From IMG/VR virus record IMGVR_UViG_2585428013_000006: 31,244 bases of DNA. The stretch is one strand, 5' to 3'. Numbering within the stretch: the first letter of the stretch is position 1; each line of letters starts with the position of its first letter. Both the position numbers and the translations under genes were made by a program. Positions 1 through 31,244 of this stretch are shown one piece after another. Under the pieces are notes generated by a model, which was not told where the DNA came from, did not search any database, and saw nothing but the letters and a program-made list of their open reading frames with translations. Source of the stretch: a virus (lineage: Duplodnaviria; Heunggongvirae; Uroviricota; Caudoviricetes).

Positions 1-648
1 ATGGAAACAATCATCACCGTTATCGCTGCTGTTGCTGGGATCGCTTTTTGGGTTGGGCTAATCAATCCCAAATGGGTTTTTATGCCAAATCGAAAGCGTT
101 CATCTGCTATCTACTTCGGGGTGTGCCTCTTGGCAGCAATCATAGGTTCAATGGTTGCACCAGTCGCGCCGAAAGCTGTTGCTGATAATAAGCCTCAACC
201 AGCAGTGACAACCACAGATCAAACACAACCTGCGGCTAAATCCAAAGAGCAATTAACAACCACTATCGACTTTTCAGAAGCGACCAATCAACTTCCCCCG
301 GCTTTATCTAAGGCGCTCGGTAAGTTGAACCTCACAGTTAAGCCCGTCATTTACAACAAAGCTTTAGTGGTTGCATTCAATTTTGACAGCATAGAAGAAT
401 TACAGGCGACAAGCGCCGTCCAGTCCGTATGTCTCAGCTACTTCAATCATGGGGAATCTAACAGGGCATGGAAGGCTAGTTTATTCGATCATATTTATGT
501 GACTAACGACATTTTAACCAAAGGCTACGTTTTTCAAGGTGGCGAATCTTCGTGTGATATCTGGGGCAAGAAGGCTGGGGATAGTGGCGATCAATATTTA
601 AGTGAAAACCTTACACGATCAAGGTTTGTAGCCATAAATATGAAATGA
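1..648 (+). CDS. Hypothetical membrane protein with two N-terminal hydrophobic helices; cargo or flanking host gene
   Basis: Complete ORF with ATG at position 1; hydrophobic segments IITVIAAVAGIAFWVGLI and IYFGVCLLAAIIGSMVAPVAP; visibly more AT-rich than the phage core; followed by a hairpin terminator. No family recognised. Confidence 0.45.
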   Translation: METIITVIAAVAGIAFWVGLINPKWVFMPNRKRSSAIYFGVCLLAAIIGSMVAPVAPKAVADNKPQPAVTTTDQTQPAAKSKEQLTTTIDFSEATNQLPPALSKALGKLNLTVKPVIYNKALVVAFNFDSIEELQATSAVQSVCLSYFNHGESNRAWKASLFDHIYVTNDILTKGYVFQGGESSCDIWGKKAGDSGDQYLSENLTRSRFVAINMK

Positions 649-652
649 ATAA

Positions 653-678
653 CGGCCCCATTTAGGGGCCGCTTTTAT
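653..678. terminator. Bidirectional rho-independent terminator shared by the left-edge ORF and ogr
   Basis: Hairpin CGGCCCC-ATTTA-GGGGCCG at 653-671 followed by CTTTTAT on the + strand; T-rich flank on the - strand as well. Confidence 0.6.
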
Positions 679-917
679 AATGCCAGCGACAACTGATCTT
701 CGCCGTGGTGACTTCGTGGAAAAGCTTCTTGTGGCACCATCGCGCCGGGCGCTGGCTGGGTCTGGTTTAGTGAACCGTCTATTTCCGTCATGCTGGTGAA
801 ACAGTACCCGCACAACATATTTTGACACTGGTGATAGCTGCGCCGTACAAGCAAACTCAGCTCAACGCTGGTTCTGGTTTTTGCTATTGCACGGCAGCGA
901 GGACAGCGCATTGCCAT
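675..917 (-). CDS. ogr: Ogr/Delta-type zinc-finger late transcription activator
   Basis: 80 aa, MAMRCPRCRA...RTS...YHQCQNMLCGYCF matches the Ogr C-x2-C...C-x4-C pattern; AAGGAGG 8 nt upstream of ATG at 917; sits next to D as in P2. Confidence 0.8.
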   Translation of the reverse strand: MAMRCPRCRAIAKTRTSVELSLLVRRSYHQCQNMLCGYCFTSMTEIDGSLNQTQPAPGAMVPQEAFPRSHHGEDQLSLAL

Positions 918-965
918 ACGCGGGCCTCCTTTCAGGACTGGTTAATATCAACGCAAGTATAACGC

Positions 966-2084
966 TTAAGACGTTGAATCGTCACTCTCCGCTGTCCAGT
1001 CGTCGATTTTTACTTCCAGTTCCAGCGACGTGGTAAACCCTCCCCCGCCAATATCGTGAACGCACCGCGTTATCGTCCAGTTCCCACTGTCGATCGTGGA
1101 CTTAAAGCCACAGACGCTGGCGGGCTGTTCCGGGTACAAATCTGTTCGGCCACGCGCCAGGGTGATGCTGAACGTCGCCGCTCCACGCTGCAACTCCCGC
1201 CACTTAGCCGCAGCGGCACGCTTTGCCGCCTTTTCCGTCTTGAAGGTTTTACGGATAACAAAAACGTTACCTTCTGCCCCGGCCAGATAATCCCCCTCTT
1301 TTTTGCTGGATGCAGGCTCTTTCTTTTTGGCCTGGCTGGTTCGGCGCCTGCGGGTTGTTTTCTTGACGGTAGTGGATGGTTTCTTGCCAAAGTTGAGATC
1401 AAGCCAGTATGCAGTTACGCCCGTGTACGCGTCGCGGTCAGCTACGTTAAAGCTATGTTTATCACCGCTTGACCGGACTATCTCGATCACCGGCAGCGGC
1501 TTGCCGCTCTGCGTCACTCCCTTGCCCGGCGTGATAAACAGAAGCATACCGTTTTTAATGGTTGCCACCGCGCCCAGCATTTCGGCCATGCGCGTTAAGA
1601 AGCTGATATCTGATTCACTCGTCTGATCGGCGTGGTCTATCTCAATCTTCGCCAGTTCTTCGCTGACGCCCGCACGCAGATCGTAGCGACTGGCAATGCT
1701 GGCGACCACATCCCCCACGGTAATATCGTGCCAGCTATATTCCCTCTTCACGTTGAAGGTATCGCGGAAATCCGCGCTTCTGGCACTGATCGTTAGCTGG
1801 TCAGGCGGGCCAGCGTGTCCGATCTCATCAACCGTATAGACGCCCTTAAAAACCAACGGATCATTATCCCAGCCCAGCGCCACCGATATCTTTGCACCGC
1901 GTGGTGGTAATGCTACCTGCCCGTCTGCATCATCCAGAGTCAGATCCAGCGTGTCCGCTTCAAAGCCCCGGTTATCAGTCAGGGAAAGAGAGATCAGCCG
2001 GTTATCCAGCGCCGTAAGCTGATTACCTTCAATTTCAATACTGAACGCCGGACGCGGCGAATATCGGTTTTCTGTCGTGTCCAT
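966..2084 (-). CDS. D: Tail protein D (phage late control D family)
   Basis: 372 aa; recognisable gpD-family sequence; ATG at 2084 with GAAGGGG upstream. Confidence 0.85.
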   Translation of the reverse strand: MDTTENRYSPRPAFSIEIEGNQLTALDNRLISLSLTDNRGFEADTLDLTLDDADGQVALPPRGAKISVALGWDNDPLVFKGVYTVDEIGHAGPPDQLTISARSADFRDTFNVKREYSWHDITVGDVVASIASRYDLRAGVSEELAKIEIDHADQTSESDISFLTRMAEMLGAVATIKNGMLLFITPGKGVTQSGKPLPVIEIVRSSGDKHSFNVADRDAYTGVTAYWLDLNFGKKPSTTVKKTTRRRRTSQAKKKEPASSKKEGDYLAGAEGNVFVIRKTFKTEKAAKRAAAAKWRELQRGAATFSITLARGRTDLYPEQPASVCGFKSTIDSGNWTITRCVHDIGGGGFTTSLELEVKIDDWTAESDDSTS

Positions 2085-2151
2085 ATCAACCCCTTCATCA
2101 TGATGGGGTACATCGTCGCCACGCGCGCGCGCATGAACAACGCCCCGTCAT

Positions 2152-2169
2152 TGTTGCAGGTTGCTGACA
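2152..2169. promoter_or_regulatory. TGT-N12-ACA dyad, candidate Ogr-dependent late promoter activator site (PF-like) in the D/FI divergent region
   Basis: TGTTGCAGGTTGCTGACA; centre about 81 bp upstream of the FI ATG and 76 bp upstream of the D ATG; (CG)5 tract at 2122-2132. Confidence 0.6.
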
Positions 2170-2241
2170 ACCCTTATTCATCGCATCGGCCTGCCATTGC
2201 CGCAATGATATTCGCAGTCATTAAACTGGCGAGGCAAATAC

Positions 2242-3435
2242 ATGGCCACTAACTACCATCGCGGTGTAACCGTCACGGAAACCACCGACCTTAGCACGAT
2301 GATCACCGACATTGATTCGGCGGTGATCGGTGTTGTCTGCACCGCTGATGATGCGGACGAAACAGCGTTCCCGCTGGATACCCCTGTACTGATCACCCGC
2401 GTGGCTAACATGCTGGGCAAGGCAGGTAAAACCGGCACCCTGTTTACCACCCTGAAAGCGATTTCAGACCAGACCAGCCCGCAAACCATTGTGATCCGCG
2501 TTGCTGATGCTGCAAATATCGAACCGCCAGAAGGCGGCACCGCTCCAACACAGGATCAACTGGTTATTGGCGGCACCGATGCAAACGGACGCTTTACCGG
2601 CATGTACGCGCTGCTGTCTGCCGAAATGCGCGTAGGCGTGCGCCCACGTGTGCTGGCTGTTCCCGGTCTTGATACGGAAGCGGTGGCCGCACAACTCGGC
2701 GTCATTGCCGAAAAGCTGCGCGCGTTTGCTTACGTGGCAGCGAACGGCTGCAACACCATCGCCGAAGTGAAGGAATACCGCGAACAGTTCTCCCAGCGTG
2801 AAATGATGGTTATCTGGCCTAATTTCATCTGCTACGACATCAACGCCGGGGCGAATGCTACCGTGCCCGTGGGTGCCCATGCGGTTGGGATGCGCGCCAA
2901 AATCGACGCAACGCAGGGCTGGCATAAAACCATTTCCAACGTGCCCGTTAATAACGTGCTGGGGATGGATCGGGATATCTATTTCACGTTGCAGGGCACC
3001 GATACCGACGCCGACGAACTGAACGCAGCAGGCGTTACCACGCTGATCAAGCAGGACGGCTACCGCATCTGGGGATCGCGTACCTGCGACGCAGAAACGT
3101 ATATCTTCGAAAGCTATACCCGAACCGCGCAGATCGTTGCGGATACCGTCGCCGAAGCCCATTTCGCCTATGTTGATAAACCGCTTACCCCGTCGCTGGT
3201 TAAGGACATTGTGGACGGCATCAATAAGAAGCTGACCTCATACGTGACGGCTGGCAAGCTGCTGGGCGCCCGCTGCTGGTATGACCCGGAACCGAATACC
3301 TCGGAAACCCTGCGCAATGGTCAACTGACCATTAAGTACAACTACACCCCTGTTCCACCGCTGGAAAATCTCAGCCTGGTACAGGAGTTTACCGACGAAT
3401 ATTTCGCTACGTTTTCCAGCGCAGTGAATAACTAA
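2242..3435 (+). CDS. FI: Contractile tail sheath protein FI
   Basis: 397 aa; strong resemblance to P2 FI throughout (e.g. GVPGLDT, KLRAF, NFSQRE.MVIWP, GWHKT.SNV, YTPVPPLENL); ATG at 2242. Confidence 0.95.
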   Translation: MATNYHRGVTVTETTDLSTMITDIDSAVIGVVCTADDADETAFPLDTPVLITRVANMLGKAGKTGTLFTTLKAISDQTSPQTIVIRVADAANIEPPEGGTAPTQDQLVIGGTDANGRFTGMYALLSAEMRVGVRPRVLAVPGLDTEAVAAQLGVIAEKLRAFAYVAANGCNTIAEVKEYREQFSQREMMVIWPNFICYDINAGANATVPVGAHAVGMRAKIDATQGWHKTISNVPVNNVLGMDRDIYFTLQGTDTDADELNAAGVTTLIKQDGYRIWGSRTCDAETYIFESYTRTAQIVADTVAEAHFAYVDKPLTPSLVKDIVDGINKKLTSYVTAGKLLGARCWYDPEPNTSETLRNGQLTIKYNYTPVPPLENLSLVQEFTDEYFATFSSAVNN

Positions 3436-3447
3436 CCGGGGGCGCTT

Positions 3448-3963
3448 ATGGCACTGCCTAAGAAACTTAAATATTTCAATATGTTTTTTGACGGTGATAA
3501 CTACTTCGGCATGGTGCCGGAAATTACCCCCGCCAAACTCACCAAAAAAACCGAAGACTACCAGGCGGGCGGTATGCCGGGTTCGGTTGCGGTGGATCTG
3601 GGCTTCGACGCTGGCGCCCTGGATATGGATATCACGCTTGGCGGTCTGGATGCCGGATTGCTTAAAAAATGGGGCGTTACCACTGCTGACGGGATGCAAA
3701 CACGTTTTGCTGGCTCCTATCAGGACGATGCGACCGGCGACGCTGTACCGTGCGAAATCCAGACGCGTGGCCGCTTCACTGAACTGGATCCCGGTTCGGC
3801 AAAAGTCGGGGATGACACTTCGCATAAGTACACCCTGAAAAACACCTATTACAAGCTGACCATCAACGGCGAAGAGATTATCGAAGTTGATGTGCTCAAC
3901 ATGATCTACAAAGTTGCCGGTGTGGATGTGCTGGAAAAACACCGCGCTAACATCGGCTTATAA
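3448..3963 (+). CDS. FII: Tail tube protein FII
   Basis: 171 aa, immediately after FI; size and position match P2 FII; ATG 3448 with G-rich RBS. Confidence 0.85.
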   Translation: MALPKKLKYFNMFFDGDNYFGMVPEITPAKLTKKTEDYQAGGMPGSVAVDLGFDAGALDMDITLGGLDAGLLKKWGVTTADGMQTRFAGSYQDDATGDAVPCEIQTRGRFTELDPGSAKVGDDTSHKYTLKNTYYKLTINGEEIIEVDVLNMIYKVAGVDVLEKHRANIGL

Positions 3964-3977
3964 GGAAACCCGGCACC

Positions 3978-4313
3978 ATGAGCAAGACCAAAGAAAACAC
4001 CGTTATTCTTACCGCCCCTATTACGCGCGGTAAGACCAAAATCACCGAGGTGGCGATCACTTCCGTGCTTAAACAGGCTGGATCACTGCGTGGTTTAAAA
4101 GCCTATGACGTGTTGACGTCCAACTATGACGCGCTGGTTATTCTTCTGCCCCGCGTTACCGCTCCGGCATTAACTGCCGATGAGATTGCCAGAATGGATA
4201 CCTGGGATTTTTGCCAGCTAGCCAACGCGGTGGTTGATTTTTTGCAACCCTCTTCGGATCTGAACGAGACGGATACGGGCAACGAATCATCCGATGCCCC
4301 TGCGAACGCATAG
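3978..4313 (+). CDS. E: Tail assembly chaperone E
   Basis: 111-aa ORF between the tube and tape-measure genes; AAGGAA RBS; contains slippery heptamer TTTTTTG at 4238-4244. Confidence 0.7.
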   Translation: MSKTKENTVILTAPITRGKTKITEVAITSVLKQAGSLRGLKAYDVLTSNYDALVILLPRVTAPALTADEIARMDTWDFCQLANAVVDFLQPSSDLNETDTGNESSDAPANA

Positions 4314-4438
4314 AAGACCTGATGGCAGATATCGCCGTCATATTCCACTGGCGGCCGGTAGAGATGGACGCCATGACGGTACAGGAAATACTGTTATGGC
4401 GTGATCAGGCGGCTGCGCGCAGTGGTGGAGATCACTAA
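3978..4438 (+). CDS. E+E' fusion product made by programmed -1 ribosomal frameshift at 4238-4244
   Basis: The -1 frame after T_TTT_TTG stays open for 65 codons and stops at TAA 4436-4438, immediately before the tape-measure ATG at 4439; matches the P2 E/E' arrangement. Confidence 0.55.
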
Positions 4439-7372
4439 ATGGCAGACCGCAATTTAAATATCAGGGTGGCATTCAGCGCCCTGAATAATATGTCCCGCCC
4501 TGTCAACGCGGCGCGCCAGAGTGCCGCCGCGTTGGCATCTCAAATCAATCAGACCAAAACCAGCATTAAAGGGCTTGAGCGTCAGGCAACCAGCTTTGAC
4601 CGCCTCACCGCAGCCAATAAAAAAACCACCGAACAACTGGCCCAGGCGAAAGAACAGGCCCGGCAAATGGCGGCGGCTTATGGCCCGTTACGCCAGCGTA
4701 GCGCCGAACAGGTTGCCGCTCTCAATCAGCAACGTGCAGCCATTCGCCAGTTAACCCAGCAGCAGAAAGGCGAGCAGACGCAGCTTAACCAGTTGCGCGC
4801 CAGCTTCTACAGCGAAGGCATTGCGATCAGCAGTGCCAGCCGGGCGACGGAACAGATCAACCAGCGCACCGCGCAATACAATCGCCAGCTTGCCGAACAG
4901 CAGCGACGGCTTGACGCTGTTAACCAGGCGCAGGCCCGTTACAGCCGCGCCAAAGAAACCGGCGAAAAGATGATGAGCGGGGGAATGAAAACCGCCGCAG
5001 TAGGGGCGGCAACCCTCGCACCTGTCGCCGCTGCGGTGAAATCCTACAGCAGCCTTGAAGACGCGATGAAGGGCGTAGCCAAACAGGTAAACGGCTTGCG
5101 TGACGACAGCGGCAACCGCACCCCGCAATATGAAGAAATGCAGCGGGCGATCATGGATGCCAGCGAAAAGCTGCCAATGGCTAACGGTGCTGTTGACTAT
5201 GCCGCCCTGGTCGAAGGCGGCGCGCGTATGGGCGTTGCAAACAGCGATGATCCGTGGGAAAAACAAAAAGCCGATCTGCTGGCTTTCGCCAGCATGGCGG
5301 CAAAAGCTTCGGTAGCCTTTGAACTGCCCGCCGATCAGCTTTCTGAAAGCCTGGGTAAAATTGCCGGGCTGTATAAAATCCCTACCCAGAATATTGAACA
5401 GTTGGGCGACGCCATAAACTACCTGGACGATAACGCGAAGTCGAAAGGCTCCGATATTATCGACGTGCTCCAGCGCGTTGGCGGGCTTGCCAGCCAACTG
5501 GATTACAAGCAAGCCGCCGCGCTGGGTTCCACCTTTCTGACGCTTGGATCACCTGCCGAAGTTGCCGCCAGCGCAACCAATGCAATGGTGCGCGAACTAT
5601 CGATTGCCACAGTACAAAGCGATAAATTTTTGGGTGCGCTGGATGAAATCGGCGTCAATGCTGAAAAAGTCCAGAAAAGCATGTCAGTGGACGCGATGGG
5701 CACGATTATTTCAGTGCTCGAAGCCTCTAAAAAACTTGCACCAGATAAGCAGGTAGCCAACCTTACCCAGATTTTCGGTAAAGAGTTCGGGGATGATGCG
5801 CAGAAACTTGCCAACAACCTGCCAGAACTGCGCCGCCAGATAGAACTGACGCAGGGCGCAGCCGCTAAAGGTTCCATGAACCGGGAATCTGATATTAATA
5901 AAGCTTCCCTTTCCGCTCAGTGGCAATTGACCAAAACCGGCGCGGTTAACGCATTCAGTTCAGCAGGGGAAACGCTCCGCGAACCGCTGATGGATATCAT
6001 GCTTACCGTCAGTAAGGTGATTGGCAGCGTCCGCCGCTGGGTTGAGGCAAACCCTGCGCTGGTTGGCTCAATCATGAAAGTCACCGCAGCCATAGGCGCG
6101 TTGCTGGTTGTCGTGGGTGGTCTGATGCTGTCTATCGGCGCAGTGCTGGGCCCGATGGCGCTTGTTCGCCTCAGCTTCACCACGCTGGCCGGGGAAGGAG
6201 GAATAGCACGGCTGACTGGCGGAGTAATGCGCCTGGGTGGTGCGTTCCAGTGGCTTGCTGGCTCGCCTATGCAGGCATTATTAAGCGCCGGTCGCATGGT
6301 ATTCGGCCCGCTTATCACGCTACTGGCTGGCATTTCTGCGCCCGTATGGGGGCTGATTGCGCTCTTTGCGGCAGCAGCAGTGGCCGTCATTAAATTCTGG
6401 GAACCAATACAGGCATTTTTCACTGGTTTCTTTAACGGTATCATGACGGGCTTGCAACCTGTATTTGATGCTTTCAACGCTGTTTTCGCTCCATTAGCCC
6501 CAATCTTTGACGCGATAGGCTCCGCTATTAGCGGCGTTTGGGATTGGTTTACAAAATTGCTTGAACCGATCAAATTTTCCAGCGATGCGTTAGAAACTTG
6601 CACTACTGTTGGCGAAACATTTGGGAGGGTTCTGGGTACTGCAATAAGCGGTTTGCTTTGGCCGCTACAAAAATTGATGGAGGGTGTCGGCTGGGTACTG
6701 GAGAAACTTGATCTAATTCCTGCTGGGCTTGATGCAGCAAACGCCAAAGCAAATAGCCTTAAAAAAGATCCCGTTGTCTGGGAGTGGGATCCGCAACAAA
6801 AGAAAATGGTTAAAAAGGATTGGAACTGGTCGCCAGATAAACCAAACCAGCCTAAACCGCCAAAACCGCCAATAACACCTAAGCCAGTTGGTATCCCAGA
6901 CCTTATGGGATCGCCGAACTTAACCCCGAAGATGAGCAAGAGTCTGGATAAAATCGCAGACAACACGGGAAAAATGGCAGCAAAAGACGGGCCCGGCGAA
7001 ATCGTCTTCAAGAATAAGCAGCCTTATATCCCGATCCGGGGCGGATATTCGGAACCGCTTAAGCAGGCGCAGCGCCAGCTACCATCCCTTACGGATTGGG
7101 TGACGCAGCAGGCCGGATCTCTGATCGCTTCCGTTACGCCGTGGCAGGTTGAGAAGCCCGCCGCACGGGTGCCCGTTTCGGCGTCGCCGTCTGCGGCCTC
7201 CGTCGCTGCGCTGATGCCCGCGCCGGGTGGCGATGTATATAACCTTAGCTTCGACTTTAGCGGCCAGAAACTGGATGAAGAAACCATTATCAGGCGCGTG
7301 CGCGAAGAACTTGCGTTAGCGAAGCAGCAGGCCGACCGGCGCAAGCGCTCCCAACTGATCGATCACGTCTAA
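4439..7372 (+). CDS. T: Tail tape measure protein T
   Basis: 977 aa; coiled-coil Q/A-rich N-terminus, hydrophobic Gly/Ala-rich central region; located after E/E'. Confidence 0.9.
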   Translation: MADRNLNIRVAFSALNNMSRPVNAARQSAAALASQINQTKTSIKGLERQATSFDRLTAANKKTTEQLAQAKEQARQMAAAYGPLRQRSAEQVAALNQQRAAIRQLTQQQKGEQTQLNQLRASFYSEGIAISSASRATEQINQRTAQYNRQLAEQQRRLDAVNQAQARYSRAKETGEKMMSGGMKTAAVGAATLAPVAAAVKSYSSLEDAMKGVAKQVNGLRDDSGNRTPQYEEMQRAIMDASEKLPMANGAVDYAALVEGGARMGVANSDDPWEKQKADLLAFASMAAKASVAFELPADQLSESLGKIAGLYKIPTQNIEQLGDAINYLDDNAKSKGSDIIDVLQRVGGLASQLDYKQAAALGSTFLTLGSPAEVAASATNAMVRELSIATVQSDKFLGALDEIGVNAEKVQKSMSVDAMGTIISVLEASKKLAPDKQVANLTQIFGKEFGDDAQKLANNLPELRRQIELTQGAAAKGSMNRESDINKASLSAQWQLTKTGAVNAFSSAGETLREPLMDIMLTVSKVIGSVRRWVEANPALVGSIMKVTAAIGALLVVVGGLMLSIGAVLGPMALVRLSFTTLAGEGGIARLTGGVMRLGGAFQWLAGSPMQALLSAGRMVFGPLITLLAGISAPVWGLIALFAAAAVAVIKFWEPIQAFFTGFFNGIMTGLQPVFDAFNAVFAPLAPIFDAIGSAISGVWDWFTKLLEPIKFSSDALETCTTVGETFGRVLGTAISGLLWPLQKLMEGVGWVLEKLDLIPAGLDAANAKANSLKKDPVVWEWDPQQKKMVKKDWNWSPDKPNQPKPPKPPITPKPVGIPDLMGSPNLTPKMSKSLDKIADNTGKMAAKDGPGEIVFKNKQPYIPIRGGYSEPLKQAQRQLPSLTDWVTQQAGSLIASVTPWQVEKPAARVPVSASPSAASVAALMPAPGGDVYNLSFDFSGQKLDEETIIRRVREELALAKQQADRRKRSQLIDHV

Positions 7373-7382
7373 GGGCAATATC

Positions 7383-7832
7383 ATGATGATGATTCTGGGG
7401 ATGTTCCCCTTTTCACTGCAAACCACGCCTTACCAGAGTGCGAATAAAACCAACTCCTGGCGGCACGTCAAAAACGATCGCGTGGGGAAATCCCCGCGCT
7501 ATCAGTTCATCGGCGCAGATGAAGAACCTTTCGTACTTAGCGGCACGCTGTACCCCGAAATAAGTGGCGGTGATGTGTCGCTTGTCATGCTGGAAACTAT
7601 GGCCTTTTCCGGGCGACCGTGGCCCCTGATAGAAGGTACGGGCAGGATCTACGGCATGTATGTGATTGAGCAGATCACGCAAAACCGGACGGAGTTTTTT
7701 AAGGACGGGAAGGCAAAGAAAATTGATTTTACGCTGAACCTGAAACGGGTAAGCGAGGACATACGGGAAAAGCTGGCCGAAACTACCACCGACGATCTCT
7801 TCTCTCTGGTGAAAACCAACCTTTCGATATAA
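7383..7832 (+). CDS. U: Tail protein U
   Basis: 149 aa immediately after T; gpU-like size and position. Confidence 0.8.
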   Translation: MMMILGMFPFSLQTTPYQSANKTNSWRHVKNDRVGKSPRYQFIGADEEPFVLSGTLYPEISGGDVSLVMLETMAFSGRPWPLIEGTGRIYGMYVIEQITQNRTEFFKDGKAKKIDFTLNLKRVSEDIREKLAETTTDDLFSLVKTNLSI

Positions 7833-7836
7833 GAAA

Positions 7837-7855
7837 AGCGGGCCTTTGCCCGCTT
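7837..7855. terminator. Hairpin terminator in the convergent U/G intergenic region
   Basis: AGCGGGC-CTTTG-GCCCGCT; T-run on the minus-strand side (TTTTCTTAT), C/T-rich on the plus side. Confidence 0.5.
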
Positions 7856-7881
7856 CCCCTCCTTGCGGCACTGCCATAACT

Positions 7882-7943
7882 GACCGTGCTGCAGCACCGT
7901 TAAAAATGACTGTACTCGATACGCACGGCCAGCACGGTTAGAA
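7882..7943. repeat. 62-bp intergenic repeat, copy 1; hairpin-capable; about 82 percent identical to 13913-13974
   Basis: Hand alignment: CCGTGCTG[C/G]AGCAC...AAAAATGAC...ATACGCACGGCCAGCAC[G/A]GTTA shared by both copies; terminal arms CCGTGCTG and CAGCACGG are reverse complements. Confidence 0.7.
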
Positions 7944-7969
7944 CCGGCCATGCGTGCCGGAATGAAAAC

Positions 7970-8566
7970 TTATTCCGGCTTATCCGGCCAGATGATATCC
8001 GGCGCTTTTGACGTGTCCACCGCCTGCACGGCTTTGATGTAGTTCATCCAGGCGATCAGGCTGGTTTTATCTTCATCGCTGATAATGCCTAACTGTAGCT
8101 CCGTCTGCCAGAGACTGATCGTTGCCTGCGCCTCACTCAATAACGCTGTTTTCTGTTGCTCCGCCGCTTCCACGTCCGCCGCGTGCTGCGCTTCGGTATC
8201 CGTCACCCACTCGCTACCGTTCCACGTATCATATGGCGTAGCAGGTGCCAGGGTGGTGGTATTTTCCGGGTAATCGCCAGGCAAAGAAACGATCAAGGAT
8301 TCGCCTGTTTCAGTACTGTATACCGTTTCACCACGGTGATCGGCGACGTATTCCCAGGCGGTCAAATCGGCTGTCCGGCAAATGGCCGAACCGGCTTTAG
8401 TTTTACCTGGTGCGTCAGTACAAGAGTTTGCGGGAAGACCGACGCCTACGGCCAGATATTCAACGGATGAAGAAAGGTATTCGCGCGTCTCACCCTCGAA
8501 GTTAAACACGGTAATATCACCGGCCACAGTAGCAATAAATTCACTGTTTAATTTTGCCTTTGCCAT
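7970..8566 (-). CDS. G: Tail fiber assembly protein (G-like)
   Basis: 198 aa directly downstream of the tail fiber gene; ATG 8566 overlaps the H stop. Confidence 0.75.
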   Translation of the reverse strand: MAKAKLNSEFIATVAGDITVFNFEGETREYLSSSVEYLAVGVGLPANSCTDAPGKTKAGSAICRTADLTAWEYVADHRGETVYSTETGESLIVSLPGDYPENTTTLAPATPYDTWNGSEWVTDTEAQHAADVEAAEQQKTALLSEAQATISLWQTELQLGIISDEDKTSLIAWMNYIKAVQAVDTSKAPDIIWPDKPE

Positions 8567-9594
8567 TATGCGGCTCTCACTATGTAGTTAAATGCAATAT
8601 TTCGCGGACGGGTTACATTAAAGAATCCATCCTTGAGAACTGCGGTTCTGCGTTGAGCATTAGTTACAGTGCCTAAATCCATATACCAGAGATAGTCACT
8701 TTGATAACTCGCAGAAAGGATCTTATCGCCGCCATAATCAACGGTGGTGCCGTTACTCATATACGAAATATCCAGCCCAGTATCATTATCATCCCTCCCA
8801 CCTACCAGTGTCCCTTTCTGCCATGCCATTAATGCACGTCCTGAATCTACACCTCGCCCATCATCCCATCCGCGTAAAAACTCACCGCGTAAATCTGGTA
8901 AAGTACCTGAAGTGTATGCCGTCGCCAGCTTCGGATATTTGGCTTTATCAAATGTAGCGCCGTTACACTTTAACCATCCCTCTGGCGGGGTTGCCTGCGG
9001 CCACGGAAGCGGGAAACCCACAGGGATATATTTATCAATATCCGACTCAAGCAAATATTGCGTATGTGGATCAGCCGCAGCAACATGCGCCGCCAGTTGC
9101 TGATCAGCATAGGCCTTCACCTGGATTATCTGATCATCAACATACTGGCGGGTTGCCAGCACTACCGAAGGGTCTATTTTCAGCGTTACGGCGGCGGTAC
9201 TGCTGACAATCAGGATCATGCGCACTACCTGCACGCGTCCGCTTCCCTCCTGTAACTGCGGTTTATAGGTTTCCGCGCAGTTGGCTACGGCAATCATATC
9301 GCCGTCTTTATCGAATAAGCCGATTTCACGGATCCACCACCCGCCCACGTCTTCGGGGATCACCTGTTCGGCAATAATCTGGTTGGCGTTGTTCGGATCA
9401 ATGCTTAGGGTATTGAGCGGTGCGCGTCGCAGCTCATGAATCAGCGCCGTTTGTGCCGGGTTCGGCGTCGGCAATGCACCGTTACCATCGCCTACAGCCA
9501 TCTGGGTGATCTCAACCTGCGCACCCAATGCCGTGGCATTTGCCAGTTTCGCCGCGCCCACATTGGTTAGCACGGCATAATATTTAGTCACCAC
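8566..9594 (-). CDS. H: Tail fiber protein H (short form)
   Basis: Conserved P2 H N-terminal domain (VGAAKLA, MAVGDG, SGR.Q...IVSS); no in-frame ATG near the 5' end, so a GTG at 9594 or 9591 (GGAG upstream) or TTG at 9615 is the start. Confidence 0.8.
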   Translation of the reverse strand: MVTKYYAVLTNVGAAKLANATALGAQVEITQMAVGDGNGALPTPNPAQTALIHELRRAPLNTLSIDPNNANQIIAEQVIPEDVGGWWIREIGLFDKDGDMIAVANCAETYKPQLQEGSGRVQVVRMILIVSSTAAVTLKIDPSVVLATRQYVDDQIIQVKAYADQQLAAHVAAADPHTQYLLESDIDKYIPVGFPLPWPQATPPEGWLKCNGATFDKAKYPKLATAYTSGTLPDLRGEFLRGWDDGRGVDSGRALMAWQKGTLVGGRDDNDTGLDISYMSNGTTVDYGGDKILSASYQSDYLWYMDLGTVTNAQRRTAVLKDGFFNVTRPRNIAFNYIVRAA

Positions 9595-10198
9595 TTGCGA
9601 TCTCCACGGTGTCAATTAAATGGATTGCCGCCCCGGTGTAATCATCACCGCCCACGGCTATGGTTTCAGGGAAATACGGGTACACGGTCAGCGTATCGCC
9701 GGAATAACTGCCCGCGCCGATATACAGATCGCCGGTTGTTTGCAGGTGAAGAGACATTCCCAGCATATGACGGCTGCACGGCTTCACATCGGCGATCAGG
9801 CGTTCAAGCTCCTGATAGGTTTCTTCACTAATGCCCTGGTCTTCCACGCCAATATCCAGCGTGAAGGTGCCCGGTGCGGTATCAATGTTCCACCACTCGT
9901 TAACCCGGATGAAGAAGCCGAACGGCTCAACAACCCGGCGCATGGCGCCCGTTGTACCTTTGTACTTATGCAGATAGAACGCATCGGCCACAGCCTTTCG
10001 TTTCGTGCTGATCGGCCAGGCCTCATCCCAGCGATCAACGGAGAAGGCCCACGCCAGATATGGCAGCAGATCGGCCCGACACGTCCACGGGTTCCACAAC
10101 TGGCGCAATGGCACGGGCACTTCACCCAACGACGCGCAGACGCGCGCGGCGACTCGCTCCATTCGGCTGGCGCTGGGTGGTAACAGGTCATTACTCAT
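9584..10198 (-). CDS. I: Baseplate protein I
   Basis: 204 aa; position between J and H; ATG 10198 overlapping the J stop. Confidence 0.8.
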   Translation of the reverse strand: MSNDLLPPSASRMERVAARVCASLGEVPVPLRQLWNPWTCRADLLPYLAWAFSVDRWDEAWPISTKRKAVADAFYLHKYKGTTGAMRRVVEPFGFFIRVNEWWNIDTAPGTFTLDIGVEDQGISEETYQELERLIADVKPCSRHMLGMSLHLQTTGDLYIGAGSYSGDTLTVYPYFPETIAVGGDDYTGAAIHLIDTVEIASGD

Positions 10199-11102
10199 CG
10201 TAACCCCCCACCGTTATGGTGTATTCGGTGCAGTGCGATGCCTGGTAGTCACTCAGCACGATATCCGCAACAGGCTGCGCCAGTTCAACGCGCTGGACGC
10301 CTTCAACGTGCAAGGCGGCGTAGATAGCAGAAAGACGGATATCGCGCCCTAAGCGATTCTGCGCGGCAATATACGCCTGTAACTGCTGTTCCGATGCCTG
10401 CCGGACGGGTTCGGCTTCCGGCCCAGGGTAGATGTAAAGCGTCGCATCAATCTGATACGGCACGATCTCCGCAGACTGTACCGTTACCCTGTCAGCCACC
10501 GGGCGCACCTCTTCATCGTTCAGGGCGGCAGCGACCACGGAAAGCAGATCATCGCTGGCCGTTCCGTCACCCTCGCGCGACAGTACCGAAATGGTGACGC
10601 AGGCAGGCGTAGGACTGACCGCCGAAATATCGGCTACGCGCCCGTCAGCCGAACGGCCCCAAAACTCATATGCAGCCGTTGGCCCGGCCACGCTCAGACC
10701 TTCAAAAGCCTGCTGGGTACGCGTGCGTAAATCCGCGTCTGACTCCATCACAGCTTCAATTGGCGGGGTAACGCTGTCGTCTTCTTCCTGAATGGTCAGA
10801 CGTTCAACGTTGAAATTGACCGCCAGATTATCCAAATCGCTATCCGTGGAATAAGCCAGCATTACCGCGCGGGCTGCTTCATTCACCCGCTGGCGCAACA
10901 GCAATTCGCGATAGCAATTCTCTTCCAGCAGCATGGTGATCGGCTCCGATTCAAGCTCAAGCGTGCGGGCGATCTCTTCCTGTTCATCTTCCGGGTACAT
11001 CGCAATAAACGCGGCCTTGCGCTGCGCGAAAAGCGTTTCGAAGTCCAGCGGTTCAACCACCACGGGCGGCGGTAGCTGCGATAAATCGATCGTGCCGCTC
11101 AT
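10191..11102 (-). CDS. J: Baseplate protein J
   Basis: 303 aa; ATGA overlap with W; size and position match P2 J. Confidence 0.85.
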   Translation of the reverse strand: MSGTIDLSQLPPPVVVEPLDFETLFAQRKAAFIAMYPEDEQEEIARTLELESEPITMLLEENCYRELLLRQRVNEAARAVMLAYSTDSDLDNLAVNFNVERLTIQEEDDSVTPPIEAVMESDADLRTRTQQAFEGLSVAGPTAAYEFWGRSADGRVADISAVSPTPACVTISVLSREGDGTASDDLLSVVAAALNDEEVRPVADRVTVQSAEIVPYQIDATLYIYPGPEAEPVRQASEQQLQAYIAAQNRLGRDIRLSAIYAALHVEGVQRVELAQPVADIVLSDYQASHCTEYTITVGGYDE

Positions 11103-11461
11103 GCCTGGCCCCTCAATGTAATATCGGCGTTAAATGGCGTCTGATTATCGGTGCGGTTGGCCTGGATAGTGGCAACCAGCCGACCGGCACCCGGCGCGCT
11201 CAGGGTGATACTGGTCAGAGAGATCCGCGGTTCCCATAAATACAGGGCGCTGTAGATGGCAGACATAACGCGCAGCTTCGTTATGGCGTTATCGACCGGC
11301 TGATCTATCAGGTTGAAAAGCTGCGAACCGTAAGCGCGGCGCATTACACGGGAACCGATCGGCGTTAACAGAATATCGCCGATAGACTGCGCTATATGCT
11401 CGTTGTCGGTGATGGCATAGCCTGAACTGGCATTCATGCCGCTGTAACGGACTGTACTCAT
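11099..11461 (-). CDS. W: Baseplate protein W
   Basis: 120 aa; overlaps the V stop; position. Confidence 0.8.
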   Translation of the reverse strand: MSTVRYSGMNASSGYAITDNEHIAQSIGDILLTPIGSRVMRRAYGSQLFNLIDQPVDNAITKLRVMSAIYSALYLWEPRISLTSITLSAPGAGRLVATIQANRTDNQTPFNADITLRGQA

Positions 11462-12087
11462 ACCGGGCCACCTGTATTACTACCACCGGACTGAACGCCG
11501 CTATGTTTGTGCGAATGGACAACGACACCATTAGACGAAAGCGATCCGCCTGAATGAGTAATATTGCCCTTCATTTCCCCGCCGTTTTGTACTTCCAGCG
11601 TGGCGGTGATCAGCTTGTTGGTGCAGACCACTTCCGGCGTGTCCAGGGTAACGCGCGTATCTGCCTTGACCGTTACCACCGGCACGGTGGCGGTAATGGA
11701 TTCCGACGCGGTGACGCTTGCCGTTTTCACCCCGCTGACAACCAGCGCGCTGGCCTCCGGGTCATATGAGATACGGGCGCCATCCGGGTGCAGGATCACG
11801 CAGGTGGTAGCGCCAGCATCTGGCGGCGGTGCGTCTTCGCTGTAAAGGCTTCCGGCAATGAATGCCGTTTCCATCTCACCGCAGGGGCACAAAATATAAA
11901 CCTGTTCGCCCACTGTCGGCGCCCACCACGTCACGGCTTCACCGGCGCGCGGCACTGCCCAGCGGATCCAGTCGGTTTTGTTCTCGCCTGTTTCGACGCG
12001 CGCAAGGTACTTTTCCGTATCCACTTCCAGCACGGTGCCAATGCGGGCGAGATTGCAGATAAGGCGATAGAGTTCGTTTAAATTCAT
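11458..12087 (-). CDS. V: Baseplate spike/assembly protein V
   Basis: 209 aa; first gene of the V-W-J-I-H-G block; ATG 12087. Confidence 0.8.
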   Translation of the reverse strand: MNLNELYRLICNLARIGTVLEVDTEKYLARVETGENKTDWIRWAVPRAGEAVTWWAPTVGEQVYILCPCGEMETAFIAGSLYSEDAPPPDAGATTCVILHPDGARISYDPEASALVVSGVKTASVTASESITATVPVVTVKADTRVTLDTPEVVCTNKLITATLEVQNGGEMKGNITHSGGSLSSNGVVVHSHKHSGVQSGGSNTGGPV

Positions 12088-12225
12088 AGTGCTGACTGTT
12101 TCCCGTGGTGCCGGTTACGCTGTCCGGCGTCGCTTCCACCCGGTAGCAGGCTTTACGACCGTTTCGGCTTTTGGGTTATGCAGTCAGTATCAGGAGTCGC
12201 GCGCGCGCAAACAACGCGGCGCCAT

Positions 12226-12243
12226 TGTGGCGGGTTGGTGACA
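12226..12243. promoter_or_regulatory. TGT-N12-ACA dyad, candidate late promoter (PV-like) between S and V
   Basis: TGTGGCGGGTTGGTGACA; CGCGCGCGCGC tract at 12198-12208 lies between the dyad and V. Confidence 0.55.
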
Positions 12244-12244
12244 A

Positions 12245-12889
12245 TCAAATCTCTTGCATGAAGGCGACAACAGTATCGGCCAGCCAGTCTAAATCCCCCT
12301 CGGTCATGCCCAGGAGTTCACGCACCGGGTAGCGTGCACGGGCACCCGGCACCACGTTATCGACTTCACCGTACTGGTGAACGCTGGCAATTTCGGCGGT
12401 ATGCCCCTGAAAGCCAACCACAGCCATGCCGCCCGTACCGTAAGCCTTAAGAAAGCGTGCGGTGCGCAGCTTGCGGAACATCGGATCCTTTCTGGTGCGG
12501 TTCTGCCTGGACTGGTTGAGATTGATTTCAATATAGCGCTGGATATCGCGCTTATAGAACGTGCGCAGGGCGCCGCGATCAACGTCATAGCCGGTGATTG
12601 CTCGGTGCTCACCCCTGCCCGTGGTTCGCCAGTTGCGTAACTCCCTGGCCTCATCATTCCATATGAACTTTATCCCGCCCTGGGTGCGCAGGATTTTGCG
12701 GCGGCGGGCCTGATAGCTTTCACCGCTGGGGTTCTTCTGGCTGGCGATACGCTTTTGCTGGCGCTTACGCAGCCCGATCGCAACGTCGCGCGTCAGCTTG
12801 CGACGGTGCCCCGGCGAAAGCTGCGCGGCCACACTGGCTAGCAAGTCGTCTAACTGCTGGAAGAGGGGATCGGTTTGTTGTCCTGCCAT
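12245..12889 (-). CDS. S: Tail completion / virion morphogenesis protein S
   Basis: 214 aa; follows R; start overlaps the R 3' end by 40 nt. Confidence 0.7.
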   Translation of the reverse strand: MAGQQTDPLFQQLDDLLASVAAQLSPGHRRKLTRDVAIGLRKRQQKRIASQKNPSGESYQARRRKILRTQGGIKFIWNDEARELRNWRTTGRGEHRAITGYDVDRGALRTFYKRDIQRYIEINLNQSRQNRTRKDPMFRKLRTARFLKAYGTGGMAVVGFQGHTAEIASVHQYGEVDNVVPGARARYPVRELLGMTEGDLDWLADTVVAFMQEI

Positions 12890-13344
12890 GTTTCGCCGCT
12901 GACCTCATCAACAAATACCAGTGACCACGCGCCAATTTCTGGCCCCGGTGCAGGGTCAGCACGGTGACGGGTGACGATCTCGCCATCTTCACGGGTGACG
13001 ATCACCGCTTCATCAGCCTGAATCTGGATCAGCACGTCCATCGTGCTGTTACTCAGAATATCGGCTTCAAATGTTATGCCGTTCTGCTGCCTGTCCGGGT
13101 TAAACAACAGATCAGGCTGATATAAGCGCGCCCATGCCAGCACCGGCACGCTGATAGTATCCAGAGATTCAGGAAAATCCATCACCAGCACTTCCAGCGT
13201 ATAGCGATACTCAAACGCAGCAGCACGCTGGCCGGTGCTGACCATACGGCCTTTACGCAGGTAAACCGCCAGATTATCGGGATTCTCGCGCAGCCAGGGC
13301 ACATGCTGGCTTATCATCTGGCGCAGCAAATCGGGTTTAAGCAT
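12850..13344 (-). CDS. R: Tail completion protein R
   Basis: 164 aa; position after the lysis genes. Confidence 0.75.
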   Translation of the reverse strand: MLKPDLLRQMISQHVPWLRENPDNLAVYLRKGRMVSTGQRAAAFEYRYTLEVLVMDFPESLDTISVPVLAWARLYQPDLLFNPDRQQNGITFEADILSNSTMDVLIQIQADEAVIVTREDGEIVTRHRADPAPGPEIGAWSLVFVDEVSGETWQDNKPIPSSSS

Positions 13345-13877
13345 TACTTCTCCCTCCCGGACTTAACCGCATCATACGCAGCCTCACAGGCTAATCCTCT
13401 GGCTCTTGCTTCATCAGCATCTTTTGCCAGTTGCCCCGCTCGATCGTCAGCGCGGCGGAACAGGTCGGCGAGCAGTACGGCGCCGCTGGTTTCTGCCTCG
13501 CTTCTGCCGGAAGTTCCGGCACCGCAGGCGCGTTCACGGTCTGCCAGTTGCCTGGCGAGTTTGTCGGCCCTGTCGTGCAGCCCACGAGAAGCAGCACGGG
13601 CACGATCGGCATCAGCCTGCACGCCAGCAAGCTGCTGACTGGCTTGTTTTCTGATCGCATCAATTTCACCTTGTCGGCGTTGTTCTTCTGTCCTGGCCTC
13701 TGCCTGCCTTTTCGCCAGCGCGGTGGCGTCGCGTGCATCCCGCTGTGCCCACTCTCCACGCCAGTGCTTATCGGCATCACCGTAACCGGCGCTGTAACGC
13801 CAGTGGCTAAAACCCCATACAGCAGCAGCGGCCAGCACAAAACAAACGATCACTTTCCAGCGTGACAACAGCCCCAT
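13344..13877 (-). CDS. lysB: LysB, Rz-like inner-membrane spanin
   Basis: 177 aa; N-terminal transmembrane helix (VIVCFVLAAAAVWGF) then charged, Arg/Ala/Gln-rich coiled-coil region. Confidence 0.7.
   Translation of the reverse strand: MGLLSRWKVIVCFVLAAAAVWGFSHWRYSAGYGDADKHWRGEWAQRDARDATALAKRQAEARTEEQRRQGEIDAIRKQASQQLAGVQADADRARAASRGLHDRADKLARQLADRERACGAGTSGRSEAETSGAVLLADLFRRADDRAGQLAKDADEARARGLACEAAYDAVKSGREK
13391..13660 (-). CDS. lysC: LysC, Rz1-like outer-membrane lipoprotein spanin embedded in lysB in another frame
   Basis: Lipobox LLVGC after a short hydrophobic leader; Pro-rich mature part; alternative start at ATG 13612. Confidence 0.5.
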   Translation of the reverse strand: MRSENKPVSSLLACRLMPIVPVLLLVGCTTGPTNSPGNWQTVNAPAVPELPAEARQKPAAPYCSPTCSAALTIERGNWQKMLMKQEPED

Positions 13878-13912
13878 TTCAAAACCTCTCGCCAGCTCGC
13901 ACCGTCAATACA

Positions 13913-13974
13913 GGCCGTGCTGGAGCACTGTCAAAAATGACCGCGCTCAATACGCACGGCCAGCACAGTTAAAA
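13913..13974. repeat. 62-bp intergenic repeat, copy 2 (between K and lysB)
   Basis: Same element as 7882-7943, same orientation; 51 of 62 positions identical by hand alignment. Confidence 0.7.
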
Positions 13975-13978
13975 ATGA

Positions 13979-14413
13979 TCAGGCCAGAAATAACGTGCGC
14001 TCGGCTTCCCGACGCTTAACCAGCCCCGGCAACACCTTCCCGCCTGCTTTATTCCATTTCGGAAACTCAGCCGCAGCCCCGGCGTAATCCCCAGCATTCA
14101 GCTTTTTCAGCAGTGTGGAACCTTCCAGCGCCTTTACGCCCAGGTTGTAGGCAAAATCAACCAGCGCATCGAACTGATTTTGATTGATGGTGACTTTAAC
14201 CAGCCCCGTAACGCCTTTTTCATACTGCACCAGACCGCTACGCAACAGGCTATCGGCAGTTTCCTGCGTAATGGTCATACCCTTGCCAACCGGCACACCG
14301 TTGACGGGTTGAGTCCATCCATAACCGATCGTCCAGACGCCTACAGAATCCTGATAAGCGGCCAGCCTGCACCCTTCAAAGCCTTTCAGCATGTTGATGC
14401 CGTTATTGCTCAT
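13979..14413 (-). CDS. K: Endolysin (phage lysozyme, T4-lysozyme-like)
   Basis: Lysozyme-like motifs (GFEG.RL.AYQD, T.GYGWT); ATG at 14413 with GGTGGAG RBS (the track start 14419 is GTG). Confidence 0.85.
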   Translation of the reverse strand: MSNNGINMLKGFEGCRLAAYQDSVGVWTIGYGWTQPVNGVPVGKGMTITQETADSLLRSGLVQYEKGVTGLVKVTINQNQFDALVDFAYNLGVKALEGSTLLKKLNAGDYAGAAAEFPKWNKAGGKVLPGLVKRREAERTLFLA

Positions 14414-14738
14414 CTCCACCTTTCATCCCTCCGATTCGGTTTTCGATAAACCCGGTAACTTTGTTGCGGACTTTATCCGCGCCCATAAATCCGATTGAGG
14501 CGCCCACGAATGTTACTGCGTTGGACGGAAGCCCCAGATATTCCAGCGAACCGGCCACAGCAAGCGTGACAATCCCACATACCAGCGATCCGGTGGCGGT
14601 TTTAAGCAAAGACTGCCCATCGTAAAGGCTCATTAGCGCCGAAATACTCAGCGCCGCACCAGCCGCAAACAGTGTCGGCAGATAAGTAGCGATCCATTTC
14701 ATTGTTTGTTCGAGTAATCCCGGTGGTGTGTCGTGCAT
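14403..14738 (-). CDS. Y: Holin
   Basis: About 111 aa with hydrophobic helices; ATG 14738 preceded by GGGGGAGG; the track ORF extends further 5' into gene X in another frame. Confidence 0.65.
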   Translation of the reverse strand: MHDTPPGLLEQTMKWIATYLPTLFAAGAALSISALMSLYDGQSLLKTATGSLVCGIVTLAVAGSLEYLGLPSNAVTFVGASIGFMGADKVRNKVTGFIENRIGGMKGGDEQ

Positions 14739-14748
14739 ACCCTCCCCC

Positions 14749-14949
14749 TTAATCCCATAGCTGCACGGTTTCCCGCTGGGCTGGCGGCTGGATCTCTGGC
14801 AGGTAGACAATCTGCCCGGCCTGCAACTCAGTGGCGGCGGAAATGCCCTTATTGGCATCGATCACCGCCTCGGTAACGCCTGCTGTTCTGCCGTAATAGC
14901 GCCAGCAAAGCAGGTCGATCGTGTCGTTTTGCTGCGCCTGAACGTTCAT
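14749..14949 (-). CDS. X: Tail protein X
   Basis: 66 aa; size and position between L and the holin. Confidence 0.75.
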   Translation of the reverse strand: MNVQAQQNDTIDLLCWRYYGRTAGVTEAVIDANKGISAATELQAGQIVYLPEIQPPAQRETVQLWD

Positions 14950-15437
14950 TACACCAACTCCGCCAGACCCCGGCTTTCGTCCTGGATATCACGGATTGAC
15001 CAGCGCACATCCCGCCACAGCGTATCGATCTGCGTGCTCAATGCCGCCGCGTGGTCTTCGCCTTTACTGGTGGTGTCAATATCGCGGTAGCCTTCAATCA
15101 ACAGCGCCTTAGTGAGTGAATACACGGCGTTTTTATATCGCCATACCTTCACGGAAGTGCCATTCACCGGACTGGCCGGAATTTCTGCCAATGACTCATA
15201 GCCCGCATCAATCTGCACCTGACGCCACAGGAAAAGCTGATCATTAACATGGGCCACCGCTTCCACCGTTCGCGACATCAGGCGATCGGTTGTCACCTGC
15301 CCATCAAGACGCATCGCGCGGCGTAGTTCAGCCAGCAAAATGACCGGCCAGAATGGCAGGCTTTCGACCTTCGCGCCGCCATCATCAGGCACTGGATCGG
15401 ATGGTGGCCGTACTGGCTCAGTGGCTACCAGACTCAT
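14949..15437 (-). CDS. L: Head completion protein L
   Basis: Start chosen at ATG 15437 (MSLVATEP, GGAG upstream), not the longer track ORF; position after M. Confidence 0.75.
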   Translation of the reverse strand: MSLVATEPVRPPSDPVPDDGGAKVESLPFWPVILLAELRRAMRLDGQVTTDRLMSRTVEAVAHVNDQLFLWRQVQIDAGYESLAEIPASPVNGTSVKVWRYKNAVYSLTKALLIEGYRDIDTTSKGEDHAAALSTQIDTLWRDVRWSIRDIQDESRGLAELV

Positions 15438-15539
15438 GATCTCTACTCCGTATAAGTCAGGCGGTGGACGGCAGGACGAAGACGCGGTGTTGCCTGTTTT
15501 CGCCTGCCGTGCCGCCTGGGTGCGCGGGGGCACGTTCGG

Positions 15540-16388
15540 TTATGACGCCGCCTTCTGGCGGGCTGTCGTGGTTCTTTTCTTCGCTGCCGGTTTGCTTTTA
15601 GCCGCAGGCTTTTTGGTTTCCCGCTTCGCTTTTGGCTGGGCTGGCGGCTTTGCCGTCTGGGTTTCGGTGCTGTTTGCTTCTGGCTTGCCGTCTTCGCCGT
15701 CACCGTCAGCAGGTTGTCCGGACTTCTTAAGCGCACGTTGCAGAAGCTCAATATCACGGGTTACGCCTGCTTTTTTCGGGTTCAATACTGCCGCCTGGCG
15801 CAGGTATTCAACCGCAGCGGTCAGCGATTCAACGTTGTCCGTCAGGCGCAGCGTATACCCCAGCGCCTTAAGCAGCTTTGAGCGCACCTCATCCGGCATA
15901 TCTTCGTTCAGGGTTAAGCCCCGTAACGCTTCCAGCAGGTCAGCGGCGACCGGCGCAACAGCCGGGTTAGCTTTGAATGCAGCCAGGACTGGATCGCAAA
16001 TTTCTTCCACCAGTACGGTGGCGGTGGTGCGGCGATACTGATCCGGCATCGGTAACTTATGGCGCAATACGTACTGACCAATGCGCAGAGCTTCGGCGAT
16101 GTTTCCGCAGTCACAACACCAGATCATGACGGTGGTTAACACGTCGTCAGACTGGCCGGAATCTGCCGTAAGTACGCCTTCAATCCACGGCTGATAGTCC
16201 GGCAGCAGTTCGCGTTTTAAATCCGCTTTAGCCTTCTGGGACTGGACACGGCTCAAACGGGCTTTATCCAGTCGCAGGCGGTGAAGCATGGTTTCGTATG
16301 CCGTCATTTCAAGCTGCGACGGCTCACGGCTGGCGTGGCGGCGTTCAGCCATCACGCGATTAAAATGTTGTTGAGCAGGTGTCAACAT
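15540..16388 (-). CDS. M: Terminase endonuclease subunit M
   Basis: 282 aa; position between N and L; lysine-rich C-terminal tail. Confidence 0.8.
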   Translation of the reverse strand: MLTPAQQHFNRVMAERRHASREPSQLEMTAYETMLHRLRLDKARLSRVQSQKAKADLKRELLPDYQPWIEGVLTADSGQSDDVLTTVMIWCCDCGNIAEALRIGQYVLRHKLPMPDQYRRTTATVLVEEICDPVLAAFKANPAVAPVAADLLEALRGLTLNEDMPDEVRSKLLKALGYTLRLTDNVESLTAAVEYLRQAAVLNPKKAGVTRDIELLQRALKKSGQPADGDGEDGKPEANSTETQTAKPPAQPKAKRETKKPAAKSKPAAKKRTTTARQKAAS

Positions 16389-16430
16389 GATGCCCCCAAA
16401 GCGGCCAGCAGTTAGCTGGCCTGCGCTGAT

Positions 16431-17477
16431 TTATGGTGCCGGTGCTGGTTCGGCGGCGGTAATGCCTTCGATCAGACAGCCGAAGCCGTAATCTTCAACA
16501 ACATAGGCATCATTTGACGAACTGTAGGTAGAGACGCGGTTGTATTCCGGCTCTTCCACAATGCGGCGGCGGTGCGCACCTTCCTGCCAGTAAATCGACA
16601 GGTTTTCCCACGAAGTGATAAACATGCTGCCATCAGGGAAGAAAGGCGCGATAAACGAAGGCAGGTTGCCGATCGTCTTACGCGATGCGATCAACTGACC
16701 GGCCAGTGCTTCGGAGTTCGGGTTATTGGTGCTGACGGCGTTGATGATCGGGAACGAACGGCTAACCGTCAGATTACGACCGGTGATCACCACCAGATTG
16801 GGCGAATCTTTGTACCATTCGTCCATCAGTGAGTTAACCGCGTCATAAACCAGCGAGTCGTAGTTACCGTAATCACCTTTAGCAATCACCTGGTTGGAAT
16901 CGTCGCGGCTGGTCACGGTGATATCTTTCATGACACGTTGCGGCGCGTTTGCGCGGTACTGTTGCAGCCAGCCGATACCACAATCCTGCAAAAGCGGGTT
17001 AGCGTTGCGGTCGGACTTATCCGCGTAGCTGGTTCCGTTAAAGCCGATCATGATGCGATCAAGCGCAATACGCTGAATGATCTGATTGCTCAGTCGCTGC
17101 TGGAAATCCGGGAATTTAGCCCAGGCATCAAGCTGCGCATAAGAGGCGAAAGTATCCGCGTTCACCTTATTACAGGTGTACTTGTTCGAATCCAGCGCCG
17201 TGACGGAAACAGGCTGGCGGCGATCGGTAGTGGAATTGTTGGTGCTGGAGATCGGCCCGCTCACACCCAGACCGATTTTTTCACCGGACTGATCGTTAAC
17301 GCCGTAGATATTAATCTTCTTCAACATTTCGGAAGACTGCTGCACCTTGTCTTCAAGCGTCTGCTCAACGCTCGGATCAATGCTGAACGCCTTTGTTACG
17401 TGGGATTTGTTGATGTGGTTGAGTTCGGCCTGTCGCTCAAGATACGCATCAAACAATTCACGGGTAGAATTACGCAT
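16431..17477 (-). CDS. N: Major capsid protein N
   Basis: 348 aa; strong resemblance to P2 gpN (e.g. KIGIGV.G, NP.LQD.GIGWLQ.YR, YF..P.NLS). Confidence 0.95.
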   Translation of the reverse strand: MRNSTRELFDAYLERQAELNHINKSHVTKAFSIDPSVEQTLEDKVQQSSEMLKKINIYGVNDQSGEKIGLGVSGPISSTNNSTTDRRQPVSVTALDSNKYTCNKVNADTFASYAQLDAWAKFPDFQQRLSNQIIQRIALDRIMIGFNGTSYADKSDRNANPLLQDCGIGWLQQYRANAPQRVMKDITVTSRDDSNQVIAKGDYGNYDSLVYDAVNSLMDEWYKDSPNLVVITGRNLTVSRSFPIINAVSTNNPNSEALAGQLIASRKTIGNLPSFIAPFFPDGSMFITSWENLSIYWQEGAHRRRIVEEPEYNRVSTYSSSNDAYVVEDYGFGCLIEGITAAEPAPAP

Positions 17478-17517
17478 AGTTATTTTTCCTGTACTGTTCC
17501 TTCGTTACTGACGGCGA

Positions 17518-18363
17518 TCAGCAATCAGCAAGCTGGGCGTTAGATTTTTCAGTTGCGCCGGTCGCTTCCGGACGGCGGTATTTGCTGGCGTCCTGGGTAG
17601 AAAGCTGCGCTTTCATCTCGTCGAACTCAGAGCGCAACTTCTCCACCGCTTCGGCGGTCTGCTTATTCTTAAGCTGCCCTGCGCTCAGTTTTTCCACCTT
17701 GTCCAGCAATTCACCCTGGCTTTCTGCTACCAGTTCAACCGCCTGGCGAATATCGCCATTTTCACGATCGAAGTGCTGGCGGGTTCCGGTCAGCATTTCC
17801 TTGATACGGGAAAAGAAATTCTTCCCGGTGTCGGACGCTGGCGGCTCTTCCTGCGCAAATTCGAGGGATGATTCCAGGGTTTCAGTGAAGAAGCATTCAG
17901 GTGCGTAGTGACGCGCGGCCAGTGGGTTGGCGCTGGCGTTCTGGGTGCAAAACTTCATCATTTCGGTGCCCAGGCTTGCCGGGTTATCGGTACAGGCCAG
18001 CCCCATAAGGTAGGCTTTGCCGGTGTCGGCAAAAGACGGATGCACCTCAATGCTATGGTAGATTTTCTGGCGTTTCTTCTTCAGTTCGACCAGTTCATCC
18101 GTGGCGTCCACCTTCACCAGAAGCGCCAACTTGCCCTTTAACGGGCCTTCGGCAATCTCTTCGGTTTTAGTCTCGACCACATCACCATACGCGCGGAAAT
18201 CGCTTGTCGGCGACCAGCCTAAAATGTGCTCCAGATTGACGCGGGCACCATAGACCTGGGGATCGTACTGTTCGGCCATTTCGGTGATGTGCTGACGTTC
18301 CAGTACTCGGCCGTCACAGGTTGCGCCCTCTACTGCGGCGCGGAAAAAATTTGTCATTGGCAT
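17518..18363 (-). CDS. O: Capsid scaffolding protein O
   Basis: 281 aa from ATG 18363 (MPMTNFFRAAVEG, GGAG upstream); resembles P2 gpO (DGRV, NLEH, GLA.TD.PASLGTE); the 440-aa track ORF is an N-terminal over-extension. Confidence 0.9.
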   Translation of the reverse strand: MPMTNFFRAAVEGATCDGRVLERQHITEMAEQYDPQVYGARVNLEHILGWSPTSDFRAYGDVVETKTEEIAEGPLKGKLALLVKVDATDELVELKKKRQKIYHSIEVHPSFADTGKAYLMGLACTDNPASLGTEMMKFCTQNASANPLAARHYAPECFFTETLESSLEFAQEEPPASDTGKNFFSRIKEMLTGTRQHFDRENGDIRQAVELVAESQGELLDKVEKLSAGQLKNKQTAEAVEKLRSEFDEMKAQLSTQDASKYRRPEATGATEKSNAQLADC

Positions 18364-18452
18364 GGTGACAAAGCTCCGGGTTGGTAAGCGATTGATATTA
18401 ACCAGTGCCCTAATCATTCCCTTTGCAGCCGGAAGGCGCAAAGCCTTCACTT

Positions 18453-18470
18453 TGTCGGACTCAGGCGACA
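18453..18470. promoter_or_regulatory. TGT-N12-ACA dyad, candidate late promoter activator site in the divergent O/P region
   Basis: TGTCGGACTCAGGCGACA; GCGCGCGCG tract at 18489-18497; the only such dyad in the 153-bp divergent region. Confidence 0.55.
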
Positions 18471-18516
18471 ACCAGCGGCGATATTGTTGCGCGCGCGAGC
18501 GCGATAGCCTGTTGCC

Positions 18517-20229
18517 ATGAATACAGCCGAAGACCTCAGCACAAAAGCCAAAAGCCTCTACTGGCAGGCGTTTAGCATCACTCAGATTTCTAAGGAAATC
18601 GGGGTGAGCATTAACACGATCTACAGTTGGCGCCGCCGCTATGAATGGGATAAAGCCACCCCCATGCAGCGGGTGCAGGATCGCACGCACGTTCGTTACT
18701 TGCGCCTGGTGGAAAAGGACGACAAAACCCCGAAGGACTTCAAAGAAATTGACCTGCTGGCGCGCCAGCTTGACCGCTTCGAACGGCATGAACGACGCGA
18801 CCAGGAGAAAGAGAAGAAGGCGAAGACCCCGAAAAACCATTTCACCGAAGAACAGATAACCCAGCTTCGCGCCCTGGTCTTTGATTCGCTATACGAGCAT
18901 CAAAAACGCTGGTTCAAACAGTGGAACCGGCGTAACCGCTTTATCCTCAAATCGCGCCAGATTGGTGCCACCTGGTACTTTGCCCGCGAAGCGCTGTTGC
19001 GTGCGCTGGAAACCGGAAATAATCAGATATTCCTGTCAGCCAGCCGCGCCCAGGCGTTCCAGTTCAAGCGGTTCATTCAGAAGCTGGCACAGGAAATCGG
19101 TGTAGAACTCAAAGGCGGCGACGCCATCGTATTGAGCAACGGCGCAACGCTGTACTTTCTCGGCACCTCTGCCGCGACGGCACAGAGCTACACCGGCGAT
19201 CTGTACATGGATGAAGCCTTCTGGATCAGCAACTTCATCAACCTGCGTAAAGTCGCCGCAGGCATGGCGACCCACAAAGGACTACGCCGCACCTACTTTT
19301 CGACACCTTCCAGTGAAGAACATGAAGCCTATCCCTTCTGGACTGGCGATCAGTTCAATAAGCACCGTTCACGGGCCGATCGGGTGGATATCGACACCAG
19401 TTATAAGACGCTCAAAAACGGCAAGCTGGGCGGGGATAACATCTGGCGCCAGATAGTCACGCTGGAAGACGCCGTGAAGCTCGGCTTCGATCTGGTTGAT
19501 ACCGATGAAATCCGTAACGAAAACTCCCCCGACGAATACGCCAACCTTTACGGCTGCATGTTCGTTAAAGCCGGAGAACGCGCCTTCGACTACAACGCAA
19601 TTCTGGGCTGCGGCGTTGATGGCTACATGCCGGACGCATGGCCGGACTGGAACCCGTTTGCACCCCGCCCGCTGGGTAATCGCCCTGTCTGGGTTAGCTA
19701 TGACCCCAACGGCAGCAGCGGCAAAGGCGACAGCGCCGGGCTGGTTGTGCTGGCCCCGCCAGCCGTGCCGGGTGGTAAGTTCCGCGCGGTTGAACGCCAC
19801 CAGTTACGCGGCATGGAGTACGAAGAGCAGGCCAAATTTATTAAAGAGATCACCACCCGCTACAACGTGCAGCACATTGCTATCGACGGCACGGGGATTG
19901 GCGATGCGGTTTATCAACTGGTGATCAAGTTCTTCCCGCAGGCGGTTAAATACAACTATTCACCGGTTCTTAAGCGGTCGATGGTGCTCAAAATGTTGAT
20001 GGTCATTCGTGCCGGGCGCTTTGAGTTCGATGCCGGAATGATGGATCTCGCCCAGTCGTTTATGACCGTGCGTAAAGTCACCGCAGGCGGCGTTATTACC
20101 TACCAGTCCGATCGGGCCCGTGGCAGCAATCACGGCGATCTGGCATGGGCAACGATGCAGGGCATTTACAACGAACCGATCGGCGCGGAAGTGACCGGCG
20201 ATAACGGCAGTTTTGTGGAGGAGTTTTAA
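18517..20229 (+). CDS. P: Terminase ATPase (large) subunit P
   Basis: 570 aa; divergent from O and followed by the portal gene, as in P2; ATG at 18517. Confidence 0.85.
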   Translation: MNTAEDLSTKAKSLYWQAFSITQISKEIGVSINTIYSWRRRYEWDKATPMQRVQDRTHVRYLRLVEKDDKTPKDFKEIDLLARQLDRFERHERRDQEKEKKAKTPKNHFTEEQITQLRALVFDSLYEHQKRWFKQWNRRNRFILKSRQIGATWYFAREALLRALETGNNQIFLSASRAQAFQFKRFIQKLAQEIGVELKGGDAIVLSNGATLYFLGTSAATAQSYTGDLYMDEAFWISNFINLRKVAAGMATHKGLRRTYFSTPSSEEHEAYPFWTGDQFNKHRSRADRVDIDTSYKTLKNGKLGGDNIWRQIVTLEDAVKLGFDLVDTDEIRNENSPDEYANLYGCMFVKAGERAFDYNAILGCGVDGYMPDAWPDWNPFAPRPLGNRPVWVSYDPNGSSGKGDSAGLVVLAPPAVPGGKFRAVERHQLRGMEYEEQAKFIKEITTRYNVQHIAIDGTGIGDAVYQLVIKFFPQAVKYNYSPVLKRSMVLKMLMVIRAGRFEFDAGMMDLAQSFMTVRKVTAGGVITYQSDRARGSNHGDLAWATMQGIYNEPIGAEVTGDNGSFVEEF

Positions 20230-21279
20230 TTGAGCAGCAAAAAGAAATTCAGGGCGCCAACTGCTGCGCCAGCCAGCACGGCCAGCAACGCAGCCACCCC
20301 GCTGGAAAGCGTGGAATCTTTCAGCTTTGGCGACCCGATCGCAGTCAACGATCGAGCGTCTCTTATGGAGTGCCTCGAATGCCATAACAATGGCCGCTGG
20401 TATGAACCACCGATCAGCCCTTACGGGCTGGCGCGCATGTTCGACGTTGCCGCCTATCACCAGTCACCGCTGATATTTAAACGCAATGTTATCGCCAGTT
20501 GCTACATACCACACCCGCTATTGACCCGGCAGGAGTTCACCGCCTGGGTGCAGGATTATTTAATTTTCGGTAACTGTTACATGGAATGCCGCCGCAACCG
20601 ACTCGGCCAGCCGATTGAACTGCGGCACAGCCAGGCGAAATATACGCGGCGCGGCATAGACCCGGCTCAATTCTGGTTTGTTCCGCGCTACGTTGACGAT
20701 CACGCGTTCGAACCGGGCAGCGTCTGCCAGATCAAGAACCCCAGCCCGCACCAGGAGATCTACGGCGCGCCGGAATATCTGGCCGCGCTACAAAGCGCCA
20801 TGCTGAACGGTGAAGCAACGGTGTTCCGCCGCAACTACTACATTAACGGAAGTCATGCGGGTGTGATCGTCTACCTCACCGACCCGGTAGCGAATAATAA
20901 CGATGTGGAAAAGCTTAAGAAGTCGCTGAAAGATGCACGTGGCAACGGTGCTTTTAAAAACCTGTTTGTCTACGCGGCGGGCGGGAAAAAAGACGGCCTG
21001 CAAATTATGCCGTTCAGCCAGGTGGCGGCGAAGGATGAGTTTACCGGCATCAAAGACGCCACCCGAGACGACCTGTTAGCCGCGCACCGCGTACCGCCCG
21101 TTCTGATGGGGGTAATGCCGAATAACTCCGGTGGCTTCGGCGACGTAGAGAAAGCGGCGAAGGTTTTTTCCATCAACGAACTGGCCCCGATACAAGAAAG
21201 CCTGAAAGAGTTAAACGACTGGCTGGGGATCGACGTGGTGCGCTTCAACCCTTACGCACTGTTGCAGGCAGCAATCTGA
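20230..21279 (+). CDS. Q: Portal protein Q
   Basis: 349 aa; starts at TTG directly after the P stop, with GGAGGAG 8 nt upstream; portal-family resemblance. Confidence 0.85.
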   Translation: MSSKKKFRAPTAAPASTASNAATPLESVESFSFGDPIAVNDRASLMECLECHNNGRWYEPPISPYGLARMFDVAAYHQSPLIFKRNVIASCYIPHPLLTRQEFTAWVQDYLIFGNCYMECRRNRLGQPIELRHSQAKYTRRGIDPAQFWFVPRYVDDHAFEPGSVCQIKNPSPHQEIYGAPEYLAALQSAMLNGEATVFRRNYYINGSHAGVIVYLTDPVANNNDVEKLKKSLKDARGNGAFKNLFVYAAGGKKDGLQIMPFSQVAAKDEFTGIKDATRDDLLAAHRVPPVLMGVMPNNSGGFGDVEKAAKVFSINELAPIQESLKELNDWLGIDVVRFNPYALLQAAI

Positions 21280-21349
21280 CGCCAGCCCGGACACACCCAC
21301 CACCACCGTGGAACGGCCAGCACGGCCGCAACTGACCACACCGCACGTA

Positions 21350-21386
21350 AGCCCCTCAGCAGCCCGCTGGCAGGGGCTTTTCTTTT
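21350..21386 (+). terminator. Rho-independent terminator after Q
   Basis: AGCCCCTCAGC...GCTGGCAGGGGCT stem followed by TTTTCTTTTG. Confidence 0.7.
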
Positions 21387-21489
21387 GCCTCAAACCACCA
21401 CATCGAACCGAAAACGACGCAGCAGCGAGGCGCAGCGGCGCGAAAATCGGCGCAGATAATATCAACCCTATCCCACCCCTCAGCGCGCG

Positions 21490-21508
21490 CTCATTCCCCC
21501 GCCTCGCC
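21490..21508. other. Candidate cos (cohesive end) site
   Basis: Minus strand reads GGCGAGGCGGGGG, matching my recollection of the start of the P2 19-nt cohesive end; lies between Q and the accessory locus as in P2. Exact ends uncertain. Confidence 0.4.
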
Positions 21509-21649
21509 CGCACGCAGAAACCCCGCTTTTTTGTGCAAATGTGCAGACCACCGGAAGGCCCGCCCCGTCTGACCTGTGGTGATAATACGAATGCCGAAAT
21601 ATTTGTGCATTTACGTGCAATTTTTTGCAGTGTTTTTGGCGCAATAAAA

Positions 21650-21677
21650 AAGGGCTTTGTTAGCCCTTAATTTTTTA
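21650..21677. terminator. Bidirectional hairpin terminator ending the accessory operon
   Basis: AAGGGCT-TTGTT-AGCCCTT flanked by A-run and T-run. Confidence 0.65.
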
Positions 21678-22313
21678 CCTTCCCCACTCCCGATCAGGAA
21701 GTCGATCTTTGAAGGCAAGGTAATCGTAAAACTCACGAGTATGGGAAAAGATACATTCGCACATTGCAGCGCCAGCGTTTGAAAGAGCCAATTTCAACAT
21801 GCCGTCAGGTTTAGGATTGCTCACCAAATTTTCATAAACTTGAGCCTGATCTGTACCGTGGACACATAACAAAAGTGACGACTCAAAGGTAACAACTGCA
21901 TCCAGTAAACGCTGATGAATCACGGAAAGGGCCGGTTGGTTTGCAACAATTGCAGTCAAACAGCGGCGATCACCCGTCATGAAAATGGCTTCTGGGTTCT
22001 CTATGCACGAGGCAAGCAATAGCTGTTCGCCTACATCAATTCCGGGCACACTCCCCAAAAGCTCAATAAGCTGTGAGTCCTGAACTTCCGGGATATCCTG
22101 TACAGATTCAATGAAGGCTCCCACCTGCTCGTAAACAACCTGGCTACCACACTTCCTGATTGCTTTATCAGGATTTTTCGGCAGAAGCTGAAAACGAGCA
22201 GCAGGGTTAATGAAGATCTGTTCGGGGGGTTGATTAAAAACCACTGGCAGTTGTGATAACAGATTGCACTGGGCCAGCTTCAAAATGACATCATTGTCAG
22301 AAAGAACAATCAC
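21675..22313 (-). CDS. Hypothetical protein, possible PIN-like nuclease fold; second gene of the accessory pair
   Basis: 212 aa; GTG start after tandem TAA TAA; N-terminal IVLSDNDVI and later IFMTGDRR resemble PIN acidic motifs (weak, by eye); AT-richer than the phage core. Confidence 0.45.
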   Translation of the reverse strand: MIVLSDNDVILKLAQCNLLSQLPVVFNQPPEQIFINPAARFQLLPKNPDKAIRKCGSQVVYEQVGAFIESVQDIPEVQDSQLIELLGSVPGIDVGEQLLLASCIENPEAIFMTGDRRCLTAIVANQPALSVIHQRLLDAVVTFESSLLLCVHGTDQAQVYENLVSNPKPDGMLKLALSNAGAAMCECIFSHTREFYDYLAFKDRLPDREWGR

Positions 22314-22316
22314 TTA

Positions 22317-23315
22317 TTATTCCCCGATTAGATTTTCTAAAACCTTAAGATCATCTTCGTGGATATTTTCTAAATCCATCCCGCTTTTCATCATGGCCCT
22401 CACAAAATCCTGATCTGAGTCTTCACCAGCACAGAGTGCTTTAACAGCGTTAACAGCAGCACCCCAGCAGTTCTGCGCGAAACCATAATTTAAAGCGATG
22501 TGAGTCGGGTCAATGTGATTATCACTTCCAAACTTTTGAGCCGCGCGAGCCAAGCCAGGCCCATTCAACCTGCCAGCGGTAGGAACGATACGTAAAGACT
22601 TCTGCCCCGAAATGACCTGGAAAGCGAATTCGTTGGCTTCTTTCTCTACGTTGTCCGTCGAAGCATTCTCAATTTTTGCATCAATATGGCACTGCCCGTT
22701 TTCTGCGTTCAGATGCCCTCTGGCGATATGGCCTAACTCATGCGCGAGATCAAACAGCATATAGCCATATTTCTGAGGCTGAGTAAGAACAATCACCGGG
22801 CGCCCGTGACTCATTAGTGCCAGCCCGGCCATTTTTTTGGCAGCTTGAGGGAAGCATTTTAGATAAACAACAGGAATGCCAATCGAATGACAGTATGTTA
22901 CCAGGCTATCTAACGATACCCATGATTCCTTAGTAAGAATCTGGGTTCTTATCGCCAAAGGATCAAGCACTGCACTGGAATCGTAAGGGACTTTGAAATT
23001 AGACGCGACAATACCGGCCGCAGTATAGGCAACAGCAGTAGCGATATCTAAATCGTTCTCGGCTACATTTTGGCGATGTTTATATTTATGGTTTCCACCA
23101 AAATTAAAGCATACCCCTTCGCTACCATCTTTCAGGCTATCCGGGAGAATGCTAAACATACGCGCAAGGTGCAGGCACGCATACTGGCGCCCTGATGGGG
23201 TGTCAGCAAGCTTCTCATCCCACCAGTCAGGCAACAACCTGCGGATGTAAGAGAGATTAAACCCGGCCCGGCCGAATTTAGAATATATCTGACTCATCTG
23301 ATTATGGTTCGTCAT
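22317..23315 (-). CDS. ImmA/IrrE-family (M78-like) zinc metallopeptidase domain protein with unknown N-terminal region
   Basis: 332 aa; HELGH followed by EKEANEFA, the arrangement typical of ImmA/IrrE peptidases; AGGAGG SD; occupies the P2 old/tin position. Confidence 0.7.
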   Translation of the reverse strand: MTNHNQMSQIYSKFGRAGFNLSYIRRLLPDWWDEKLADTPSGRQYACLHLARMFSILPDSLKDGSEGVCFNFGGNHKYKHRQNVAENDLDIATAVAYTAAGIVASNFKVPYDSSAVLDPLAIRTQILTKESWVSLDSLVTYCHSIGIPVVYLKCFPQAAKKMAGLALMSHGRPVIVLTQPQKYGYMLFDLAHELGHIARGHLNAENGQCHIDAKIENASTDNVEKEANEFAFQVISGQKSLRIVPTAGRLNGPGLARAAQKFGSDNHIDPTHIALNYGFAQNCWGAAVNAVKALCAGEDSDQDFVRAMMKSGMDLENIHEDDLKVLENLIGE

Positions 23316-23473
23316 AAGAGCCTCCTAACTGCGTGTGTAAGCGAAATGCCATTTGTTATTAGCTTAGTTATGACACAAAAGCGCGCACACTATAAGCAGA
23401 AAACGGCGAAAGTCATAACTATTTCGATTGTGTGGAAAATGGGTAATTGCTTCTTAGAGCGGCTTATATCGGC

Positions 23474-25828
23474 TTAGTTCCGCGAAAATGCTGCTTTCAT
23501 CCTGTTCACAAGATCACTTGTTTTTTGCTTCGCCGCCATCACCTGCGACGGTAGCTTATCCAGCCCGGACGCTGCGCGGTTGCGCGATACCAGCCGCCCG
23601 TCCTGCACGGTCATAACAAGATCGCCGCACGCCACTGACGCACCGGCCATCATCGATCTGACCATTCCAGCGCTGGCATCAATCCCACGTAGCGCCAGCA
23701 GTTCACTGATCTGCTGCTCTTTGACTGATAGCCCTGCTCCCTCTTCCCGTTCCGGTGGCCGCGTTTTCCGCTTGGCGCGTACATCGTCACTTAATCGCTG
23801 CGCCAGTTCCCGTTTTTCTTGCCGTGAAAGAGCATCAAAATTCACCGTCTCGCCCACTTCGTGATCGGCATGTTCAAGACCGTCTGCACTTGTCGCGGGA
23901 TCCCGCGTACAGTTATTGACAGAACTCCGAGGGGCGGCGTTGCCGCCTGAAAAACCAACGTCAACGGCCACACCGTCAACGCTCTGGCGCTTCGGCACGA
24001 TTTTGTATTGAGTGGTGCGGGTGAAGATCAAAGAGTCATTGCCCGTAATCGGGCAGTAAATACCGGTGATTCGCTGGACGTTATCGCCGTAGGCGTTGCC
24101 GTTCTCAGTGGTTTCATAATTCAGACGAATGCGCAGCTTATCGCGCTCAACCAATGGGCCACCCTGGGCTAATACGTAGTTATCCCATTCGCCACCGTTA
24201 GCGGCCTGCCGGGCGGTTTCCAGTTCAGGGTGTAGCACCAGTTCGCGATCGCCCAGGCGGCGAAGTTCGCGATATACCGTGACCGGCGCACCGCCGATCT
24301 GCTGAAACTGACGAATAGCCCAGCGCGATGCCCACGCGCTAACGCGGAGTGACATTTCTTTCAGGTCTTCCCCGGTTTCGTCGTCCTTCTCACCATCCAG
24401 CGCGAAGCCGTCGATATTCTTCGAAATGTATTTCGCTATGTAGCCGGTTGCGCTGCCGTGGGCATCGTCGATCGGCACAACCTGAAAGCGGTTTTCCTGC
24501 GCTCCCGGTTCGTTGCCGTCTTCTTTCAGGGCATATTTACGGAAGATTTCGCGCGCCTGCTTGACGCATTCCGGGCGCATAAAAAGAAGTAAATGCCAGT
24601 GTGGCGTTGCATCGTGGTGCGGTTCGACCACGCGGAAACCAAAGACGCGGATCCCTTTTCTCTTCCACGCTGCGCGGGTTCTCGCCCAGACTTTGCAAAG
24701 ATATTGCTGCGTCTCGCGCGGCGACGCGCCACAGTATTTATTATTGCGGCGCCCGTTATGCTGCATGGAGTGGTAACGGGAAGGTGCTGTTAGCGTGTAG
24801 AAGTCACCGGCCAGCCCTTCCAGCTTCGCCAAATCTTCAAATCCGCGCATTCTCGTCATGAGTTCGCGGCGACGGTTGGCCGGATTGGCAACACTACCGG
24901 CGACTTTATCGATCAGTGAAATGCGTTCGCCCGTGTCCTGGTCTTCCAGTTCCATAGCCTTAAGGTATTCACGGTTAGCCTTTTTCTGGGCCAGCCATTC
25001 CGTGAGGCACGGGGCGCTACTGTATGGGGAAGATTTTTTCTGGACGTATCCCGCTGCGATCATCAAATGCTCACGCCACCTGGCATGGATACGGCGCAGG
25101 CGGTTTAACCACCACTGCGGTGACTCAAGGCGAAGAACCGCGCGTAACGCGTCCTCCGCTTCCAGTTCTTCATTGCAATACGCCGTCCAGCCGGGGATCG
25201 GCGTTTTCAGATGCACCGCCAGCGACGCAATACGGCCATAGCCCGAAAGCGCCGCGAACTCAGGATCTCCGGTGCGTGCCAACTGGTGATCGGACTCGCG
25301 TATAAACTCGCTCGTAAAGATATCGGCAAGCGTATAAGCCAGTCTTTTTAACTCTTTCTTCCCTGCCCAGAGCATACGGAAAAGCTGATCGCGGATTGGT
25401 AGCAGAATGCCGGGCATCACAGTGTCAGGCTGGTAAACACTGTTCACGCTATCAATACGCGTTAATACGTGGCGCTCAAAGGTATTAACCAGCCAGTGAT
25501 CTGCCGCTTTACGGTCTTTCGCGTCCAGTGCATCCAGCTTCGCGGCAAAGTGGCGGCGGATATACTGCGGAAGGGAAGCCAGACGGCGACGCAGCAGCTT
25601 GCTGCGCTCCGGCTTTTCGTCCTCCGCTACCAGTTCACTGAACGCAATATGCTTGCGGGTGCCGTCCGGCGTGAGATAGTCGAAACCATCCAGCCCCGGC
25701 GCTACATCAACGCCAATCGGCTGGTATGGTTTGTTCCCGCCATAAGCGTAAGGGATAGCATTATCAGTGCTACCCGGATACGATGGAGGTGGAGAAGGGG
25801 CGCGACGGCCACGGGTTGCCGTGGTCAT
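23474..25828 (-). CDS. A: Replication initiation endonuclease A (rolling-circle)
   Basis: 784 aa; P2 gpA-like size and position; ATGA overlap with the upstream methylase gene. Confidence 0.9.
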   Translation of the reverse strand: MTTATRGRRAPSPPPSYPGSTDNAIPYAYGGNKPYQPIGVDVAPGLDGFDYLTPDGTRKHIAFSELVAEDEKPERSKLLRRRLASLPQYIRRHFAAKLDALDAKDRKAADHWLVNTFERHVLTRIDSVNSVYQPDTVMPGILLPIRDQLFRMLWAGKKELKRLAYTLADIFTSEFIRESDHQLARTGDPEFAALSGYGRIASLAVHLKTPIPGWTAYCNEELEAEDALRAVLRLESPQWWLNRLRRIHARWREHLMIAAGYVQKKSSPYSSAPCLTEWLAQKKANREYLKAMELEDQDTGERISLIDKVAGSVANPANRRRELMTRMRGFEDLAKLEGLAGDFYTLTAPSRYHSMQHNGRRNNKYCGASPRETQQYLCKVWARTRAAWKRKGIRVFGFRVVEPHHDATPHWHLLLFMRPECVKQAREIFRKYALKEDGNEPGAQENRFQVVPIDDAHGSATGYIAKYISKNIDGFALDGEKDDETGEDLKEMSLRVSAWASRWAIRQFQQIGGAPVTVYRELRRLGDRELVLHPELETARQAANGGEWDNYVLAQGGPLVERDKLRIRLNYETTENGNAYGDNVQRITGIYCPITGNDSLIFTRTTQYKIVPKRQSVDGVAVDVGFSGGNAAPRSSVNNCTRDPATSADGLEHADHEVGETVNFDALSRQEKRELAQRLSDDVRAKRKTRPPEREEGAGLSVKEQQISELLALRGIDASAGMVRSMMAGASVACGDLVMTVQDGRLVSRNRAASGLDKLPSQVMAAKQKTSDLVNRMKAAFSRN

Positions 25829-26739
25829 TGCGCGATCTCCATGTAGGCTTTTAAGAAAGTAGCGGCTGCATAGATATTTACGGCGTTTCCGCTGGCGCGT
25901 AGTTTTCCCACTCTGGAGGGAACCCCATCAACCAGAGGCTTAAGGCCGGGTTTAACTGGCCTCCACTTTCCATCCCGGCAGAAAAGCCAGTCAGCAGATC
26001 CCCAGAATCCGTTAACCGGGCCGGGCCTGCTATCTGCGCTGTCACATCCAGCGTATCCGTTGACAGCTTCCCGTGCCGCATCCTTCCCCCCTGATACCCG
26101 CCCTTTCCATCCCTCGCCGCAGGGGTGGGCCAGCCCGCAAGACAAGCAAAGTCCTGTAAGTTCGACTGCCGACCAGCCAGCTTCCTGGCGATCACCTTCT
26201 CGGCATCCTGATAAGCGTTCTTCGTATTGCTCGCGGTTGGAGTCGGCCAGCCAGTAAGTACGCTCCCGGATGTGCGGCGCACCGACGCCCGCAGACGGAA
26301 ACGCCGACGCCCCGAAGGCATAGCCCAAACTTTCCATGTCAGTTTGTACAAGGTCGATCCAGACTTCTGCATCTTTGCTTGAAGACTGTTCGCCAAATAT
26401 AACGACAGGGCGTTGCTGGCCTGCAAGCCAATGAACGGCGGGCCATAGGTGCCGCTCATCATCAAATTGTTTTCCTTCGCCTGCCTGGCTGAAAGGTTGG
26501 CATGGGCAACTTGCTGTCCATACTGGGCGGTCGTCCGGCCATCCTGCAACGCGCAAAGCACGGGGCCAGCCTCCAAAACCTGCAAACAGGTGGATTTGAG
26601 AGAATCCTTTAATGTCATTTGGGGTTACATCCTCAACGGAACGGGTATCAACAACGCCGGAAGCGATAAGCCCGGCATCAATGAGGTTGCGCAGGTATTG
26701 CGCGGCAAAGGGATCGATTTCGTTGTAGTAGGCGGTCAC
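25825..26739 (-). CDS. DNA (cytosine-5) methyltransferase, orphan
   Basis: Motif I FAGFGG, motif IV PCQPFS, RER, C-terminal GNAV; GTG start with GGAGGGG SD; no restriction partner seen. Confidence 0.8.
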
Positions 26740-26930
26740 TGCTGCCCCTCCGCTTTGCGGTATTTCGTGATAAGCGGATCTACAATTCCGTCGAGAGTGG
26801 CCTTTATCGCCCGCGCCTCTTCCTGCCCATTCATCACGCCCACGTGCGTGGCTAACGCCAACGCTATCAACTTGATTTCGTTCAGTGCGTGCAGCGCGCC
26901 TTGATTAAATTCATGTGAGTTAGAAGGCAT
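26736..26930 (-). CDS. Hypothetical small protein
   Basis: 64 aa from ATG 26930 (GGAG RBS), packed between the Dam and C5-methylase genes. Confidence 0.4.
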   Translation of the reverse strand: MPSNSHEFNQGALHALNEIKLIALALATHVGVMNGQEEARAIKATLDGIVDPLITKYRKAEGQQ

Positions 26931-27873
26931 CGGCGTGATCTCCAAAGTCGGCGGAATAGCCAGCGCATGGGCCGCAGTCTGGGCAATAGCCACCACCATG
27001 ACGCCCGCAGCAGTCGCAGACAGGCAGCACGCCGATCACTTCTTTGGCCTTCTGGCGGTTTTCTTTGTCGGTGCTGACGGAACGTTGCACGCTGATTTCG
27101 TGCATCTTGAAGGGCTGATAAATCGCGCGGGTGGCTTCGGTGTCGCTGTTGGAAATGACGACCTTCACGCCATGCTTACGGTTAACTTCCAGCAGTGCCT
27201 GGACTAACTGGCGGTGGTTGTCTTCCGTGAATGGTTCGGTGTGGTATTGGGTAAAATCGGCTGTTTTGCTTTCAGGCAGGTAAGGCGGATCGCAGTAAAC
27301 GAGAACATCGCCACCCGTGACGACCTGTAGAGAACGCTGGAACGGCGCGCAAAGAAATATTGCCTTTGTATCGTTGGCCTTTTCGGCAAAGAGGCGGATT
27401 TCATTTTCAGGAAAGTAGACGCTCTTATACTTGCCAAACGGCACGTTAAAGCCGCTCTTCCGGCTGTATCGGCATAAGCCGTTATAACCGTGACGATTCA
27501 GATACAGGAATTGAGCAGCGCGCATAATGCACGCCATTTCAGCGCCATAACGCAACCCACCGCTTTTTACCGTACCCACCTGCTTATTGAACGCGGCGCG
27601 GACTTCGTTGTACCCCTGCGGGCTGTTCTTGCTGTTGAACAGTTCGCGGGCCGCATCGATCACTAAGTCCGGGTAACGGGTGACTTCCCGATACAGGTTA
27701 ATAAGATCCGGGTTGATATCAGCCAGCACATAGCGGCGGTACTCAGTCGCCAGAAATACCGATGCGCCACCTACGAACGGTTCGATCAGGCAGTCGGCTG
27801 TAGGAAGGTGCGGCAGCAGGTCAGGAAGGACACGGGTTTTACCCCCTGCCCATTTGATGAACGGGCGGATCAT
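26920..27873 (-). CDS. dam: Dam-family DNA adenine (N6) methyltransferase with Cys-rich C-terminal extension
   Basis: KWAGGK, EPF.GG.SVFL, DPPY; colinear with E. coli Dam; extra C-terminal tail CDCCGRHGGGYCPDCGPC. Confidence 0.9.
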   Translation of the reverse strand: MIRPFIKWAGGKTRVLPDLLPHLPTADCLIEPFVGGASVFLATEYRRYVLADINPDLINLYREVTRYPDLVIDAARELFNSKNSPQGYNEVRAAFNKQVGTVKSGGLRYGAEMACIMRAAQFLYLNRHGYNGLCRYSRKSGFNVPFGKYKSVYFPENEIRLFAEKANDTKAIFLCAPFQRSLQVVTGGDVLVYCDPPYLPESKTADFTQYHTEPFTEDNHRQLVQALLEVNRKHGVKVVISNSDTEATRAIYQPFKMHEISVQRSVSTDKENRQKAKEVIGVLPVCDCCGRHGGGYCPDCGPCAGYSADFGDHADAF

Positions 27874-27874
27874 T

Positions 27875-28087
27875 TTACAGGACTCCGTAAGGGGAAGATG
27901 GAACAGCCGGACGCTGCAACGCCGTGGTAAGGCGCTGGCGCATGTCGTCGATAAAGCAGGAAACAGAGGGATCGTCAGAAGAAAGGGTTAACTCACCATC
28001 GCGGCGGGTTTTAATCGTCAGCCCTTCACGCTCAACAGCAGGTAAGAGAACGTGCAGGATGAAGTTATATTGATCGCGTTTAGTCAT
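27875..28087 (-). CDS. Hypothetical small protein
   Basis: 70 aa; ATG with GAGG RBS; 1 nt before the Dam start. Confidence 0.4.
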   Translation of the reverse strand: MTKRDQYNFILHVLLPAVEREGLTIKTRRDGELTLSSDDPSVSCFIDDMRQRLTTALQRPAVPSSPYGVL

Positions 28088-28129
28088 GATTCGAAGCCTC
28101 AGAAATTGCCGGGTCTCCCCGGCAATCTG

Positions 28130-28312
28130 TTACTGGTGATCCGCTGATTGGTTAGCTGACTTGAGGGCAGGCCAGACAAGGAGAAGAAGAGCGCCAACGA
28201 AGAAGGCGTCGCCAATCACCGAAAGCAGGTAGCTGGTGAAATCCACTGCTACGACCATGAAGGCCAACAGCAGGGCCAGCGCCGGACGTAGTGAATCCAG
28301 CACGCGCAGCAT
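28130..28312 (-). CDS. Small membrane protein with two predicted helices, co-translated with the TerB-like gene
   Basis: 60 aa, mostly hydrophobic; ATGA overlap with the upstream stop; hairpin at 28105-28126 downstream. Confidence 0.45.
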   Translation of the reverse strand: MLRVLDSLRPALALLLAFMVVAVDFTSYLLSVIGDAFFVGALLLLVWPALKSANQSADHQ

Positions 28313-28746
28313 CAGAGATAATCCTCAACACGCAGCCCCAGACGGCGCCCGACCTCTTCCAGCACCTTCTGTTCTTCTGGTTCGATCTGGCCGTCCGCTT
28401 CGGCGATAGTCAGCATGTTGACGAAGACTTCTTCGGCTTCTTTCGGATCGTTTTTGATGTCGTCTATTTCGCGCAAAATGTTCATGCGGCCAACGCGGAA
28501 GCCAGCTTCAAGCTGTTCCGTATAGCGGTTGATGGTGGATGTAATTTCATTGCCGAAATGCGCAAGGCGCGGGTTAGAGCGGATAAGCTGATCCAGCTTG
28601 CTGGTTTCTTCTTTTTCGATCTCGCCATCGGCGGCAGATACCAAAAGACAACCGCCGACAATAGCTTCCATAAGATCGCGATTTTCCACTTTCTTAAGTT
28701 CAACTTTTGCCGCTGCTACTTTTTTTCCAAACAGTTTATTAAACAT
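28312..28746 (-). CDS. TerB-family (tellurite-resistance TerB-like) domain protein
   Basis: 144 aa from ATG 28746 (AAGGA RBS); two acidic repeats, SAADGEIEKEE and AEADGQIEPEEQ, typical of TerB domains. Confidence 0.65.
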   Translation of the reverse strand: MFNKLFGKKVAAAKVELKKVENRDLMEAIVGGCLLVSAADGEIEKEETSKLDQLIRSNPRLAHFGNEITSTINRYTEQLEAGFRVGRMNILREIDDIKNDPKEAEEVFVNMLTIAEADGQIEPEEQKVLEEVGRRLGLRVEDYL

Positions 28747-28840
28747 GCTATTTATCCTTTTTAGGATGAGTGAAAGCGCCATCACTTAATTAAGTGACGA
28801 CAGTGAAGACTGTTTTTTAATTAATATTTAACTGGCGTTG

Positions 28841-29071
28841 TTAGCCGATTAAATTTCTCAAAGCATTAACAAAGTTAAAAAGTAATCCTTTGTTTATCTT
28901 CTTCGTATAAACAAAGGGCTTACTCATTCCCTTAATAAATTGAACCTTGCTAGGCTCAGGCTTAAAGAATTGCCCGTCTGGTGTTTCCAGCCAGCCGCGT
29001 GAGTTCTTGAAGTGTGTAACCTGGCATCCATGCTTAAGCAGGCTTGCCAGTGATGGGCCTTCATCGTGCAT
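28841..29071 (-). CDS. Hypothetical small protein
   Basis: About 76 aa from ATG 29071; the track start 29101 is TTG; AT-rich. Confidence 0.35.
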   Translation of the reverse strand: MHDEGPSLASLLKHGCQVTHFKNSRGWLETPDGQFFKPEPSKVQFIKGMSKPFVYTKKINKGLLFNFVNALRNLIG

Positions 29072-29312
29072 TGCTGCCCCCTTGCTTATACATCTGATCA
29101 ACCGTGCGCATGGCTTCCGCTAAAGCAAAGTCACGCCCGTAATAATCGCCATTACTGGAAATACGATAAGAGTGCTTAAACGTAAATGGATTACGCGGGC
29201 ACTTTTGAATCGTGAAGCCACGATATAAATATGAGTGACGACTTAACTGTATTAATTGCACAGCCACAAAATCCCCCTCACATTCCCAATTTAAGCAATT
29301 CACCATCAACAT
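29061..29312 (-). CDS. Hypothetical small protein
   Basis: 83 aa; overlaps neighbours at both ends; AT-rich. Confidence 0.35.
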   Translation of the reverse strand: MLMVNCLNWECEGDFVAVQLIQLSRHSYLYRGFTIQKCPRNPFTFKHSYRISSNGDYYGRDFALAEAMRTVDQMYKQGGSNAR

Positions 29313-29481
29313 GGCGGGCCACGTCTTTGGTTATTTTCTTAATCAGCTTTTTATCCCTGATCATAAACTCGCCGCTATTGGTGCGAATCATGAATCCCGT
29401 TTGCATATCTTTTAAATGGGTGTCCAGAATGTCGTTGCATTCACGCACCCGGTTTTCGTGGTTGGCTGTTTTCTGGCTCAT
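29278..29481 (-). CDS. Hypothetical small protein directly downstream of cox
   Basis: 67 aa from ATG 29481 (GAGG RBS); the track ORF extends 5' into cox in another frame. Confidence 0.4.
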   Translation of the reverse strand: MSQKTANHENRVRECNDILDTHLKDMQTGFMIRTNSGEFMIRDKKLIKKITKDVARHVDGELLKLGM

Positions 29482-29491
29482 CGCGATAACC

Positions 29492-29773
29492 TCAAAGACC
29501 GATCCACAGCAACCAAGCGTCGCGCTGCTCTCTCGGACGGTTGTAGTAGGCGTCACGCATTGCACGATTGAACTCAGGAATATAGATCCAATTCTCAGCA
29601 CGGGCGCCCAGGCTTTCCGGGTTCTTCCACGGGATGATCGGCAACTTACCGTCTTCAATCATGCTCTTAACCGTGGCGGGCTTCTTACCGATTAACTCGG
29701 CAAATTTAGGGTATGGAACCGCGTCAACGGCGTGACGCACTTCAATGAACCCCTCTAACTCTTTCTCTGTCAT
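29492..29773 (-). CDS. cox: Cox (excisionase / lytic-switch repressor of Pc)
   Basis: 93 aa; resembles P2 Cox (AELIGK, DGKLP, W.Y.P.N, WL.W.GL); divergent from C. Confidence 0.8.
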   Translation of the reverse strand: MTEKELEGFIEVRHAVDAVPYPKFAELIGKKPATVKSMIEDGKLPIIPWKNPESLGARAENWIYIPEFNRAMRDAYYNRPREQRDAWLLWIGL

Positions 29774-29837
29774 GTGTCATAATCCCCATCGGCGCTAGGC
29801 GCTTATTTCGGCTTGTAACTGCTTATATTGGCGGTTG

Positions 29838-29884
29838 CTCATGGTAGAGATTACCACCCTTAAGGAGAATGTTATGGTAGAGAT
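29838..29884. promoter_or_regulatory. Immunity switch region: direct repeats ATGGTAGAGAT (29841-29851 and 29874-29884), candidate C operator overlapping the early promoter
   Basis: Exact 11-bp direct repeat spaced 33 bp at the C start; P2 C binds direct-repeat operators around Pe. Confidence 0.45.
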
Positions 29885-30194
29885 CCCTACCCCGTCAAGC
29901 GGCGTGGGTGAAAAAATCAGAGCTATCAGGGATGCGGAAGGGTTAACAAGGCAGCAATTCTTTGAATTAACTGGAATACCTGCTGGCACGCAGAAGTATT
30001 ACGAGACAGGAAGAGTGGAGAGTATTGGTAGCGATATCTTGCTTAAGATCACTCAGCATTCACGTTTCGCAAAATACACGCTCTGGCTTATGACTGATAA
30101 GACCGCCCCTCAAGCTGGTCAAATCGCACCGGCCCTCGCACACATTGGGCCAGAGTCAACTGGATCAGACCGCTCCGAGAAACAAACTGGTTAA
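29874..30194 (+). CDS. C: Immunity repressor C (HTH)
   Basis: 106 aa from ATG 29874 with AAGGAG RBS; HTH-like segment GEKIRAIRDAEGLTRQQFFELTGIPAGT; between cox and int. Confidence 0.8.
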   Translation: MVEIPTPSSGVGEKIRAIRDAEGLTRQQFFELTGIPAGTQKYYETGRVESIGSDILLKITQHSRFAKYTLWLMTDKTAPQAGQIAPALAHIGPESTGSDRSEKQTG

Positions 30195-30263
30195 CTGTTT
30201 ATAAACATTACATTTTCACTATCTGTTATCAGGATGGGGAAATAAACGCCGGAGGGCTTTCTT

Positions 30264-31244
30264 ATGTCGATTAAGAAGCTCGAAGGTGGTCAATATGAAG
30301 TGGACGTATGGCCGCGCGGACGTAACGGAAAACGTATCCGCAGGCGATTTGAGAAGAAACAAGAAGCAGTTCTTTTTGAGCGTTATGTATTAGCCAACGC
30401 CGACAAAAAAGAATGGCTGGGCGCGAGCGTTGACCGCCGCACCTTAAGCGAGTTGTTAGATACCTGGTGGCTGCTATATGGACAGACTCAGGAAAATGGC
30501 GAGATTGAAAAGCGGCACCTGAATAAAACAATCAAGGCGCTTGGTGATCCAGCCGTTAACCGACTGAACAAGCGAATGATTGCACAGCACCGAAGCCAAC
30601 GGCTGGAAGACGGTATCAGCGCAGCAACGATCAACCGGGATATTTACCGTTTGTCCGGGATGTTCAGCACGTTGATAAAGCTGGAAGAGTTCAGAAAGGA
30701 AAACCCCTGTAAGGGTCTGGAACCACTGAAAGAAGCGCCGCCAGCTATGACTTATCTCGCCAAATCAGAGATCAGCAAATTGCTGGATACTCTGACCGGC
30801 GACGATCGACGTGTAGCACTGCTATGCCTCAGCACTGGCGCACGCTGGGGTGAAGGGAGCACGCTGCGAGGTGAGCAGGTTAATCACGGGCGTGTGACGT
30901 TCCTTAAGACCAAAAATGGGAAAAAGCGCACGGTTCCGATATCGGAAGAACTGGAGAAAGAGATCAAGACCAGCGACACCGGGCCACTGTTCAAAGTTGA
31001 CTATGAAAACTTCTGCGAACGGCTCAGGTTGGTTAAGCCTGACTTACCACGCGGGCAGGCCACACACGTGCTTAGACATACTTTTGCAAGCTGGTTCATG
31101 ATGAACGGGGGGAACATTATTGCGTTACAGCAAATTCTGGGGCACGCCAGCATACAACAGACGATGGTTTATGCTCACCTTGCACCTGATTACCTGCAAC
31201 ACGCAGTAACGTTAAACCCTCTTGGCGGCGGGCTGACGGTGTGA
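30264..31244 (+). CDS. int: Tyrosine integrase
   Basis: 326 aa; C-terminal H-x-x-R (LRHTFAS) and catalytic Tyr (MVYAHL); GGAGGG RBS; stop is the last codon of the window. Confidence 0.9.
   Translation: MSIKKLEGGQYEVDVWPRGRNGKRIRRRFEKKQEAVLFERYVLANADKKEWLGASVDRRTLSELLDTWWLLYGQTQENGEIEKRHLNKTIKALGDPAVNRLNKRMIAQHRSQRLEDGISAATINRDIYRLSGMFSTLIKLEEFRKENPCKGLEPLKEAPPAMTYLAKSEISKLLDTLTGDDRRVALLCLSTGARWGEGSTLRGEQVNHGRVTFLKTKNGKKRTVPISEELEKEIKTSDTGPLFKVDYENFCERLRLVKPDLPRGQATHVLRHTFASWFMMNGGNIIALQQILGHASIQQTMVYAHLAPDYLQHAVTLNPLGGGLTV

Follow-up and report, generated by a model that had tools for sequence, protein, structure and literature searches.

A SEN4/SEN5-type P2-like prophage with a probably clade-wide inversion of the FI-U tail block and a proposed two-way late promoter between D and FI

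The 31,244-nucleotide stretch of DNA analysed here (IMG/VR record IMGVR_UViG_2585428013_000006; hereafter the window) is most likely a P2-like prophage of the SEN4/SEN5 type, in which the FI-U module, together with the FI promoter, is inverted relative to P2 and was inherited in this form across a large clade of enterobacterial P2-like phages, being neither specific to this genome nor an artefact. We put the probability of this reading at about 0.85. The window belongs to a clade of Peduoviridae with an inverted FI-U block, in which D adjoins FI and is divergent from it, and in which the block runs opposite in strand to D-ogr as well as to V-W-J-I-H-G. This order is already the known gene order of a large and common P2-like group that includes SEN4/5, P88 and their relatives, and is hence ordinary.

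Gene order and strands in the window

Mapping of open reading frames combined with Pfam searches placed ogr, D, G, H, I, J, W and V on the minus strand and FI, FII, E/E', T and U (2242–7832) on the plus strand. The genes on either side of the two strand changes are as follows.

675–917, minus strand: ogr, late-gene activator, a zinc-finger protein (Pfam Ogr_Delta, E=1.5e-13; 100% identity to SEN5 by tblastn)
966–2084, minus strand: D, tail/baseplate hub protein, apart from the F operon (Pfam Phage_GPD; 98% amino acid identity to SEN5 D)
2242–3435, plus strand: FI, tail sheath (Pfam Phage_sheath_1, Phage_sheath_1C and Gp18_domIII_N)
3448–3963, plus strand: FII, tail tube (Pfam Phage_tube, E=3.4e-61)
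3978–4313, plus strand: E, tail assembly chaperone (Pfam Phage_TAC_7 at 22.9 bits, just below the cut-off of 25; 97% identity to SEN5)
4238–4438, plus strand: slippery heptamer T-TTT-TTG (4238–4244) and E' extension in the -1 frame, ending at TAA 4436–4438 (an equivalent is annotated in P2)
4439–7372, plus strand: T, tape measure protein (Pfam PhageMin_Tail)
7383–7832, plus strand: U, tail protein, last gene of the inverted block (Pfam Phage_P2_GpU, E=4.7e-39)
7970–8566, minus strand: G, tail fibre assembly protein, convergent with U (Pfam Caudo_TAP, E=3.4e-36)
8566–9615, minus strand: H, tail fibre (Pfam Phage_tail_fib and Collar)

Downstream of H, the genes I, J, W and V continue on the minus strand up to 12087. 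The strand layout given in the preliminary description is thus borne out, as are its two junctions to the base: FI diverges from D across 157 bp (2085–2241), and U converges with G across 137 bp (7833–7969). The P2 order that it used as a reference agrees with the P2 record, and it rightly described D as detached from the F operon. AT skew changes sign at both the D/FI and U/G junctions, as expected of a genuine change of coding strand. Neither junction (2085–2241 or 7833–7969) contains a credible open reading frame; small frames there, including one of 50 amino acids at 2100–2252 that is listed as hypothetical in SEN5, overlap the promoter region and were judged spurious.

Within E, the heptamer T-TTT-TTG lies in the register of the gene, the -1 frame is open for 64 codons, and its TAA ends one base before the start of T. 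The window therefore carries the sequence signature of the P2-type E/E' programmed -1 frameshift, and a frameshift is predicted at this site. Elsewhere in the window, Pfam matches were obtained for Phage_cap_P2 (E=1e-132), for Terminase_6N, Terminase_6C and Terminase_5, for Phage_portal and for Phage_GPA, while equivalents of the scaffold, the small terminase and L lie inside 9104–21508, a segment 96.6% identical to and collinear with annotated SEN5. By Pfam and by collinearity with SEN5, the window has the capsid, terminase and portal genes of the Peduoviridae; it likewise has the P2-type contractile tail, the Ogr/Delta activator and the gpA rolling-circle replication protein of that family.

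Distribution and history of the inverted order

SEN4 and SEN5 match the window at about 93.5% identity over 83.8% of its length, with an alignment that runs unbroken over the D/FI junction (window positions 673–6650). SEN4/5 is a plaque-forming myovirus (PMC5261728), and the inverted order is therefore functional. Annotated genomes of four ICTV genera show it as well, namely Senquatrovirus, Xuanwuvirus (P88), Reginaelenavirus and Novemvirus; named carriers are P88, Klebsiella phage 3LV2017 and Enterobacter phage phiT5282H. When 101 P2-like loci were scored for orientation by tblastn, 98 were classifiable, 75 as inverted and 23 as canonical, in a sample chosen by similarity to the FI of the window, so that canonical genomes are under-sampled near the boundary. 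Every locus with FI identity of at least about 56% was inverted and none was canonical, and the inverted loci include Salmonella, Citrobacter, Enterobacter, Hafnia, Dryocola and Serratia genomes. Among 5426 complete E. coli genomes, the P88-type FI|D junction was found in 1355 (25%) and the canonical P2 U-D junction in 1571 (29%). The D|FI junction of the window itself was recovered from 28 closed E. coli genomes at 95–99% identity.

Comparison with P2-like genomes thus showed the arrangement to be the norm for a described lineage, the very outcome that the preliminary description had said would tell against its claim. Since the inverted order is the norm in four ICTV genera and occurs in about a quarter of complete E. 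coli genomes, the unusualness implied by that description is unsupported. Of the three origins that it offered, a real inversion relative to P2 and a lineage-specific arrangement both hold, the latter fixed in a large lineage, and misassembly is excluded. It had also remarked that the place where P2 carries Z/fun is empty. This is so in the window, but in relatives the U/G junction is a variable cargo site that ranges from 110 bp to more than 4 kb.

Trees of FI, FII, U and D (neighbour joining, unrooted and without bootstrap) each contained one split that parted all inverted loci from all canonical loci, a pattern that fits a single old and fixed inversion. In the tree of J, the inverted and canonical states were not separated; the genomes are therefore mosaic, and one event can be claimed strictly for the FI-U and D modules only. 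Canonical order was found in all of the distant hosts sampled (Haemophilus, Rhodocyclales, Sphingomonas, Proteus, Xenorhabdus, Ralstonia and Erwinia ENT90), and in Burkholderia KS5, for which the observation covers these two genes alone, U and D share one strand. The maximum FI distance was 1.19 among canonical genomes versus 0.73 among inverted genomes. In the history that we propose, a single inversion in an ancestor, which broke the DNA where the fibre module meets the FI promoter and again where U meets D, would have cut the ancestral F operon (FI...U-D) into two units.

Other accounts of the strand change fared worse. We give practically no credence to an assembly error, in which chimeric joins at 2085–2241 and 7833–7969 would have produced the flip, and no evidence in support of one was found. 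Across the D|FI junction the sequence runs unbroken in 10 independent loci (79–98% identity) as well as in the 28 closed E. coli genomes, SEN4 and SEN5; SEN4/SEN5, which were sequenced independently, are collinear with the entire window; the U/G junction is likewise intact in Citrobacter and one IMG/VR contig, and elsewhere breaks only at the start of a different G allele; and the intergenic region has a conserved, functional-looking promoter layout. It is also very improbable that the FI-U block is phase-variable, with a site-specific recombinase flipping it as happens to the G segment of Mu and the C segment of P1. The presence of a Hin/Gin-type DNA invertase at the U/G junction in some relatives, such as P88, speaks for this account. 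However, no inverted repeat pairs 2085–2241 with 7833–7969, all 75 loci of the inverted clade share one orientation, with none canonical at FI identity of about 56% or more, and a flip would uncouple essential tail genes from their promoter context. A polarity opposite to the one that we propose, with the inverted order ancestral and that of P2 derived, or several independent inversions, is improbable to a lesser degree: the trees are unrooted and the baseplate gene J has been exchanged between the two groups, but the distant hosts sampled are all canonical, canonical genomes are more divergent than inverted ones in FI, and a single split parts the two states in four genes.

Searches for traces of a recombinase were consistent in their outcome. 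The Hin/Gin/Cin crossover core AAACCNNGGTTT, allowing up to two mismatches, gave 15 matches in the window versus 13.5 expected, none of them informative; tblastn with the P88 invertase found no homolog in the window; and no inverted repeats that could have served as end points for homologous recombination link the two junctions. Homologs of the invertase were detected in 9 of the inverted and in 6 of the canonical loci, and each of them shares the side and strand of the fibre genes. Since the gene keeps to this side and strand in both orders, it lies outside the inverted block. An origin of the inversion through this invertase was considered and is unsupported for the enzyme's normal sites, the gene being always outside the block. 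Flanking crossover repeats, an adjacent serine invertase and the occurrence of both orientations, by which a site-specific invertible segment is recognised, were not found for the FI-U block.

'P2 synteny' is not universal in the Peduoviridae, and complete E. coli genomes carry an inverted FI-U block nearly as often as the canonical one. It should not be taken for an anomaly or a signal of misassembly by annotation pipelines, by tools that call prophage boundaries or by first-pass readers. No explicit account of the inversion was found in the papers on SEN4/5, P88, Citrobacter phiSM, Burkholderia P2-like phages or the Dickeya tailocin, nor in a 2026 P2 structure preprint or a 2026 NAR paper on P2/P4 defence hotspots. 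P2-like core gene organisation is called conserved in two 2026 papers, and given this description a short explicit note on the clade-wide inversion would be useful. The understanding of P2 biology is unchanged by these findings.

The D/FI intergenic region and the ends of the two units

The intergenic region between D and FI contains a single dyad of the Ogr activator type, flanked on both sides by candidate promoter elements. These elements, and those at the far ends of the two units, are listed below.

651–673, no strand assigned: GC-rich hairpin with T-runs on both strands, between ogr and the reading frame at 1–648 (terminator scan)
956–985, minus strand: sigma-70-like promoter match GTGACG-18-TATACT in the D-ogr spacer (consensus match only; P2 annotates an ogr promoter there)
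2102–2105, minus strand: predicted transcription start of P_D, 47–50 nt past the dyad (conserved geometry and the mapped pF start of P2)
2112–2117, minus strand: predicted -10 of P_D, GACGAT, at offset 35–40 from the dyad (hexamer conservation)
2122–2131, no strand assigned: alternating CGCGCGCGCG run in the P_D spacer (D side in 23 of 28 regions, FI side in 2 of 28)
2152–2169, no strand assigned: TGT-N12-ACA dyad (TGTTGCAGGTTGCTGACA), an Ogr-type activator site and the sole one in the region (conserved position)
2204–2209, plus strand: predicted -10 of the FI promoter P_F, AATGAT, at offset 35–40 from the dyad (hexamer conservation and P2 pF geometry)
7836–7855, no strand assigned: GC-rich hairpin AAGCGGGC-CTTT-GCCCGCTT at the convergent U/G junction (folding)

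Across the inverted clade, the dyad lies 67–82 nt upstream of FI, and it closely resembles the dyad upstream of V (12226–12243). The distance from its centre to the FI ATG is 81.5 nt in the window versus 83 nt in P2. Over the whole window, TGT-N12-ACA occurred 6 times versus 5.3 expected and is not enriched; at this chance-level count, the motif is meaningful by position and conservation only. The first in-frame ATG of D lies 53–72 nt beyond the dyad; these ATGs were used because D starts extrapolated from tblastn gave a spurious dyad-to-D spread of 46–212 nt. No second Ogr dyad for D, allowing up to one mismatch, was found at a fixed distance from that gene.

A survey of 28 non-redundant intergenic regions of the inverted clade revealed a hexamer of the form nAnnnT starting at offset 35 from the dyad in 27 of 28 on the FI side and in 22 of 28 on the D side, with 7 on the D side at offset 36. 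Counted at offset 35 or 36, the hexamer was present on the FI side in 29 of 29 regions and on the D side in 27 of 29. At other offsets the counts were about 0–3, except on the FI side, where 7 were found at offset 38 and 5 at offset 56. In canonical relatives, a far-side nAnnnT hexamer was seen in 1 of 8. From the conserved hexamers it follows that the dyad would be placed at about -55 relative to the predicted starts, that of P_F being at about 2217–2219 on the plus strand. P_F and the proposed P_D thus each appear to have a -10 whose spacing from the dyad is fixed, combined with a poor -35, and the single Ogr dyad (2152–2169) probably drives transcription of D. The existence of P_D, the position of its start and its control by Ogr are predicted from sequence conservation.

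The alternating CG run of the P_D spacer recurs as the same motif, at the same offset, in the V and P promoter regions of the window. P2 lacks this alternating CGCGCGCG element.

The hairpin at 651–673 is a probable terminator of the D-ogr unit. That at 7836–7855 folds with -24 kcal/mol on the minus strand (z=-3.15) and -17.1 kcal/mol on the plus strand (z=-1.95); with its minus-strand U-run it can terminate the V-G operon, and the plus-strand tail is weaker. The convergent ends of the F and V operons would meet at this hairpin.

We lean, with clearly less assurance than for the inversion itself, towards the view that the inversion made a second bidirectional Ogr-dependent late promoter, which the clade has kept, in which one dyad serves both FI-U and D(-ogr) and the D side forms a clade-specific subclass with a CGCGCGCG spacer. 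Under this model FI-U would stay under the Ogr-dependent promoter P_F, and D, followed by ogr, would have come under a new promoter, P_D, on the other side of the same dyad-symmetric site (2152–2169). Each predicted start would lie about 56 bp from the dyad centre, copying the design of the divergent pO/pP pair of P2. It is possible, though rather unlikely, that the inversion is fixed but that D is read from an Ogr-independent promoter, or by another regulator that reads the CGCGCGCG block, and not from the shared dyad. The D-side -10 of the window, GACGAT, is weak, and D has no second dyad at a fixed distance; moreover, the CG run is strongly conserved only next to D (23 of 28 regions, versus 2 of 28 for the FI side) and P2 late promoters show nothing comparable, so that it could be a separate operator. 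Against this, the D-side hexamer keeps the FI-side offset (35–40 nt) over divergent genera, which would be unexpected were the dyad irrelevant to D. The same layout of dyad, CG run and hexamer also precedes V and P of the window, operons that are Ogr-dependent in P2, and the P2 pO/pP pair shows that sharing one site can work.

No explicit description of a bidirectional Ogr-dependent D/FI promoter was found in the searchable literature. The D/FI intergenic region offers a compact and testable case of one activator site for two divergent promoters. If the shared promoter is real, it would be a natural instance in which an essential gene, orphaned when an inversion split its operon, captured a promoter; its confirmation would show how such a gene then kept late control.

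Comparison with known systems

SEN4/SEN5 (Senquatrovirus) have the gene order and strands of the window over the whole genome, the SEN5 record reading G(+) / U-T-E'-E-FII-FI(-) / D(+), and amino acid identities to the window are 93–94% for FI, 98% for D and 100% for ogr. The window differs from them in G and the C-terminal part of H (7963–9103), in its accessory genes at 1–672 and 21656–23479, and in a divergent immunity region at 28091–28880. The ICTV nucleotide similarity thresholds are about 70% for a genus and 95% for a species. Coverage multiplied by identity with SEN5 comes to about 78%, above the genus level and below the species level, which suggests that the window represents a different species of the same genus, Senquatrovirus.

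Like the window, P88, 3LV2017 and phiT5282H carry the inverted FI-U block between the fibre genes and D, and a single D/FI dyad with mirror-symmetric hexamers. They differ in an FI only 56–58% identical, in a dyad that is often TGT-N12-AGA, and in the N-terminus of D. At the U/G junction, which is empty in the window, P88 carries a DNA invertase together with an alternative fibre cassette.

P2 (Peduovirus) shares with the window the tail gene set, the E/E' -1 frameshift on T-TTT-TTG, an ogr gene that follows D, and Ogr-type dyads ahead of the late operons, at an equal distance from FI. In P2, however, V-W-J-I-H-G, FI-FII-E-T-U-D and ogr all lie on one strand, D ends the F operon, and G is separated from FI by fun(Z); in the window FI-U is flipped, a promoter of its own is predicted for D, and neither junction holds cargo. 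In the P2 record, a single feature labelled 'activator binding site; pO, pP promoters' separates two divergent starts, which are spaced by 111 bp and each lie about 55 bp from the site, and the mapped pF start lies 48–50 nt after its dyad. The geometry of pO/pP is that predicted for P_D/P_F, and is found also at the O/P dyad of the window (18453–18470). The P2 pair serves the head genes P/Q and O..S, whereas P_D/P_F would serve tail genes; the P2 promoters lack the alternating CG run, and their starts are annotated, those of the window predicted.

The invertible fibre segments of Mu (G/Gin), P1 (C/Cin) and P88-like phages resemble the window in that an inversion affects the tail gene region of a myovirus. 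These segments are small switchable cassettes flanked by inverted repeats that act as crossover sites. In contrast, the block in the window comprises 5.7 kb of essential genes, lacks flanking repeats and an invertase, and has one orientation throughout the clade.

Gene order and closest relatives

ORF lists and Pfam scans bore out all gene calls and strands of the preliminary description, in which the FI-U block lay on the strand opposite to G, D and ogr.

Tail region of the window (gene calls from ORF list and Pfam)
675-917, minus strand, ogr
966-2084, minus strand, D
2242-3435, plus strand, FI
3448-3963, plus strand, FII
3978-4313, plus strand, E
4439-7372, plus strand, T
7383-7832, plus strand, U
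7970-8566, minus strand, G
8566-9615, minus strand, H
after H to 12087, minus strand, I, J, W and V

D and FI are divergent with 157 bp between them, and U and G are convergent with 137 bp between them. The E/E' pair was genuine: a slippery T-TTT-TTG lies at 4238-4244 in X-XXY-YYZ register, and the -1 frame of E' is open to a TAA at 4436-4438 that abuts the T start, in agreement with the E frameshift annotated in the P2 record. The same record confirmed the order that the preliminary description took as its reference: in P2, a single strand carries V-W-J-I-H-G, fun(Z), FI-FII-E-T-U-D and ogr.

Elsewhere, the window codes for a P2-family capsid protein, terminase, portal, gpA replication protein, two DNA methyltransferases and an integrase. 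The only close isolated relatives detected by megablast were Salmonella phages SEN4/SEN5 (Peduoviridae, Senquatrovirus). SEN5 aligned to 83.8% of the whole window at a mean identity of 93.5% in a single collinear series; the window is another prophage of the Senquatrovirus type. One alignment block was unbroken across the D/FI junction (673-6650), and another ran from within T to a few bases short of the G stop codon (6926-7962). The RefSeq annotation of SEN5 has the same pattern, with fibre assembly on the plus strand, U, T, E', E, FII and FI on the minus strand, and D on the plus strand with ogr. Since SEN4/5 is an isolated myovirus that forms plaques (PMC5261728), the inverted arrangement supports a working virion.

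Within the tape measure gene T, 6651-6925 had no SEN5 alignment between flanks of 92-94% identity and is a local variable region. The segment between the early genes and the repressor/integrase end (28091-28880; GC low, 0.43-0.48) is unrelated to SEN5, and the phage may be heteroimmune to SEN4/5. An accessory island absent from SEN5 (21656-23479, between the portal gene and gene A; GC low, ~0.46) encodes a 212-aa ORF that matched no family and a 332-aa protein; the latter contains an IrrE/M78 peptidase domain and had weak PADLOC matches to PD-Lambda-2_B, CapP and RmrA; a defence or regulatory cargo is possible. Window 1-672, also not in SEN5, carries a 215-aa ORF (1-648, plus strand) past the ogr terminator for which Pfam and PADLOC gave no match; its position between ogr and the attachment site is a frequent cargo site in P2-like phages.

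Spread and origin of the inverted order

Loci around FI homologs were drawn from GTDB species representatives, IMG/VR and named phages, and gene order was scored by tblastn with the window's 13 tail proteins. The order was inverted in 75 of the 101 loci scored and canonical in 23, and three were too short. All loci with an FI identity of at least ~56% were inverted, among them Salmonella, Citrobacter, Enterobacter soli, Hafnia, Dryocola and Serratia genomes; canonical loci included Proteus, Xenorhabdus, Haemophilus, Rhodocyclales, Sphingomonas, Ralstonia phage RsoM1USA, Erwinia phage ENT90 and P2. The annotations of P88 (Xuanwuvirus), Klebsiella phage 3LV2017 (Reginaelenavirus) and Enterobacter phage phiT5282H (Novemvirus), phages of three further ICTV genera, also have the inverted order, as do PhiR44_2, ST16-OXA48phi5.4 and several Kp48xx phages by matching of FI and D strands. 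Among 5426 complete E. coli genomes, the P88 FI|D junction was contiguous in 1355 (1.1-kb spanning probe); the canonical P2 U-D junction was contiguous in 1571 complete E. coli genomes. The window's own D|FI junction was contiguous in 28 closed E. coli genomes at 95-99% identity, and also in ten of the loci drawn for scoring.

The preliminary description had considered a real inversion, a lineage-specific arrangement or a misassembly. Contiguity of the D|FI junction across closed E. coli genomes, the loci drawn and SEN5 excludes misassembly, and because the inverted order recurs in scored loci, annotated phages and E. coli genomes, it is the usual arrangement in a described lineage (75/101 loci and annotated phages of further genera), an outcome that the preliminary description had itself named as refuting its point. 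Thus, the inversion stands as real and lineage-specific, but not as unusual or as a possible assembly error. We place the probability of a fixed, lineage-typical inversion at about 97%.

An actively switching segment was rejected: no inverted repeat linking the two junctions and no invertase gene were found in the window, matches to an invertase crossover core were at chance level, and no member of the inverted clade has the opposite orientation. Nine inverted and six canonical loci do carry an invertase gene at the fibre-proximal junction; each of these genes is on the side and strand of the fibre genes, and thus outside the inverted block. For these reasons an invertase-mediated origin of the fixed inversion is not favoured. 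Hin/Gin-type DNA invertases lie at the fibre-proximal breakpoint in the P88 locus (L095, 7417-9565) and the ENT90 locus (L100, 15044-15433); the P88 site also holds an alternative fibre cassette.

Neighbor-joining trees, unrooted and unbootstrapped, were built from tblastn-derived protein segments of loci sampled by similarity to the window's FI. A single split parted all inverted from all canonical loci in the trees of FI (73 inverted vs 20 canonical) and D (69 vs 16), and likewise in those of FII and U. The tree of baseplate gene J had no such split, and its closest inverted-canonical distance was small. These data fit a single ancestral inversion passed on together with the FI-U and D modules, followed by mosaic exchange of baseplate/fibre modules. 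The ancestral order is most likely the canonical one, because canonical genomes are more diverse and present in all distant hosts. In a Serratia microhaemolytica contig (L007 / L019) with inverted order and a D/FI spacer of 302 bp, D was only 48% identical, FI 80% and FII 89%; D seems to have been exchanged by recombination without loss of the arrangement.

The U/G junction

On the minus strand, a hairpin at 7836-7855 (-24 kcal/mol, z=-3.15) precedes a U-run, a structure suited to terminating the V-G operon; its plus-strand tail is weaker. The spacer also contains another, long hairpin (7880-7942; 12-bp stem ACTGACCGTGCTG ... CAGCACGGTTAG; z -3.2 on the plus and -3.9 on the minus strand), which lacks a U-run. 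Since the distance from U to the fibre gene ranges from ~110 bp to >4 kb across the clade, the U/G junction is a variable cargo site, a role played in P2 by the G/FI (fun) site; the window has no cargo there. Window 7963-9103, comprising G and the C-terminal part of H, had no SEN5 alignment. The U/G spacer and G were 84% identical to phiT5282H, from another genus, and 86-89% to a Citrobacter prophage and an IMG/VR contig (L016), which looks like a tail-fibre module swap with its boundary at or near the U/G spacer.

Late promoters and a proposed shared activator site

According to the P2 record, D ends the F operon there and is transcribed from pF; in the window, D transcription would be possible only from the 157-bp D/FI spacer. 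This spacer contains one Ogr-type dyad, TGT-N12-ACA, at 2152-2169, closely like the dyad upstream of V (TGTTGCAGGTTGCTGACA vs TGTGGCGGGTTGGTGACA). Across the inverted clade the dyad lies 67-82 nt upstream of FI, as TGT-N12-ACA or, in the P88-like group, TGT-N12-AGA; the distance from site centre to the FI ATG is 83 nt in P2 and 81.5 nt in the window. A 50-aa ORF at 2100-2252 (SEN5_27, record 20707-20859, "hypothetical protein" in SEN5) spans this promoter region, overlaps the FI start and is probably a spurious gene call.

When 28 non-redundant (<85% identical) inverted-clade intergenic regions were anchored on the dyad, an nAnnnT hexamer started exactly 35 nt past it on the FI side in 27/28 (consensus GAtnAT) and on the D side in 22/28, with seven at offset 36 (consensus TGnaAnnAT); counts at almost all other offsets were 0-3. 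The first in-frame ATG of D was 53-72 nt past the dyad. By comparison, canonical relatives had the hexamer on the FI side in 7/8 and on the far side in only 1/8. Because the annotated P2 pF start is 48-50 nt after the dyad, starts are predicted at ~2217-2219 (plus) and ~2102-2105 (minus). One dyad would thus serve both FI and D, on opposite sides, a model that we regard as fairly probable.

An alternating CGCGCGCG run at 2122-2131, 12198-12207 and 18490-18497 follows an Ogr-type dyad by ~19-20 nt in the predicted late promoters of D, V and P; the FI and O sides lack it. The predicted D and V promoters are alike over ~35 nt (ACAATGnCGnnGCGTTGTTnnnGCGCGCGCGCG). Of the 28 inverted-clade regions, 23 retain the run on the D side; it was absent from all 8 canonical relatives compared, and P2 late promoters also lack it. 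Possible roles are a spacer element, an operator or a supercoiling-sensitive tract prone to Z-DNA.

In the divergent O/P region (18380-18530), too, a single dyad (18453-18470) is flanked on either side by hexamers at offset 35-40. ATG 18417, chosen as the probable O start from the length of the SEN5 scaffold gene, lies inside the predicted O -10 hexamer (AATGAT), and the true start is therefore probably further downstream. The predicted P transcript starts at the A of the P start codon (18517), which suggests a leaderless mRNA or a mis-set start.

An explicit statement of the inversion was not found in papers of the searchable library, and two 2026 papers call the P2-like core gene order conserved. 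Because the inverted order is plainly present in deposited, annotated genomes from around the 2017 SEN4/5 and P88 papers, the arrangement is already known, and the promoter inference is only a modest addition to it. The shared-site design has direct precedent in P2, whose record places one "activator binding site; pO, pP promoters" in the 111 bp that separate two divergent starts.

Follow-up and report, generated by a model that had tools for sequence, protein, structure and literature searches.

In phage P2 (NC_001895), one annotated activator site (3057-3087) serves the divergent late promoters pO and pP, whose starts (3127 and 3016) lie 111 bp apart and 55-56 bp from the centre of the site. 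In phage 186 (NC_001317), a single site for the B protein (3798-3817) is annotated for both of the divergent promoters pV and p12, whose features end 112 bp apart. The use of one activator site for divergent late promoters is thus already annotated in both phages, and for Smp131 a site shared in this way has been assumed (PMC3931495). P2 has this architecture at O/P only and carries D as the last gene of its FI operon, whereas the locus described here appears to have a second such pair between D and FI; in 186, too, D lies within the sheath operon, unlike in our locus.

The locus is part of a 31,244-nucleotide stretch of DNA (IMG/VR record IMGVR_UViG_2585428013_000006), all of which was analyzed and which we call the window. 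Judged by its sequence, the window is a P2-like Salmonella prophage, a Senquatrovirus-like relative of P2. The closest deposited phages are the Salmonella phages SEN4 and SEN5 (genus Senquatrovirus), with 93% DNA identity over 673-7962, and among genomes a Salmonella enterica chromosome comes closest, with an FI that is 99% identical. Pfam matches were obtained for Ogr, gpD, sheath, tube, gpU, gpV, gpS, gpO and terminase, and the genes that matter here are the following:

675..917, minus strand: ogr homologue (Ogr/Delta zinc-finger activator), downstream of D (PF04606, E = 1.5e-13).
966..2084, minus strand: gene D (baseplate hub), first in the D-ward unit (PF05954).
2242..7832, plus strand: FI-FII-E-T-U tail operon, inverted relative to P2 (Pfam sheath, tube and gpU).
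2242-3435, plus strand: tail sheath FI (Pfam).
Within the FI-U operon, plus strand: tube FII (Pfam).
7383-7832, plus strand: gpU (Pfam).
12087..11458, minus strand: gpV (Pfam; gpS was also matched).
18363..17518, minus strand: scaffold gpO (Pfam).
18517-20229, plus strand: terminase gpP (Pfam).

Because the FI-FII-E-T-U block is inverted relative to P2, D (and then ogr) and FI point away from each other, with a spacer of 157 bp (2085-2241) between them. This divergence was found in all 80 IMG/VR loci retrieved with gpD, with D identities from 99% to 65%, and also in SEN5, Escherichia phage PhiR44_2 and Klebsiella phage ST16-OXA48phi5.4. The window's Ogr homologue is 30% identical to P2 Ogr. 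A promoter scan assigned ogr a sigma-70-like promoter of its own at 985..956, and a terminator scan predicted the nearby hairpin at 651-673 to be a terminator on both strands; a 215-aa ORF (1-648, plus strand) that converges on ogr shares this hairpin and has no match in Pfam or NCBIfam. The other accessory regions are on the minus strand, at 21675-23315 and 28312-28785. In the first, a protein with an IrrE/ImmA-type metallopeptidase domain (22317-23315, minus strand) comes after a 212-aa protein without a family match, and a TerB-domain protein is also found among the accessory genes. In the SEN5 record (KT630646.2), a 39-aa CDS at 3008-3127, on the strand opposite the Pfam-supported ogr, is named "late control protein ogr", and a 50-aa hypothetical CDS (4428-4580) is annotated over the spacer with the D/FI promoters; both are apparently artefacts of annotation.

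The D/FI spacer holds exactly one dyad of the Ogr type. Its features, and those of the two other late-promoter regions of the window, are listed here, with offsets counted from the edges of the dyad:

2152-2169, no strand: Ogr-type activator dyad TGT-N12-ACA, TGTTGCAGGTTGCTGACA, an exact match.
2135..2140, minus strand: -35-like hexamer TTGTTC of the D-ward promoter (at +12 to +14, the two Ts are 100% and 89% and the G 76% conserved).
2120..2135, minus strand: 16-base alternating purine/pyrimidine tract in the D-ward spacer (CACGCGCGCGCGCATG on the plus strand; CG core 2122-2132).
2112..2117, minus strand: predicted -10-like hexamer GACGAT of the D-ward promoter (+35 to +40).
2105, minus strand: predicted D-ward start (+47, which puts the dyad centre at -55.5; the D ATG at 2084 follows a 21-base leader).
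2204..2209, plus strand: AATGAT, the predicted FI-ward -10-like hexamer (+35 to +40, counted from the opposite edge of the dyad).
2216, plus strand: FI-ward start predicted from the geometry (26-base leader to the FI ATG at 2242).
12179..12243, minus strand: promoter PV (dyad 12226-12243, TTGTTT 12214..12209, CG tract 12198-12208, GATACT 12191..12186, predicted start 12179).
18406..18517, no strand: divergent O-ward and P-ward promoters (PO/PP) on one dyad, 18453-18470.
18418..18413, minus strand: AATGAT of the O-ward promoter, with a start predicted at 18406 from the dyad geometry.
18488-18497 and 18505-18510, plus strand: CG tract and TAGCCT of the P-ward promoter, with a start predicted at 18517 from the dyad geometry.

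A preliminary description of the window had reported the dyad together with a CG tract about 33 bp away on its D side. Both sequences are in place, TGTTGCAGGTTGCTGACA at 2152-2169 and CGCGCGCGCGC at 2122-2132 on the D side, and the distance is 33.5 bp from centre to centre. The further claim that the pair recurs at the other two late regions with near-identical spacing also holds (12198-12243 and 18453-18497; 33.5, 31.5 and 31.5 bp, centre to centre, for the three pairs). Its assignment to the P2 type of late-promoter element is consistent with the Ogr homologue encoded in the window and with the exact dyads that precede D/FI, V and O/P (at 2152, 12226 and 18453). An extended form, TTGT-N10-ACAA, spans 2151-2170, and its TTGT and ACAA are invariant in all five promoters of the window.

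By itself, TGT-N12-ACA is not enriched in the window (6 matches versus 5.3 expected); three of these six lie in late intergenic DNA (three regions, 1.5% of the window in total; binomial P = 6e-5). Three distinct sites (2122-2169, 12198-12243 and 18453-18497) fit the composite pattern CGCGCGCG-N12-26-TGT-N12-ACA, versus 0.02 expected in shuffles; with overlapping matches included there are five raw matches, a number reached in none of 100 shuffles. Among the distinct D/FI spacers of relatives, 62 of 66 contain one exact dyad, one contains two and three contain a one-mismatch version only. In relatives whose D proteins range from 99% down to about 66% identity, the inner 12 bases have diverged but TGT and ACA have not, and TGT and ACA are conserved at the V and O/P dyads of relatives too. 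As a universal marker, exact TGT-N12-ACA had to be rejected, since it is absent at the late promoters of P2, 186, PhiR44_2 and ST16-OXA48phi5.4; the late sites of P2 are imperfect, and none of its exact matches lies at a late promoter.

Several other candidates were considered in these regions. A terminator-like hairpin at 2159-2172 was dismissed: its 5-bp stem lies inside the dyad, and nothing transcribes into 2159-2172. Known RNA families were not found in 1900-2450. Allowing one mismatch brought up no second dyad in the O/P spacer (18364-18516). A TGT-N13-ACA at 18353-18371 (TGTCATTGGCATGGTGACA) overlaps both codons at which gene O may start (18363 and 18357) and is probably due to chance.

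For the start predictions, the geometry was calibrated on the annotated P2 starts (pP 3016, pO 3127, pV 10308) and on the promoter features of 186, both taken from the feature tables of the RefSeq records, and conservation was read from a gap-free, dyad-anchored alignment of distinct relatives (39 for the D side and 40 for the FI side). On the D side, A at +36 and A at +39 are conserved in 100% and T at +40 in 92%; on the FI side, each of the three is conserved in 100%. These mirror-image columns are the most conserved flanking columns in the alignment, and conservation of TT(G) at +12 to +14 is restricted to the D side. With a start at +47, the conserved columns equal -11A, -8A, -7T and -35TTG. 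The hexamers of the two core promoters match the consensus at 3-4 of 6 positions (GACGAT on the D side matches TATAAT at 3 of 6). The predicted D-ward and FI-ward starts are 111 bp apart, as are those of the O/P pair, and each is 55.5 bp from the centre of the dyad, compared with 55-56 bp in P2. Conserved -10-like columns on both sides, together with the same 111-bp spacing of starts as in P2, make it most likely that the single dyad at 2152-2169 would fire both D-ward and FI-ward. The suggestion in the preliminary description that the dyad may serve both genes is thereby strengthened: the A, A and T of the -10-like hexamer are 92-100% conserved at equal distance on both sides. Its companion statement, that the direction of firing could not be settled, no longer stands in full, with service to both genes favored and the CG tract assigned to the D-ward core promoter (see below). 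Three dyads would then serve five late units, two of the dyads bidirectionally.

Matching elements are found at the other late regions. TTGTTT and GATACT of PV occupy the offsets of the D-ward TTGTTC and GACGAT, and, read towards V, PV consists of the dyad, 11 bases, TTGTTT, a 17-base spacer starting GCGCGCGCGCG, and GATACT, an architecture conserved in relatives with V identities down to about 57%. The AATGAT of PO is at the same offset as the FI-ward AATGAT. P2 pP has TAGCCT as its -10, 7 bases ahead of the annotated start, and the P-ward promoter of the window has an identical TAGCCT at the predicted offset. Applied to SEN8 and to a Proteus-associated clade, the +47 rule falls on or beside the V start codon, which agrees with the annotation of P2, where the pV start is on the V ATG.

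The predicted P-ward start (18517) is also the A of the terminase (P) start codon, the region 18503-18519 lacks a Shine-Dalgarno sequence, and 12 bases before the start codon there is an in-frame stop, so P is probably translated from a leaderless mRNA. P likewise starts on the predicted transcript start in SEN8 and in several IMG/VR clades. P2 has a 23-base leader at pP, but a leaderless start is annotated at its pV. The 5′ end of the predicted D leader (2085-2108, minus strand) can form a hairpin, ACCCC..GGGGU, with -9.5 kcal/mol for a 36-base leader segment; a different but equivalent stem (CCCUCA..UGAGGG) is found in the clade of L024 and L035, and none in more distant clades. The 5′ arm of this hairpin begins 2-3 bases upstream of the predicted start, and either the start lies slightly further upstream or the repeat acts in DNA. 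In PhiR44_2 (L205, 20319-21532) and ST16-OXA48phi5.4 (L206, 21198-22417), V overlaps the end of S and there is no separate PV, so late transcription would come from O/P and D/FI only; in both phages these two regions each sit between divergent late genes. Their activator site is a GTTC(T/G)C..GACAACAAAA-type motif, not TGT-N12-ACA.

On the D strand the alternating tract reads CATGCGCGCGCGCGTG and extends from about -30 to -15 in the predicted D-ward promoter, whose spacer between TTGTTC and GACGAT is 17 bp. The D/FI copy aligns with PV in one orientation (TTGTTC, then atGCGCGCGCGCGtggc, then GACGAT), and at PV and PP the CG tract stands between the dyad and the gene; the tract at D/FI is therefore part of the D-ward core promoter. 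Rather than being a separate element, the (CG)5 run forms the core of this -35/-10 spacer tract, and in the sequences compared the conserved property is the alternation of purines and pyrimidines over 12-16 bases, not only (CG)5. Column-wise purine/pyrimidine purity is blurred by register shifts of one to two bases between clades, so run lengths and within-clade variants were used. The counts, which include related sequences and are not independent events, are as follows (runs are alternating purine/pyrimidine; strict CG means alternating CG of at least 8 bases):

D-ward promoters: runs of 12 bases or more in 34 of 45 distinct promoters; strict CG in 29 of 59.
V-ward promoters: runs of 12 bases or more in 12 of 25 distinct promoters; strict CG in 20 of 33.
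P-ward promoters: runs of 10 bases in 4 of 6 distinct promoters; strict CG in 4 of 6.
FI-ward promoters: no long runs (longest 8 bases); strict CG in 0 of 70 distinct promoters.
O-ward promoters: no long runs (longest 5 bases); strict CG in 0 of 8 distinct promoters.
Shuffled spacers (null): runs of 12 bases or more in 0.5%.

A run of 12-16 bases starting at +17 to +19 from the dyad edge is kept in 6 of 8 D/FI clades, and in one clade the CG core is broken by transitions only (TACGCGCACGCGTGCG). A wider O/P sample (P identity 56-71%, further clades) has alternating CG directly upstream of the P-ward -10. PhiR44_2 and ST16-OXA48phi5.4 also have alternating CG near their late promoters, upstream of the P-ward -10, despite their different activator site. 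Alternating runs of 8 bases or more are absent from the late promoters of P2, 186 and SEN8; in P2 no spacer has an alternating CG run of that length, and pP has only cgcggggcgcg. In the distant relatives L092 and L165-L172 (Rhodocyclales, Sphingomonas and others), GCGCGCGC runs lie between a TGT..ACA-type inverted repeat and the V start; these are GC-rich hosts with a high background GC.

The tract-bearing promoters drive the D hub and ogr, the V baseplate genes, and the P/Q terminase and portal, and their partners drive sheath and tube (FI) or scaffold and capsid (O). From the composition of the P2 virion, the hub, baseplate, and terminase and portal proteins are expected in few copies per virion. 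There are exceptions to this low-copy-side rule: a short CGCGCG stands on the FI side in the clade of L066-L080 and in PhiR44_2, and one P-clade has alternating runs of 8-10 bases O-ward. That a spacer tract may act through promoter strength and supercoiling is general promoter knowledge. Most likely, the tract makes the D-, V- and P-ward promoters intrinsically weaker, or more reliant on activator or on negative supercoiling. The activity of synthetic E. coli promoters becomes dependent on negative supercoiling when their spacers are GC-rich (Klein et al. 2021, PMC8695583). We infer that this spacer effect, combined with the presence of the tract on the promoters of low-copy operons, favors such a tuning role.

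A more specific reading makes the tract a structural switch, which would flip towards Z-DNA or another non-B form in the spacer under negative supercoiling and so gate the weaker promoter of each pair; we regard this as unlikely. The 16 bp at 2120-2135 form a candidate Z-DNA sequence (a CG-rich alternating run of about 12 bp or more). What is conserved over 12-16 bp is the alternation rather than CG as such, as in the clade that keeps TACGCGCACGCGTGCG; two of the three window tracts stand between divergent promoters, and divergent transcription or replication could raise negative supercoiling locally. Within clades, tract variants are biased to transitions (18 transitions to 4 transversions, versus 52 to 42 in control columns; Fisher P = 0.03), but this bias is weak and could reflect CpG mutation bias, and PV has the tract but no divergent partner. 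For a B-to-Z transition that is stable under physiological superhelicity, moreover, a stretch of 10-16 bp of alternating CG is short; with a tract of this length, a true B/Z-type switch is possible but less likely than the tuning role. A broader version, in which the D-, V- and P-ward tract is a supercoil-responsive element (a B/Z-type switch or a strongly twist-dependent spacer) that sets the output of the low-copy operons relative to the strong sheath and capsid promoters on the same activator site, also seems improbable to us; if it were true, a single concentration of activator would give fixed, topology-tuned expression ratios.

The one-sided tract also bears on whether the dyad might activate the CG-marked D-ward promoter only, with FI relying on another, unrecognised promoter or on a different mechanism. 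The D-ward side does have the full PV-like set (TTGTTC, CG spacer and -10) at equal offsets, and the FI side has neither TTG at -35 nor the tract. However, a search that allowed one mismatch or N11 or N13 spacing gave no second dyad in the spacer, and a consensus scan found there no consensus-like sigma-70 promoter serving D or FI, which fits activator dependence. The sole sigma-70 match in the spacer was rejected as a promoter: it agrees at 9 of 12 positions, which is the level of chance, and lies on the minus strand, overlapping the FI-side hexamer. That AATGAT reads TATCAT on the other strand, and the hexamer alone gives no direction. Against D-only activation we also count the full conservation of the FI-side A, A and T in 40 distinct relatives, the same AATGAT at an equal offset in PO, a predicted FI leader that matches that of P2 pF, and the precedent of one site for two promoters in P2 and 186. 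We therefore consider it quite unlikely that the dyad serves D only.

It is very doubtful that the tract is functionless, a piece of inherited promoter sequence that was copied, in a GC-rich context, from one late promoter to another through duplication or gene conversion. The D-ward promoter and PV of the window are alike beyond the tract, suggesting common descent. However, in 6 of 8 clades the tract keeps its offset although flanks and dyad interior have diverged, and it is kept in the P-ward promoters of clades with only 56-71% P identity; the FI-ward and O-ward spacers of the same genomes are without it, and runs of this length are rare in the shuffled spacers.

Finally, it is highly improbable that the CG tract is a protein target, be it of the phage C5-cytosine methyltransferase (26739..25825) or of a second activator or host factor, for although genes for a C5-methylase-like protein (Pfam PF00145, partial match) and a Dam-type methylase are present in the window, and P4 delta reportedly has a second site near -18 at Psid, PhiR44_2 and ST16-OXA48phi5.4 have CG tracts but no methylase homologue, the methylase allele varies in the window's clade (98-99% versus 53-57% identity) while the tracts are unchanged, and the tract of the D-ward promoter contains no TGT-N12-ACA-like second site. 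On the first two of these counts, a coupling of the tract to the C5-cytosine methylase was rejected. The matches of this enzyme to M.HhaI in the PDB span the catalytic motifs only and are silent on specificity. It is encoded in the early region (25825-26739, minus strand) as a divergent protein whose partial PF00145 match goes with a score below the NCBIfam cut-off; its gene adjoins that of a Dam-family adenine methylase (26920-27873, minus strand), and the differing alleles within one phage clade mark it as variable cargo.

Taken as a whole, a shared Ogr-family dyad that drives both D and FI, with the CG tract as a tuning spacer of the D-ward promoter, is in our judgment the likely arrangement. 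The prophage's own Ogr-family zinc-finger activator would bind the 18-bp dyad at 2152-2169, and the one bound site would serve two back-to-back late promoters at once: a leftward promoter, starting at about 2105, for D and then ogr, and a rightward promoter, starting at about 2216, for FI-FII-E-T-U, each predicted start being about 55.5 bp from the dyad centre. The arrangement may have originated when the FI-U block was inverted together with its promoter dyad, which would have placed a symmetric site beside D.

Such an origin would mean that a symmetric activator site moved beside another gene by rearrangement could simply be reused, and the proposed arrangement would give an account of D expression and ogr feedback in P2-like phages with an inverted tail block. 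The one-sided CG spacer may explain how unequal amounts of high-copy and low-copy virion proteins are obtained with one activator. The practical value is modest, namely better annotation of late promoters in Peduoviridae prophages, and the promoters may offer synthetic biology a natural activator-dependent set with graded spacers.

Promoters are not mentioned in the SEN4/SEN5 paper, and the searchable literature, which does not include the original P2/P4 promoter papers, ties no Z-DNA or CG tracts to Ogr promoters; an alternating CG spacer on one side of shared activator sites is apparently undescribed for P2-type late promoters. The pV/p12 pair of 186 differs from the pairs of the window in its activator (B, not Ogr) and in having no CG tract, the p12 spacer being AT-containing. 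The closest counterparts of the FI-ward promoter are P2 pF and 186 pJ, which drive the same sheath-operon genes; all three have AAT-type -10s (AAATAC, AATAAC and AATGAT) and leaders of about 25 bases (in P2, 25 bases from the pF start at 17626-17628 to the FI ATG at 17652; in the window, 26). pF and pJ are unidirectional and also express D, with ogr or B by read-through, whereas the operon in the window stops at U. As in the D-ward promoter, the synthetic promoters of Klein et al. (2021, PMC8695583) have a GC-rich 17-bp spacer between -35 and -10, but they are constitutive, whereas the tract described here is strictly alternating, conserved, and found in predicted activator-dependent promoters. 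Relative to the pairs annotated in P2 and 186, what is new in the window is the second shared pair, at D/FI.

Follow-up and report, generated by a model that had tools for sequence, protein, structure and literature searches.

Short quasi-palindromic elements occupy module junctions in a clade of P2-like phages of Enterobacterales

The DNA analysed here, referred to throughout as the window, is a 31,244-nt sequence (IMG/VR virus record IMGVR_UViG_2585428013_000006) and is a SEN4/SEN5-like P2-type prophage. It contains two intergenic copies of a short repeat, the first between the convergent gpU and tail-fibre assembly genes and the second between the endolysin and spanin genes (Table 1). Both copies had been described in a first-pass annotation as lying just 3′ of a minus-strand gene, and these genes are confirmed as the tail-fibre assembly gene (G) and the endolysin gene (K). 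An intrinsic terminator lies just past copy 1 and lacks a U-tail on the plus strand. Elsewhere in the window, an origin-type sequence, GCCCCTCGGAGTTCTGTCAA, is present on the minus strand at 23916–23935, and the Ogr box (TGT-N12-ACA) occurs at 2150–2167 and 12226–12243.

Table 1. Coordinates of genes, element copies and internal features at the two junctions of the window
Feature	Position	Strand	Basis	Details
gpU (tail protein)	7383–7832	+	PF06995, E=5e-39	Adjoins copy 1 on left
Strong intrinsic terminator for minus-strand transcripts	7830–7855	−	Sequence reading and folds	GCGGGC-AAAG-GCCCGC, then UUUUCUU
Element copy 1 at type A site (gpU/tail-fibre assembly)	7868–7965		nhmmer E=1e-22	
Unit U1	7869–7888		One mismatch to CACnGTyA-N4-TGACnGTG	Quasi-palindromic 20-mer, CACTGCCATAACTGACCGTG
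Block B1	7889–7920			CTGCAG-CACCGTTAAAAATGACTGTA-CTCGAT; includes unit HP1 (7895–7914) and A5/T5 run (7903–7907)
Block B2 and unit HP2	7927–7952			B2, GGCCAGCAC; HP2 (7933–7952), CACGGTTAGAACCGGCCATG
Block B3 and hairpin	7955–7979			B3 (TGCCGGAAT, 7955–7963) is the left arm; hairpin GCCGGAAT/ATTCCGGC
Tail-fibre assembly protein, P2 G equivalent	7970–8566	−	PF02413	Adjoins copy 1 on right
Rz-like spanin (DUF2514)	13344–13877	−		Transcriptionally downstream of copy 2
Spanin start codon and Shine-Dalgarno sequence	13875–13891	−		Start codon 13877–13875; GAGAGG 13891–13886; inside segment inserted versus empty-site relatives
Element copy 2 at type B site (endolysin/spanin)	13899–13981		nhmmer E=3e-16	
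Copy 2 unit U1	13900–13919			
Copy 2 unit HP1	13926–13945			
Copy 2 third unit	13964–13983			
Terminator-like site within copy 2, sense strand	13928–13962	−	Consensus match only	UGGCCGUGCGUAUUGAGCGCGGUCA, then UUUUUGACAG
Endolysin, P2 K equivalent	13979–14419	−	PF00959	Transcriptionally upstream of copy 2

Copy 1 (7882–7943) and copy 2 (13913–13974) were identical at 52 of 62 positions (84%) and lay in the same orientation; roughly 82 percent was first reported. The repeat extends leftward to 76 nt (7868–7943 versus 13899–13974, 61/76 = 80%) and is the longest direct repeat of the window. Its similarity held under alignment statistics; with copy 1 as query, the best match elsewhere in the window scored 50.1 bits, compared with a mean of 22.0 ± 2.1 bits and a maximum of 30.2 bits for the best matches in composition-preserving shuffles (n = 200). 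No third copy was found in the window, with nhmmer recovering two and the gap at 23316–23473 near gene A showing no remnant. The 62-bp repeat is therefore real, but it falls short of the full conserved element at site 1, which spans about 7868–7965 when its limits are set where similarity to otherwise diverged relatives begins and ends. The reverse-complementary arms that had been described exist in copy 1 (CCGTGCTG, 7884–7891; CAGCACGG, 7930–7937), one base to the left of the span first implied, but only 7/8 bases pair in copy 2 because its right arm reads CAGCACAG (13961). The minimum free energy fold of the plus strand used the extended arms CUGACCGUGCUG/CAGCACGGUUAG.

Arms are present, but the actual anatomy consists of arrayed quasi-palindromic units of ~20 bp, shared by a wider phage family. 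Its members are non-coding elements of ~80–110 bp, each with two to five degenerate units (CACyGTyA-N4-TGACrGTG) and the conserved blocks B1–B3. Searching the window for CACnGTyA-N4-TGACnGTG returned 16 matches against 3.1 expected, 12 of them inside the two elements. Unit spacing is irregular (25–46 bp), and arrays downstream of gene A reach five units. Block B1 is the most conserved portion of the family, an invariance partly imposed by the search pattern used. The right arm of the B3 hairpin consists of the final codons and stop (7970–7972) of the tail-fibre assembly gene, and the endolysin stop codon (13979–13981) interrupts the third unit of copy 2.

Carriage of this element family is confined to one clade of P2-like phages infecting Enterobacterales. 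Scanning viral sequences with the core pattern yielded 65 loci. When the gene neighbours of every core-pattern occurrence were classified, in these loci as well as in the window and the phage records, nearly all were gpU/tfa or gpA/methylase. Matches in a further scan of 185,579 species-representative genomes were considered confirmed when similarity reached beyond the search pattern; such extended matches were found only in Enterobacterales P2-like prophages, and about 35 matches in other taxa shared nothing beyond the 20-nt pattern. Copy number was one to three per phage genome or species genome. The possibility that the element is a host repeat found genome-wide did not hold, given that confirmed matches lay in P2-like prophages and that, of the complete E. 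coli genomes (n = 5,426), only 38 carried the element, at one to six places each. Neither among the species representatives nor among the E. coli genomes was a REP/BIME-like dispersal across the host chromosome, outside prophages, detected. Four or more ICTV genera (among them Senquatrovirus, Novemvirus, Irrigatiovirus and Reginaelenavirus) have the element at the same junctions. No account of the repeat was found in the literature on SEN4/SEN5, P2 hotspots, P2-virus diversity or prophage transcriptomes, and this family of non-coding, hairpin-prone junction elements is apparently undescribed.

Five site types were distinguished, every one intergenic and at a module border: tail/tail fibre, lysin/spanin, gene A/methylase or cargo, S/V and the region after int. 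Among relatives, the element is 81–94% identical, compared with 50–53% for the 3′ 300 nt of gpU, and in four loci (L011, L016, L038 and L040) the other flank too is just 56–61% identical. The right neighbour of copy-1-type elements varies between tfa, other tail-fibre genes and a Hin-type invertase, whilst copy-2-type elements next to the same spanin adjoin unrelated endolysins (PF00959 in the window, Peptidase_M15_4 in L125). The element thus has the form of an inter-module linker, a conserved non-coding patch with each flank differing between relatives. Its orientation is not fixed at the gpU/tfa junction, where both orientations occur, and a single contig (2773857894_000005) holds opposed copies (L018, plus; L068, minus). 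Unit-to-unit deletions (L012 and L163) and in-place unit inversions (L164 and L158) were also found, and L158 contains a perfect 48-bp palindrome. At the site of copy 2, endolysin and spanin overlap at ATGA in relatives with an empty site (L009, L013 and L015), and copy 2 is a ~98-nt insertion into this gene overlap, which supports duplication of a small repeat; comparison of filled and empty sites revealed no target-site duplication. Some other relatives, such as L162, likewise lack the element at the same junction. Copies group according to site and not genome, with ~20% difference between sites.

Our leading reading, which we hold tentatively and with rather less than even confidence, is that the family represents a recombinogenic junction or linker element working mainly as DNA, with incidental attenuator or 3′-hairpin activity. 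As a short near-identical patch precisely where functional modules meet, the element would permit host-mediated homologous recombination to cross over between otherwise diverged phages, and each such crossover would swap the flanking modules. Its palindromic units would further promote duplication, unit-to-unit deletion and in-place inversion of the element. Recombination at the element would then cause both the mosaicism and the conservation. Against this role, a purely recombinogenic element would be expected to pay a price for direct copies that enclose essential genes at a spacing of 6 kb; high conservation could equally result from purifying selection on a binding site, and the diverged gpU group may reflect one old event.

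The distribution of divergence also bears on a neutral explanation, in which the element is a decaying, functionless scar, left by earlier rearrangement or turnover of cargo and persisting in intergenic gaps. Copy 2 is 92.8% identical to its SEN5 counterpart, compared with 95.8% for the surrounding 1.2 kb, so close relatives diverge at the element about as fast as in its surroundings, and both the deletion variants and the element-free junctions (L162; empty sites L009, L013 and L015) agree with decay. However, neutral DNA should not hold 81–94% identity beside saturated flanks, variation is limited to a few columns, and the same junctions are occupied across the four or more genera named above. 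We consider such a scar improbable.

Folding of both strands, a check proposed in the first-pass annotation, placed the elements below shuffles, with z-scores for the element alone of −2.7 (plus strand) and −1.5 (minus strand) for copy 1 and of −4.1 and −4.5, respectively, for copy 2; whole intergenic regions gave a z of −5 against shuffles. On the sense (minus) strand, both window copies have a hairpin followed by T5. A terminator scan flagged that of copy 2, whose stem has nine pairs, six of them G-C, whereas the copy 1 stem is mismatched and went unflagged, folding at −13.8 kcal/mol before UUUUU. Many gpU/tfa copies likewise have a hairpin of −9 to −20 kcal/mol just ahead of the U-run, and each copy begins at, or a few tens of nucleotides from, the upstream stop codon. 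These features, together with the low folding energies, would suit an element acting primarily at RNA 3′ ends, as an intrinsic terminator or attenuator and mRNA-stabilizing hairpin cluster that, in the manner of REP elements or intercistronic hairpins, sets relative expression at operon ends and within the late operon. Other sites fit poorly: gene A/methylase copies have a weak hairpin (about −5 kcal/mol) with no terminator flagged, the sense RNA at S/V and int sites has A5 instead of U5, the orientation being reversed, and type C and type D sites lack a G+C-rich stem followed by a U-run. In addition, copy 1 already has the strong canonical terminator (7830–7855) after it, and terminators normally conserve structure rather than 85–94% of sequence when the proteins of the phages compared share only ~50% identity. 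The terminator or stabilizer first envisaged is hence supported only in part, by the sense-strand hairpins of the window and not by the sites where these are weak, absent or reversed.

Comparison among homologues provided no indication of a maintained RNA fold. The RNAalifold consensus of 48 sequences reached only −1.2 kcal/mol, and no compensatory pairs were detected in five candidate helices or in the terminal-arm hairpin. Helices S4 and S5 paired in 72–81% of cells with no covarying pairs, and the terminal-arm hairpin first described paired in 83.3% of cells compared with 83.7% in shuffles, again with 0 compensatory pairs, and so gains no evolutionary backing. The asymmetry between G-U and A-C (131 versus 91 cells) points to neither strand. 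Because no tested helix has compensatory change, conservation acts at the level of sequence, not RNA structure, and we regard a primary role at RNA 3′ ends as unlikely. In the recombinogenic reading, a transcribed element would nonetheless fold into hairpins, which in the window orientation would give minus-strand (sense) RNA with a hairpin and U5 that may affect transcription. Given this hairpin and U5, copy 1 probably contributes to terminating the tail-fibre operon and protecting its 3′ end, whereas the probable effect of copy 2 is to damp transcription that reads through from the lysis genes into spanin, R and S. Even this component is inconsistent across the family, being weak at gene A/methylase and in the wrong orientation at S/V and int.

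Expression of the element as an independent transcript or peptide was also considered. Rfam 15 covariance models gave 0 matches across the whole window on both strands (E ≤ 1). Sigma-70 promoters were flagged neither in the two window copies nor at sites of type C and type D, and hand-found −35/−10 candidates were not kept between site types. With neither a conserved promoter nor a conserved terminator beside the element, and with nothing from Rfam, the independent small RNA suggested earlier is unlikely. The plus strand could alternatively encode an 11-codon micro-ORF (MTVLDT[H/Y]GQHG*) or a small RNA. Its frame, from ATG at 7906 to TAG at 7941, is kept in 24/30 gpU/tfa copies, where TAG, TAA or TGA serves as the stop; column entropy falls from codon position 3 to 1 to 2 (5.4, 3.0 and 1.8), and direct reading of copy 2 gives a parallel ORF, MTALNTHGQHS*. 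Yet two of the variable third positions are Ns of the search pattern, there is no Shine-Dalgarno sequence, SEN5-type copies lack the start codon (ACG), and the frame is lost at gene A/methylase and in the inverted gpU/tfa group, where the DNA is conserved. The copy 2 plus strand is moreover antisense to the late operon, and the missing promoter and terminator and the Rfam result also count against this explanation, which we consider very improbable. The N-terminus of gpD (MDTTENRY...) is unrelated to the micro-ORF, and a scar of the gene D start was rejected.

Sequence-level conservation without covariation would also be expected if the 20-bp units were an array of operator sites for a dimeric DNA-binding protein, of phage or host origin, with a regulatory or architectural role. 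Each unit is a palindromic 20-mer whose symmetric positions vary freely (A2 columns 13 and 26), and a function of this kind would not depend on orientation, both of which occur; in-place unit inversion is tolerated, and arrays downstream of gene A contain up to five units. No candidate protein was identified, however, unit spacing varies over the 25–46 bp given above, the immunity region of the window contains no units, and there is no nearby sigma-70 promoter to regulate. The LexA (SOS) box has the consensus CTGT-N8-ACAG, which some units fit, for example that of L014 (CTGTCAGAAATGACAG). Few units of relatives do so, and those of the window violate it (CTGC...ACCG, CCGT...ACTG and CTGT...ACCG), leading us to reject this identity. 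Integrase arm-type sites were similarly discarded, the SEN5 attP repeats (GTGTAGaCAAnATGTAGAC, TGTAGAC repeats) being unlike the unit, and the Ogr box is absent from the element. To our knowledge, there is no convincing fit by eye to IHF, Fis, CRP, the PhoB box, matS, marbox, lambda operators, hix or Chi, a comparison we do not count as evidence. On the pattern of the units, a protein-binding array is conceivable but, like the RNA 3′-end role, unlikely.

A different partner would be gpA, the HUH endonuclease, to which the element could be tied as a mobile or pseudo-origin element in the manner of REP and RAYT. The B1 minus strand (ATCGAG-n-AC-n-GTCA...) would then mimic the nick region of gene A, and gpA would nick or copy the element. 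The origin-type sequence lies within gene A, and its core (a hairpin and CyTyGGAGTTCTGTCAATAACTsTACG), which contains a unit-like half-site, CTGTCAA, is kept across gpA proteins that are ~38% identical. This core and the B1 minus strand share TCG(G)AGT.C.GTCA (10/14 ungapped), the largest arrays lie directly downstream of gene A, and the copy 2 insertion is clean, with no obvious target duplication. Set against this, the resemblance is near chance given the many alignments tried (p~0.1 by our own estimate) and includes a one-base spacing difference at the presumed nick site, orientation relative to the nicked strand is not uniform, and there is no sign of recent transposition, as copies differ by ~20% between sites and cluster by site. 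We therefore judge this tie to gpA quite improbable. A strand-specific single-strand initiation signal for rolling-circle replication was rejected as a general role, since one group has the gpU/tfa copy in inverted orientation and a single contig has it facing the opposite way to its gene A copy. More speculatively, and with little probability, the element might be a cis-acting partner of gpA, either a pseudo-origin or a REP-like hairpin site, that gpA moves, copies or inverts, the gene A arrays then corresponding to REP clusters beside RAYT genes; in a variant, the units would be operators of a DNA-binding protein organizing the junctions.

Among the closest known systems are the REP/BIME sequences of enterobacteria, with which the family shares short imperfect palindromes in clustered arrays with variable linkers, a strictly intergenic position often just after stop codons, occurrence in either orientation, hairpins in RNA and DNA and unit-level rearrangement. 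REP/BIME number in the hundreds per host chromosome, whereas the junction family is phage-restricted, with its one to three copies fixed in position at module junctions and no RAYT-type transposase, the only nearby HUH protein being the replication protein gpA. The unit sequence is also unrelated to what we take to be the REP consensus. MITEs such as ERIC/IRU and Correia resemble the family in small size, inverted terminal similarity, insertion relative to an empty site and dispersed copies; unlike these, its copies do not all share clear terminal inverted repeats, and it clusters by site and has no cognate transposase, with no transposase or related autonomous element seen in the annotated relatives. 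A MITE was rejected given the left arm missing from type C and type D copies and the lack of a target-site duplication. Repeated intercistronic phage hairpins are exemplified by the RNase III sites of T7, and the window copies resemble these and Rho-independent terminators in their sense-strand hairpin and U-run and in being homologous hairpins between genes of one phage; here, however, the U-run is internal rather than terminal, the stems lack compensatory change, and at other sites they are weak or inverted. Invertase crossover sites (hix/gix/cix) are 26-bp sites with two 12-bp half-sites and a 2-bp core, and an inverted pair flanks the invertible segment. The window copies instead form a direct repeat with 6 kb and essential genes in between, the A-run of the unit is central and not in half-sites, and only occasionally does an invertase gene lie next to the element; this identity was likewise set aside. 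A CRISPR-repeat mimic (RNA anti-CRISPR) would resemble a host CRISPR repeat over nearly its full length and have a promoter and terminator of its own. One unit at type C sites shares CACTGCCG and GGCnG with the type I-F CRISPR repeat, a likeness not seen in the units of the window, and the flanks yielded no promoter. Among integrase arm-type sites, the 186-type consensus tgccGCCActt (PMC3448106) resembles some units only superficially.

Inter-module linker or boundary sequences of temperate phages are a further close known system. The idea of modular evolution in temperate phages reportedly goes back to Susskind and Botstein, and boundary sequences between modules have been described in lambdoid phages. 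Like these, the junction family is a short conserved non-coding stretch between exchangeable modules, with partners that change at its edges; it differs in that one family serves several junctions per genome, is built internally of repeats and palindromes and occurs in both orientations. P2-like phages, for their part, have been regarded as comparatively homogeneous (PMC3448106).

The genomes of P2-like phages contain hotspots where cargo, anti-phage defence genes included, turns over quickly, and these phages also swap tail-fibre (host-range) and lysis modules. According to Rousset et al. (PMC9122126), the mechanism behind hotspot exchange is unknown. A conserved non-coding element at module borders is a testable candidate for the homology anchor that enables this exchange. 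In this rearranged clade, the gpU/tail fibre site is the counterpart of the P2 G/FI hotspot, and the element is also found at the gene A/cargo and lysin/spanin borders. As an annotation marker, it defines a Peduoviridae clade with an inverted FI-U tail block and flags module boundaries. If the element is protein-bound or gpA-dependent, it would add a new cis-acting layer to a classical model phage group and, should the gpA reading be true, P2-like phages would possess a built-in system to reshuffle their modules and hotspot cargo.

The stretch is a P2-like prophage that shares about 96% identity with Salmonella phages SEN4 and SEN5 (Peduoviridae, Senquatrovirus). Its gene order is P2-like except for the tail block FI-FII-E-T-U. 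Relative to the P2 order, this block is inverted in place, between the tail-fibre genes and gpD (window 966-7832). Due to this inversion gpU converges on the tail-fibre assembly gene, and copy 1 of the element occupies the resulting 137-nt convergent gap, whilst copy 2 lies between the endolysin and Rz-like spanin genes. The first-pass annotation described these copies as a 62-bp hairpin-capable repeat, and overall this observation was confirmed with slightly corrected coordinates. The copies agree at 52 of 62 positions and, when extended, at 61 of 76, forming the longest direct repeat in the window. The best match of copy 1 elsewhere in the window scored 50.1 bits, compared to a mean of 22.0 +/- 2.1 bits (maximum 30.2) across 200 shuffles. 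Inverted arms are present in copy 1 (CCGTGCTG at 7884, CAGCACGG at 7930), the right arm of copy 2 reads CAGCACAG, and each strand folds better than shuffles.

Coordinates of the features discussed (window positions unless a relative is named)
Feature	Position	Strand	Remark
gpU	7383-7832	+	left neighbour of copy 1
Element, copy 1	7868-7965		units start at 7869, 7895 (HP1), 7933
Tail-fibre assembly gene	7970-8566	-	right neighbour of copy 1
Rz-like spanin	13344-13877	-	neighbour of copy 2
Element, copy 2	13899-13981		units start at 13900, 13926, 13964
Endolysin	13979-14419	-	neighbour of copy 2
62-bp repeat	7882-7943; 13913-13974		first-pass extent
Extended repeat	7868-7943; 13899-13974		76 positions
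Canonical terminator	7830-7855		U-tail for minus-strand transcripts only
Hairpin, gpU/tail-fibre assembly gap	7956-7979		involves B3
MTVLDTHGQHG*	7906-7941	+	11-codon ORF
MTALNTHGQHS*	13937-13972	+	11-codon ORF
47-nt direct repeat	2124-2170; 12198-12244		81% identical
Ogr-type box	2150-2167		between divergent gpD (-) and FI (+)
Ogr-type box	12226-12243		between gpS and gpV
Gene A / portal gap	21675-23315	-	
Gene A	23474-25828		
Origin nick sequence	23916-23935	-	inside gene A
Invertase gene, L206 (E. coli EcPF16)	3570-4151		
attP-region repeats, SEN5 (L004)	22818-22836; 23014-23032		
Kosakonia direct repeats (L102 / L029, NZ_FMBC01000048.1)	about 1-330		contig end

BLAST against phage records located the element at three places in SEN4/SEN5 and at a single site in each of Enterobacter phage phiT5282H (Novemvirus), Salmonella phages SI7, SW5 and SW3 (Irrigatiovirus) and Klebsiella phage 3LV2017 and its relatives (Reginaelenavirus). 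A conserved-core scan of IMG/VR returned 65 loci, mostly on contigs of 30-36 kb. When one genome from each of 185,579 species was searched with a looser 20-nt pattern, 53 loci matched; around 35 of them had no further similarity and equal the chance expectation for such a pattern. Loci with similarity beyond the pattern had P2-like neighbours in every case and, except for one from a record labelled as a Bacillota MAG (L106), were all from Enterobacterales (Citrobacter, Kluyvera, Enterobacter, Kosakonia, Salmonella, Erwinia, Izhakiella, Mixta and Dryocola). Given these exclusively P2-like contexts, and the presence of the element in only 38 of 5,426 complete E. coli genomes (1-6 places each), it is not a common host repeat; the element is real and phage-specific.

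When 48 non-redundant copies were aligned (A2), three blocks proved conserved: B1 (CTGCAG-CACnGTTAAAAATGACnGTn-CTCGAT), B2 (ATGGCCArCAC) and B3 (TGCCGGAA). They lie within an array of degenerate quasi-palindromic units of 20 bp (CACyGTyA-N4-TGACrGTG), at a spacing of 25-46 bp. The terminal arms of the proposed hairpin are no more than parts of the first unit, the CTGCAG-centred palindrome and B2. The invariance of B1 in pattern-derived loci is partly imposed by the search pattern, and B1 varies slightly in pattern-independent copies (for example AAAAACGAC, AAAAGTGAC and CTCAAT). Array variants included unit-to-next-unit deletions (L012, L163), in-place inversion of a unit (L164) and, in L158, a perfect 48-bp palindrome formed where one unit had become the exact complement of the adjacent one. 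In some SI7-like phages (L005, L045), a well-formed unit (CACTGTCAGAAATGGC) occurs inside gene A itself, in coding sequence roughly 45 nt downstream from the origin core; L010, in which the corresponding stretch differs, lacks it.

Classification of neighbouring genes by blastx against SEN5 proteins distinguished five site types: gpU / tail-fibre assembly or tail fibre (type A, including copy 1), endolysin / spanin (type B, including copy 2 and confined to the SEN4 lineage), gene A / Dam-like methylase (type C, up to five units), gpS / gpV upstream of the Ogr box (type D; L044, L098) and downstream of int (type E; L080, L088, L106, L114). Type A and type C copies can be opposed within one contig (L018 + versus L068 -). 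Across 80 gpU loci retrieved by protein, independently of the search pattern, the gpU-junction element was confined to convergent gpU/tail-fibre assembly loci with gpU at least ~78% identical to that of the window. It was present in + orientation where gpU was 95-100% identical (one locus ends before the site), present in nearly all loci at about 78-94%, mostly inverted (two end before the site), and absent at 71% or less; exceptions in the middle group were four near-identical loci in + orientation (L164-L166, L168) and one lacking the element (L162). In three relatives (L009, L013, L015), which have homologous genes for endolysin and spanin but no copy 2, the two genes overlap at ATGA; about 98 nt separate them in the window, including the Shine-Dalgarno sequence of the spanin, and on this comparison copy 2 is an insertion.

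Between the window and relatives with diverged gpU, the 88-nt element span was 81-94% identical, compared to 50-53% for the last 300 nt of gpU. In four relatives (L011, L016, L038, L040) the second flank was also only 56-61% identical, whilst L031 matched at 97% on the gpU side and 56% on the tail-fibre side, and L009 showed the reverse. The right-hand neighbour varied between different tail-fibre assembly genes, other tail-fibre genes and a Hin-type invertase (PF00239 + PF02796), and type B copies beside the same spanin adjoined unrelated endolysins (PF00959 in the window, Peptidase_M15_4 in L125). Among close relatives the element and its surroundings change at about the same rate (identity to SEN5 is 92.8% for copy 2 and 95.8% over the surrounding 1.2 kb). 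This pattern fits recurrent horizontal exchange at the element no less well than strong purifying selection. Our leading, still tentative, reading is that of a junction or linker element working as DNA, a shared homology patch at module borders across which host recombination would swap modules, with palindromic units allowing the element to duplicate, delete and invert. In such working it resembles the linker or boundary sequences put forward in models of modular phage evolution. That it is instead a neutral scar appears improbable.

In some E. coli prophages of the clade, for example L206, a Hin/Gin-type serine invertase gene directly adjoins the element at the gpU junction, its 3' end overlapping B3 by ~26 nt. 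This implies an adjacent invertible tail-fibre segment. The four type E loci share a nearly identical region of about 500 bp (int, terminator, element and an AT-rich region with GGGTTAC repeats) across Kluyvera, Ca. Erwinia dacicola, Izhakiella and the Bacillota-labelled MAG. The MAG locus may reflect bin contamination. The shared region suggests a widely distributed integrative element.

The first-pass hairpin gained no support as a selected RNA fold: across 30 type A copies (A3) it paired in 83.3% of cells, compared to 83.7% in shuffles, with no compensatory pairs. Four other candidate helices likewise gained no support from the homologue alignment. In A2, the RNAalifold consensus comprised only two 3-4-bp stems (-1.2 kcal/mol), symmetric variable positions of the unit HP1 showed no covariation (32 of 48 mismatched), and G-U versus A-C counts favoured neither strand. 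With no covariation and pairing no better than in shuffles, what is conserved in these alignments is sequence and palindromic composition, not a selected fold. An array of binding sites for a DNA-binding protein is an unlikely alternative.

No sigma-70 promoter was flagged within or beside any copy examined. On the minus (sense) strand of copy 2 a terminator-like site was flagged (9-bp stem, then UUUUUGAC), and the RNA directly before the same U5 folds at -9 to -20 kcal/mol in copy 1 and in many relatives of type A. In type C copies the fold there is worth only about -5 kcal/mol, with no terminator flagged, and at types D and E the sense RNA has A5 in place of U5. A part in termination or attenuation is thus plausible for the pair in the window, yet it cannot be the function that the whole family has in common. 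That the element is primarily an RNA 3'-end element is unlikely, on a par with the binding-site array. Beyond copy 1, in the direction of the tail-fibre transcript, lies a strong canonical terminator, and in a further hairpin of this gap B3 pairs with the final codons of the tail-fibre assembly gene, its stop codon included. We infer that the hairpin and U5 of copy 1 probably contribute to termination and to protecting the 3' end behind the tail-fibre operon, and that those of copy 2 probably attenuate read-through into spanin, R and S.

Parallel 11-codon ORFs occur on the + strand of both copies. A functional micro-ORF or small RNA is very improbable, the least probable of the readings weighed: MTVLDT(H/Y)GQHG* varies in a codon-like pattern, its stop being TAG, TAA or TGA in relatives, but it has no RBS, its start is lost in SEN5 and it is not retained at other site types. 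The ORFs are probably a by-product of unit structure. A gpA-related pseudo-origin or REP-like element, marginally less probable than a neutral scar, draws on the fact that B1 modestly resembles the conserved core of the origin in gene A, a likeness close to chance level given the number of alignments tried.

The element shares palindromic units, intergenic position and occurrence in either orientation with REP/BIME clusters, but its restriction to phages and its low copy number mean that it is not a member of the host REP families. Nor does it qualify as a MITE in the usual sense, with no shared terminal inverted repeats and no target duplication, or as a canonical terminator family, as covariation is absent and orientation inconsistent. 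It belongs to no Rfam family, and no description was found in the SEN4/SEN5, P2 hotspot and P2-virus diversity papers; in kind, it is an interspersed palindromic or junction repeat.

Several further features were observed. Each copy of a 47-nt direct repeat holds a TGT-N12-ACA dyad, the Ogr-type late-promoter box; lying between divergent genes, the gpD/FI box may serve both directions. Additional shared sequence (CGCGCGCGC...AACAACGC) occurs on the same side of both boxes, though the driven genes differ in strand. Gene A contains a replication-origin nick sequence of the P2 type (GCCCCTCGGAGTTCTGTCAA), with a hairpin (GGCGGCAACGCCGCC) before it. The origin core (GGAGTTCTGTCAATAACT) is identical in SI7-like phages, with gpA only ~38% identical, and their preceding hairpin differs in sequence (GTCGCCAACCGGCGAC), a compensatory-looking change. 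The gene A / portal gap, counterpart of the P2 cargo hotspot, encodes a 332-aa protein with an M78/IrrE-like peptidase domain and weak PADLOC matches (PD-Lambda-2_B, capP, RmrA) and a 212-aa protein with no match in Pfam or PADLOC, both candidates for cargo with a defence or regulatory role. Neither the Dam-like methylase nor the gene A-proximal element copy of SEN5 is present in the window. In the SEN5 attP region, direct repeats (GTGTAGaCAAnATGTAGAC) either side of a hairpin-rich core resemble P2-type integrase arm sites. In Kosakonia oryziphila, a run of direct repeats (GTTCACG...CCAGAAT) next to a type C element recalls the TGTTCACC iterons at the replication origin of satellite P4 and may point to a satellite or different replicon.

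The mechanism of module exchange in P2-like phages is still open (PMC9122126). The element marks the borders at which these phages exchange host-range, lysis and cargo modules.

Follow-up and report, generated by a model that had tools for sequence, protein, structure and literature searches.

Gene organization and repeats of the lysis region

The window, by which we mean the whole stretch of 31,244 nucleotides that was analysed, is a P2-like prophage (Peduoviridae, Senquatrovirus) of 31 kb. P2-like prophages rank among the most frequent prophages of enteric bacteria; their host-range, lysis and defence cassettes are exchanged at module junctions. In the window, the head, lysis, tail-completion and baseplate genes are all located on the minus strand. 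The 1.6-kb lysis region (13300–14900), which was the part compared, shares 96% identity with Salmonella phages SEN4 and SEN5. Judged from its encoded proteins, the lysis cassette of this SEN4/5-like prophage is lambda-type in nature; it contains one S-like holin, one GH24 lysozyme and one Rz with an embedded Rz1 (Table 1).

The endolysin and Rz genes are separated by a gap of 101 nt. According to the list of open reading frames, the gap contains no minus-strand frame of 30 aa or more; its sole frame is 36 aa in length and lies on the plus strand. The initial annotation had placed one copy of a 62-bp repeat (13913–13974) in this gap, ahead of the lysB equivalent. The repeat is real, and it forms part of a longer, 76-nt segment that is 80% identical to a second segment downstream of the tail-fibre assembly gene; a repeat search identified the pair (copy 2 and copy 1, respectively) as the longest direct repeat of the window. 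In self-BLAST, the pair scored 74.5 bits, compared to 25–43 bits for the best repeat in each of 30 shuffled windows (maximum 42.8 bits).

Table 1. Features of the two repeat copies and of the neighbouring genes in the window
Feature	Position	Strand	Remarks
gpU-like tail gene	7383–7832	+	Convergent on repeat copy 1
Strong terminator hairpin	7831–7860	.	GGGGAAGCGGGC AAAG GCCCGCUUUUCUU; between copy 1 and the convergent gpU stop
Repeat copy 1, class B	7868–7943	-	3' UTR of the tail-fibre assembly gene; profile match 7869–7948
Long hairpin of copy 1	7917–7959	-	Upstream flank with unit 3 and linker; 13-bp main helix and 3-bp outer helix
Tail-fibre assembly gene (Caudo_TAP)	7970–8566	-	Upstream of repeat copy 1
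Rz-like i-spanin, lysB equivalent	13344–13877	-	DUF2514, E = 1e-25
Embedded Rz1-like lipoprotein frame, lysC equivalent	13391–13612	-	MPIVPVLLLVGC...; lipobox LLLVGC
Endolysin–Rz intercistronic gap	13878–13978	-	101 nt; endolysin stop 13979–13981, Rz start 13875–13877
Ribosome-binding site for Rz	13885–13890	-	GAGAGG, 7 nt ahead of ATG; within the inserted DNA
Third, degenerate palindrome (HP-1)	13898–13921	-	GCACGGCC..TGACGGTGC
Repeat copy 2, class A	13899–13974	-	Sense is the window minus strand; profile match 13900–13979, nhmmer E = 3e-21
Middle palindrome (HP-2)	13924–13947	-	AGCGCGGTCA TTTT TGACAGTGCT, 9 of 10 pairs
U5 tract	13933–13937	-	Directly 3' of the terminator-like hairpin; also loop and closing base of HP-2
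Terminator-like hairpin	13938–13962	-	UGGCCGUGC-GUAUUGA-GCGCGGUCA; 9 bp (6 GC), 7-nt loop, -14.9 kcal/mol
Unit 3, 3' half	13962–13971	-	TAACTGTGCT, then invariant CTGGCC; 5' half replaced by the endolysin gene end
GH24 endolysin, 146 aa	13979–14419	-	Pfam Phage_lysozyme PF00959, E = 1.8e-51
Lambda S-type holin	14403–14735	-	PF05106; start set by analogy with the 110-aa SEN5 annotation, full frame to 14858

One further stretch of the window, a 26-nt fragment at 21313–21338 (ACGGCCAGCACGGCCGCAACTGACCA), is similar to the 3' end of the repeat; it directly follows the stop codon of the portal gene and is itself followed by a terminator-like hairpin. The profile search missed this fragment, and its likeness to the repeat may be due to chance.

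Composition and distribution of the element family

Using pattern scans and a profile search, we collected 148 hits, representing 89 unique instances of the element. The building block is one imperfect palindrome, AGCACnGTCA-N4-TGACnGTGCT, with CTG after it in every case (either CTGGCC… or CTGCAG). Tandem arrays consist of two or three such blocks, with an invariant linker, CTGGCC-(5 to 9 nt)-ATCGAG, between them; some class C loci (see below) contain an additional hairpin upstream. The loops of the palindromes are mostly not U-runs, for example GAAA, AATC, TTCC or GGTC. In the window the palindrome occurs six times, compared to one expected occurrence, and four of the six are within the two repeat copies.

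All instances are located in P2-like phage contigs or prophages of Enterobacterales, with Salmonella, Citrobacter, Klebsiella, Raoultella, Kosakonia, Yokenella, Erwinia and Izhakiella among the hosts. In the genome scan, the reading frames on either side of the element matched genes of P2-like phages. In E. coli the element is present in 32 of 5426 complete genomes, at a median of about two places each and inside prophages; being restricted to prophages, it is not a host-wide repeat of the REP/ERIC kind. The only GenBank phages with the element are SEN4/5, Enterobacter phage phiT5282H and Salmonella phages SI7, SW3 and SW5. Each genome carries one to three copies, and the profile search found no copy in the P2 genome.

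The copies are found at three junctions, and every instance is co-oriented with the flanking genes. Class A is located between endolysin and Rz, in the SEN4-like lineage only. Class B lies between the tail-fibre assembly (chaperone) gene and the convergent gpU, and is followed by a strong terminator. Class C, the most diverse class, is found between gpA, or a small reading frame after gpA, and a D12-class Dam-like methylase. SEN5 possesses all three classes (third copy at L001 31269–31345), whereas the window has no class C copy because the methylase was replaced by other genes. Copies without the methylase are carried by both phiT5282H and the window, and the methylase was rejected as a co-occurring partner protein on this ground.

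The stretch of the window downstream of gpA (21675–23315) corresponds to a known variable hotspot of P2. It encodes an IrrE/M78-peptidase-like protein (22317–23315) and a 212-aa product with no Pfam match; at the same position, SEN5 contains a small reading frame, the class C repeat and the Dam-like methylase.

The DNA upstream of class A and class B copies has been swapped among relatives, and the copies are located exactly at the mosaic joints. The upstream neighbours of class A belong to four unrelated endolysin types (GH24; an M15 peptidase with a different holin; a 128/129-aa protein; a 159-aa protein), and homology among the class A loci restarts exactly at TCATTTTTAAC, continuing into the same element and the same Rz. 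Phages with P2 organization carry solitary half-elements, such as GTATCGAG-palindrome-CTGCAG in L187, between the terminator of the V operon (tail-fibre operon) and the F late promoter.

Several structural variants occur in the family. In L033 (about 5410–5550) the whole cassette is duplicated in tandem. L073 (2436–2478) has suffered a deletion between internal direct repeats, from unit 3 to unit 2, and the hairpin is missing; in L089 and L095 (about 2425–2479) the repeat-to-repeat deletion runs from unit 2 to unit 1, and the third unit is missing.

The element is not mentioned in the genome paper on SEN4/5 (PMC5261728) or in the paper on the P2 hotspot (PMC9122126). It is apparently an undescribed, conserved, hairpin-rich spacer at gene-module junctions of enteric P2-like prophages. 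The bare palindrome pattern also matches one conserved sequence, CACAGTCATCACTGACCGTGCTGCTCGAAACG, in L170–L236 (∼27 marine viral contigs); we treated it as probably unrelated, since the linker and flanking motifs of the family are missing there.

Insertion of the element between endolysin and Rz

According to the P2 record, the gene order at the lysis locus of P2 is Y-K-lysA-lysB/lysC. As stated in the initial annotation, the gap contains no lysA-like reading frame, for which about 140 aa would be expected, in keeping with the size of its frames and with a tblastn search that gave no match to P2 LysA. In fact, none of the P2 proteins Y, K, LysA and LysB had a tblastn match in the window, in complete SEN5 or in the related loci L001–L167; only P2 itself matched. 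The proposal that the repeat sits where P2 has lysA is thus correct for the map position only, since the whole cassette is non-orthologous to that of P2.

A view of the uninterrupted locus comes from Novemvirus-like relatives with the same cassette (L098–L104). At the amino-acid level, their holin is 91%, their endolysin 82–84% and their Rz 76–79% identical to those of the window; other parts of their late region show just 40–50% identity. In these relatives, and in L106 with its different endolysin, the endolysin stop overlaps the Rz start (ATGA; …TCATGAGC…), leaving no spacer, repeat or lysA. Alignment places the ATGA overlap of L098 and L102 opposite an insert of ∼99 nt in the window and in SEN5. 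Among more distant phages with Rz, endolysin and Rz abut or overlap in L108–L116; the gap of L107 is ∼200 nt. These comparisons indicate that the ancestral state is a coupled endolysin–Rz pair, and that the SEN4-like lineage gained an insertion of ∼99 nt with its own GAGAGG site. The repeat is therefore an insertion rather than a replacement of lysA.

That the repeat came with, or caused, a lysA deletion is contradicted by the same relatives, which have the cassette with neither repeat nor lysA; with P2-type lysis genes wholly absent as well, a lysA-deletion scar in a P2-type cassette, for which only the map position between endolysin and the lysB equivalent speaks, is hardly credible and can be regarded as refuted. 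Of the two observations that the initial annotation named as refuting, the first, lysA-less cassettes with no repeat among relatives, was made; the second, a lack of conservation, was not, as the element is strongly conserved (see below). For annotation, the lesson is that this gap of 100 nt does not stand for a missing gene.

The insertion borders, TGA|TCATTTTT ... TTTTGAA|ATG, show neither terminal inverted repeats nor target-site duplication, and a MITE or other small transposable element was rejected on this ground.

Conservation and folding of the element

Compared to the flanking DNA, the core of the element is highly conserved. In 11 diverse class C loci, its mean pairwise identity is 0.72–0.85, compared to 0.1–0.34 for the upstream DNA and 0.19 for the stretch between core and methylase ribosome-binding site. 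The class B core is 0.86–0.93 identical, while the values are 0.3–0.65 for the fibre-assembly gene (tfa) and ∼0.72 for gpU. This difference between core and flanks argues that the sequence of the element is itself under selection. More conserved than the surrounding genes and located exactly at three junctions, the element is a candidate control point; it could control late-gene dosage and the stoichiometry of lysis and spanin proteins, the priming of replication, or the exchange of cassettes.

The stems, the ATCGAG linker and the CTG are all conserved as sequence, beyond mere pairing. At position 6 of HP-2, the 'n' of the building block, 13 of 34 sequences can pair, which equals the random expectation. 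Together, these features make sequence-specific recognition of the element likely. When all classes were analysed together under a two-helix model, no covariation above shuffles was observed. For class C (33 sequences), 87.9% of the cells in the two palindromes are paired, a value reached by none of 500 shuffles, and the covariation score was reached by only one of 500; pairs with double changes are no more numerous than in shuffles. The class C alignment contains 70 G.U cells vs 35 A.C cells, and one of its pairs follows the path T-A, T.G, C-G. The sense-strand fold of the region has a z-score of -3.1. Taken together, this mixed evidence mildly favours folding of the sense strand, either as RNA or as single-stranded DNA.

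The minimum-free-energy fold also contains one long outer helix (GGCCGUGC/GCACGGCC); we rejected it, as it has no covariation support and is deleted in class C. A search of the window against Rfam gave no match at gathering score over its full length, and 13850–14010 gave none even at E values up to 10; a known RNA family was discarded accordingly.

A terminator-like hairpin in copy 2

Within copy 2, the linker can pair with the 5' arm of the middle palindrome, forming a GC-rich hairpin that is directly followed by the U5 tract. Intrinsic (Rho-independent) terminators were defined by a GC-rich stem of at least 5 bp, a loop of 3–8 nt and at least five U in the 8 nt past the stem, on the transcribed strand; 13962–13938 together with TTTTTGAC has all these features. 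This hairpin and its TTTTT were also flagged by a terminator scan of the minus strand, which gave two hits vs 0.5 expected. All class A variants retain the hairpin, with predicted stabilities of -10 to -15 kcal/mol, and each of the three class A substitutions in the 3' arm leaves the sense RNA able to pair. The corresponding hairpin is weak in most copies of classes B and C (-0.3 to -7 kcal/mol).

Because a 9-bp GC-rich hairpin is followed by U5 on the transcribed strand, punctuation of transcription by copy 2 is plausible. We tentatively favour the explanation, possible though well short of established, that copy 2 is an attenuator or mRNA punctuation mark within the late operon and, in addition, a joint for cassette swaps. 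The SEN4-like lineage acquired ∼99 nt of cassette between a lambda-type endolysin gene and Rz; the insertion broke the translational coupling of the two genes and gave Rz a new ribosome-binding site. In the long late mRNA, which includes the cassette in its sense orientation, the linker of copy 2 would pair with the 5' arm of the middle palindrome, and the resulting 9-bp hairpin with its U5 may act as a partial intrinsic terminator (attenuator), as a structure that protects 3' ends, or as both. Either way, the swappable holin–endolysin pair would be split from Rz/Rz1 and from R and S, the tail-completion genes, and expression of all these downstream genes would be lowered or uncoupled. The cassette is also a patch of homology through which holin–endolysin modules were exchanged.

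There is a precedent for an attenuator in this operon, as the P2 record (NC_001895) annotates a putative one, inside lysC. Like the putative P2 attenuator, copy 2 lies in the late operon near the border between lysis and tail-completion genes. Different from it, copy 2 has a short U-tract and a fold that is not common to classes B and C, and the two share no sequence relationship.

Several observations argue against the attenuator. The U-tract is only 5 nt in length. The stems, linker and CTG are kept as sequence, and double compensatory changes do not exceed those of shuffles. Natural variants exist without the hairpin (L073) or without the third unit (L089 and L095). Little mRNA is expected at the half-elements of P2-organised phages, which are found between the V-operon terminator and the late promoter of F. 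Since the strong hairpin with U-tract is found in class A only and the loops elsewhere are not U-runs, termination is unlikely to be the function common to the family.

For class B, we considered an independent small RNA gene and rejected it, as a promoter-like site is present upstream in just 7 of 32 flanks. The window itself has a sigma-70-like site, TGGACA-16-TATCAT, at 7992–8019 on the minus strand, in the 3' end of the tail-fibre assembly gene and directed towards copy 1 and the terminator. This site is unlikely to represent a conserved promoter: among the 7 of 32 related flanks with a promoter-like site, 4 have it at the same position.

Alternative explanations for the element

The element could instead be a selfish or near-neutral linker with no role in expression or replication, spread by ectopic recombination and kept as homology for cassette swaps. 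We regard this as unlikely, although much of its history would fit: copies are located exactly at mosaic joints, at least two moves of the element underlie classes A, B and C, tandem duplication (L033) and internal repeat-to-repeat deletions (L073, L089 and L095) have occurred, and many P2-like phages, P2 included, live without it. On the other hand, context-specific signatures are kept across genera and the core exceeds the adjacent coding DNA in conservation, which argues for purifying selection on the sequence of the element. The lack of terminal inverted repeats and target duplication, and the low number of one to three copies per genome, are also not those of a selfish element.

A model for such a linker is provided by PeSL of T4-like phages, which are composite cassettes of an early promoter and a stem-loop (PMC2839356, PMC4122927). 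Like PeSL, the element is a short, conserved intergenic stem-loop cassette that is repeated per genome, located at the borders of exchangeable modules and co-oriented with transcription. Different from PeSL, it has tandem palindromes and a conserved linker, only one to three copies per genome and no detectable sigma-70 promoter (a consensus scan found no sigma-70-like site in 13700–14100); recombination between copies was not observed, and the phage family and operon logic differ.

Alternatively, the element may be an array of double-stranded operators, in which each 20–24-bp palindrome would bind one dimer of a phage or host protein and thereby regulate or insulate the neighbouring genes. The bases of the half-sites are kept as sequence, the central 4 bp and the 'n' positions vary freely, every cassette offers two or three sites at fixed spacing, and the enrichment of the palindrome in the window and its repeat copies is of the kind expected of operators. 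However, the immunity and late-promoter regions of the window contain no site, the candidate phage regulators diverge strongly among lineages that share the element (gpA, 34–40% identity), and no co-occurring gene was found, phiT5282H having class B but not the MT45 methylase. Neither the excess of G.U over A.C nor the T-A, T.G, C-G path would be expected for a site that is recognized as duplex. We therefore consider an operator array improbable.

By eye, the alignments fit none of the known sites that were considered, namely the Ogr-type late promoter (TGT-N12-ACA), the LexA box, IHF, CRP, matS, Chi and sigma-54. For a LexA-like CTGT-N8-ACAG, the variable 'n' positions would have to be fixed.

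An equally improbable explanation is that the tandem hairpins and their 3' CTG act as single-stranded DNA, on the strand displaced during rolling-circle replication by gpA, where they would provide a G4-type or ssi start for DnaG and SSB or for a primosome. In G4ori, three stem-loops are present, the primer is begun at 5'-CTG-3' on their 3' side, and primase plus SSB suffice (PMC6783573). Like this complementary-strand origin, the element is intergenic and has two or three adjacent stem-loops on one strand with an invariant CTG after each, in a replicon with a phiX-type gpA nickase. All copies are on the DNA strand of gpA coding; class C, ∼0.4–0.6 kb beyond the conserved nick core of gpA, would be in the first intergenic DNA to be displaced, and the half-elements are in a poorly transcribed zone past a terminator. 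The bias towards G.U (G.T) fits folding of sense-strand single-stranded DNA equally well, and SEN5 and the window have no homologue of the P2 helicase loader gpB by BLAST, an absence that does not amount to proof of no loader.

Different from the G4 origin, the host replicon is a 31-kb double-stranded DNA phage, and neither strand of the element resembles G4 oric in sequence, local alignment scores being within those of shuffles. The identity of the displaced strand follows by analogy with phiX174 and P2, no instance separates the DNA strand from the direction of transcription, and P2 replicates without such elements. A combined reading, in which the cassette is an unrecognised cis-acting replication element as well as a homology patch for module exchange in a P2-like branch without a gpB-type loader, strikes us as quite improbable. 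If the replication reading is true, lagging-strand synthesis would begin from hairpins recognized by primase, at fixed positions between genes: one directly beyond the gpA origin, one behind the tail-fibre operon and one within the late operon.

The nick-site core of gpA, CCCCTCGGAGTTCTGTCAATAACTGTACG, is at 23906–23934 on the minus strand of the window, inside gpA and flanked by GC hairpins; it does not differ among 20 related sequence variants, and the P2 version (GCCTCGGAGTCCTGTCAATAACTGT) is almost the same. Antisense to copy 2, at 13921–13936 of the plus strand, GGAGCACTGTCAAAAA matches GGAGTTCTGTCAATAA of this core at 13 of 16 positions, a likeness that was noticed post hoc and that classes B and C show more weakly.

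Relation to other known elements

The kind of element is familiar, as repeated intergenic stem-loop cassettes at phage module borders recall PeSL, REP and ssi; no prior description of this element was found. REP/BIME are imperfect palindromes in transcribed intergenic DNA, often in tandem, and are thought to stabilise upstream segments of mRNA. Like REP/BIME, the element consists of tandem imperfect palindromes in transcribed intergenic DNA, but it differs from them in sequence, and we saw no GTAG motif and no RAYT partner. With integron attC sites it shares an imperfect palindrome that closes exchangeable cassettes at their 3' end, in the orientation of the genes; attC itself was rejected on inspection of the alignments, as the RYYYAAC/GTTRRRY boundary motifs are not conserved and there is no integron integrase. 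As for a mimic of CRISPR repeats (an RNA anti-CRISPR), the one known likeness to the E. coli type I-E and I-F repeats is a 7-nt coincidence, CACTGCC, with type I-F. In practice, the element is a landmark for engineering SEN4-like phages, in which endolysin or tail-fibre modules could be swapped at a natural joint.

Rearrangement and a second direct repeat in the window

In the region 966–7832 of the window, the FI-FII-E-T-U block is inverted compared to P2; it lies on the plus strand, with the remaining late genes on the minus strand. gpD is set apart from this block and is divergent to it, and repeat copy 1 is located at the G|U end of the rearrangement. The window also contains one 47-nt direct repeat (2124–2170 and 12198–12244, 81% identity), both copies of which include TGT-N12-ACA, the P2 Ogr-type late-activator site. 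One copy is upstream of gpV, and the other is in the 157-nt gap between gpD (966–2084, minus strand) and gpFI (2242–3435, plus strand), where it may serve both directions, like the shared pO/pP site of P2.

Follow-up and report, generated by a model that had tools for sequence, protein, structure and literature searches.

A paired M78 zinc peptidase and PIN-like nuclease in the P2 old/tin hotspot: a candidate toxin–antitoxin defence cassette

Introduction

The region between genes A and Q of P2-like prophages, where P2 itself carries old and tin, is a documented reservoir of anti-phage systems (the gpA–gpQ hotspot; PMC9122126). In the stretch of caudoviricete DNA analyzed here (31,244 nucleotides, IMG/VR record IMGVR_UViG_2585428013_000006; hereafter the window), this slot holds two adjacent minus-strand genes, and the question is what kind of module they form. 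An initial annotation, made by reading the sequence, placed them in the old/tin hotspot, as their gpA–gpQ position bears out (PMC9122126), and proposed a protease-controlled toxin or abortive infection module that matched no named system. The functional part of this proposal is reasonable in view of the conserved pairing and the defence-island contexts described below, function itself being inferred. The last part has to be revised, since the class is already described in the form of RosmerTA, the systems predicted by Matelska et al. 2017 and the NetFlax network, and Rousset et al. 2022 list the pair in their Table S5 as 'Peptidase_M78 + hypothetical' (WP_000181463 + WP_062933619; listed in that study but not cloned). 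Another entry of Rousset et al., 'Peptidase + TM' (pFR104, tested), was considered as a match and rejected, as it consists of a different, 161-aa peptidase and a membrane partner.

Results

A two-gene cassette between gene A and the portal gene

The cassette has the replication gene A of a P2-like prophage on one side and its cos/portal region on the other. Cargo of the hotspot is found in this slot, between A and the portal gene Q. The features of the locus are as follows.

20230..21279, plus strand: portal protein, flanking the cassette
Near 21491-21510: cos-like core, flanking the cassette
21641..21668, minus strand: intrinsic terminator (7-bp stem with 4 G-C pairs, 5-nt loop, T-run)
21675..22313, minus strand: gene 2, predicted PIN-like nuclease, 212 aa, GTG start
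22317..23315, minus strand: gene 1, M78 zinc peptidase, 332 aa, ATG start
23321..23326, minus strand: Shine-Dalgarno sequence AGGAGG of gene 1, by direct reading
23365..23421, no strand assigned: inverted repeat with perfectly matching 10-nt arms, TAGTTATGAC / GTCATAACTA, spaced 37 nt apart, from a repeat search
23389..23416, minus strand: promoter-like site, ATGACT (-35), 16-nt spacer, TATAGT (-10), from a consensus scan
23474..25828, minus strand: gpA replication protein (Pfam Phage_GPA, E 2e-105)

The sequence shows an AT-richer pair of genes with a promoter-like site and a terminator; the GC content of 0.44-0.48, against 0.54-0.61 in both flanks, agrees with the AT-richer two-gene operon originally described. 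The genes meet at GGGGAATAATAAGTG, in which TAA and TAA are followed by the GTG of gene 2, with a Shine-Dalgarno-like GGGGA run upstream, so that the proposed start of gene 2 immediately after TAA TAA was confirmed. An E. coli locus that is 99.4% identical is annotated in RefSeq with the same gene order. Judged by their full-length homologues, which number hundreds for gene 1 and more than 1,500 for gene 2, both open reading frames are genuine genes.

The cassette had also been credited with its own promoter and terminator. The terminator stands: AAGGGCT-AACAA-AGCCCTT (21668..21650) is followed by TTTTTTATT and lies 7 nt beyond the gene 2 stop codon. The promoter is better described as a promoter-like site. 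It precedes the gene 1 ATG by about 73 nt, and the scan that detected it found 4 sites where 2.4 were expected, a count that by itself is not above chance. TATAGT and the block following it, TTTT(T)GTGTCATAACTA, are nevertheless kept in four cassettes, those of the window and of loci L015, L016 and L017, although the encoded proteins share only 55-76% identity, and GGAGGCTC at the gene 1 Shine-Dalgarno sequence is invariant across the four when aligned. Given its own promoter-like site and terminator, the cassette is probably expressed independently in the lysogen. The arms of the inverted repeat, for which we roughly estimate a chance expectation of about 0.02 per 200 nt, bracket the promoter-like site, and the repeat may therefore be an operator; the upstream arm is not present in the other cassettes compared, which counts against this idea. 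No LexA box was found near the cassette, and the window-wide count of such boxes was at the chance level.

Gene 1 carries an M78 zinc-peptidase domain

Over aa 146-233, gene 1 matches the Pfam family Peptidase_M78 (PF06114/COG2856) with 31.8 bits, where the gathering score is 22, and the same model matches 39/39 members of the gene 1 family. Its motifs HELGH (aa 192-196) and EKEANEFA (aa 224-231) supply both the HExxH zinc motif and the downstream glutamate ligand in ExxAN. H192, E193, H196, E224, A227 and N228 are invariant across 39 relatives with identities down to 32%; from these invariant active-site residues, gene 1 looks active as a protease. The nearest solved folds are those of CapP and IrrE, with which only the roughly 124 residues of the peptidase domain align. 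Together, the Pfam score and these folds corroborate the original assignment of gene 1 to the M78 ImmA/IrrE peptidases. The protein is organized as follows.

About aa 6-62: N-domain, family-specific and helical, with invariant P29 and W31 (LPxWWD)
Linker: conserved K(F/Y)K(H/K)R motif and a long helix at aa 86-105
About aa 119-240: M78 zinc-peptidase domain, with H192, E193, H196, H201, D212 and E224
aa 252-330: C-domain, helical throughout

The N-terminal region of about 140 aa had been left unassigned, and indeed it matched no Pfam family and no PDB sequence; an N-terminal profile searched against PDB sequences returned nothing at E <= 10. When the N-domain profile was used to look for other architectures, only 4 fragments were retrieved. 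None of the 39 family members has an HTH Pfam match, and gene 1 itself matches no RHH, AbrB or HTH family. We rejected a canonical Xre HTH as the identity of the N-domain: one relative of 489 aa (locus L054) has a true HTH_3 domain, which precedes the region homologous to gene 1, so that the N-domain is distinct from that HTH. The flexible-loop cysteine of gene 1, C209, is not conserved among relatives.

A deposited HTH cro/C1 protein structure, PDB 9vzy, for which we found no accompanying paper, has an M78 part that matches at E 6e-4.

Gene 2 adopts a predicted PIN-like fold

The predicted structure of gene 2 is a single compact and confident domain (pTM 0.89) with the alpha/beta fold of PIN proteins of the VapC type, VapC being the closest. 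The acidic residues are placed in the model as expected of a PIN protein: after strand 1, at the start of a helix, after strand 3 and after strand 4. They fall partly in the motifs IVLSDND (aa 2-8) and TGDRR (aa 113-117). All 42 relatives compared, at 23-45% identity, keep D6, D8, E96, D115 and E144, and nearly all keep D170.

Gene 2 layout: helical insertion at about aa 16-93; C-terminal helical extension; putative catalytic residues D6, D8, E96, D115 and E144, plus D170

No Pfam PIN-like model (PIN, PIN_3, DUF4411 or others) matches gene 2, and its 29 + 42 relatives gave one PIN match, at E 0.1. DUF4411 or another Pfam PIN family, unmatched in the query and 70 relatives, was thus rejected as the family of gene 2, and its PIN membership is assigned by fold and motifs. 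Clustered at 50% identity, the family falls into about 1,565 groups, and it has no Pfam model of its own. The PIN-like character first read from the acidic motifs therefore agrees with the fold and the invariant acidic residues, though not with any Pfam PIN model. From model and sequence taken together, gene 2 looks like a metal-dependent PIN-like nuclease that is apparently active, and its target, given that the predicted fold is closest to that of VapC, is most likely RNA.

The pair is conserved across phyla and is mobile

Genome loci were retrieved with the alignment of closer relatives. In 35/35 informative loci, a family-specific M78 gene lies immediately upstream of gene 2 on the same strand. 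These loci represent at least five phyla (Proteobacteria, Cyanobacteria, Chloroflexi, Planctomycetes and Acidobacteria). The two genes overlap by 4 nt in 15 of the 35, and the remaining gaps are at most 37 nt. The pair is likewise intact in 27/27 viral contigs and in all further loci examined. No third gene is conserved with the pair in the loci examined, and no repressor or HTH gene is conserved beside it in roughly 75 loci. By these gene orders, the partnership of gene 1 and gene 2 is obligate. One locus, L067, is a natural chimera, in which gene 2 is 87% and gene 1 is 55% identical; it argues against a tightly co-evolving, allele-specific interface between the two proteins.

The pair occupies the gpA–gpQ hotspot in 24 of the 27 viral contigs. 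Elsewhere its neighbours include BREX PglY together with AAA_15/21 genes, and also methylase, T5orf172 and Cap4-nuclease/AAA_22 genes. Type III restriction-modification lies directly downstream of the pair in 4 loci; at four Methylococcales loci, a Type III mod-res pair follows the cassette by 10-18 nt in the same orientation. Tn7-like TniB/TniQ genes accompany the pair at 2 loci, and some pairs sit among housekeeping genes. Taken by gene content, these are surroundings typical of defence genes and mobile cargo. Cassettes that share at least 96% identity adjoin portals that are only 52-99% identical, and a backbone whose portal is 99% identical carries a 55% cassette allele; by this comparison, the cassette is transferred as one unit among P2-like backbones. 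Neither the DNA nor the proteins matched anything among the sequenced phages of INPHARED. Relatives were present in only 3 of 72,556 plasmid records, at least one of which is a P2-like phage genome. Four accessions were absent from the portion of NetFlax Dataset S1 that the look-up covered.

Discussion

A predicted nuclease under the proposed control of a zinc peptidase

What, then, could a peptidase and a nuclease do together in this slot? On balance, we lean towards the reading that the cassette is a toxin–antitoxin or abortive infection conflict module of the RosmerTA type, carried as lysogenic-conversion cargo. Gene 2, a metal-dependent PIN-like nuclease, would be the effector. Gene 1, a catalytically competent M78 protease of the ImmA/IrrE/CapP lineage with N- and C-terminal domains of its own, would be its dedicated controller. 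In the uninfected cell, the product of the upstream, translationally coupled gene 1 would silence the nuclease and so neutralize its presumed toxicity. Infection would provide a cue, which could be a phage protein or, as CapP and IrrE suggest, single-stranded DNA or damage to DNA, and this trigger would switch the protease. Its substrate would be gene 1 itself or lie within the complex of the two proteins, and proteolysis would free the nuclease. The freed nuclease, acting on its own substrate, would then arrest the cell and block the superinfecting phage, which would amount to protection.

Two points bear on the assignment of roles. The autoregulation and substrate logic of the ImmA/ImmR type are not simply transferable, because gene 1 is without a detectable Xre HTH. 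Also, the toxin and antitoxin roles could be reversed, since in PD-lambda-2 the peptidase protein was the toxic component. An invariant protease active site would be unneeded by an antitoxin that purely binds its toxin, and it fits activation by cleavage equally well.

The last point leads to a scheme that we consider rather unlikely but worth weighing, in which gene 2 is made inactive and the M78 protease, switched by infection, cuts it, for instance in the helical insertion or the C-terminal extension, and thereby activates the nuclease; gene 1 would then be sensor and activator, and no antitoxin. The family-wide invariance of the protease active site is as expected if cleavage is essential, operon-encoded effectors activated by proteolysis are an established defence logic (10.1101/2025.11.14.688446), CapP and IrrE are signal-activated proteases, and the L067 chimera, an exchange of about 55% diverged partners, would be easier for an enzyme and its substrate than for a tight inhibitor pair. 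However, the protease-effector modules described so far employ serine or cysteine proteases rather than M78 enzymes, the compact gene 2 model is without an obvious detachable inhibitory segment, the controller-first order with translational coupling is typical of antitoxin–toxin pairs, and the closest analogue with a name, RmrA, acts as an antitoxin. It is unlikely, too, that gene 1 is a CapP/IrrE-like sensor of infection wired directly to an effector in place of a repressor, such that its binding of single-stranded DNA or a phage factor would cause the M78 domain to cut either itself or the PIN-like protein and thereby license the nuclease. Were the protease itself the effector, cleaving an essential host protein on a phage cue as Lit cleaves EF-Tu, gene 2 would modulate or neutralize it. 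Several gene 1 relatives have a precomputed weak match to Peptidase_U49, the Lit family, and the Xre-peptidase protein of PD-lambda-2 is toxic alone (PMC9519451). We nonetheless regard this arrangement as highly improbable: the U49 matches are weak and overlap the shared HExxH region, nothing that we found points to a host target, and the invariant PIN-type acidic constellation of gene 2 is hard to explain for a mere modulator.

Those same nuclease residues argue that gene 2 is the output of the module, and they bear on whether gene 1 might be a regulatory protease that, like ImmA, IrrE and CapP, cleaves a repressor upon DNA damage and thereby governs either the induction of the prophage or a defence operon next to it, with gene 2 as an accessory. 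This would accord with CapP and IrrE as the closest solved folds, with the location of the pair directly upstream of Type III mod-res at the four Methylococcales loci and with the perfect inverted repeat around the promoter-like site in the window. Yet the absence of a conserved repressor or HTH gene beside the pair in roughly 75 loci, the lack in gene 1 of the GAF domain of CapP and IrrE together with the non-conservation of C209, the terminator that closes the cassette in P2 hotspots and the lack of a nearby LexA box all speak against it, and we hold it to be very unlikely. A toxin–antitoxin pair could also serve mainly to stabilize its carrier, be it prophage or island, and have no role devoted to phage defence. 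The pair has two overlapping genes, is horizontally mobile and occurs in many unrelated contexts, housekeeping genes included, and among type II toxins the PIN-like ones are the most common (PMC5499597). On the other hand, genes for exclusion and defence are what the P2 hotspot occupied by the cassette is known for, the pair repeatedly adjoins defence genes such as restriction-modification and BREX, and a relative is present in only 3 of 72,556 plasmid records. Addiction and defence are in any case compatible with each other, and we deem addiction as the main role quite unlikely.

Implications of the preferred reading

If the cassette protects lysogens, it would be a validated addition to the repertoire of the P2 hotspot, and it would assign a function to a PIN-like family that lacks a Pfam model and invariably accompanies one M78 lineage. 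Modules of the RosmerTA type are known to defend; the pair would be a convenient model for how their zinc peptidase controls the toxin, because it is short, has two recognizable active sites and involves no third component. It could show whether single-stranded DNA sensing of the CapP/IrrE kind is reused to fire an effector directly. Should this sensor-to-effector reading be true, proteolysis-gated activation of effectors would extend from serine and cysteine proteases to M78 metalloproteases, and a widespread family of more than 1,500 sequence clusters in at least five phyla would be defined.

Comparison with known systems

RosmerTA combines a Zn-peptidase antitoxin with a variable toxin, and an rmrA deletion was unobtainable (10.1101/2022.05.11.491447). 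The NetFlax ImmA/Rosmer antitoxin node is linked to PIN-like toxins (PMC10440598). Like RosmerTA (Millman et al. 2022; Ernits et al. 2023), the cassette has two genes, for an M78 protein of roughly 330-400 aa and a toxic (here, predicted) partner, and occurs on phages and in defence islands, and the M78 domain lies about 140 aa from the N-terminus in both RmrA and gene 1. Whereas the toxin of RosmerTA is swapped, the peptidase of the cassette is inherited together with a single, fixed PIN-like family; the peptidase gene always comes first, and gene 1 has no sequence-detectable Xre HTH. Searches against PADLOC gave gene 1 weak matches, in the M78 domain, to PD-Lambda-2_B (the best, at E 8.8e-10 in the peptidase domain), capP and RmrA, the last with 11 models at E 4e-6 to 3e-3 in the peptidase domain only (aa 134-241). 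Gene 2 matched nothing at E <= 1, RmrT models included, and the cassette fails the RosmerTA, PD-lambda-2 and CapP/CapH models.

Matelska et al. 2017 predicted three-component HTH-DUF955(M78)-PIN-like toxin–antitoxin systems with DUF4411, COG2405, PIN_14, PIN_20 and PIN_26 (PMC5499597). There, too, a PIN-like nuclease lies directly downstream of a DUF955/M78 protein, and the logic is that of protease, nuclease and (fused) regulator, as a prediction in both cases. The cassette differs in being without a recognizable HTH, and gene 2 is set apart from DUF4411 and the Pfam PIN models only.

CapP/CapH, IrrE/DdrO and ImmA/ImmR involve site-specific proteases that are activated by a signal (single-stranded DNA or DNA damage) and tied to immunity and mobile elements; in the case of CapP and IrrE, single-stranded DNA is the activator (PMC13228613). 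Their substrate is a separate HTH repressor and their output transcriptional, whereas the partner in the cassette is a predicted nuclease, and an adjacent HTH repressor gene, as in CapP/CapH, is not conserved in any context examined. Gene 1 has neither the C-terminal GAF domain of CapP and IrrE, which forms their single-stranded DNA groove, nor a conserved cysteine switch like that of CapP. PD-lambda-2 (Vassallo et al. 2022) is also a toxin–antitoxin-like abortive infection system with an ImmA/IrrE peptidase, and its peptidase-containing Xre protein is itself toxic (PMC9519451). Its three components are A, which is HigB-like, B, the Xre-peptidase, and C; it has no PIN component, and its A and C have no counterpart in the cassette.

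With VapBC, the cassette shares the VapC-like effector fold, the catalytic acidic residues and an upstream controller that is translationally coupled. VapB is a small DNA-binding antitoxin, in contrast to the 332-aa metalloprotease encoded upstream here, and gene 2 exceeds VapC in length by about 80 aa and is unmatched by the PIN family models in sequence searches. P2 old and tin occupy the same slot, from gene A to cos/Q, and have the same expected role of excluding other phages, although their proteins are unrelated to those of the cassette, Old being an ATPase-TOPRIM nuclease and Tin acting against T-even phages. Thus, by its architecture, the cassette fits the described class of Zn-peptidase and toxin modules, which includes RosmerTA and the predicted HTH-DUF955-PIN systems, and it is a well-supported candidate that most likely acts as an anti-phage module of the toxin–antitoxin style, a kind that the literature has already predicted.

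Location and expression signals of the cassette

The initial annotation had placed a two-gene module, a gene for an ImmA/IrrE-like metallopeptidase (gene 1) followed by one for a PIN-like partner (gene 2), in the old/tin hotspot of P2-like prophages. ORF calls returned both genes at the positions it gave, on the minus strand, and the cassette lies between replication gene A and cos/portal, an interval that matches the gpA–gpQ hotspot (old and tin in P2; 1,650 gene arrangements in E. coli) of Rousset et al. (PMC9122126). The features are:

20230..21279, plus strand: portal gene, flanking the cassette
near 21491-21510: cos-like core GGGCGAGGCGGGGGAA, between the portal gene and the cassette
21668..21650: stem-loop with T-run, 7 nt past the gene 2 stop codon
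21675..22313, minus strand: gene 2, 212 aa, GTG start
22317..23315, minus strand: gene 1, 332 aa, ATG start
23416..23389: promoter-like ATGACT-16-TATAGT, from a consensus scan
23474..25828, minus strand: replication gene A (Phage_GPA, E 2e-105)

On the minus strand the cos-like core (21491-21510) reads GGGCGAGGCGGGGGAATGAGCGCGCGC, close to the P2/P4 cos-proximal GGGCGAGGCGGGGAAAGCACTGCGCGC present in constructs that Rousset et al. made, which confirms that the cassette is cos-adjacent. A 99.4% identical locus lies inside a P2-like prophage of E. coli MS 57-2, annotated in the order portal, hypothetical, ImmA-IrrE metallo-endopeptidase and replication endonuclease; the cassette is rare in this species (13 of 5,426 complete genomes). 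It also occupies the same place (21722-23362) in Enterobacter soli pENTAS02 (NC_015969.1; 32,574 bp, circular), which was deposited as a plasmid and is a complete P2-like phage genome spanning ogr to integrase. In one relative (L016, 4982-7431), six more small genes (DUF6966, DUF4926, DUF8093 and unannotated) separate the cassette from the portal gene, so the P2-like hotspot can stack several cargo modules. Upstream of gene A, the window carries three further accessory genes (25825-26739, 26920-27873, 28312-28785, minus strand). The first resembles C-5 cytosine methylases (partial Pfam match), the second encodes a Dam-type N6-adenine methylase and the third a TerB-domain protein; all are probably anti-restriction or conflict-related.

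The expression signals proposed earlier were largely recovered. At the junction, GGGGAATAATAAGTG, the GTG of gene 2 directly follows TAA TAA, with a purine-rich run ahead; gene 1 has the ribosome-binding site AGGAGG, the stem-loop fits the claimed terminator, and the cassette is AT-richer than both flanks (GC 0.44-0.48 vs 0.54-0.61). The claim of an own promoter fared less evenly. A promoter scan by itself gave no excess over chance, but TATAGT and the block that follows it (TTTTTGTGTCATAACTA) are kept in Dickeya, Erwinia and metagenome cassettes whose proteins are only 55-76% identical, and because of this conservation we take the TATAGT region as the cassette's putative own promoter region. 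A perfect 10-nt inverted repeat, TAGTTATGAC/GTCATAACTA (23365-23374 and 23412-23421, 37 nt between arms), flanks the promoter-like site; its downstream arm falls inside the block common to the cassettes, and its upstream arm is found in the window only. Another relative, L015, instead has ATGCCATAA-N14-TTATGGCAT downstream of the -10 element.

Gene 1 encodes an M78 peptidase

The ImmA/IrrE-type identity of gene 1 held: Peptidase_M78 matches aa 146-233 (31.8 bits against a cut-off of 22), as it does all 39 aligned relatives. The protease should be active, since H192, E193, H196, H201, D212 and E224 (E-x-x-A-N) are invariant in the alignment down to 32% identity. AlphaFold modelled the protein with confidence (pLDDT 87.8, pTM 0.88), leaving a single disordered loop at aa 207-218; the last 80 residues are helical, and no GAF domain was found. 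The N-terminal region, described initially as unassigned, indeed has no match over 118 residues in Pfam families or PDB sequences; P29 and W31 (LPxWWD) are invariant there, and a basic K(F/Y)K(H/K)R motif is conserved. It does not simply correspond to the HTH seen in typical Xre-peptidase fusions, because in a 489-aa Calothrix relative a true HTH_3 precedes the part homologous to gene 1 aa 50-199.

That relative belongs to a cluster in one orientation (L054, 16768-20333) with DUF6932, DUF4186 and radical-SAM-like genes, 6.5 kb from a canonical pair on the same contig; the same peptidase lineage thus occurs with a true HTH and other partners. When the family profile of gene 1 was run against PDB sequences, chain A of 9vzy scored best (E 6e-4, over the peptidase part). 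This is a solved structure of a 393-aa "HTH cro/C1-type domain-containing protein", which may be RmrA-like; our search found no paper describing it.

Gene 2 encodes a predicted PIN-like nuclease

Neither gene 2 nor 70 relatives matched Pfam, NCBIfam or PADLOC, and the sole family match of gene 2 was phrog_15597, a family without assigned function. An exhaustive profile search collected 1,565 cluster representatives (E ≤ 1e-3), and nearly all matches listed were 200-220 aa long. Across 42 representatives (23-45% identity), D6, D8, G95-E96, G114-D115 and E144 never vary, and D93, K116 and D170 hardly do. In the very confident AlphaFold model (pLDDT 93.2, pTM 0.89), the conserved residues lie behind strands 1, 3 and 4 and at a helix start, the predicted canonical PIN arrangement. 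Invariance and placement together indicate that IVLSDND and TGDRR, noted at the outset as weak PIN-like motifs, are real catalytic motifs. Assignment of gene 2 to the PIN-like superfamily thus rests on predicted fold and motifs, without any sequence-model match.

The two genes form one unit

In every context examined, a family-specific M78 gene lies directly upstream of a gene 2 family member on the same strand. All 13 loci reached by exact-protein look-ups showed this arrangement. A search across 100,044 species genomes yielded 35 informative loci, from Gamma- and Betaproteobacteria, Cyanobacteria, Chloroflexi, Planctomycetes and Acidobacteria, and all 35 had it too, as did 27/27 viral contigs. 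The genes overlap by 4 nt in 15 of the 35 loci and are at most 37 nt apart in the rest, and divergence of one protein keeps pace with that of the other (41/45%, 39/41% and 32-36/28-33% identity). No third gene was conserved with the pair in the contexts examined.

P2-like phages are mosaic for cassette and backbone, the cassette acting as cargo that can be exchanged. Cassettes at least 96% identical stand beside portals of 52-99% identity; in IMG/VR contigs L055-L066 such cassettes adjoin portal genes only 52-58% identical, and L076 combines a 55% allele of the cassette with a backbone whose portal is 99% identical. Partners are exchanged as well: in a natural chimera (L067, 3996-5636; IMG/VR contig 2548876535_000006), gene 2 is 87% and gene 1, over its full length, 55% identical to those of the window, and the change-over falls where the two genes meet. 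Klebsiella pneumoniae has the same combination (proteins P0004 and P0128, one contig).

Outside P2-like phages, the pair was found near BREX PglY and AAA_15/21 genes; near N6_N4 methylase, T5orf172/MUG113 and Cap4-nuclease/AAA_22 genes; near AAA_15/21, a DUF3368 PIN TA pair, a methylase and DUF4365; near integrase and terminase-like genes; near Tn7-like TniB/TniQ in two loci; near helicases; and in plain housekeeping surroundings. Such a spread is expected of a mobile conflict module. In four Methylococcales loci, which may not be independent, Type III mod-res genes (Mod ~506 aa, Res ~887 aa) follow 10-18 nt downstream in the same orientation, and all four genes may form a single operon:

L023, 10661-14736: pair plus Type III mod-res
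L027, 4108-8285: pair plus Type III mod-res
L028, 3735-8521: pair plus Type III mod-res
L032, 10687-14891: pair plus Type III mod-res

In two unrelated genomes (L008, 1754-3170; L010, 5669-7062), a BpsA_C (PF01861) gene of ~280 aa overlaps a ~190-aa gene without Pfam family, 1-3 kb from the module, perhaps as another island cargo pair.

Possible mode of action

In the best-supported reading, the cassette would be a RosmerTA-type module that acts like a toxin-antitoxin pair or by abortive infection. Its effector would be the PIN-like nuclease, and the upstream, translationally coupled M78 protein would silence the nuclease and serve as the switch; the invariant zinc site makes proteolysis the probable switching step. 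Single-stranded DNA or DNA damage is a reasonable first guess for the trigger, since CapP and IrrE, the closest folds to gene 1, are activated by single-stranded DNA (PMC13228613). In RosmerTA itself the antitoxin is a Zn-peptidase and the toxin has no assigned function; an rmrA deletion was unobtainable (10.1101/2022.05.11.491447). PIN-like domains are tied to the NetFlax ImmA antitoxin node, and a RosmerTA from a phage was validated (PMC10440598).

The main rival is licensing, in which the protease would activate the nuclease by cleavage; it accounts for both the invariant protease site and the tolerated partner exchange at least as well as the antitoxin model. The PD-lambda-2 peptidase protein is toxic by itself (PMC9519451), a warning that toxin and antitoxin roles in the cassette may be reversed. 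We consider it less likely that the pair is a purely selfish addiction module, that gene 1 is a CapP-like regulator of neighbouring genes, or that it is a Lit-like protease effector.

Comparison with known systems

PADLOC gave gene 1 domain-level matches only (PD-Lambda-2_B, 8.8e-10; capP, 1.4e-7; RmrA, about 1e-5) and gene 2 none; Pfam likewise assigned gene 1 alone. The cassette lacks the A and C components of PD-lambda-2, the repressor of CapP/CapH (and gene 1 the GAF domain) and the VapB of VapBC, and on these tests falls outside all three. The very gene 1 protein, WP_000181463, is listed together with a partner as "Peptidase_M78 + hypothetical" in P2 loci in Table S5 of Rousset et al. and is absent from their cloned systems; the peptidase of their "Peptidase + TM", at 161 aa, is another protein. 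We found no experimental study of the M78 + PIN-like family in the literature searched. The find itself is not surprising, yet the compact cassette is well suited to experiment and could be useful as a model for the control of toxins by M78 peptidases. It differs from RosmerTA in that gene 2 has no RmrT match and the RmrA match of gene 1 is restricted to the peptidase domain. Where the initial annotation had matched no named defence system, the cassette resembles, and would probably work like, RosmerTA and the HTH-DUF955-PIN-like systems predicted by Matelska et al. (PMC5499597).

Follow-up and report, generated by a model that had tools for sequence, protein, structure and literature searches.

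A probable two-polypeptide C5-cytosine methyltransferase encoded by overlapping reading frames in a P2-like prophage

Does the C5-cytosine methyltransferase gene that a P2-like prophage carries in its early operon encode a self-contained enzyme, or does it harbour a second polypeptide in another reading frame? The question is raised by a locus in a window of 31,244 nucleotides (the whole stretch of DNA analysed), in which an open reading frame of 304 aa, here called frame A or alpha, runs from a GTG start to a TGA stop at 25825..26739 (-); all positions given below for alpha and for the reading frame nested within it are likewise on the (-) strand. A preliminary description had read this gene as an orphan methylase carrying the motifs FAGFGG, PCQ and GNAV, translationally coupled to replication gene A, lacking an adjacent restriction endonuclease gene and accompanied by a second methylase, Dam, in the same early operon. 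The GTG start is confirmed, with ATG occupying the equivalent position in homologues, and alpha overlaps each of its flanking genes by 4 nt: its start overlaps the stop of an 87-aa ORF upstream (GTGA), and its stop codon shares ATGA (CAATGACC) with the start codon of replication gene A, in line with the coupling that had been proposed. The Dam gene is indeed found upstream in the same early operon, at 26920..27873, while downstream replication gene A (Phage_GPA) is followed by an M78 peptidase. No restriction endonuclease families are present among the neighbouring genes and PADLOC returns no restriction match, in agreement with the earlier account; the gene is an orphan in the sense of a methyltransferase in a phage context with no cognate restriction endonuclease alongside. 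An anti-restriction or epigenetic role, as suggested at the time, may reasonably be supposed.

Frame A is a genuine phage C5-cytosine methyltransferase gene and its catalytic motifs are intact. The three motifs reported earlier are all present and are joined by two more. Motif I, FAGFGG, which binds AdoMet (residues 52-57; 26569..26586), has F52, A53 and G54 invariant; motif IV, PCQ (residues 79-81; 26497..26505), has P79, the catalytic Cys80 and Q81 invariant; motif VI appears as GEQ, the equivalent of ENV (26386..26394), with E117 invariant; and motif VIII appears as RER (26260..26268), with R158 and R160 invariant. Motif X, GNAV (residues 284-287; 25879..25890), in which G284 and N285 are invariant, opens the C-terminal helix and is called from its pattern and conservation, with no profile alignment. 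Alignment to M.HhaI with hhalign brings motifs I-VIII into register at 98% probability, pairing motif I with FAGLGG, PCQ with PCQ, GEQ with ENV and RER with RER. Relatives of frame A carry the annotation ‘DNA cytosine methyltransferase’, and Pfam DNA_methylase (PF00145) matches it with 42.8 bits (cut-off 22), over residues 75-172 only.

The catalytic large-domain fold with motifs I, IV, VI, VIII and X is shared with M.HhaI and M.HaeIII (PF00145) and with E. coli Dcm, but unlike these enzymes alpha does not include a folded small domain, and the match extends over about 190 of its 304 residues; Foldseek aligns the frame A model with M.HhaI and M.HaeIII across some 190 columns only. The predicted structure is confident for residues 1-171 and 275-304, including a C-terminal helix at 274-303 (pLDDT 68-89); residues 172-251 have pLDDT below 30, and residues 166-240 are predicted to be disordered (pLDDT 24-27). 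A folded small domain, comprising a target-recognition domain (TRD) and motif IX, is not found within the frame A polypeptide, because residues 166-240 are unconstrained and of low pLDDT, the Pfam match stops at residue 172 and TIGR00675 (dcm) scores 21, below its cut-off of 100. Frame A is the catalytic part only and not a self-contained conventional methylase. The earlier reading as an orphan methylase consequently stands in part: the C5 gene, the intact motifs and the coupling are upheld, and the conventional self-contained enzyme is not.

Within frame A lies, in its entirety, a second ORF of 246 aa in the +1 frame, here called frame B or beta (25878..26618), which begins with ATG and ends with a TAA stop inside the frame A GNAV codons. 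This nested ORF does not figure in the preliminary description. Synonymous-site identity along frame A resolves five zones. Codons 1-75 (zone 1) and codons 286-304 (zone 5) code in frame A only, with 4-fold-site identities of 0.34-0.35 and 0.38, respectively. Zone 2, spanning frame A codons 76-165 and frame B residues from about 36 to 125 (26245..26514), and zone 4, spanning frame A codons 241-285 (25885..26019), are dual coding, and their 4-fold-site identities rise to 0.54-0.75 and 0.83-0.85. Zone 3 (frame A codons 166-240; 26020..26244), which holds a series of GWPTP modules in frame B, codes for beta only; frame A is unconserved here, with an amino-acid identity of 0.21, though always free of stops, and its most variable codon position is position 1, which is position 3 of frame B. 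Measured in frame B, 4-fold-site identity amounts to 0.72-0.74 in zone 4 against a baseline of about 0.40, and drops to 0.39-0.42 at frame B residues 126-200 only. The +1 frame stays open for 296 codons on average, compared to 140 in synonymous shuffles, of which 130 out of 15,300 reach the observed length, and no stops occur in the frame A linker across 51 lineages where 3.0 are expected. The locus is dual coding, with purifying selection on both frames.

The same arrangement is widespread. In each of the 88 loci first compared, the N- and C-termini of alpha are read in the same frame, with the beta sequence in the +1 frame, and 8 more distant phages show this nested layout as well, the resulting 96 loci having been gathered by similarity to beta so that relatives without beta fall outside the sample. 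The distant phages include N15 (gene 58), K1H, cyanophage Cr-LKS3, Salmonella W5 and phages of Rhodobacter, Klebsiella and Lacticaseibacillus; N15 gene 58, the Salmonella phages SI7/SEN4 and ORF28/ORF29 of Escherichia phage K1H belong to the same family and have the same nested +1 layout. One locus (L064) contains an insertion that was guessed to be an HNH domain, for which Pfam gave no match. Beta-type sequences as a whole form 15,296 clusters at 50% identity.

Could frame B nevertheless be a non-functional shadow ORF of a conventional single-chain, Dcm-like orphan methylase? Frame A is open from end to end with motifs I, IV, VI, VIII and X, its residues 241-285 are under selection, and the RefSeq, GenBank and PGAP annotations agree on a single chain. 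However, the TRD that such an enzyme would be expected to carry at residues 166-240 is the unconstrained segment with predicted disorder, whereas frame B displays coding-type selection and conserved repeats across distant phages, in which it also stays open and has a Shine-Dalgarno and ATG of its own, and the sheer number of beta clusters would be hard to reconcile with a shadow; we regard this explanation as very unlikely. A decaying pseudogene, or a sequencing artefact behind the shifted frame, has nothing specific to recommend it beyond the unusual frame structure, and its probability is close to negligible given that the identical structure recurs in 96 independent loci from both isolates and metagenomes, with invariant catalytic motifs and purifying selection on both frames.

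The manner in which beta is expressed bears on a further alternative. The likely initiation region of beta at 26616..26634 comprises a GAGG (26631-26634), a start-stop ATGTAA (26625-26630) and the ATG itself (26616-26618), and a Shine-Dalgarno motif with an ATG in the +1 frame is present in 46 of the 51 lineages, whereas shuffles of synonymous codons show one in 9.1 on average and in 15 at most. An alternative GTG start preceded by GGAGG lies at about 26559-26561, and the conserved portion of frame B begins near residue 40 (about 26501). Programmed frameshifting would instead yield a single A-B-A chain, by a +1 shift after motif VIII and possibly a -1 shift before motif X, and the resulting order, namely motifs I-VIII from frame A, the variable and motif-IX-like part from frame B and motif X from frame A, does resemble a canonical C5 methylase. 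Yet the junction has no conserved nucleotide motif (identities of 0.33, 0.47 and 0.50 by position in codons 166-180); frame B is open and conserved for about 90 codons upstream of it and has its own Shine-Dalgarno and ATG; frame A keeps its middle part free of stops, for which there would be no need under frameshifting; and GFPPEW of frame B and PSRVG of frame A share bases, such that a B-to-A shift cannot hold both. Frameshifting is accordingly judged highly improbable, and assignment of the locus as a programmed-frameshift gene was rejected on account of the non-conserved junction and the frame B open upstream. An in-frame fusion of a beta-type sequence to a catalytic domain was encountered neither in the 96 loci nor among the best 150 beta representatives, all of which start within about the first 55 residues of the profile.

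The protein encoded by frame B is basic (pI 9.8) and has two recognisable elements. The first consists of WPTP modules, of which there are two in this prophage: GWPTPTASN (module 1; 26238..26249) and GWPTPAARD (module 2; 26121..26132). Between 2 and 5 such GWPTPxAxD modules are present per beta, and they are gained or lost as whole-module insertions and deletions. The second is a motif-IX-like end (25908..25958), in which L222, P224, W229, L230, P234 and W237 are invariant. In an hhalign comparison of beta with M.HhaI, this end alone aligns, to residues 273-292 (KLHPRECARVMGYPDSYKVH), with E = 0.27. PHROGs families of the beta type are labelled DNA methyltransferase. Searches of Pfam and NCBIfam with beta gave nothing meaningful, a single one of 30 members matching PF00145 at E = 0.0066, the beta profile found no match at E <= 10 among PDB sequences, and AlphaFold2 modelled beta alone with a mean pLDDT of 34. 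One database record names the beta product ‘Mte8-like’, a name that gave no further lead. Taken as it stands, frame B probably supplies a DNA-recognition subunit.

A precedent for such an arrangement is available. M.EcoHK31I of E. coli HK31, which recognises YGGCCR, is described as a two-polypeptide C5 methyltransferase whose beta is nested within the gene for alpha in a different frame, both polypeptides being required (Lee, Kam and Shaw 1995, as described in PMC2836561 and PMC3404938). [quoted passage not shown] Judged by this published description, the prophage locus has the same layout: a beta ORF under selection is nested in alpha in a different frame, alpha contains motifs I-VIII and X, beta ends in a stretch that may correspond to motif IX, and Met codons internal to the gene in the beta frame serve as candidate starts. 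The two systems differ in that the locus described here is an orphan within a P2-like prophage's early operon and not one half of a restriction-modification pair, and in that its variable region, with the WPTP modules, is selected in beta only, the alpha ‘TRD’ being an unconstrained linker. M.AquI, which recognises CYCGRG, is a split C5 methyltransferase whose two polypeptides must assemble (PMC3404938), and it is similar insofar as it is a natural two-polypeptide C5 methylase. The small subunit of M.AquI, however, contains the distal variable region together with motifs IX and X and follows the large one, whereas here the small subunit is nested and motif X (GNAV) resides in frame A, frame B terminating inside it.

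It is conceivable that frame B is a real gene with another job, for instance in DNA binding, regulation or anti-defence, and that alpha acts alone or with a host factor; the dual coding is solid while the link to a methylase is a short motif match that falls short of significance, and modelling beta by itself with AlphaFold2 says little about its fold. Set against this are the lack of a conserved, folded recognition domain in alpha, the co-inheritance of beta with alpha in every locus examined, the conserved C-terminus of beta, whose motif IX pattern falls at the expected end of the protein, and the requirement of M.EcoHK31I, the sole studied enzyme with this layout, for its beta in methylation. 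We consider a different function of beta rather unlikely.

The explanation that we favour, and hold to be likely, is that the locus encodes a two-polypeptide C5 methyltransferase, orphan and located in a P2-like prophage, in which alpha is catalytic and the nested beta recognises the target; it draws on the precedent of M.EcoHK31I, compared by its published description, with its nested beta and its need for both chains. We infer that beta is a subunit of the methylase, that both chains are needed and that the enzyme has the biological role outlined here. Alpha would provide the AdoMet-binding and catalytic large domain, with motifs I-VIII in its N-terminal and motif X in its C-terminal part, the two parts being joined by a linker of about 75 residues whose sequence would be free so long as it stays open. 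Beta, up to 246 aa long, would be initiated independently at the internal Shine-Dalgarno and ATG within alpha, and would represent the small target-recognition domain that docks on alpha to give the active enzyme. The pair lies between Dam and replication gene A, translationally coupled to both neighbouring genes and lacking a restriction partner, and its likely job would be to methylate the DNA of the phage (and of the lysogen), probably shielding it against host restriction. Several observations count against this two-subunit explanation: the sequence of beta does not significantly resemble a methylase small domain, with neither a PDB match nor a consistent Pfam match; its AlphaFold2 model is of low confidence; the predicted TRD of M.EcoHK31I has been placed on alpha; and residues 241-285 of alpha constitute a conserved segment of its own. 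Since this segment loosely resembles motif IX, alpha alone might be active.

The beta clusters, more than 15,000 at 50% identity, span phages of proteobacteria, cyanobacteria and Lactobacillus. On balance we lean, by a modest degree, towards an ancient and very extensive family of phage methylases that is obligately two-subunit, whose recognition subunit occupies more than 200 codons in the +1 frame of the catalytic gene, whose GWPTP repeats set or multiply specificity, and whose alpha linker is constrained only by the absence of stops. Our literature searches found no account of such an overlap in phage methylases. The phage homologues are annotated inconsistently, usually as alpha only, as beta only in Cr-LKS3 and W5, and as both in K1H; annotation pipelines report either alpha or beta and rarely both (PGAP gives alpha only), with the consequence that a subunit is routinely lost, and beta is labelled ‘hypothetical’ in thousands of records.

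The practical consequence concerns specificity. Prediction of the target, be it by REBASE-style TRD comparison or by methylome matching, fails when it considers the annotated frame alone, since it is the other frame that holds the variable region for recognition. The REBASE comparison of the frame A target-recognition region that was suggested in the preliminary description would have been directed at the wrong reading frame, because selection at residues 166-240 acts on the nested +1 ORF. The split between catalysis and recognition, with its modular repeats, would be of interest to the engineering of targeted methylases, which was a motive for the M.EcoHK31I studies. The locus also offers a well-replicated natural case for the evolution of overlapping genes, with clean single- and dual-coding zones and a linker selected for openness; if the family-wide reading is true, few same-strand overlaps in prokaryotic viruses would rival it in length and breadth of conservation, and standard annotation would be half-missing it systematically.

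The minus-strand ORF at 25825..26739 (frame A) encodes a protein of 304 aa, alpha, which the preliminary description rightly identified as a C5-cytosine methyltransferase; the reported motifs FAGFGG (residues 52-57), PCQ (79-81) and GNAV (284-287) can be read from the sequence, as can GEQ (116-118) and RER (158-160). It does start at GTG, which also overlaps the stop of an upstream 87-aa ORF (GTGA), and its TGA shares ATGA with the ATG of replication gene A, as had been proposed (784 aa, Phage_GPA by family search). No restriction enzyme families were found near the ORF, in keeping with its orphan status. The Dam gene claimed for the same region sits further upstream (26920-27873, minus strand, 317 aa) and its product has a Cys-rich tail of ~50 residues past the Pfam domain (VCDCCGRHGGGYCPDCGPCAG...). 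The 87-aa ORF (26736-26999, minus strand) overlaps the 3' end of Dam by 80 nt, and Pfam, NCBIfam, PHROGs and PADLOC give no family match for it. E. coli 81009 has a DUF4406 gene in the corresponding interval, with its Dam marked as a pseudogene. Elsewhere in the prophage, the stretch from the portal gene (20230-21279) to replication gene A contains a minus-strand cassette (21675-23315) of a 212-aa ORF without family match and a 332-aa ImmA/IrrE-type M78 peptidase with weak PADLOC matches to PD-Lambda-2_B, RmrA and CapP; this variable spot of the P2-like prophage may carry anti-phage defence or sensor cargo.

The methylase as first described is real and already annotated. E. coli 81009, at 98% nucleotide identity, Salmonella phage SI7, at 78%, and other P2-like phages carry counterparts labelled "DNA cytosine methyltransferase", in every case immediately upstream of the replication endonuclease gene, and at least 8000 database proteins match alpha. 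The main interest of the locus is a nested, conserved gene that the preliminary description overlooked. The ORF list places this frame B ORF at 25878..26618 (minus strand, 246 aa), fully within frame A and in the +1 frame; we call its product beta. Frame B stays open in SI7 and in an E. coli prophage of 85% identity, and in both the mid-gene portion is better conserved in beta than in alpha. A tblastn search with beta recovered 219 phage records with identities down to ~31%, and beta-type proteins, all unnamed or "hypothetical", number 5893 at 90% clustering and form 15,296 clusters at 50% identity. Among the best 150 representatives none is fused to a catalytic domain, and each starts near its own residue 1. 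Wherever the layout was examined, one frame encodes both the catalytic N-terminus and the last 60 residues, and the beta sequence lies in +1; this covers a first set of 88 loci and further phages, namely N15 (gene 58), K1H, Rhodobacter RcBigEagle, Klebsiella S9a, cyanophage Cr-LKS3, Salmonella W5 and one Lacticaseibacillus phage. Public records disagree on the frame: most annotate alpha only, Cylindrospermopsis phage Cr-LKS3 (L092, 'methyltransferase') and Salmonella phage W5 (L095, 'putative Mte8-like protein') beta only, and Escherichia phage K1H (L089) both.

Selection was assessed in 51 lineages, each below 85% nucleotide identity, as identity at 4-fold degenerate third positions of frame A. 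This amounts to 0.34-0.35 over codons 1-75, 0.54-0.75 over 76-165, 0.83-0.85 over 241-285 and 0.38 over 286-304; in codons 166-240 conservation is lowest at the first codon position of frame A, equivalent to the third of frame B. The reciprocal measure for frame B falls to baseline (0.39-0.42) at beta residues 126-200 only and is otherwise 0.67-0.84. Together the two profiles define five zones: A only, A+B, B only, A+B and A only. On average the +1 frame runs for 296 codons without a stop, compared with 140 in synonymous-codon shuffles, and only 130 of 15,300 shuffles attain the observed length. Across the 51 lineages frame A has no stop in the B-only zone, against a mean of 3.0 on resampling B-synonymous codons; translation of frame A must therefore continue across this zone, though the sequence there varies freely. 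Dual coding is thus almost certainly real.

A Shine-Dalgarno sequence and a frame B ATG precede the conserved part of beta in 46 of 51 lineages, compared with 9.1 (maximum 15) in shuffles, and in many relatives the alpha codons GAA AGG AGT form this Shine-Dalgarno. Taken with the 4-fold profiles, the open +1 frame and the stop-free frame A, this supports two separately initiated proteins. That frame B is a shadow ORF is disfavoured by the identity in both frames, the +1 openness and the excess of Shine-Dalgarno plus ATG, and the same tests speak against a pseudogene. They likewise disfavour a programmed frameshift joining the frames, for which the alignment of loci revealed no conserved slippery sequence at the A/B junction. 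Directly after a GAGG, and 6 nt ahead of the beta start codon, the beta frame contains the start-stop pair ATGTAA (26625-26634 including GAGG, minus strand), an arrangement shared by relatives in which the +1 frame becomes open 115 nt from the start of the gene (26/87 loci); the pair may modulate beta initiation. A few relatives, among them the IMG/VR loci L031, L035 and L037, open later, at 193 nt, L031 and L037 without a start codon ahead of the conserved beta region; these, and the 3 of 51 lineages whose beta has no WPTP module at all, may encode a shorter or more divergent beta. Another relative, L064 (IMGVR_UViG_3300037041_000717, ~1125-1500), carries an insertion of ~125 codons between motif VI and motif VII/VIII that is open in both frames, ordinary protein-like in frame B and low-complexity in frame A; an HNH-like domain was guessed, and Pfam gave no match.

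AlphaFold2, using 30 homologues, models alpha with a confident Rossmann-type domain (residues 1-171) and C-terminal helix (275-304), residues 172-251 having pLDDT < 30. Foldseek matches the model to M.HhaI, M.HaeIII and DNMT2 over ~190 columns only, and hhalign aligns alpha to M.HhaI residues 5-171, motifs I-VIII (M.HhaI sequence entered by hand). Alpha is thus predicted to comprise the large catalytic domain and motif X, with a spacer in place of the small domain. Foldseek ranks a DNA cytosine C5-carboxymethyltransferase (8yf3, E = 6.2e-07) first, with M.HhaI marginally behind (7.0e-07); since the fold is silent on which group is transferred, alpha may transfer a group other than methyl. Beta is basic (pI 9.8 versus 5.3 for alpha) and carries 2-5 GWPTPxAxD modules, spaced by about 31-39 residues and gained or lost between relatives as whole units. 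Its C-terminal end, GQLNPxxSxWLMGxPPEW, is the sole stretch aligning to M.HhaI (again entered by hand), precisely at motif IX, at a non-significant E = 0.27. Modelled alone, beta attains a low-confidence pLDDT of 34, and it has no match in PDB or Pfam; beta-type families in PHROGs carry the label "DNA methyltransferase".

By its layout, the locus probably belongs to a known but obscure kind of methylase. [quoted passage not shown] The gene layout published for that enzyme is exactly the one found here; in contrast, the present locus is an orphan in a prophage, its beta is larger, and its variable region is selected in beta only, whereas for M.EcoHK31I the literature assigns the predicted TRD to alpha. 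M.AquI is also split, but its small subunit has motifs IX and X, an arrangement at odds with this locus. Alpha and beta probably form a two-subunit enzyme. Assembled as one C5 methylase requiring both chains, alpha would bind AdoMet and catalyse, and beta would supply the small domain reading the major groove, in which the variable WPTP modules would recognise the target and the motif-IX-like end would organise this region.

Our literature search found no description of such an overlap in phage methylases. The locus draws interest from the breadth of the family and from the gap in its annotation. For the phage, the enzyme may serve to protect its own DNA from restriction, or for epigenetic control.

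What the first reader, a model, noticed from the sequence alone, without database searches (positions are those of the whole stretch)
26920..27873. Dam methyltransferase with an unusual Cys-rich C-terminal tail
The first roughly 275 aa are colinear with E. coli Dam (KWAGGK, DPPY). An extra 40 or so residues end in CDCCGRHGGGYCPDCGPC, resembling a small zinc ribbon. This could add DNA or protein targeting to the methylase.
Basis: partly seen in the sequence, partly recalled or inferred. Interest (0 to 1): 0.5.

Follow-up and report, generated by a model that had tools for sequence, protein, structure and literature searches.

The report
Prophage Dam methylase with shared zinc-knuckle tail
This is an ordinary GATC-type Dam DNA methylase of a P2-like prophage, but its short four-cysteine tail is standard in this phage Dam group and is the same small module found in the uncharacterised part of the RecE recombination nuclease, which suggests a shared docking tag rather than a DNA-binding add-on.

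Summary
An intact 317-codon ORF lies on the minus strand at 26920..27873. It is a Dam-family N6-adenine methylase (E. coli Dam E 5e-70; KWAGGK, DPPY and GATC-contact residues conserved). It carries a 36-residue tail (282-317) with six Cys.

The tail is not a frameshift artefact and is not unique. Of 117 full-length relatives (55-97% identity, all checked contexts P2/186-like prophages), 78 carry C-x2-C-x6-7-C-x2-C with four invariant Cys. Their codons vary synonymously. Chromosomal Dam lacks the tail.

The new result is that the knuckle is a portable module. It recurs in E. coli K-12 RecE (C517-C531, inside the N-terminal region reviewed as of unknown function). It also occurs in lambdoid ExoVIII-N/DnaQ-like exonucleases, in a nuclease-less RecE-like protein, and in small early proteins of Mu-like phages.

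The tail is acidic (5 D/E, 1 K/R), predicted disordered after the knuckle, and ends in Phe, as do many relatives' tails.

Best reading: an orphan GATC methylase carrying a Zn(Cys)4 knuckle plus acidic tip that docks on a protein partner. The partner is unknown and the docking is inferred. A DNA-targeting role is disfavoured. Moderate interest; a new variant of a known kind.

The parts
26920..27873 (-). dam ORF, 317 codons plus stop
   Evidence: ORF list; PF02086 214 bits; TIGR00571 272.6 bits against cutoff 114.85; E. coli Dam E 5e-70; model TM 0.92 to 4rtn/2g1p
27079..27852 (-). D12-class N6-adenine methyltransferase domain (residues 8-265)
   Evidence: Pfam envelope; AF2 pLDDT mostly above 90
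27838..27855 (-). KWAGGK (residues 7-12), N-terminal Dam motif; K7 aligns with E. coli Dam K9
   Evidence: Read from the sequence; alignment
27280..27291 (-). DPPY catalytic motif IV (residues 195-198)
   Evidence: Read from the sequence: GAT CCG CCT TAC; aligns with E. coli D181-Y184
27526..27582 (-). Clade-specific insertion relative to E. coli Dam (about residues 98-116), variable among relatives
   Evidence: Gap in alignments; pLDDT 53 for residues 101-110
26923..27030 (-). C-terminal tail, residues 282-317 (VLPVCDCCGRHGGGYCPDCGPCAGYSADFGDHADAF)
   Evidence: Lies beyond the Dam alignment; no Pfam family at E up to 10
26974..27018 (-). Cys4 knuckle C286-x2-C289-x7-C297-x2-C300 (CxxCG...CPDCG), presumed Zn(Cys)4 site
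   Evidence: Four Cys invariant in the aligned tails; synonymous codon variation; 13/21 identity to RecE, pairwise E 1e-6; pLDDT 90 falling to 68
26923..26958 (-). Acidic flexible tip YSADFGDHADAF ending in Phe
   Evidence: pLDDT below 50 for residues 303-317; whole tail has 5 acidic and 1 basic residue; 19 of 58 distinct C-terminal decapeptide clusters in the clade end in F
26990..27010 (.). Mosaic joint: DNA identity above 90% to phiT5282H, SEN4/5 and E. coli prophages stops here, inside the knuckle codons
   Evidence: Match limits; DNA alignment
27875..28087 (-). Upstream 70-aa ORF (phrog_21140); its stop is 1 nt before the dam ATG, so translational coupling is likely
   Evidence: same neighbour in phiT5282H, SEN5 and E. 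coli prophages
26736..26930 (-). Downstream 64-aa ORF whose ATG lies inside the last dam codons (11-nt overlap); unknown function
   Evidence: no family hit
25825..26739 (-). C5-cytosine-methyltransferase-like gene, second methylase of the operon
   Evidence: PF00145 42.8 bits; phrog_363 E 2e-78
23474..25828 (-). P2 gpA-like replication initiator (nicking at origin); places dam in the early replication operon
   Evidence: phrog_91 E 8e-263; same order in relatives

Best explanation
The gene encodes an orphan GATC-specific Dam-family methylase in the early (replication) operon of a P2/186-like prophage. Its catalytic core is canonical. The last 36 residues form an autonomous accessory. It consists of a rubredoxin-type Cys4 knuckle (C286, C289, C297, C300) that presumably binds one zinc ion, followed by a flexible acidic peptide ending in Phe. 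The knuckle is a portable module that temperate phages of three kinds (P2-like, lambdoid/Rac, Mu-like) attach to different early DNA-transaction proteins. I infer that it is a protein-protein docking tag. It would tether the methylase to a conserved partner at sites of phage DNA synthesis or processing, most likely a host replication or repair hub. It would not change sequence specificity or bind DNA itself. Shown: Dam identity, tail conservation under selection, homology of the knuckle to RecE residues 517-531, modular distribution, acidity and predicted disorder. Inferred: zinc binding, the docking function and the identity of the partner.
For: Dam identity. It is an orphan: there is no nuclease neighbour and the best PADLOC model is oMTase. 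Tail conserved: 78 of 117 relatives have C-x2-C-x6-7-C-x2-C, and the four Cys are invariant in the aligned tails. Cys, Gly, Pro, Asp and Arg codons differ synonymously between the window, phiT5282H, SEN5, Yersinia and Pectobacterium genes. All contexts examined are int-repressor-Cox-Fil-...-Dam-...-gpA prophages. Portability: a tail-only profile finds 'exonuclease' fragments and small proteins. tblastn of the window's own 36-aa tail hits exodeoxyribonuclease VIII genes at E 2e-5. Pairwise BLASTP to Rac-SA53 RecE gives 13/21 identity, E 1e-6. In K-12 MG1655 RecE the module is at C517-C531 followed by GAVMGDATYQETF. An exhaustive HMM search gives 51 representatives, including Exonuc_VIII-N+DUF3799, Exonuc_VIII-N+Rv2179c-like, nuclease-less RecE-like, Dam and orphan small proteins. 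Two of the small proteins lie in Mu-like early regions. In IMG/VR, 120 stretches carry the module: 80 DnaQ-type, 30 RecE-type, 1 RecE-2 and 9 Dam. RecE and Dam module DNA is only about 55-67% identical, so the conservation is at protein level. Against DNA binding and for docking: the tail has 5 acidic and 1 basic residue. The module sits in acidic Q/E-rich linkers of RecE. AF2 gives pLDDT 90 falling to 68 over the knuckle and below 50 after residue 303. C-termini of the clade are enriched for acidic residues plus a terminal F/L/W.
Against: No partner was identified and no binding or metal data exist. AF2 confidence for the isolated module is low (pLDDT 52-58). The window's tail is the divergent 'PCAGYS' subtype and lacks the VMGDATYxEMF segment, which is the most conserved part of the module elsewhere. 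Its function may therefore differ from that in RecE. Some clade members have no tail or unrelated tails, so the tail is dispensable for a functional prophage Dam. The enrichment of terminal Phe is partly due to shared ancestry.
Confidence: 0.55

Rival explanations
1. One reading: the tail is a DNA-binding zinc ribbon that adds DNA affinity or targeting to the methylase.
For: Cys4 knuckles and zinc ribbons often contact nucleic acids (general knowledge). The tail follows the last core strand directly, and residues 281-290 have high pLDDT. All carriers are DNA enzymes.
Against: The tail has net charge about -4, with one Arg. The module is embedded in strongly acidic linkers in RecE-type proteins. 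It is only about 16 structured residues. GATC-contact residues of the core are already complete.
Confidence: 0.12
2. The knuckle is a structural staple or oligomerisation element. It would stabilise or dimerise the phage enzyme, with no external partner.
For: The first tail residues are modelled confidently against the core (pLDDT about 90 for 281-290). Small Zn(Cys)4 sites often serve structure only (general knowledge).
Against: The same module occurs in long disordered linkers and at the ends of unrelated small proteins, so it does not co-evolve with one fold. Tail-less Dam relatives exist in otherwise similar prophages.
Confidence: 0.15
3. The acidic tail is an intramolecular regulator or turnover signal. 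It would act as a DNA mimic that folds back on the DNA-binding cleft, or as a degron limiting a potentially mutagenic methylase. The knuckle would serve as a hinge.
For: The tip is acidic, disordered and ends in Phe. Precedents exist for acidic C-terminal tips that compete with nucleic acid: Hfq (PMC5606850, seen) and SSB and T7 gp2.5 (general knowledge).
Against: In RecE-type proteins the module is internal, not terminal.
Confidence: 0.13
4. The extension is an artefact: a sequencing frameshift or read-through into non-coding or neighbouring sequence.
For: RefSeq annotates the near-identical E. coli prophage genes as two pseudogene fragments. DNA homology to the nearest relatives breaks inside the tail.
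Against: Those E. coli ORFs translate without interruption. The tail is kept in frame across dozens of genera with synonymous changes. The break is a recombination joint between two tail subtypes, both in frame.
Confidence: 0.02

Closest known systems
E. coli chromosomal Dam (PDB 2G1P, 4RTN) and the Dam family TIGR00571 / PF02086
   Same: Same fold (TM 0.92), about 48% identity, KWAGGK and DPPY motifs, and conserved residues at the positions that contact GATC in E. coli Dam. The expected product is m6A in GATC.
   Different: Prophage-borne orphan. It scores below the NCBIfam equivalog cutoff for host Dam (278.7 against 441). It has an internal insertion of about 14-19 residues and the 36-residue Cys4/acidic tail, which no solved Dam has.
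Dam of Peduoviridae phages phiT5282H (gp17, 323 aa) and SEN4/SEN5
   Same: 95% and 81% identity, the same operon position and the same knuckle.
   Different: Sequence after CPDCG differs: the window has PCAGYSADFGDHADAF, phiT5282H has AVMGDATYNAMVAAGTFDDLEAF, and SEN5 has a second Cys-rich block. The gene downstream differs too, because of a mosaic joint at about 27001.
RecE / exonuclease VIII of Rac and lambdoid prophages (N-terminal region, residues 1-563, function unknown)
   Same: Contains the same knuckle: K-12 RecE C517-C531, CNACGQTGGDNCPDCG, followed by AVMGDATYQETF. Pairwise E is 1e-6 to the window tail.
   Different: The module is internal, in an acidic linker upstream of a PDDEXK or DnaQ-like nuclease domain. 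The rest of the protein is unrelated to Dam. The 2023 review PMC11611040 calls this region of unknown function and does not mention zinc.
Rubredoxin-type / DnaJ-type zinc knuckles (CxxCG ... CPxCG; CxxCxGxG)
   Same: The two-knuckle Cys4 signature with Gly after the second Cys of each pair. Weak profile matches to rubredoxin and zinc-ribbon chains.
   Different: Only 7 residues separate the knuckles. No significant match to any Pfam zinc-ribbon family or solved structure. Metal binding is untested.
SSB C-terminal acidic tip (DDDIPF)
   Same: A disordered acidic peptide ending in Phe. Type-A tails of relatives (...TFDDLEAF) resemble ...DFDDDIPF. The role of the SSB tip as a docking peptide is established (PMC5872125 and PMC10018359, seen).
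   Different: The resemblance is by eye only. The window's tip (DFGDHADAF) matches less well. No binding test was done. This is a lead, not a membership claim.

Membership tests
Dam family N6-adenine DNA methyltransferase (PF02086 / TIGR00571) | Profile score above the curated cutoff | tested here: met
   PF02086 scores 214 bits against cutoff 22. TIGR00571 scores 272.6 against 114.85.
Dam family N6-adenine DNA methyltransferase (PF02086 / TIGR00571) | Catalytic DPPY (motif IV) and the AdoMet-binding FxGxG/acidic residue | tested here: met
   D195-P196-P197-Y198, F33, G35 and D52 align with E. coli D181-Y184, F35, G37 and D54.
Dam family N6-adenine DNA methyltransferase (PF02086 / TIGR00571) | GATC-contacting residues of E. 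coli Dam (K9, Y119, N120, L122, R124, P134, Y138; residue list recalled from the 2G1P literature) | tested here: met
   The aligned residues are K7, Y130, N131, L133, R135, P145 and Y149, all identical. N126 is replaced by S and R137 by K.
Dam family N6-adenine DNA methyltransferase (PF02086 / TIGR00571) | Actual methylation of GATC | not testable with these tools
   Needs DpnI/DpnII/MboI digestion or SMRT/nanopore methylome of a dam- host expressing the gene.
Chromosomal Dam equivalog (NCBIfam NF008152 / PRK10904) | Score above the equivalog cutoff | tested here: not met
   278.7 bits against cutoff 441. It is a phage paralogue, not the host housekeeping Dam.
Type II restriction-modification methylase | Adjacent cognate restriction endonuclease | tested here: not met
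   The neighbours are a 70-aa ORF, a 64-aa ORF, a C5-MTase-like gene and gpA. The best PADLOC model is 'orphan methyltransferase'.
Zn(Cys)4 knuckle / zinc ribbon | Four conserved Cys in two CxxC pairs | tested here: met
   C286, C289, C297 and C300 are invariant in the aligned tails. The extra Cys (C288, C303) vary.
Zn(Cys)4 knuckle / zinc ribbon | Match to a curated zinc-ribbon family or solved structure | tested here: not met
   No Pfam hit at E up to 10. PDB profile search gives only insignificant generic CPxCG matches.
Zn(Cys)4 knuckle / zinc ribbon | Stoichiometric metal binding | not testable with these tools
   Needs ICP-MS or a PAR assay.
RecE-linker knuckle module (undescribed; defined here by profile A5) | Significant sequence match of the window tail to the module in non-Dam carriers | tested here: met
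   BLASTP 13/21 identity, E 1e-6 against Rac-SA53 RecE. tblastn E 2e-5 to exoVIII genes in 2.3 Gb of phage DNA.
RecE-linker knuckle module (undescribed; defined here by profile A5) | The VMGDATYxEMF segment following the knuckle | tested here: not met
   The window has PCAGYSADF instead (subtype B). The same subtype also ends a non-Dam 325-aa protein, P0176.
SSB-Ct-like docking tip | Acidic C-terminal peptide ending in Phe that binds SSB-partner pockets | tested here: inconclusive
   The composition fits, but the sequence match is loose and binding cannot be tested.

The most novel reading that the evidence does not exclude
The Cys4 knuckle, with its following short helix or acidic tip, is an undescribed, widely shared phage 'address tag'. 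It would be recognised by one conserved host protein of Gammaproteobacteria, for example a replisome or SSB-network component. P2-like, lambdoid/Rac and Mu-like phages would use it to bring methylases, 5'-3' and 3'-5' recombination exonucleases and small early proteins to the same place. If so, it would also give the first functional handle on the N-terminal two-thirds of RecE, whose role (including its stimulation of linear-linear recombineering) is unexplained.
Probability: 0.25. Interest if true: 0.75.

Novelty: new variant of a known kind. Interest (0 to 1): 0.5.

Why it matters
Phage Dam methylases are usually treated as plain copies of host Dam. Here the standard form in a large prophage clade carries an extra module. 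That module links it to RecE-family recombination nucleases and to Mu-like early proteins. If the module is a docking tag, it would explain how these enzymes are concentrated on replicating phage DNA. It would also give a testable function to a 28-residue element in the uncharacterised region of RecE, a protein widely used in recombineering. On the practical side, the tail appears to mislead automated annotation: intact genes are labelled as pseudogene fragments in RefSeq E. coli genomes.

Tried and rejected
1. Frameshift or read-through artefact: rejected.
2. Known domain for the tail: Pfam at E up to 10 gave nothing except a spurious 0.24 hit. A PDB profile search gave only generic CPxCG matches.
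3. Tail-less Dam relatives as split genes: the 68-aa ORF after the 280-aa Erwinia Dam has no Cys knuckle, so they are truly tail-less.
4. Recent DNA transfer between recE and dam: module DNA is only 55-67% identical, so rejected.
5. Literature: six full-text searches and two papers read found no description of a zinc site in phage Dam or in RecE. One search failed on a short term. The held library lacks most subscription journals.
6. AF2 of a 79-aa Mu-like carrier (P0128) to define the module fold: confidence was too low (pLDDT 52-58). It showed only a short helix on DATYNEMF, so no fold search was run on it.
7. The search for related loci with the module alignment failed because no stretch was conserved enough. 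It was replaced by a degenerate DNA pattern scan.
8. The exact tail plus downstream combination of the window was not found in complete E. coli genomes. The source organism remains unidentified, probably another Enterobacterales genus.

Full report
OBSERVATION. The ORF is real and intact, but it lies on the minus strand: 26920..27873, 317 codons. KWAGGK (residues 7-12) and DPPY (residues 195-198) can be read directly from the sequence. Pfam PF02086 covers residues 8-265 at 214 bits. NCBIfam TIGR00571 (Dam family) scores 272.6 against a cutoff of 114.85. E. coli Dam structures align to residues 3-282 at E 5e-70. An AF2 model built on an 89-sequence alignment (mean pLDDT 83.6) superposes on E. 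coli Dam with TM 0.92, normalised to the target. The residues that I recall as contacting GATC in E. coli Dam (K9, Y119, N120, L122, R124, P134, Y138) are all identical in the alignment. GATC specificity is therefore expected, by inference. The protein scores below the equivalog cutoff for chromosomal Dam (278.7 against 441). It has no nuclease neighbour, and its best PADLOC model is 'orphan methyltransferase'.

Beyond residue 281 come 36 residues: VLPVCDCCGRHGGGYCPDCGPCAGYSADFGDHADAF. An internal insertion of about 14-19 residues (residues 98-116) also distinguishes the protein from E. coli Dam.

CONTEXT. The window is a P2/186-like prophage. The gene order on the minus strand is:
- a TerB-like gene (28312..28785);
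- a 70-aa ORF (27875..28087, phrog_21140) whose stop is 1 nt before the dam ATG;
- dam;
- a 64-aa ORF (26736..26930) that starts inside the last dam codons;
- a C5-methylase-like gene (25825..26739);
- a gpA-like replication initiator (23474..25828).
An integrase lies at 30264..31244 on the plus strand. The nearest phages are Enterobacter phage phiT5282H and Salmonella phages SEN4/SEN5 (Peduoviridae), with dam in the same position.

IS THE TAIL AN ARTEFACT OR A PECULIARITY? It is neither.
- Among the 120 best clusters (55-97% identity; Citrobacter, Enterobacter, Klebsiella, Salmonella, Serratia, Yersinia, Pectobacterium, Dickeya, Erwinia, Pantoea, Edwardsiella and others), 117 are full length.
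- Of those, 78 have C-x2-C-x6-7-C-x2-C after the conserved EVIG. About a dozen more have other Cys-rich tails, 6 have almost no tail, and some have an unrelated W-x-G-F-D-P-A tail.
- The four Cys (C286, C289, C297, C300) are invariant in tail alignments. C288 and C303 vary.
- Codon tables for five genes show TGC/TGT, GGN, CCN, GAY and CGN changes that keep the amino acids. This indicates purifying selection in this frame.
- Contexts looked up for Yersinia, Pectobacterium and Erwinia relatives are all P2/186-like early operons.
- The 280-aa tail-less Erwinia form is not a split gene.

DNA identity with the closest relatives stops at about 27001, inside the knuckle codons. After that point the window switches from the 'AVMGDATY...' tail subtype to a 'PCAGYS...' subtype, in frame. 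This is a mosaic joint, not an error. RefSeq labels the near-identical E. coli prophage genes as two pseudogene fragments, yet the ORF translates without interruption. That is an annotation artefact.

WHAT THE TAIL IS. No Pfam family and no solved structure matches it. A profile of the tails alone found fragments named 'exonuclease' and small unnamed proteins. Following this lead gave several results:
- tblastn places the module in exodeoxyribonuclease VIII (recE) genes of Rac-type and lambdoid phages, Stx phages, an Actinobacillus phage, and hypothetical genes of Aeromonas phages.
- The window's own 36-residue tail hits these genes at E 2e-5 in 2.3 Gb of phage DNA.
- It aligns to Rac-SA53 RecE with 13 of 21 identities, pairwise E 1e-6.
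- In E. coli K-12 MG1655 RecE the module is C517-x2-C-x7-C-x2-C531 followed by GAVMGDATYQETF. This lies inside the N-terminal region (1-563) that a 2023 review calls of unknown function. That review does not mention zinc or cysteine (PMC11611040).
- An exhaustive HMM search of 1.84 billion representatives found 51 proteins at E up to 1e-3. A few multi-stretch hits are unrelated repetitive proteins.
- Pfam and PHROG scans show that the single-stretch carriers are of several kinds: Exonuc_VIII-N + PDDEXK (DUF3799), Exonuc_VIII-N + DnaQ-like (Rv2179c-like) exonuclease, a nuclease-less RecE-like protein, Dam, and at least ten small proteins. For the small proteins, the only family match is the module itself.
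- Two of the small proteins lie in Mu-like early regions next to Kil, GemA, DUF3164 and MuA/MuB.
- Module DNA of recE and dam is only 55-67% identical, so the similarity is maintained at protein level.
- The 'PCAGYS' subtype of the window also ends an unrelated 325-aa protein (P0176).

HOW IT PROBABLY WORKS. The signature CxxCG...CPxCG is that of rubredoxin-type zinc knuckles (general knowledge). Zinc binding is inferred, not shown. AF2 models residues 281-290 at pLDDT about 90, residues 291-300 at 68, and residues 303-317 below 50. In a Mu-like carrier the segment DATYNEMF is predicted as a short helix, at low confidence. The window's tail has 5 acidic residues and 1 basic residue. In RecE the module sits in an acidic Q/E-rich linker.

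Across the clade, tails are acidic and end in a hydrophobic residue. Of the knuckle tails, 58 of 78 end in F, L or W. Of 58 distinct C-terminal decapeptide clusters, 19 end in F. This is partly due to shared ancestry. Type-A tips such as ...TFDDLEAF resemble the SSB tip ...DFDDDIPF, a known docking peptide (PMC5872125 and PMC10018359). That resemblance is a lead only.

Three features argue for a protein-protein docking tag aimed at a conserved, probably host, partner. The element is small and autonomous. It is nearly invariant on unrelated carriers from three phage lineages. It is acidic. These features argue against a DNA-binding appendage. The rivals remain open: a DNA-binding ribbon, a structural or dimerisation staple, or an autoinhibitory or turnover tail. 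I could not identify the partner.

COMPARISON AND NOVELTY. The enzyme is a member of the Dam family; all sequence-level criteria tested were met. It is not the host Dam equivalog and not part of an R-M pair. The tail is a clade-wide accessory absent from every solved Dam. The full-text searches that bore on this found no description of it, nor of a zinc site in RecE. The held library is incomplete, however. I rate it a new variant of a known kind, of moderate interest. The Dam part is ordinary. The shared module is a small but real lead, with a direct experimental path through RecE and Dam tail pull-downs.

Noticed in passing
window 25825..26739 (-): A 304-aa GTG-start C5-cytosine-methylase-like gene (PF00145 partial match, phrog_363 E 2e-78) lies two genes downstream of dam, after the 64-aa ORF, and overlaps the gpA start by 4 nt. 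This makes two different DNA methylases in one P2-like early operon. The same Dam plus 304-aa MTase pair occurs in a Yersinia prophage (L008).
   Followed up: partly
window 26736..26930 (-): A 64-aa ORF whose ATG lies inside the last dam codons (GATGCCTTCTAA read as ATG CCT TCT AAC). It has no family hit. It lies downstream of the mosaic joint, and other prophages carry different genes at this position.
   Followed up: partly
window 21675..23315 (-): A 332-aa M78-peptidase-like protein (weak matches to PD-Lambda-2_B, CapP and RmrA defence models) plus a 212-aa protein (phrog_15597), just downstream of gpA. This is a known P2 variable hotspot. The same pair follows gpA in a Pectobacterium prophage (L010). 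It may be a defence or regulatory cassette.
   Followed up: partly
window 28312..28785 (-): A TerB-family protein (PF05099, phrog_632) is encoded in the early region between Fil-like genes and dam. It is conserved in related E. coli prophages (L014, L015).
   Followed up: no
L014 1400..2384 and L015 (E. coli AR_0128 and 0H26 prophages): RefSeq annotates the dam gene as two pseudogene fragments ('missing C-terminus'), but the 323-codon ORF including the Cys tail is uninterrupted. This is a probable annotation artefact caused by the tail.
   Followed up: yes
window about 26990..27010: DNA identity above 90% to phiT5282H, SEN4/5 and E. coli prophages ends inside the knuckle codons. The conserved knuckle sequence appears to serve as a recombination joint between tail and downstream-gene variants.
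   Followed up: partly
P0072, P0081, P0092, P0097, P0100, P0106, P0107, P0116, P0117, P0119 (Dam relatives): An alternative, Cys-poor tail class with a conserved W/M-x-G-F-D-P-A...G-x-D motif. By eye, it recalls the first strand of RNase-H-like/terminase nuclease folds. Its function is unknown.
   Followed up: no
L010 4426..5004; L011 4432..5004; L012 4444..5004: In several P2-like prophages a stand-alone Rv2179c-like (DnaQ-type) 3'-5' exonuclease gene sits immediately upstream of dam and overlaps it by 4 nt. In lambdoid phages the same exonuclease domain is fused to the ExoVIII N-terminal region and the knuckle module. This may be a functional link between the exonuclease and the module.
   Followed up: no
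window 27526..27582 (-), residues 98-116: A clade-specific insertion in the helical part of Dam. It is poorly modelled (pLDDT about 53) and differs between the window/phiT5282H and SEN5.
   Followed up: no
L016 6839..7001 (E. coli K-12 Rac prophage): ydaE, annotated 'zinc-binding protein', lies two genes upstream of recE in Rac. It is unrelated in sequence to the knuckle module, as far as the partial translation shows.
   Followed up: no

Follow-up and report, generated by a model that had tools for sequence, protein, structure and literature searches.

tciA-tciB, a TerB gene and an overlapping small membrane-protein gene in the early operon of a P2/186-like prophage, as a candidate lytic-cycle module

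Here, we analyze a pair of genes, tciA and tciB, in a 31,244-nt stretch of DNA (the window, below) that constitutes a P2/186-like prophage. The pair lies between fil and orf70/dam in the early lytic operon on the Cox side, in the gene order cox, orf, DUF4761, fil, tciA, tciB, orf70, dam, C5-MTase, and gpA, and all genes flanking it have the same direction (minus strand). Directly upstream, fil (28841–29071, minus strand) encodes a phage 186 Fil-family cell-division inhibitor (Pfam Phage_186_Fil, E = 1.5e-22). Downstream, orf70 (27875–28087, minus strand; PHROG 21140) is the next gene of the operon and is followed by dam (26920–27873, minus strand). The locus is tciA-tciB, an accessory two-gene phage module first named in P1; the naming is backed by the annotated tciA, tciB, and tciC of P1, by homologs in P7, and by the annotated tciA and tciB carried by JLK-2012. 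The pair in the window is nothing out of the ordinary for P2-like prophages, in which such cargo has already been annotated.

tciA (28312–28746, minus strand; ATG at 28746–28744, TGA at 28314–28312) encodes a protein of 144 residues and is preceded by an AAGGA Shine-Dalgarno sequence at 28759–28755. A longer ORF with a GTG start at 28785 was rejected because homologs and the RefSeq annotation begin at the methionine of MF(N/G)KLFGKK. A preliminary description, made from the sequence alone, had called the product TerB-like, and profile comparison confirms this assignment: residues 27–143 align to positions 2–113 of the 118 positions of the Pfam TerB profile (PF05099) with 54 bits against a gathering cutoff of 24.4 bits. 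TciA also matches PHROG 632 and is related to solved TerB or TerB-like structures by both homology and fold. The two acidic repeats that had been noted are present as AADGEIEKEE (residues 38–47; 28606–28635, minus strand), read from the sequence, and AEADGQIEPEEQ (residues 115–126; 28369–28404, minus strand), and the DNA encoding them forms a direct repeat (D1) of 81% identity, of which the second motif is the reference copy. In a 14-sequence alignment including TciA of P1 and of lambdoid phages, D40, G41, E47, D118, G119, and E125 are invariant; among 27 aligned sequences from closer relatives, D40 is conserved in at least 90% and the other five residues are invariant. These data show that TciA has the fold of TerB and carries two D-G...E acidic motifs that do not vary. 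The N terminus of TciA is basic (net charge +4 to +5) and weakly amphipathic; a strong amphipathic membrane-targeting helix was considered here and is not claimed because the hydrophobic moment (muH) is only ~0.3.

tciB (28130–28312, minus strand; ATG at 28312–28310, TAA at 28132–28130) encodes a small hydrophobic protein of 60 residues that belongs to the DUF3927 family (Pfam, 33 bits against a cutoff of 25 bits; PHROG 1470 "TciB-like," E = 4.9e-19). While tblastn with the 60-residue protein gave no match in the phage collection, perhaps because a low-complexity filter removes so hydrophobic a query, homologs were recovered by profile. Their conserved core reads LLAFMVVAVDFTSYLLSxxGDxFFVGAL, and in the core codons 16–47 there are 1313 synonymous compared to 459 nonsynonymous pairwise codon differences. 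tciA and tciB are, as these analyses show, real genes under purifying selection, and what had been described as a tiny hydrophobic protein is the product of a real, conserved membrane-protein gene. The hydropathy profile of TciB has a single unbroken hydrophobic stretch of 42 residues (residues ~10–51) with a dip at V-D-F-T-S, and basic residues are found at both ends (R3, R9, and K51). The two-helix architecture proposed earlier is one possibility: hydropathy is compatible with two short spans about a VDFTS turn, whereas AlphaFold2 draws TciB alone as one continuous helix from residue 2 to 58 and predicts no helical hairpin. A single long helix predicted for the protein alone does not, in turn, settle its topology. 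D24 and D35 of TciB are invariant and, in a cation-path reading described below, would lie within the membrane.

The two genes meet in a junction (28310–28326, minus strand) in which a GAGGA Shine-Dalgarno sequence (28326–28322) lies within the 3' end of tciA, ahead of a TGATG stop/start (28314–28310). An overlap had been predicted and exists, but not as a four-base ATGA: in the sequence cTGATGc, the stop and the start have only one base (28312) in common. This arrangement is the rule among homologs, with an overlap of 1 nt or 4 nt in 41 of the 46 distinct pairs of the DUF3927 type and in every one of the 23 pairs of the Pseudomonas type; relative to the TerB stop, the small gene is offset by 0 or −3 nearly always. 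Two apparent TerB-DUF3927 fusions were artefacts, one (P0066, 171 aa) with frameshifted ends and the other (P0166, 176 aa) a histidine-phosphatase/garbage/DUF3927 chimera, and no natural fusion was found among 52 DUF3927 clusters; thus, there is no Rosetta-stone evidence for an interaction between TciA and TciB. Moreover, TciA of the window is 91% identical to TerB of P7/D6 and 33% identical to TciA of P1 mod749, and the two TciB proteins of P7 and P1 are 37–41% identical to that of the window. P7 pairs the window-like TciA with a P1-like TciB (37%). Alleles of the two genes are thus freely shuffled, which argues against tight allele-specific contacts between TciA and TciB.

An AT-rich region with a palindrome upstream of the pair had also been noted, and both are present. 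The spacer between fil and tciA (28747–28840, minus strand) has a G+C content of 34% compared to 54% for the window. A perfect 16-nt palindrome, TCACTTAATTAAGTGA, lies at 28782–28797, is unique in the window (0.04 matches expected by chance), and forms, together with TGGCGCTTTCACTCATCC, an element (28766–28797, minus strand) that is conserved in P2-like relatives with the cassette; at locus L064, the palindrome has a symmetric double change (TCATTTAATTAAATGA). This conserved palindrome could be a regulatory site. The 3' part of the element, from the second palindrome arm (TTAAGTG...) to ...CACTCAT, also precedes orf70 in SEN5. Because SEN5 has no cassette, the part covered by this match, i.e., the right palindrome half and ~20 nt 3' of the palindrome, is backbone rather than cassette. 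A consensus scan, which may miss a promoter in the spacer or inside fil if it is weak, non-consensus, or dependent on an activator, found no sigma-70-like site with at least 8 of 12 matches in the 364 nt upstream of tciA (28747–29110). The same scan does detect a candidate early lytic promoter upstream of cox (TTGACG-18-TAACAT; 29869–29898, minus strand), which is the sole sigma-70-like site between the repressor gene and cox and, by sequence-based prediction, the likely source of tciAB transcription.

Several lines of evidence bear on the idea, put forward in the preliminary description, that tciAB is an independently expressed moron that could function in superinfection exclusion, stress sensing, or membrane-targeted abortive infection; if the pair is active in the lysogen and protects it, colicin resistance would be a further possible mode. 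First, the pair has the distribution of a moron. In SEN4, SEN5, and phiT5282H, both flanks match the window while ~675 nt, and with them the cassette, are missing, and the homology between SEN5 and the window restarts at 28090; the cassette is, therefore, accessory, as some collinear P2-like phages carry it and others do not. P1-like phage-plasmids have eight hypervariable regions, of which tciABC is one, and about half of the members of one subgroup have lost it (PMC9603915). In Pectobacterium prophages, a direct repeat of 47 nt lies on both sides of the cassette; repeats of this kind were looked for around the cassette in the window and none were found. Second, the integrase-primase interval has been described as a minor defense hotspot of P2-like phages (bioRxiv 10.64898/2026.02.27.708500); however, the canonical hotspot between gpA and the portal gene (21572–23485 in the window) holds cargo other than tciAB. 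Third, classical morons (lambdoid bor/lom/stx-type) share with tciAB the presence/absence between collinear genomes and a terminal hairpin, but they have their own promoter and terminator. By contrast, no promoter was detected for tciAB, the AT-rich palindrome region is backbone also found in SEN5, all neighbors are co-directional within the operon, and the G+C content (0.49 for tciA and 0.57 for tciB) shows no contrast with the window (0.54) or the early operon (0.52). Fourth, the setting is that of lytic operons in three phage lineages. In P2-like phages, the order fil-tciA-tciB-dam is conserved in 36 loci, and tciA keeps its slot after fil even where Fil is only 48–73% identical; in lambdoid relatives, the cassette lies downstream of Q in the Q-S moron slot; and in P1 and P7, it belongs to the ban operon, which is C1-repressed according to GenBank feature notes. 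Fifth, PADLOC gave no credible defense-system match for tciA, tciB, or their neighbors: the best hits for TciA were PDC-S48 (E = 0.003 over 36 residues) and PtuA (E = 0.04), and TciB and the neighboring genes gave nothing. Altogether, the presence/absence pattern of a moron is borne out, whereas independent expression is not, and we regard this explanation as unlikely, even though the plasmid ter operon reportedly causes phage inhibition and colicin resistance (Whelan 1995).

The hairpin that had been noted downstream of the pair is real. Directly 3' of tciB, the GC-rich stem-loop UUGCCGGG-GAGA-CCCGGCAA with the tail UUUCUGAGG (28106–28125, minus strand) has, with its extension, a free energy of −20.7 kcal/mol (z = −4.25 compared to shuffled sequences) and precedes the ribosome-binding site of orf70 and its ATG at 28087. 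A terminator scan did not call it because its U-tract (UUUCUGAGG) is poor, and Rfam gave nothing at the gathering threshold across the window, with chance-level matches only near the cassette. In most other contexts of the cassette, a GC-rich hairpin of different sequence likewise follows the small gene. The hairpin could be an efficient terminator with which the cassette ends a transcription unit, and if so, the downstream genes, which include essential ones, need their own promoter. Because dam and gpA lie downstream, we rather read it as a partial terminator or mRNA-stabilizing end that would not bring transcription to a full stop.

The position of the cassette directly downstream of fil in 36 of the 36 P2-like loci examined also raises the possibility that TciA and TciB cooperate with the neighboring Fil protein, blocking division or remodeling the envelope at an early stage of the lytic cycle. 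A dicF-like region lies in the same operon of P1, and both the P1 annotation and the paper on the P1vir transcriptome group tciA, tciB, and tciC with icd and kilA, genes of division control. However, lambdoid, P1-like, N4-like, and jumbo phages carry the pair without fil, and SEN4 and SEN5 have fil without the pair. The name Tci includes "inhibition of cell division"; this naming was derived from homology with the R478 ter cluster alone and not from experiment. We consider a joint function with Fil very unlikely.

The cassette is known from P1, P7/D6, lambdoid prophages, many P2-like prophages, and some virulent phages. Across a survey sample of 131 loci with 75 distinct TerB sequences, a gene for a small membrane protein follows the TerB gene for 71 of these sequences (~95%) and abuts or overlaps the TerB stop in nearly all; the four others are mostly at contig ends or truncated. 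The partner is DUF3927 in enterobacterial phages (46 of the 75) and an unrelated single-TM protein of ~67 residues in Pseudomonas phages (23), with two pairs having another TM protein. In Vibrio phages, the neighbor ~70 nt downstream is a member of the Na_Ca_ex (Na+/Ca2+-exchanger) family (E = 4e-28). These data show that the partner family of phage TerB is swappable. TerB itself is 65–76% identical between Escherichia and Pseudomonas elements. Carriers of the pair include the virulent N4-like phage FSL SP-058, the Erwinia jumbo phage Caitlin, and Pseudomonas phage AF, and the occurrence of such pairs in strictly virulent phages argues against a purely lysogen-protective role.

The P1-type cassette is among the closest known systems. 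As in the window, a TerB gene of ~141–144 codons is followed by an overlapping DUF3927 gene of 54–60 codons, TciB contains a VDFTS...SD core, and the cassette is accessory and variable within its phage family. It differs in that P1 also has tciC, for which tblastn gave matches in P1-like loci only, whereas in the window tciB is followed by the hairpin and orf70. Moreover, P1 is a plasmid prophage whose cassette is flanked by tRNA genes and follows the C1-controlled ban operator, while the prophage in the window is integrated and carries the cassette after fil. In P1, where plaques form without the need for these genes, tciA, tciB, and tciC were classed as non-essential by CRISPRi (PMC10695390), and RNA-seq of P1vir detected their transcripts at 10–20 min of lytic infection (bioRxiv 10.64898/2025.12.28.696737).

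TciA shares the domain family, the fold, and the duplicated acidic motif with TerB of the terZABCDE operon (Klebsiella KP-TerB, PDB 2jxu); because a profile match of 55 bits is the sole measure of this relationship, we regard the kinship as remote. In the ter operon, TerB is presumed to work with the membrane protein TerC. However, TerC is a multi-pass protein, while the partner in the window is a peptide of 60 residues, and the ter operon contains the other ter genes, whereas TciA of the window is an orphan. This difference in gene content bears on the view, suggested by the family name and by database labels that read "tellurite resistance," that tciAB is a true tellurite-resistance determinant by which the prophage brings about lysogenic conversion. 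A prophage of EC09 is 92–98% identical to the window across 86% of its length and has 0 ter genes among its 45 annotated features; the window segments without a counterpart in EC09 encode a tail fiber, an M78 peptidase with a protein of unknown function, and a C5 methyltransferase. terZ, terA, terC, terD, and terE are, on this evidence, absent, and TerB alone is insufficient in characterized ter operons according to a view quoted in PMC8421299. A tellurite-resistance determinant is, thus, largely refuted by gene content and is extremely improbable; a tellurite phenotype is not expected from phage tciAB.

TerB domains are also found in the defense systems Shango, Bunzi, and Dionysus, for which a role in membrane surveillance has been proposed, and in Dionysus, the domains are described as "amphitropic" and are paired with TM proteins (bioRxiv 10.1101/2025.09.30.679545). 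In all three, i.e., with SngA of Shango, BnzA of Bunzi, and the TM protein DinA, the TerB protein DinB, and the pore-former DinC of Dionysus, TerB is found beside one or more membrane proteins, as in tciAB, and the presence of TerB domains in defense systems lends some weight to a protective moron. However, the further partners (helicase, ATPase, and pore-forming toxin) are absent from tciAB, which does not reside in host defense islands but belongs to lytic operons of phages and also occurs in virulent phages. The PADLOC 2.0 models of Shango and Bunzi did not match TciA or TciB; Dionysus is newer than PADLOC 2.0. The presence of TerB in several defense systems, together with the early lytic timing in temperate phages, the occurrence in virulent phages, which fits anti-defense genes, and the unusually high identity of TerB across distant hosts, would alternatively be in line with counter-defense, in which phage TerB is a decoy or dominant-negative form acting against host TerB systems (ter "Phi," Shango, Bunzi, or Dionysus), or in which the pair shields the membrane against pore-forming Abi effectors. 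We found no literature report of such a role, and a simple decoy leaves the obligatory membrane partner unexplained; we therefore give this explanation little credence.

We favor, with modest confidence, a model in which tciAB is a translationally coupled early-operon module of the lytic cycle, bringing a cation-binding TerB domain to the inner membrane. We suggest that tciAB transcripts arise as part of the early operon upon induction or infection, with no separate promoter serving the pair in the lysogen, and that TciA and TciB are made in a roughly fixed proportion by translational coupling. TciB would insert into the inner membrane and serve as partner or anchor of TciA, in that way rebuilding non-covalently, by analogy, the layout of a TM segment plus a TerB domain in DjlA and the association of TerB with TerC. 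TciA, in turn, may bind a divalent cation via its paired acidic motifs, as their conservation would suggest. The TerB acidic dyad is reportedly metal-binding, as is said in work by Anantharaman, Iyer & Aravind from 2012 and in the ter-operon literature, from which the analogies to DjlA and TerC also come. Cation-bound TciA could then alter or protect the ion or energy status of the inner membrane in the infected cell. Candidates for the functional outcome are resistance to agents that damage the membrane, e.g., colicins or a superinfecting phage, and a contribution to the lytic program.

A bolder and quite unlikely extension of this model is that TerB with an interchangeable small membrane partner represents a widespread phage "membrane-cation module" acting in the lytic growth of temperate and virulent phages alike, in which TciB oligomers would form or modulate a path for cations and a Ca2+/Mn2+-binding TerB would gate it. 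The partners in such a module would be DUF3927 in enterobacterial phages, the single-TM, Cys-containing peptide in Pseudomonas phages, and the CaCA Na+/Ca2+ exchanger in Vibrio phages. If true, the module would tune membrane potential or divalent-cation levels, favoring replication or blunting pore-forming defenses and superinfection.

TerB genes are among the commoner "moron/auxiliary" annotations in phages and are routinely labeled "tellurite resistance." Our findings show that the TerB gene is hardly ever alone, that its partner is replaced by unrelated families between host groups, and that the module is found in lytic-cycle operons and in virulent phages. The constancy of a partner, its replacement, and the lytic or virulent setting shift attention away from lysogenic conversion and toward the role that a membrane-tethered TerB plays for the infecting phage. 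The pair also offers a compact two-gene system for studying the poorly understood TerB domain, which is present in several anti-phage systems.

The locus is almost certainly a tciA-tciB cassette, and TciA has a TerB fold with a conserved acidic dyad. tciA is read from the sequence as a 144-aa ORF on the minus strand (ATG at 28746, stop TGA at 28314-28312) with an AAGGA ribosome-binding site 8 nt upstream of its ATG. Several lines of evidence bear out the TerB assignment made in the preliminary description. First, TciA scores 54 bits against Pfam TerB (threshold 24.4) and matches PHROG 632 with E = 4.9e-62. Second, a profile of TciA and its homologues matches the Klebsiella TerB structure 2jxu over nearly its full length (E = 7.8e-14), and the AlphaFold2 model of TciA has six helices with a mean pLDDT of 93.3. 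Third, the two acidic repeats that had been noticed are present, AADGEIEKEE at residues 38-47 and AEADGQIEPEEQ at residues 115-126; their DNA forms a direct repeat of 81% identity, both have D-G...E residues that do not vary across 14 aligned sequences, the P1 and lambdoid TciA proteins among them, and D40 is nearly invariant in a set of 27 closer relatives. Every TerB-domain feature that could be tested was found in TciA, and RefSeq labels the window-type protein in E. coli 'tellurite resistance TerB family protein'. With no other ter genes nearby and a gene content unlike that of a ter operon, tciAB is very unlikely to be a tellurite-resistance determinant.

tciB, likewise read from the sequence, is a 60-aa ORF on the minus strand (ATG 28312-28310, TAA 28132-28130) with GAGGA 9 nt upstream of its ATG, within tciA. 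The junction is cTGATGc, in which one base is common to stop and start, rather than the ATGA overlap described earlier. tciB is a real, constrained gene: among 17 distinct 60-codon alleles, synonymous pairwise codon differences outnumber nonsynonymous ones in core codons 16-47 (1313 versus 459); the termini are free to vary. TciB scores 33 bits against Pfam DUF3927 (threshold 25), matches PHROG 1470 ('TciB-like inhibition of cell division or resistance to colicin') and is labelled 'DUF3927 family protein' by RefSeq in its window-type form in E. coli. By hydropathy, a single unbroken hydrophobic stretch covers residues ~10-51 and dips at the polar V-D-F-T-S; basic residues lie at both ends. This distribution is compatible with an N-in/C-in hairpin that turns at VDFTS, whereas AlphaFold2 gives one helix spanning residues 2-58. 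Thus, the proposed two-helix membrane protein stands as a hydrophobic protein with the two-helix topology unproven. With these two corrections, to overlap type and topology, the initial observation was correct and describes more than a chance feature.

In a protein search of annotated phage genomes, TciA is 91% identical to 'TerB/TciA' of P7, D6 and one P1 isolate. P1 and P7 carry an overlapping tciB (DUF3927) and tciC after tciA, and the lambdoid phages JLK-2012 and Evi carry a TerB/DUF3927 pair downstream of Q. Both core features of the P1 module, the TerB gene and the overlapping DUF3927 gene, are present in the window, but tciC and the ban-operon setting are not. Compared with TerB, P1 tciAB, ter, defence systems and morons, the locus is therefore a P2-like early-operon copy of a known, annotated cassette. 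The TciA of P1 itself (L004) is only 33% identical to that of the window, and P7 (L003) pairs its window-like TciA with a TciB of the P1 kind, nearly identical to the P1 protein and 37% identical to that of the window; these shuffled alleles indicate recombination within the cassette. In P1, tciA, tciB and tciC were non-essential in a CRISPRi screen (PMC10695390), and comparative work describes tciABC as a hypervariable region that roughly half of one P1 subgroup has lost (PMC9603915). Other papers mention a phage terB gene only in passing, and our literature search found no experimental function for TciA or TciB.

The TerB gene is almost always followed by a gene for a small membrane protein. 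We compared 131 loci with TerB relatives (47 from one-genome-per-species bacterial contigs, 80 from IMG/VR, and the annotated phages). Of the 75 distinct TerB sequences, a DUF3927 gene follows 46; 23, from Pseudomonas and relatives, are followed by an unrelated protein of ~67 aa, and two by other small TM ORFs; the four without a partner comprise two contig ends, one decayed partner and one truncated TerB. In nearly every pair, the TerB stop and the partner start overlap by 1 or 4 nt. The ~67-aa partner matches no Pfam family and combines a single N-terminal TM segment with a conserved tail, C..YGYQT(D/E)RxT(R/K)(Y/F)AxxVGCM...W.PRxE.R..Q. This two-cysteine tail (C.YYGYQTDRETRYAAFVGCM...W.PR.E.R..Q) recurs in Pseudomonas prophages and phage AF (L012-L034, L129-L132 and L137), always with an ATGA overlap with the TerB gene. 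In at least two Pseudomonas prophages, a phage-encoded CsrA/RsmA homologue follows the pair and a hairpin (L022, 4701-4901, PF02599, E = 1.1e-25; L130, recognised by sequence). An exhaustive DUF3927 profile search gave only 52 clusters, all of short stand-alone proteins; two apparent fusions were rejected as assembly or frameshift artefacts.

The pair is not confined to temperate phages, since the N4-like virulent Salmonella phage FSL SP-058 has TerB and DUF3927, Erwinia jumbo phage Caitlin has TerB and a 59-aa hydrophobic peptide annotated 'TciB-like' with a weak DUF3927 match, and in Pseudomonas phage AF a copy of the Pseudomonas-type partner is present, though unannotated. Phage Cygsa01 has TerB and no partner. 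In a large group of Vibrio phages, TerB is followed by a 360-aa membrane protein of the Na+/Ca2+-exchanger family (PF01699, E = 4e-28), which hints that phage TerB proteins may work with cation-handling membrane proteins. In Vibrio phage D505 (L139) this gene, annotated only as hypothetical, lies at 1807-2889, about 70 nt downstream of TerB; in other Vibrio phage records, TerB matches at almost the same coordinates.

The window, a P2/186-like prophage of Senquatrovirus type, has an integrase gene at 30264-31244, a plus-strand gene for an HTH repressor-like protein and, on the minus strand, the order cox, a small orf, DUF4761, fil, tciA, tciB, orf70, dam, C5 methyltransferase and gpA. The two methyltransferase genes lie in tandem (25825-27873, minus), a D12-class Dam (26920-27873) and a C5 cytosine methyltransferase (25825-26739), with an 87-aa ORF across their junction (26736-26999, minus). 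E. coli EC09 has a near-identical prophage between fieF and cpxP; there, Dam is annotated as a pseudogene and the C5 segment is replaced. SEN4 and SEN5 (Salmonella) and phiT5282H (Enterobacter) match both flanks and lack the pair. Pairwise alignment places the right boundary of the insertion at 28090, 3 nt upstream of the orf70 start codon, and the inserted unit spans about 28091-28765, comprising the ribosome-binding site, tciA, tciB and a hairpin. The order fil, tciA, tciB, (orf70), dam holds in all 36 P2-like loci examined, even where Fil is 48-73% and integrase 40-52% identical; the pair is thus a long-standing, variably retained member of the early operon rather than a recent arrival.

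As had been noted, the pair is preceded by an AT-rich region with a palindrome: the spacer upstream of tciA is 94 nt of 34% G+C (54% for the window), with a perfect 16-nt palindrome at 28782-28797 (minus), its only copy in the window. In the cassette-less SEN5, the sequence just upstream of orf70 aligns with window 28794-28766, i.e., the right half of the palindrome and TTTCACTCATCC, and TCACTT[A/T]ATTAAGTGATGGCGC[A/T]TTCACTCA also precedes tciA in divergent P2-like prophages. The upstream feature is thus backbone and not cassette in at least its tciA-proximal part, which begins with the second arm of the palindrome. The full element 3' of fil (palindrome TCACTT[A/T]ATTAAGTGA plus TGGCGC[A/T]TTCACTCA; window 28766-28797, minus) is retained in P2-like prophages carrying tciAB (L001, 3309-3337; L010, L064-L066 and L107-L127), and SEN5 keeps only its 3' part, TTAAGTGG...CCACTCAT. 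In L064, a symmetric double change, TCATTTAATTAAATGA, preserves the palindrome or hairpin. The element may serve as an operator, form an RNA hairpin or be a site of recombination.

The hairpin reported downstream of the pair is also confirmed: UUGCCGGG-GAGA-CCCGGCAA directly follows tciB (28106-28125, minus; -20.7 kcal/mol, z = -4.25), then UUUCUGAGG and the next gene start at 28087. Because its U-tract is poor, a terminator scan of the window did not call it, and dam and gpA lie downstream, we read it as a partial terminator or mRNA-end stabiliser. In most contexts other than P1, the small gene is likewise followed by a GC-rich stem-loop, whose sequence varies. The tciAB cassette of Pectobacterium prophages is flanked on both sides by a hairpin element of 47 nt, CCCGGCACCTATTCGCAACCG...CGGTTACCAATAGG, in copies 94-98% identical and 691 nt apart (L007, 3910-3956 and 4601-4647; L112, 3713-3759 and 4404-4450), suggesting cassette gain or loss by recombination between repeated intergenic hairpins; the window has no such repeat around tciAB. 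Upstream of tciA, lambdoid contexts have a leader of about 125 nt that is conserved and highly structured (L005, 2375-2503; L044-L049, 3875-4003; L138, 715-843), with a consensus fold of -38 kcal/mol and 37 pairs, only three of them with compensatory changes. A 2026 preprint reports that TerB is conserved next to the prophage sRNAs PasA/PasC.

The preliminary description suggested that the pair may be an independently expressed moron, with superinfection exclusion, stress sensing or membrane-targeted abortive infection as possible functions; this amounts to a defence moron expressed in the lysogen. The presence/absence polymorphism, the stable 3' hairpin and the associations of TerB with defence favour this reading, which is not supported by the remaining evidence. 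A sigma-70 consensus scan found the early promoter that is expected before cox (TTGACG-18-TAACAT, 29898-29869, minus) and no site in the 364 nt upstream of tciA, even relaxed to 8/12 matches. Base composition is unremarkable against the window, the upstream element is of backbone origin, the cassette has no significant match to the PADLOC models of TerB-containing systems, and TerB pairs occur in virulent phages. Moreover, the canonical gpA-portal hotspot (21572-23485), which differs from that of the otherwise near-identical EC09 prophage, carries other cargo, a 332-aa M78/IrrE-like peptidase (22317-23315, minus; PF06114; PADLOC PD-Lambda-2_B, E = 8.8e-10; RmrA- and CapP-like as well) together with a 212-aa protein that matches no family (21675-22313, minus); this cargo is a likelier lysogen-expressed defence candidate. 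Finally, the cassette lies in lytic operons: in P1/P7 behind the C1-controlled ban operator (GenBank feature notes), and in lambdoid phages behind Q. Three phage lineages thus place it where lytic development transcribes it, and lytic-operon expression of tciAB is probable. In P1vir, tciA/B/C are transcribed in lytic infection (bioRxiv 10.64898/2025.12.28.696737).

The small hydrophobic partner is constrained, its overlap or abutment with the TerB gene is near-universal, it is replaced by unrelated membrane proteins, and the cassette, placed in lytic operons, is dispensable in P1. TerB-TerC and DjlA are precedents for a TerB domain linked to the membrane. Because of these precedents, the Vibrio exchanger neighbour and the reported membrane association of TerB domains (bioRxiv 10.1101/2025.09.30.679545), we suggest a model, to which we give an even chance, in which TciA and TciB would be made together early after induction or infection, TciB would insert in the inner membrane as the partner of TciA, and TciA would act at the cytoplasmic face, its acidic motifs binding cations. 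The output could be to shield the membrane of the infected cell from colicins, superinfection or pore-forming defences, or to tune ion and energy status for the phage. A counter-defence role is a less likely candidate, with which the timing and the unusually high conservation of TerB fit. A cell-division role alongside Fil is another; the case for it consists of adjacency to fil and a name, 'Tci', given by homology.

Three features, all seen in related loci and not special to this window, go beyond existing annotation: phage TerB is coupled almost obligatorily to a small membrane protein, this partner is swapped from one host group to another, and the pair is placed in the lytic cycle.
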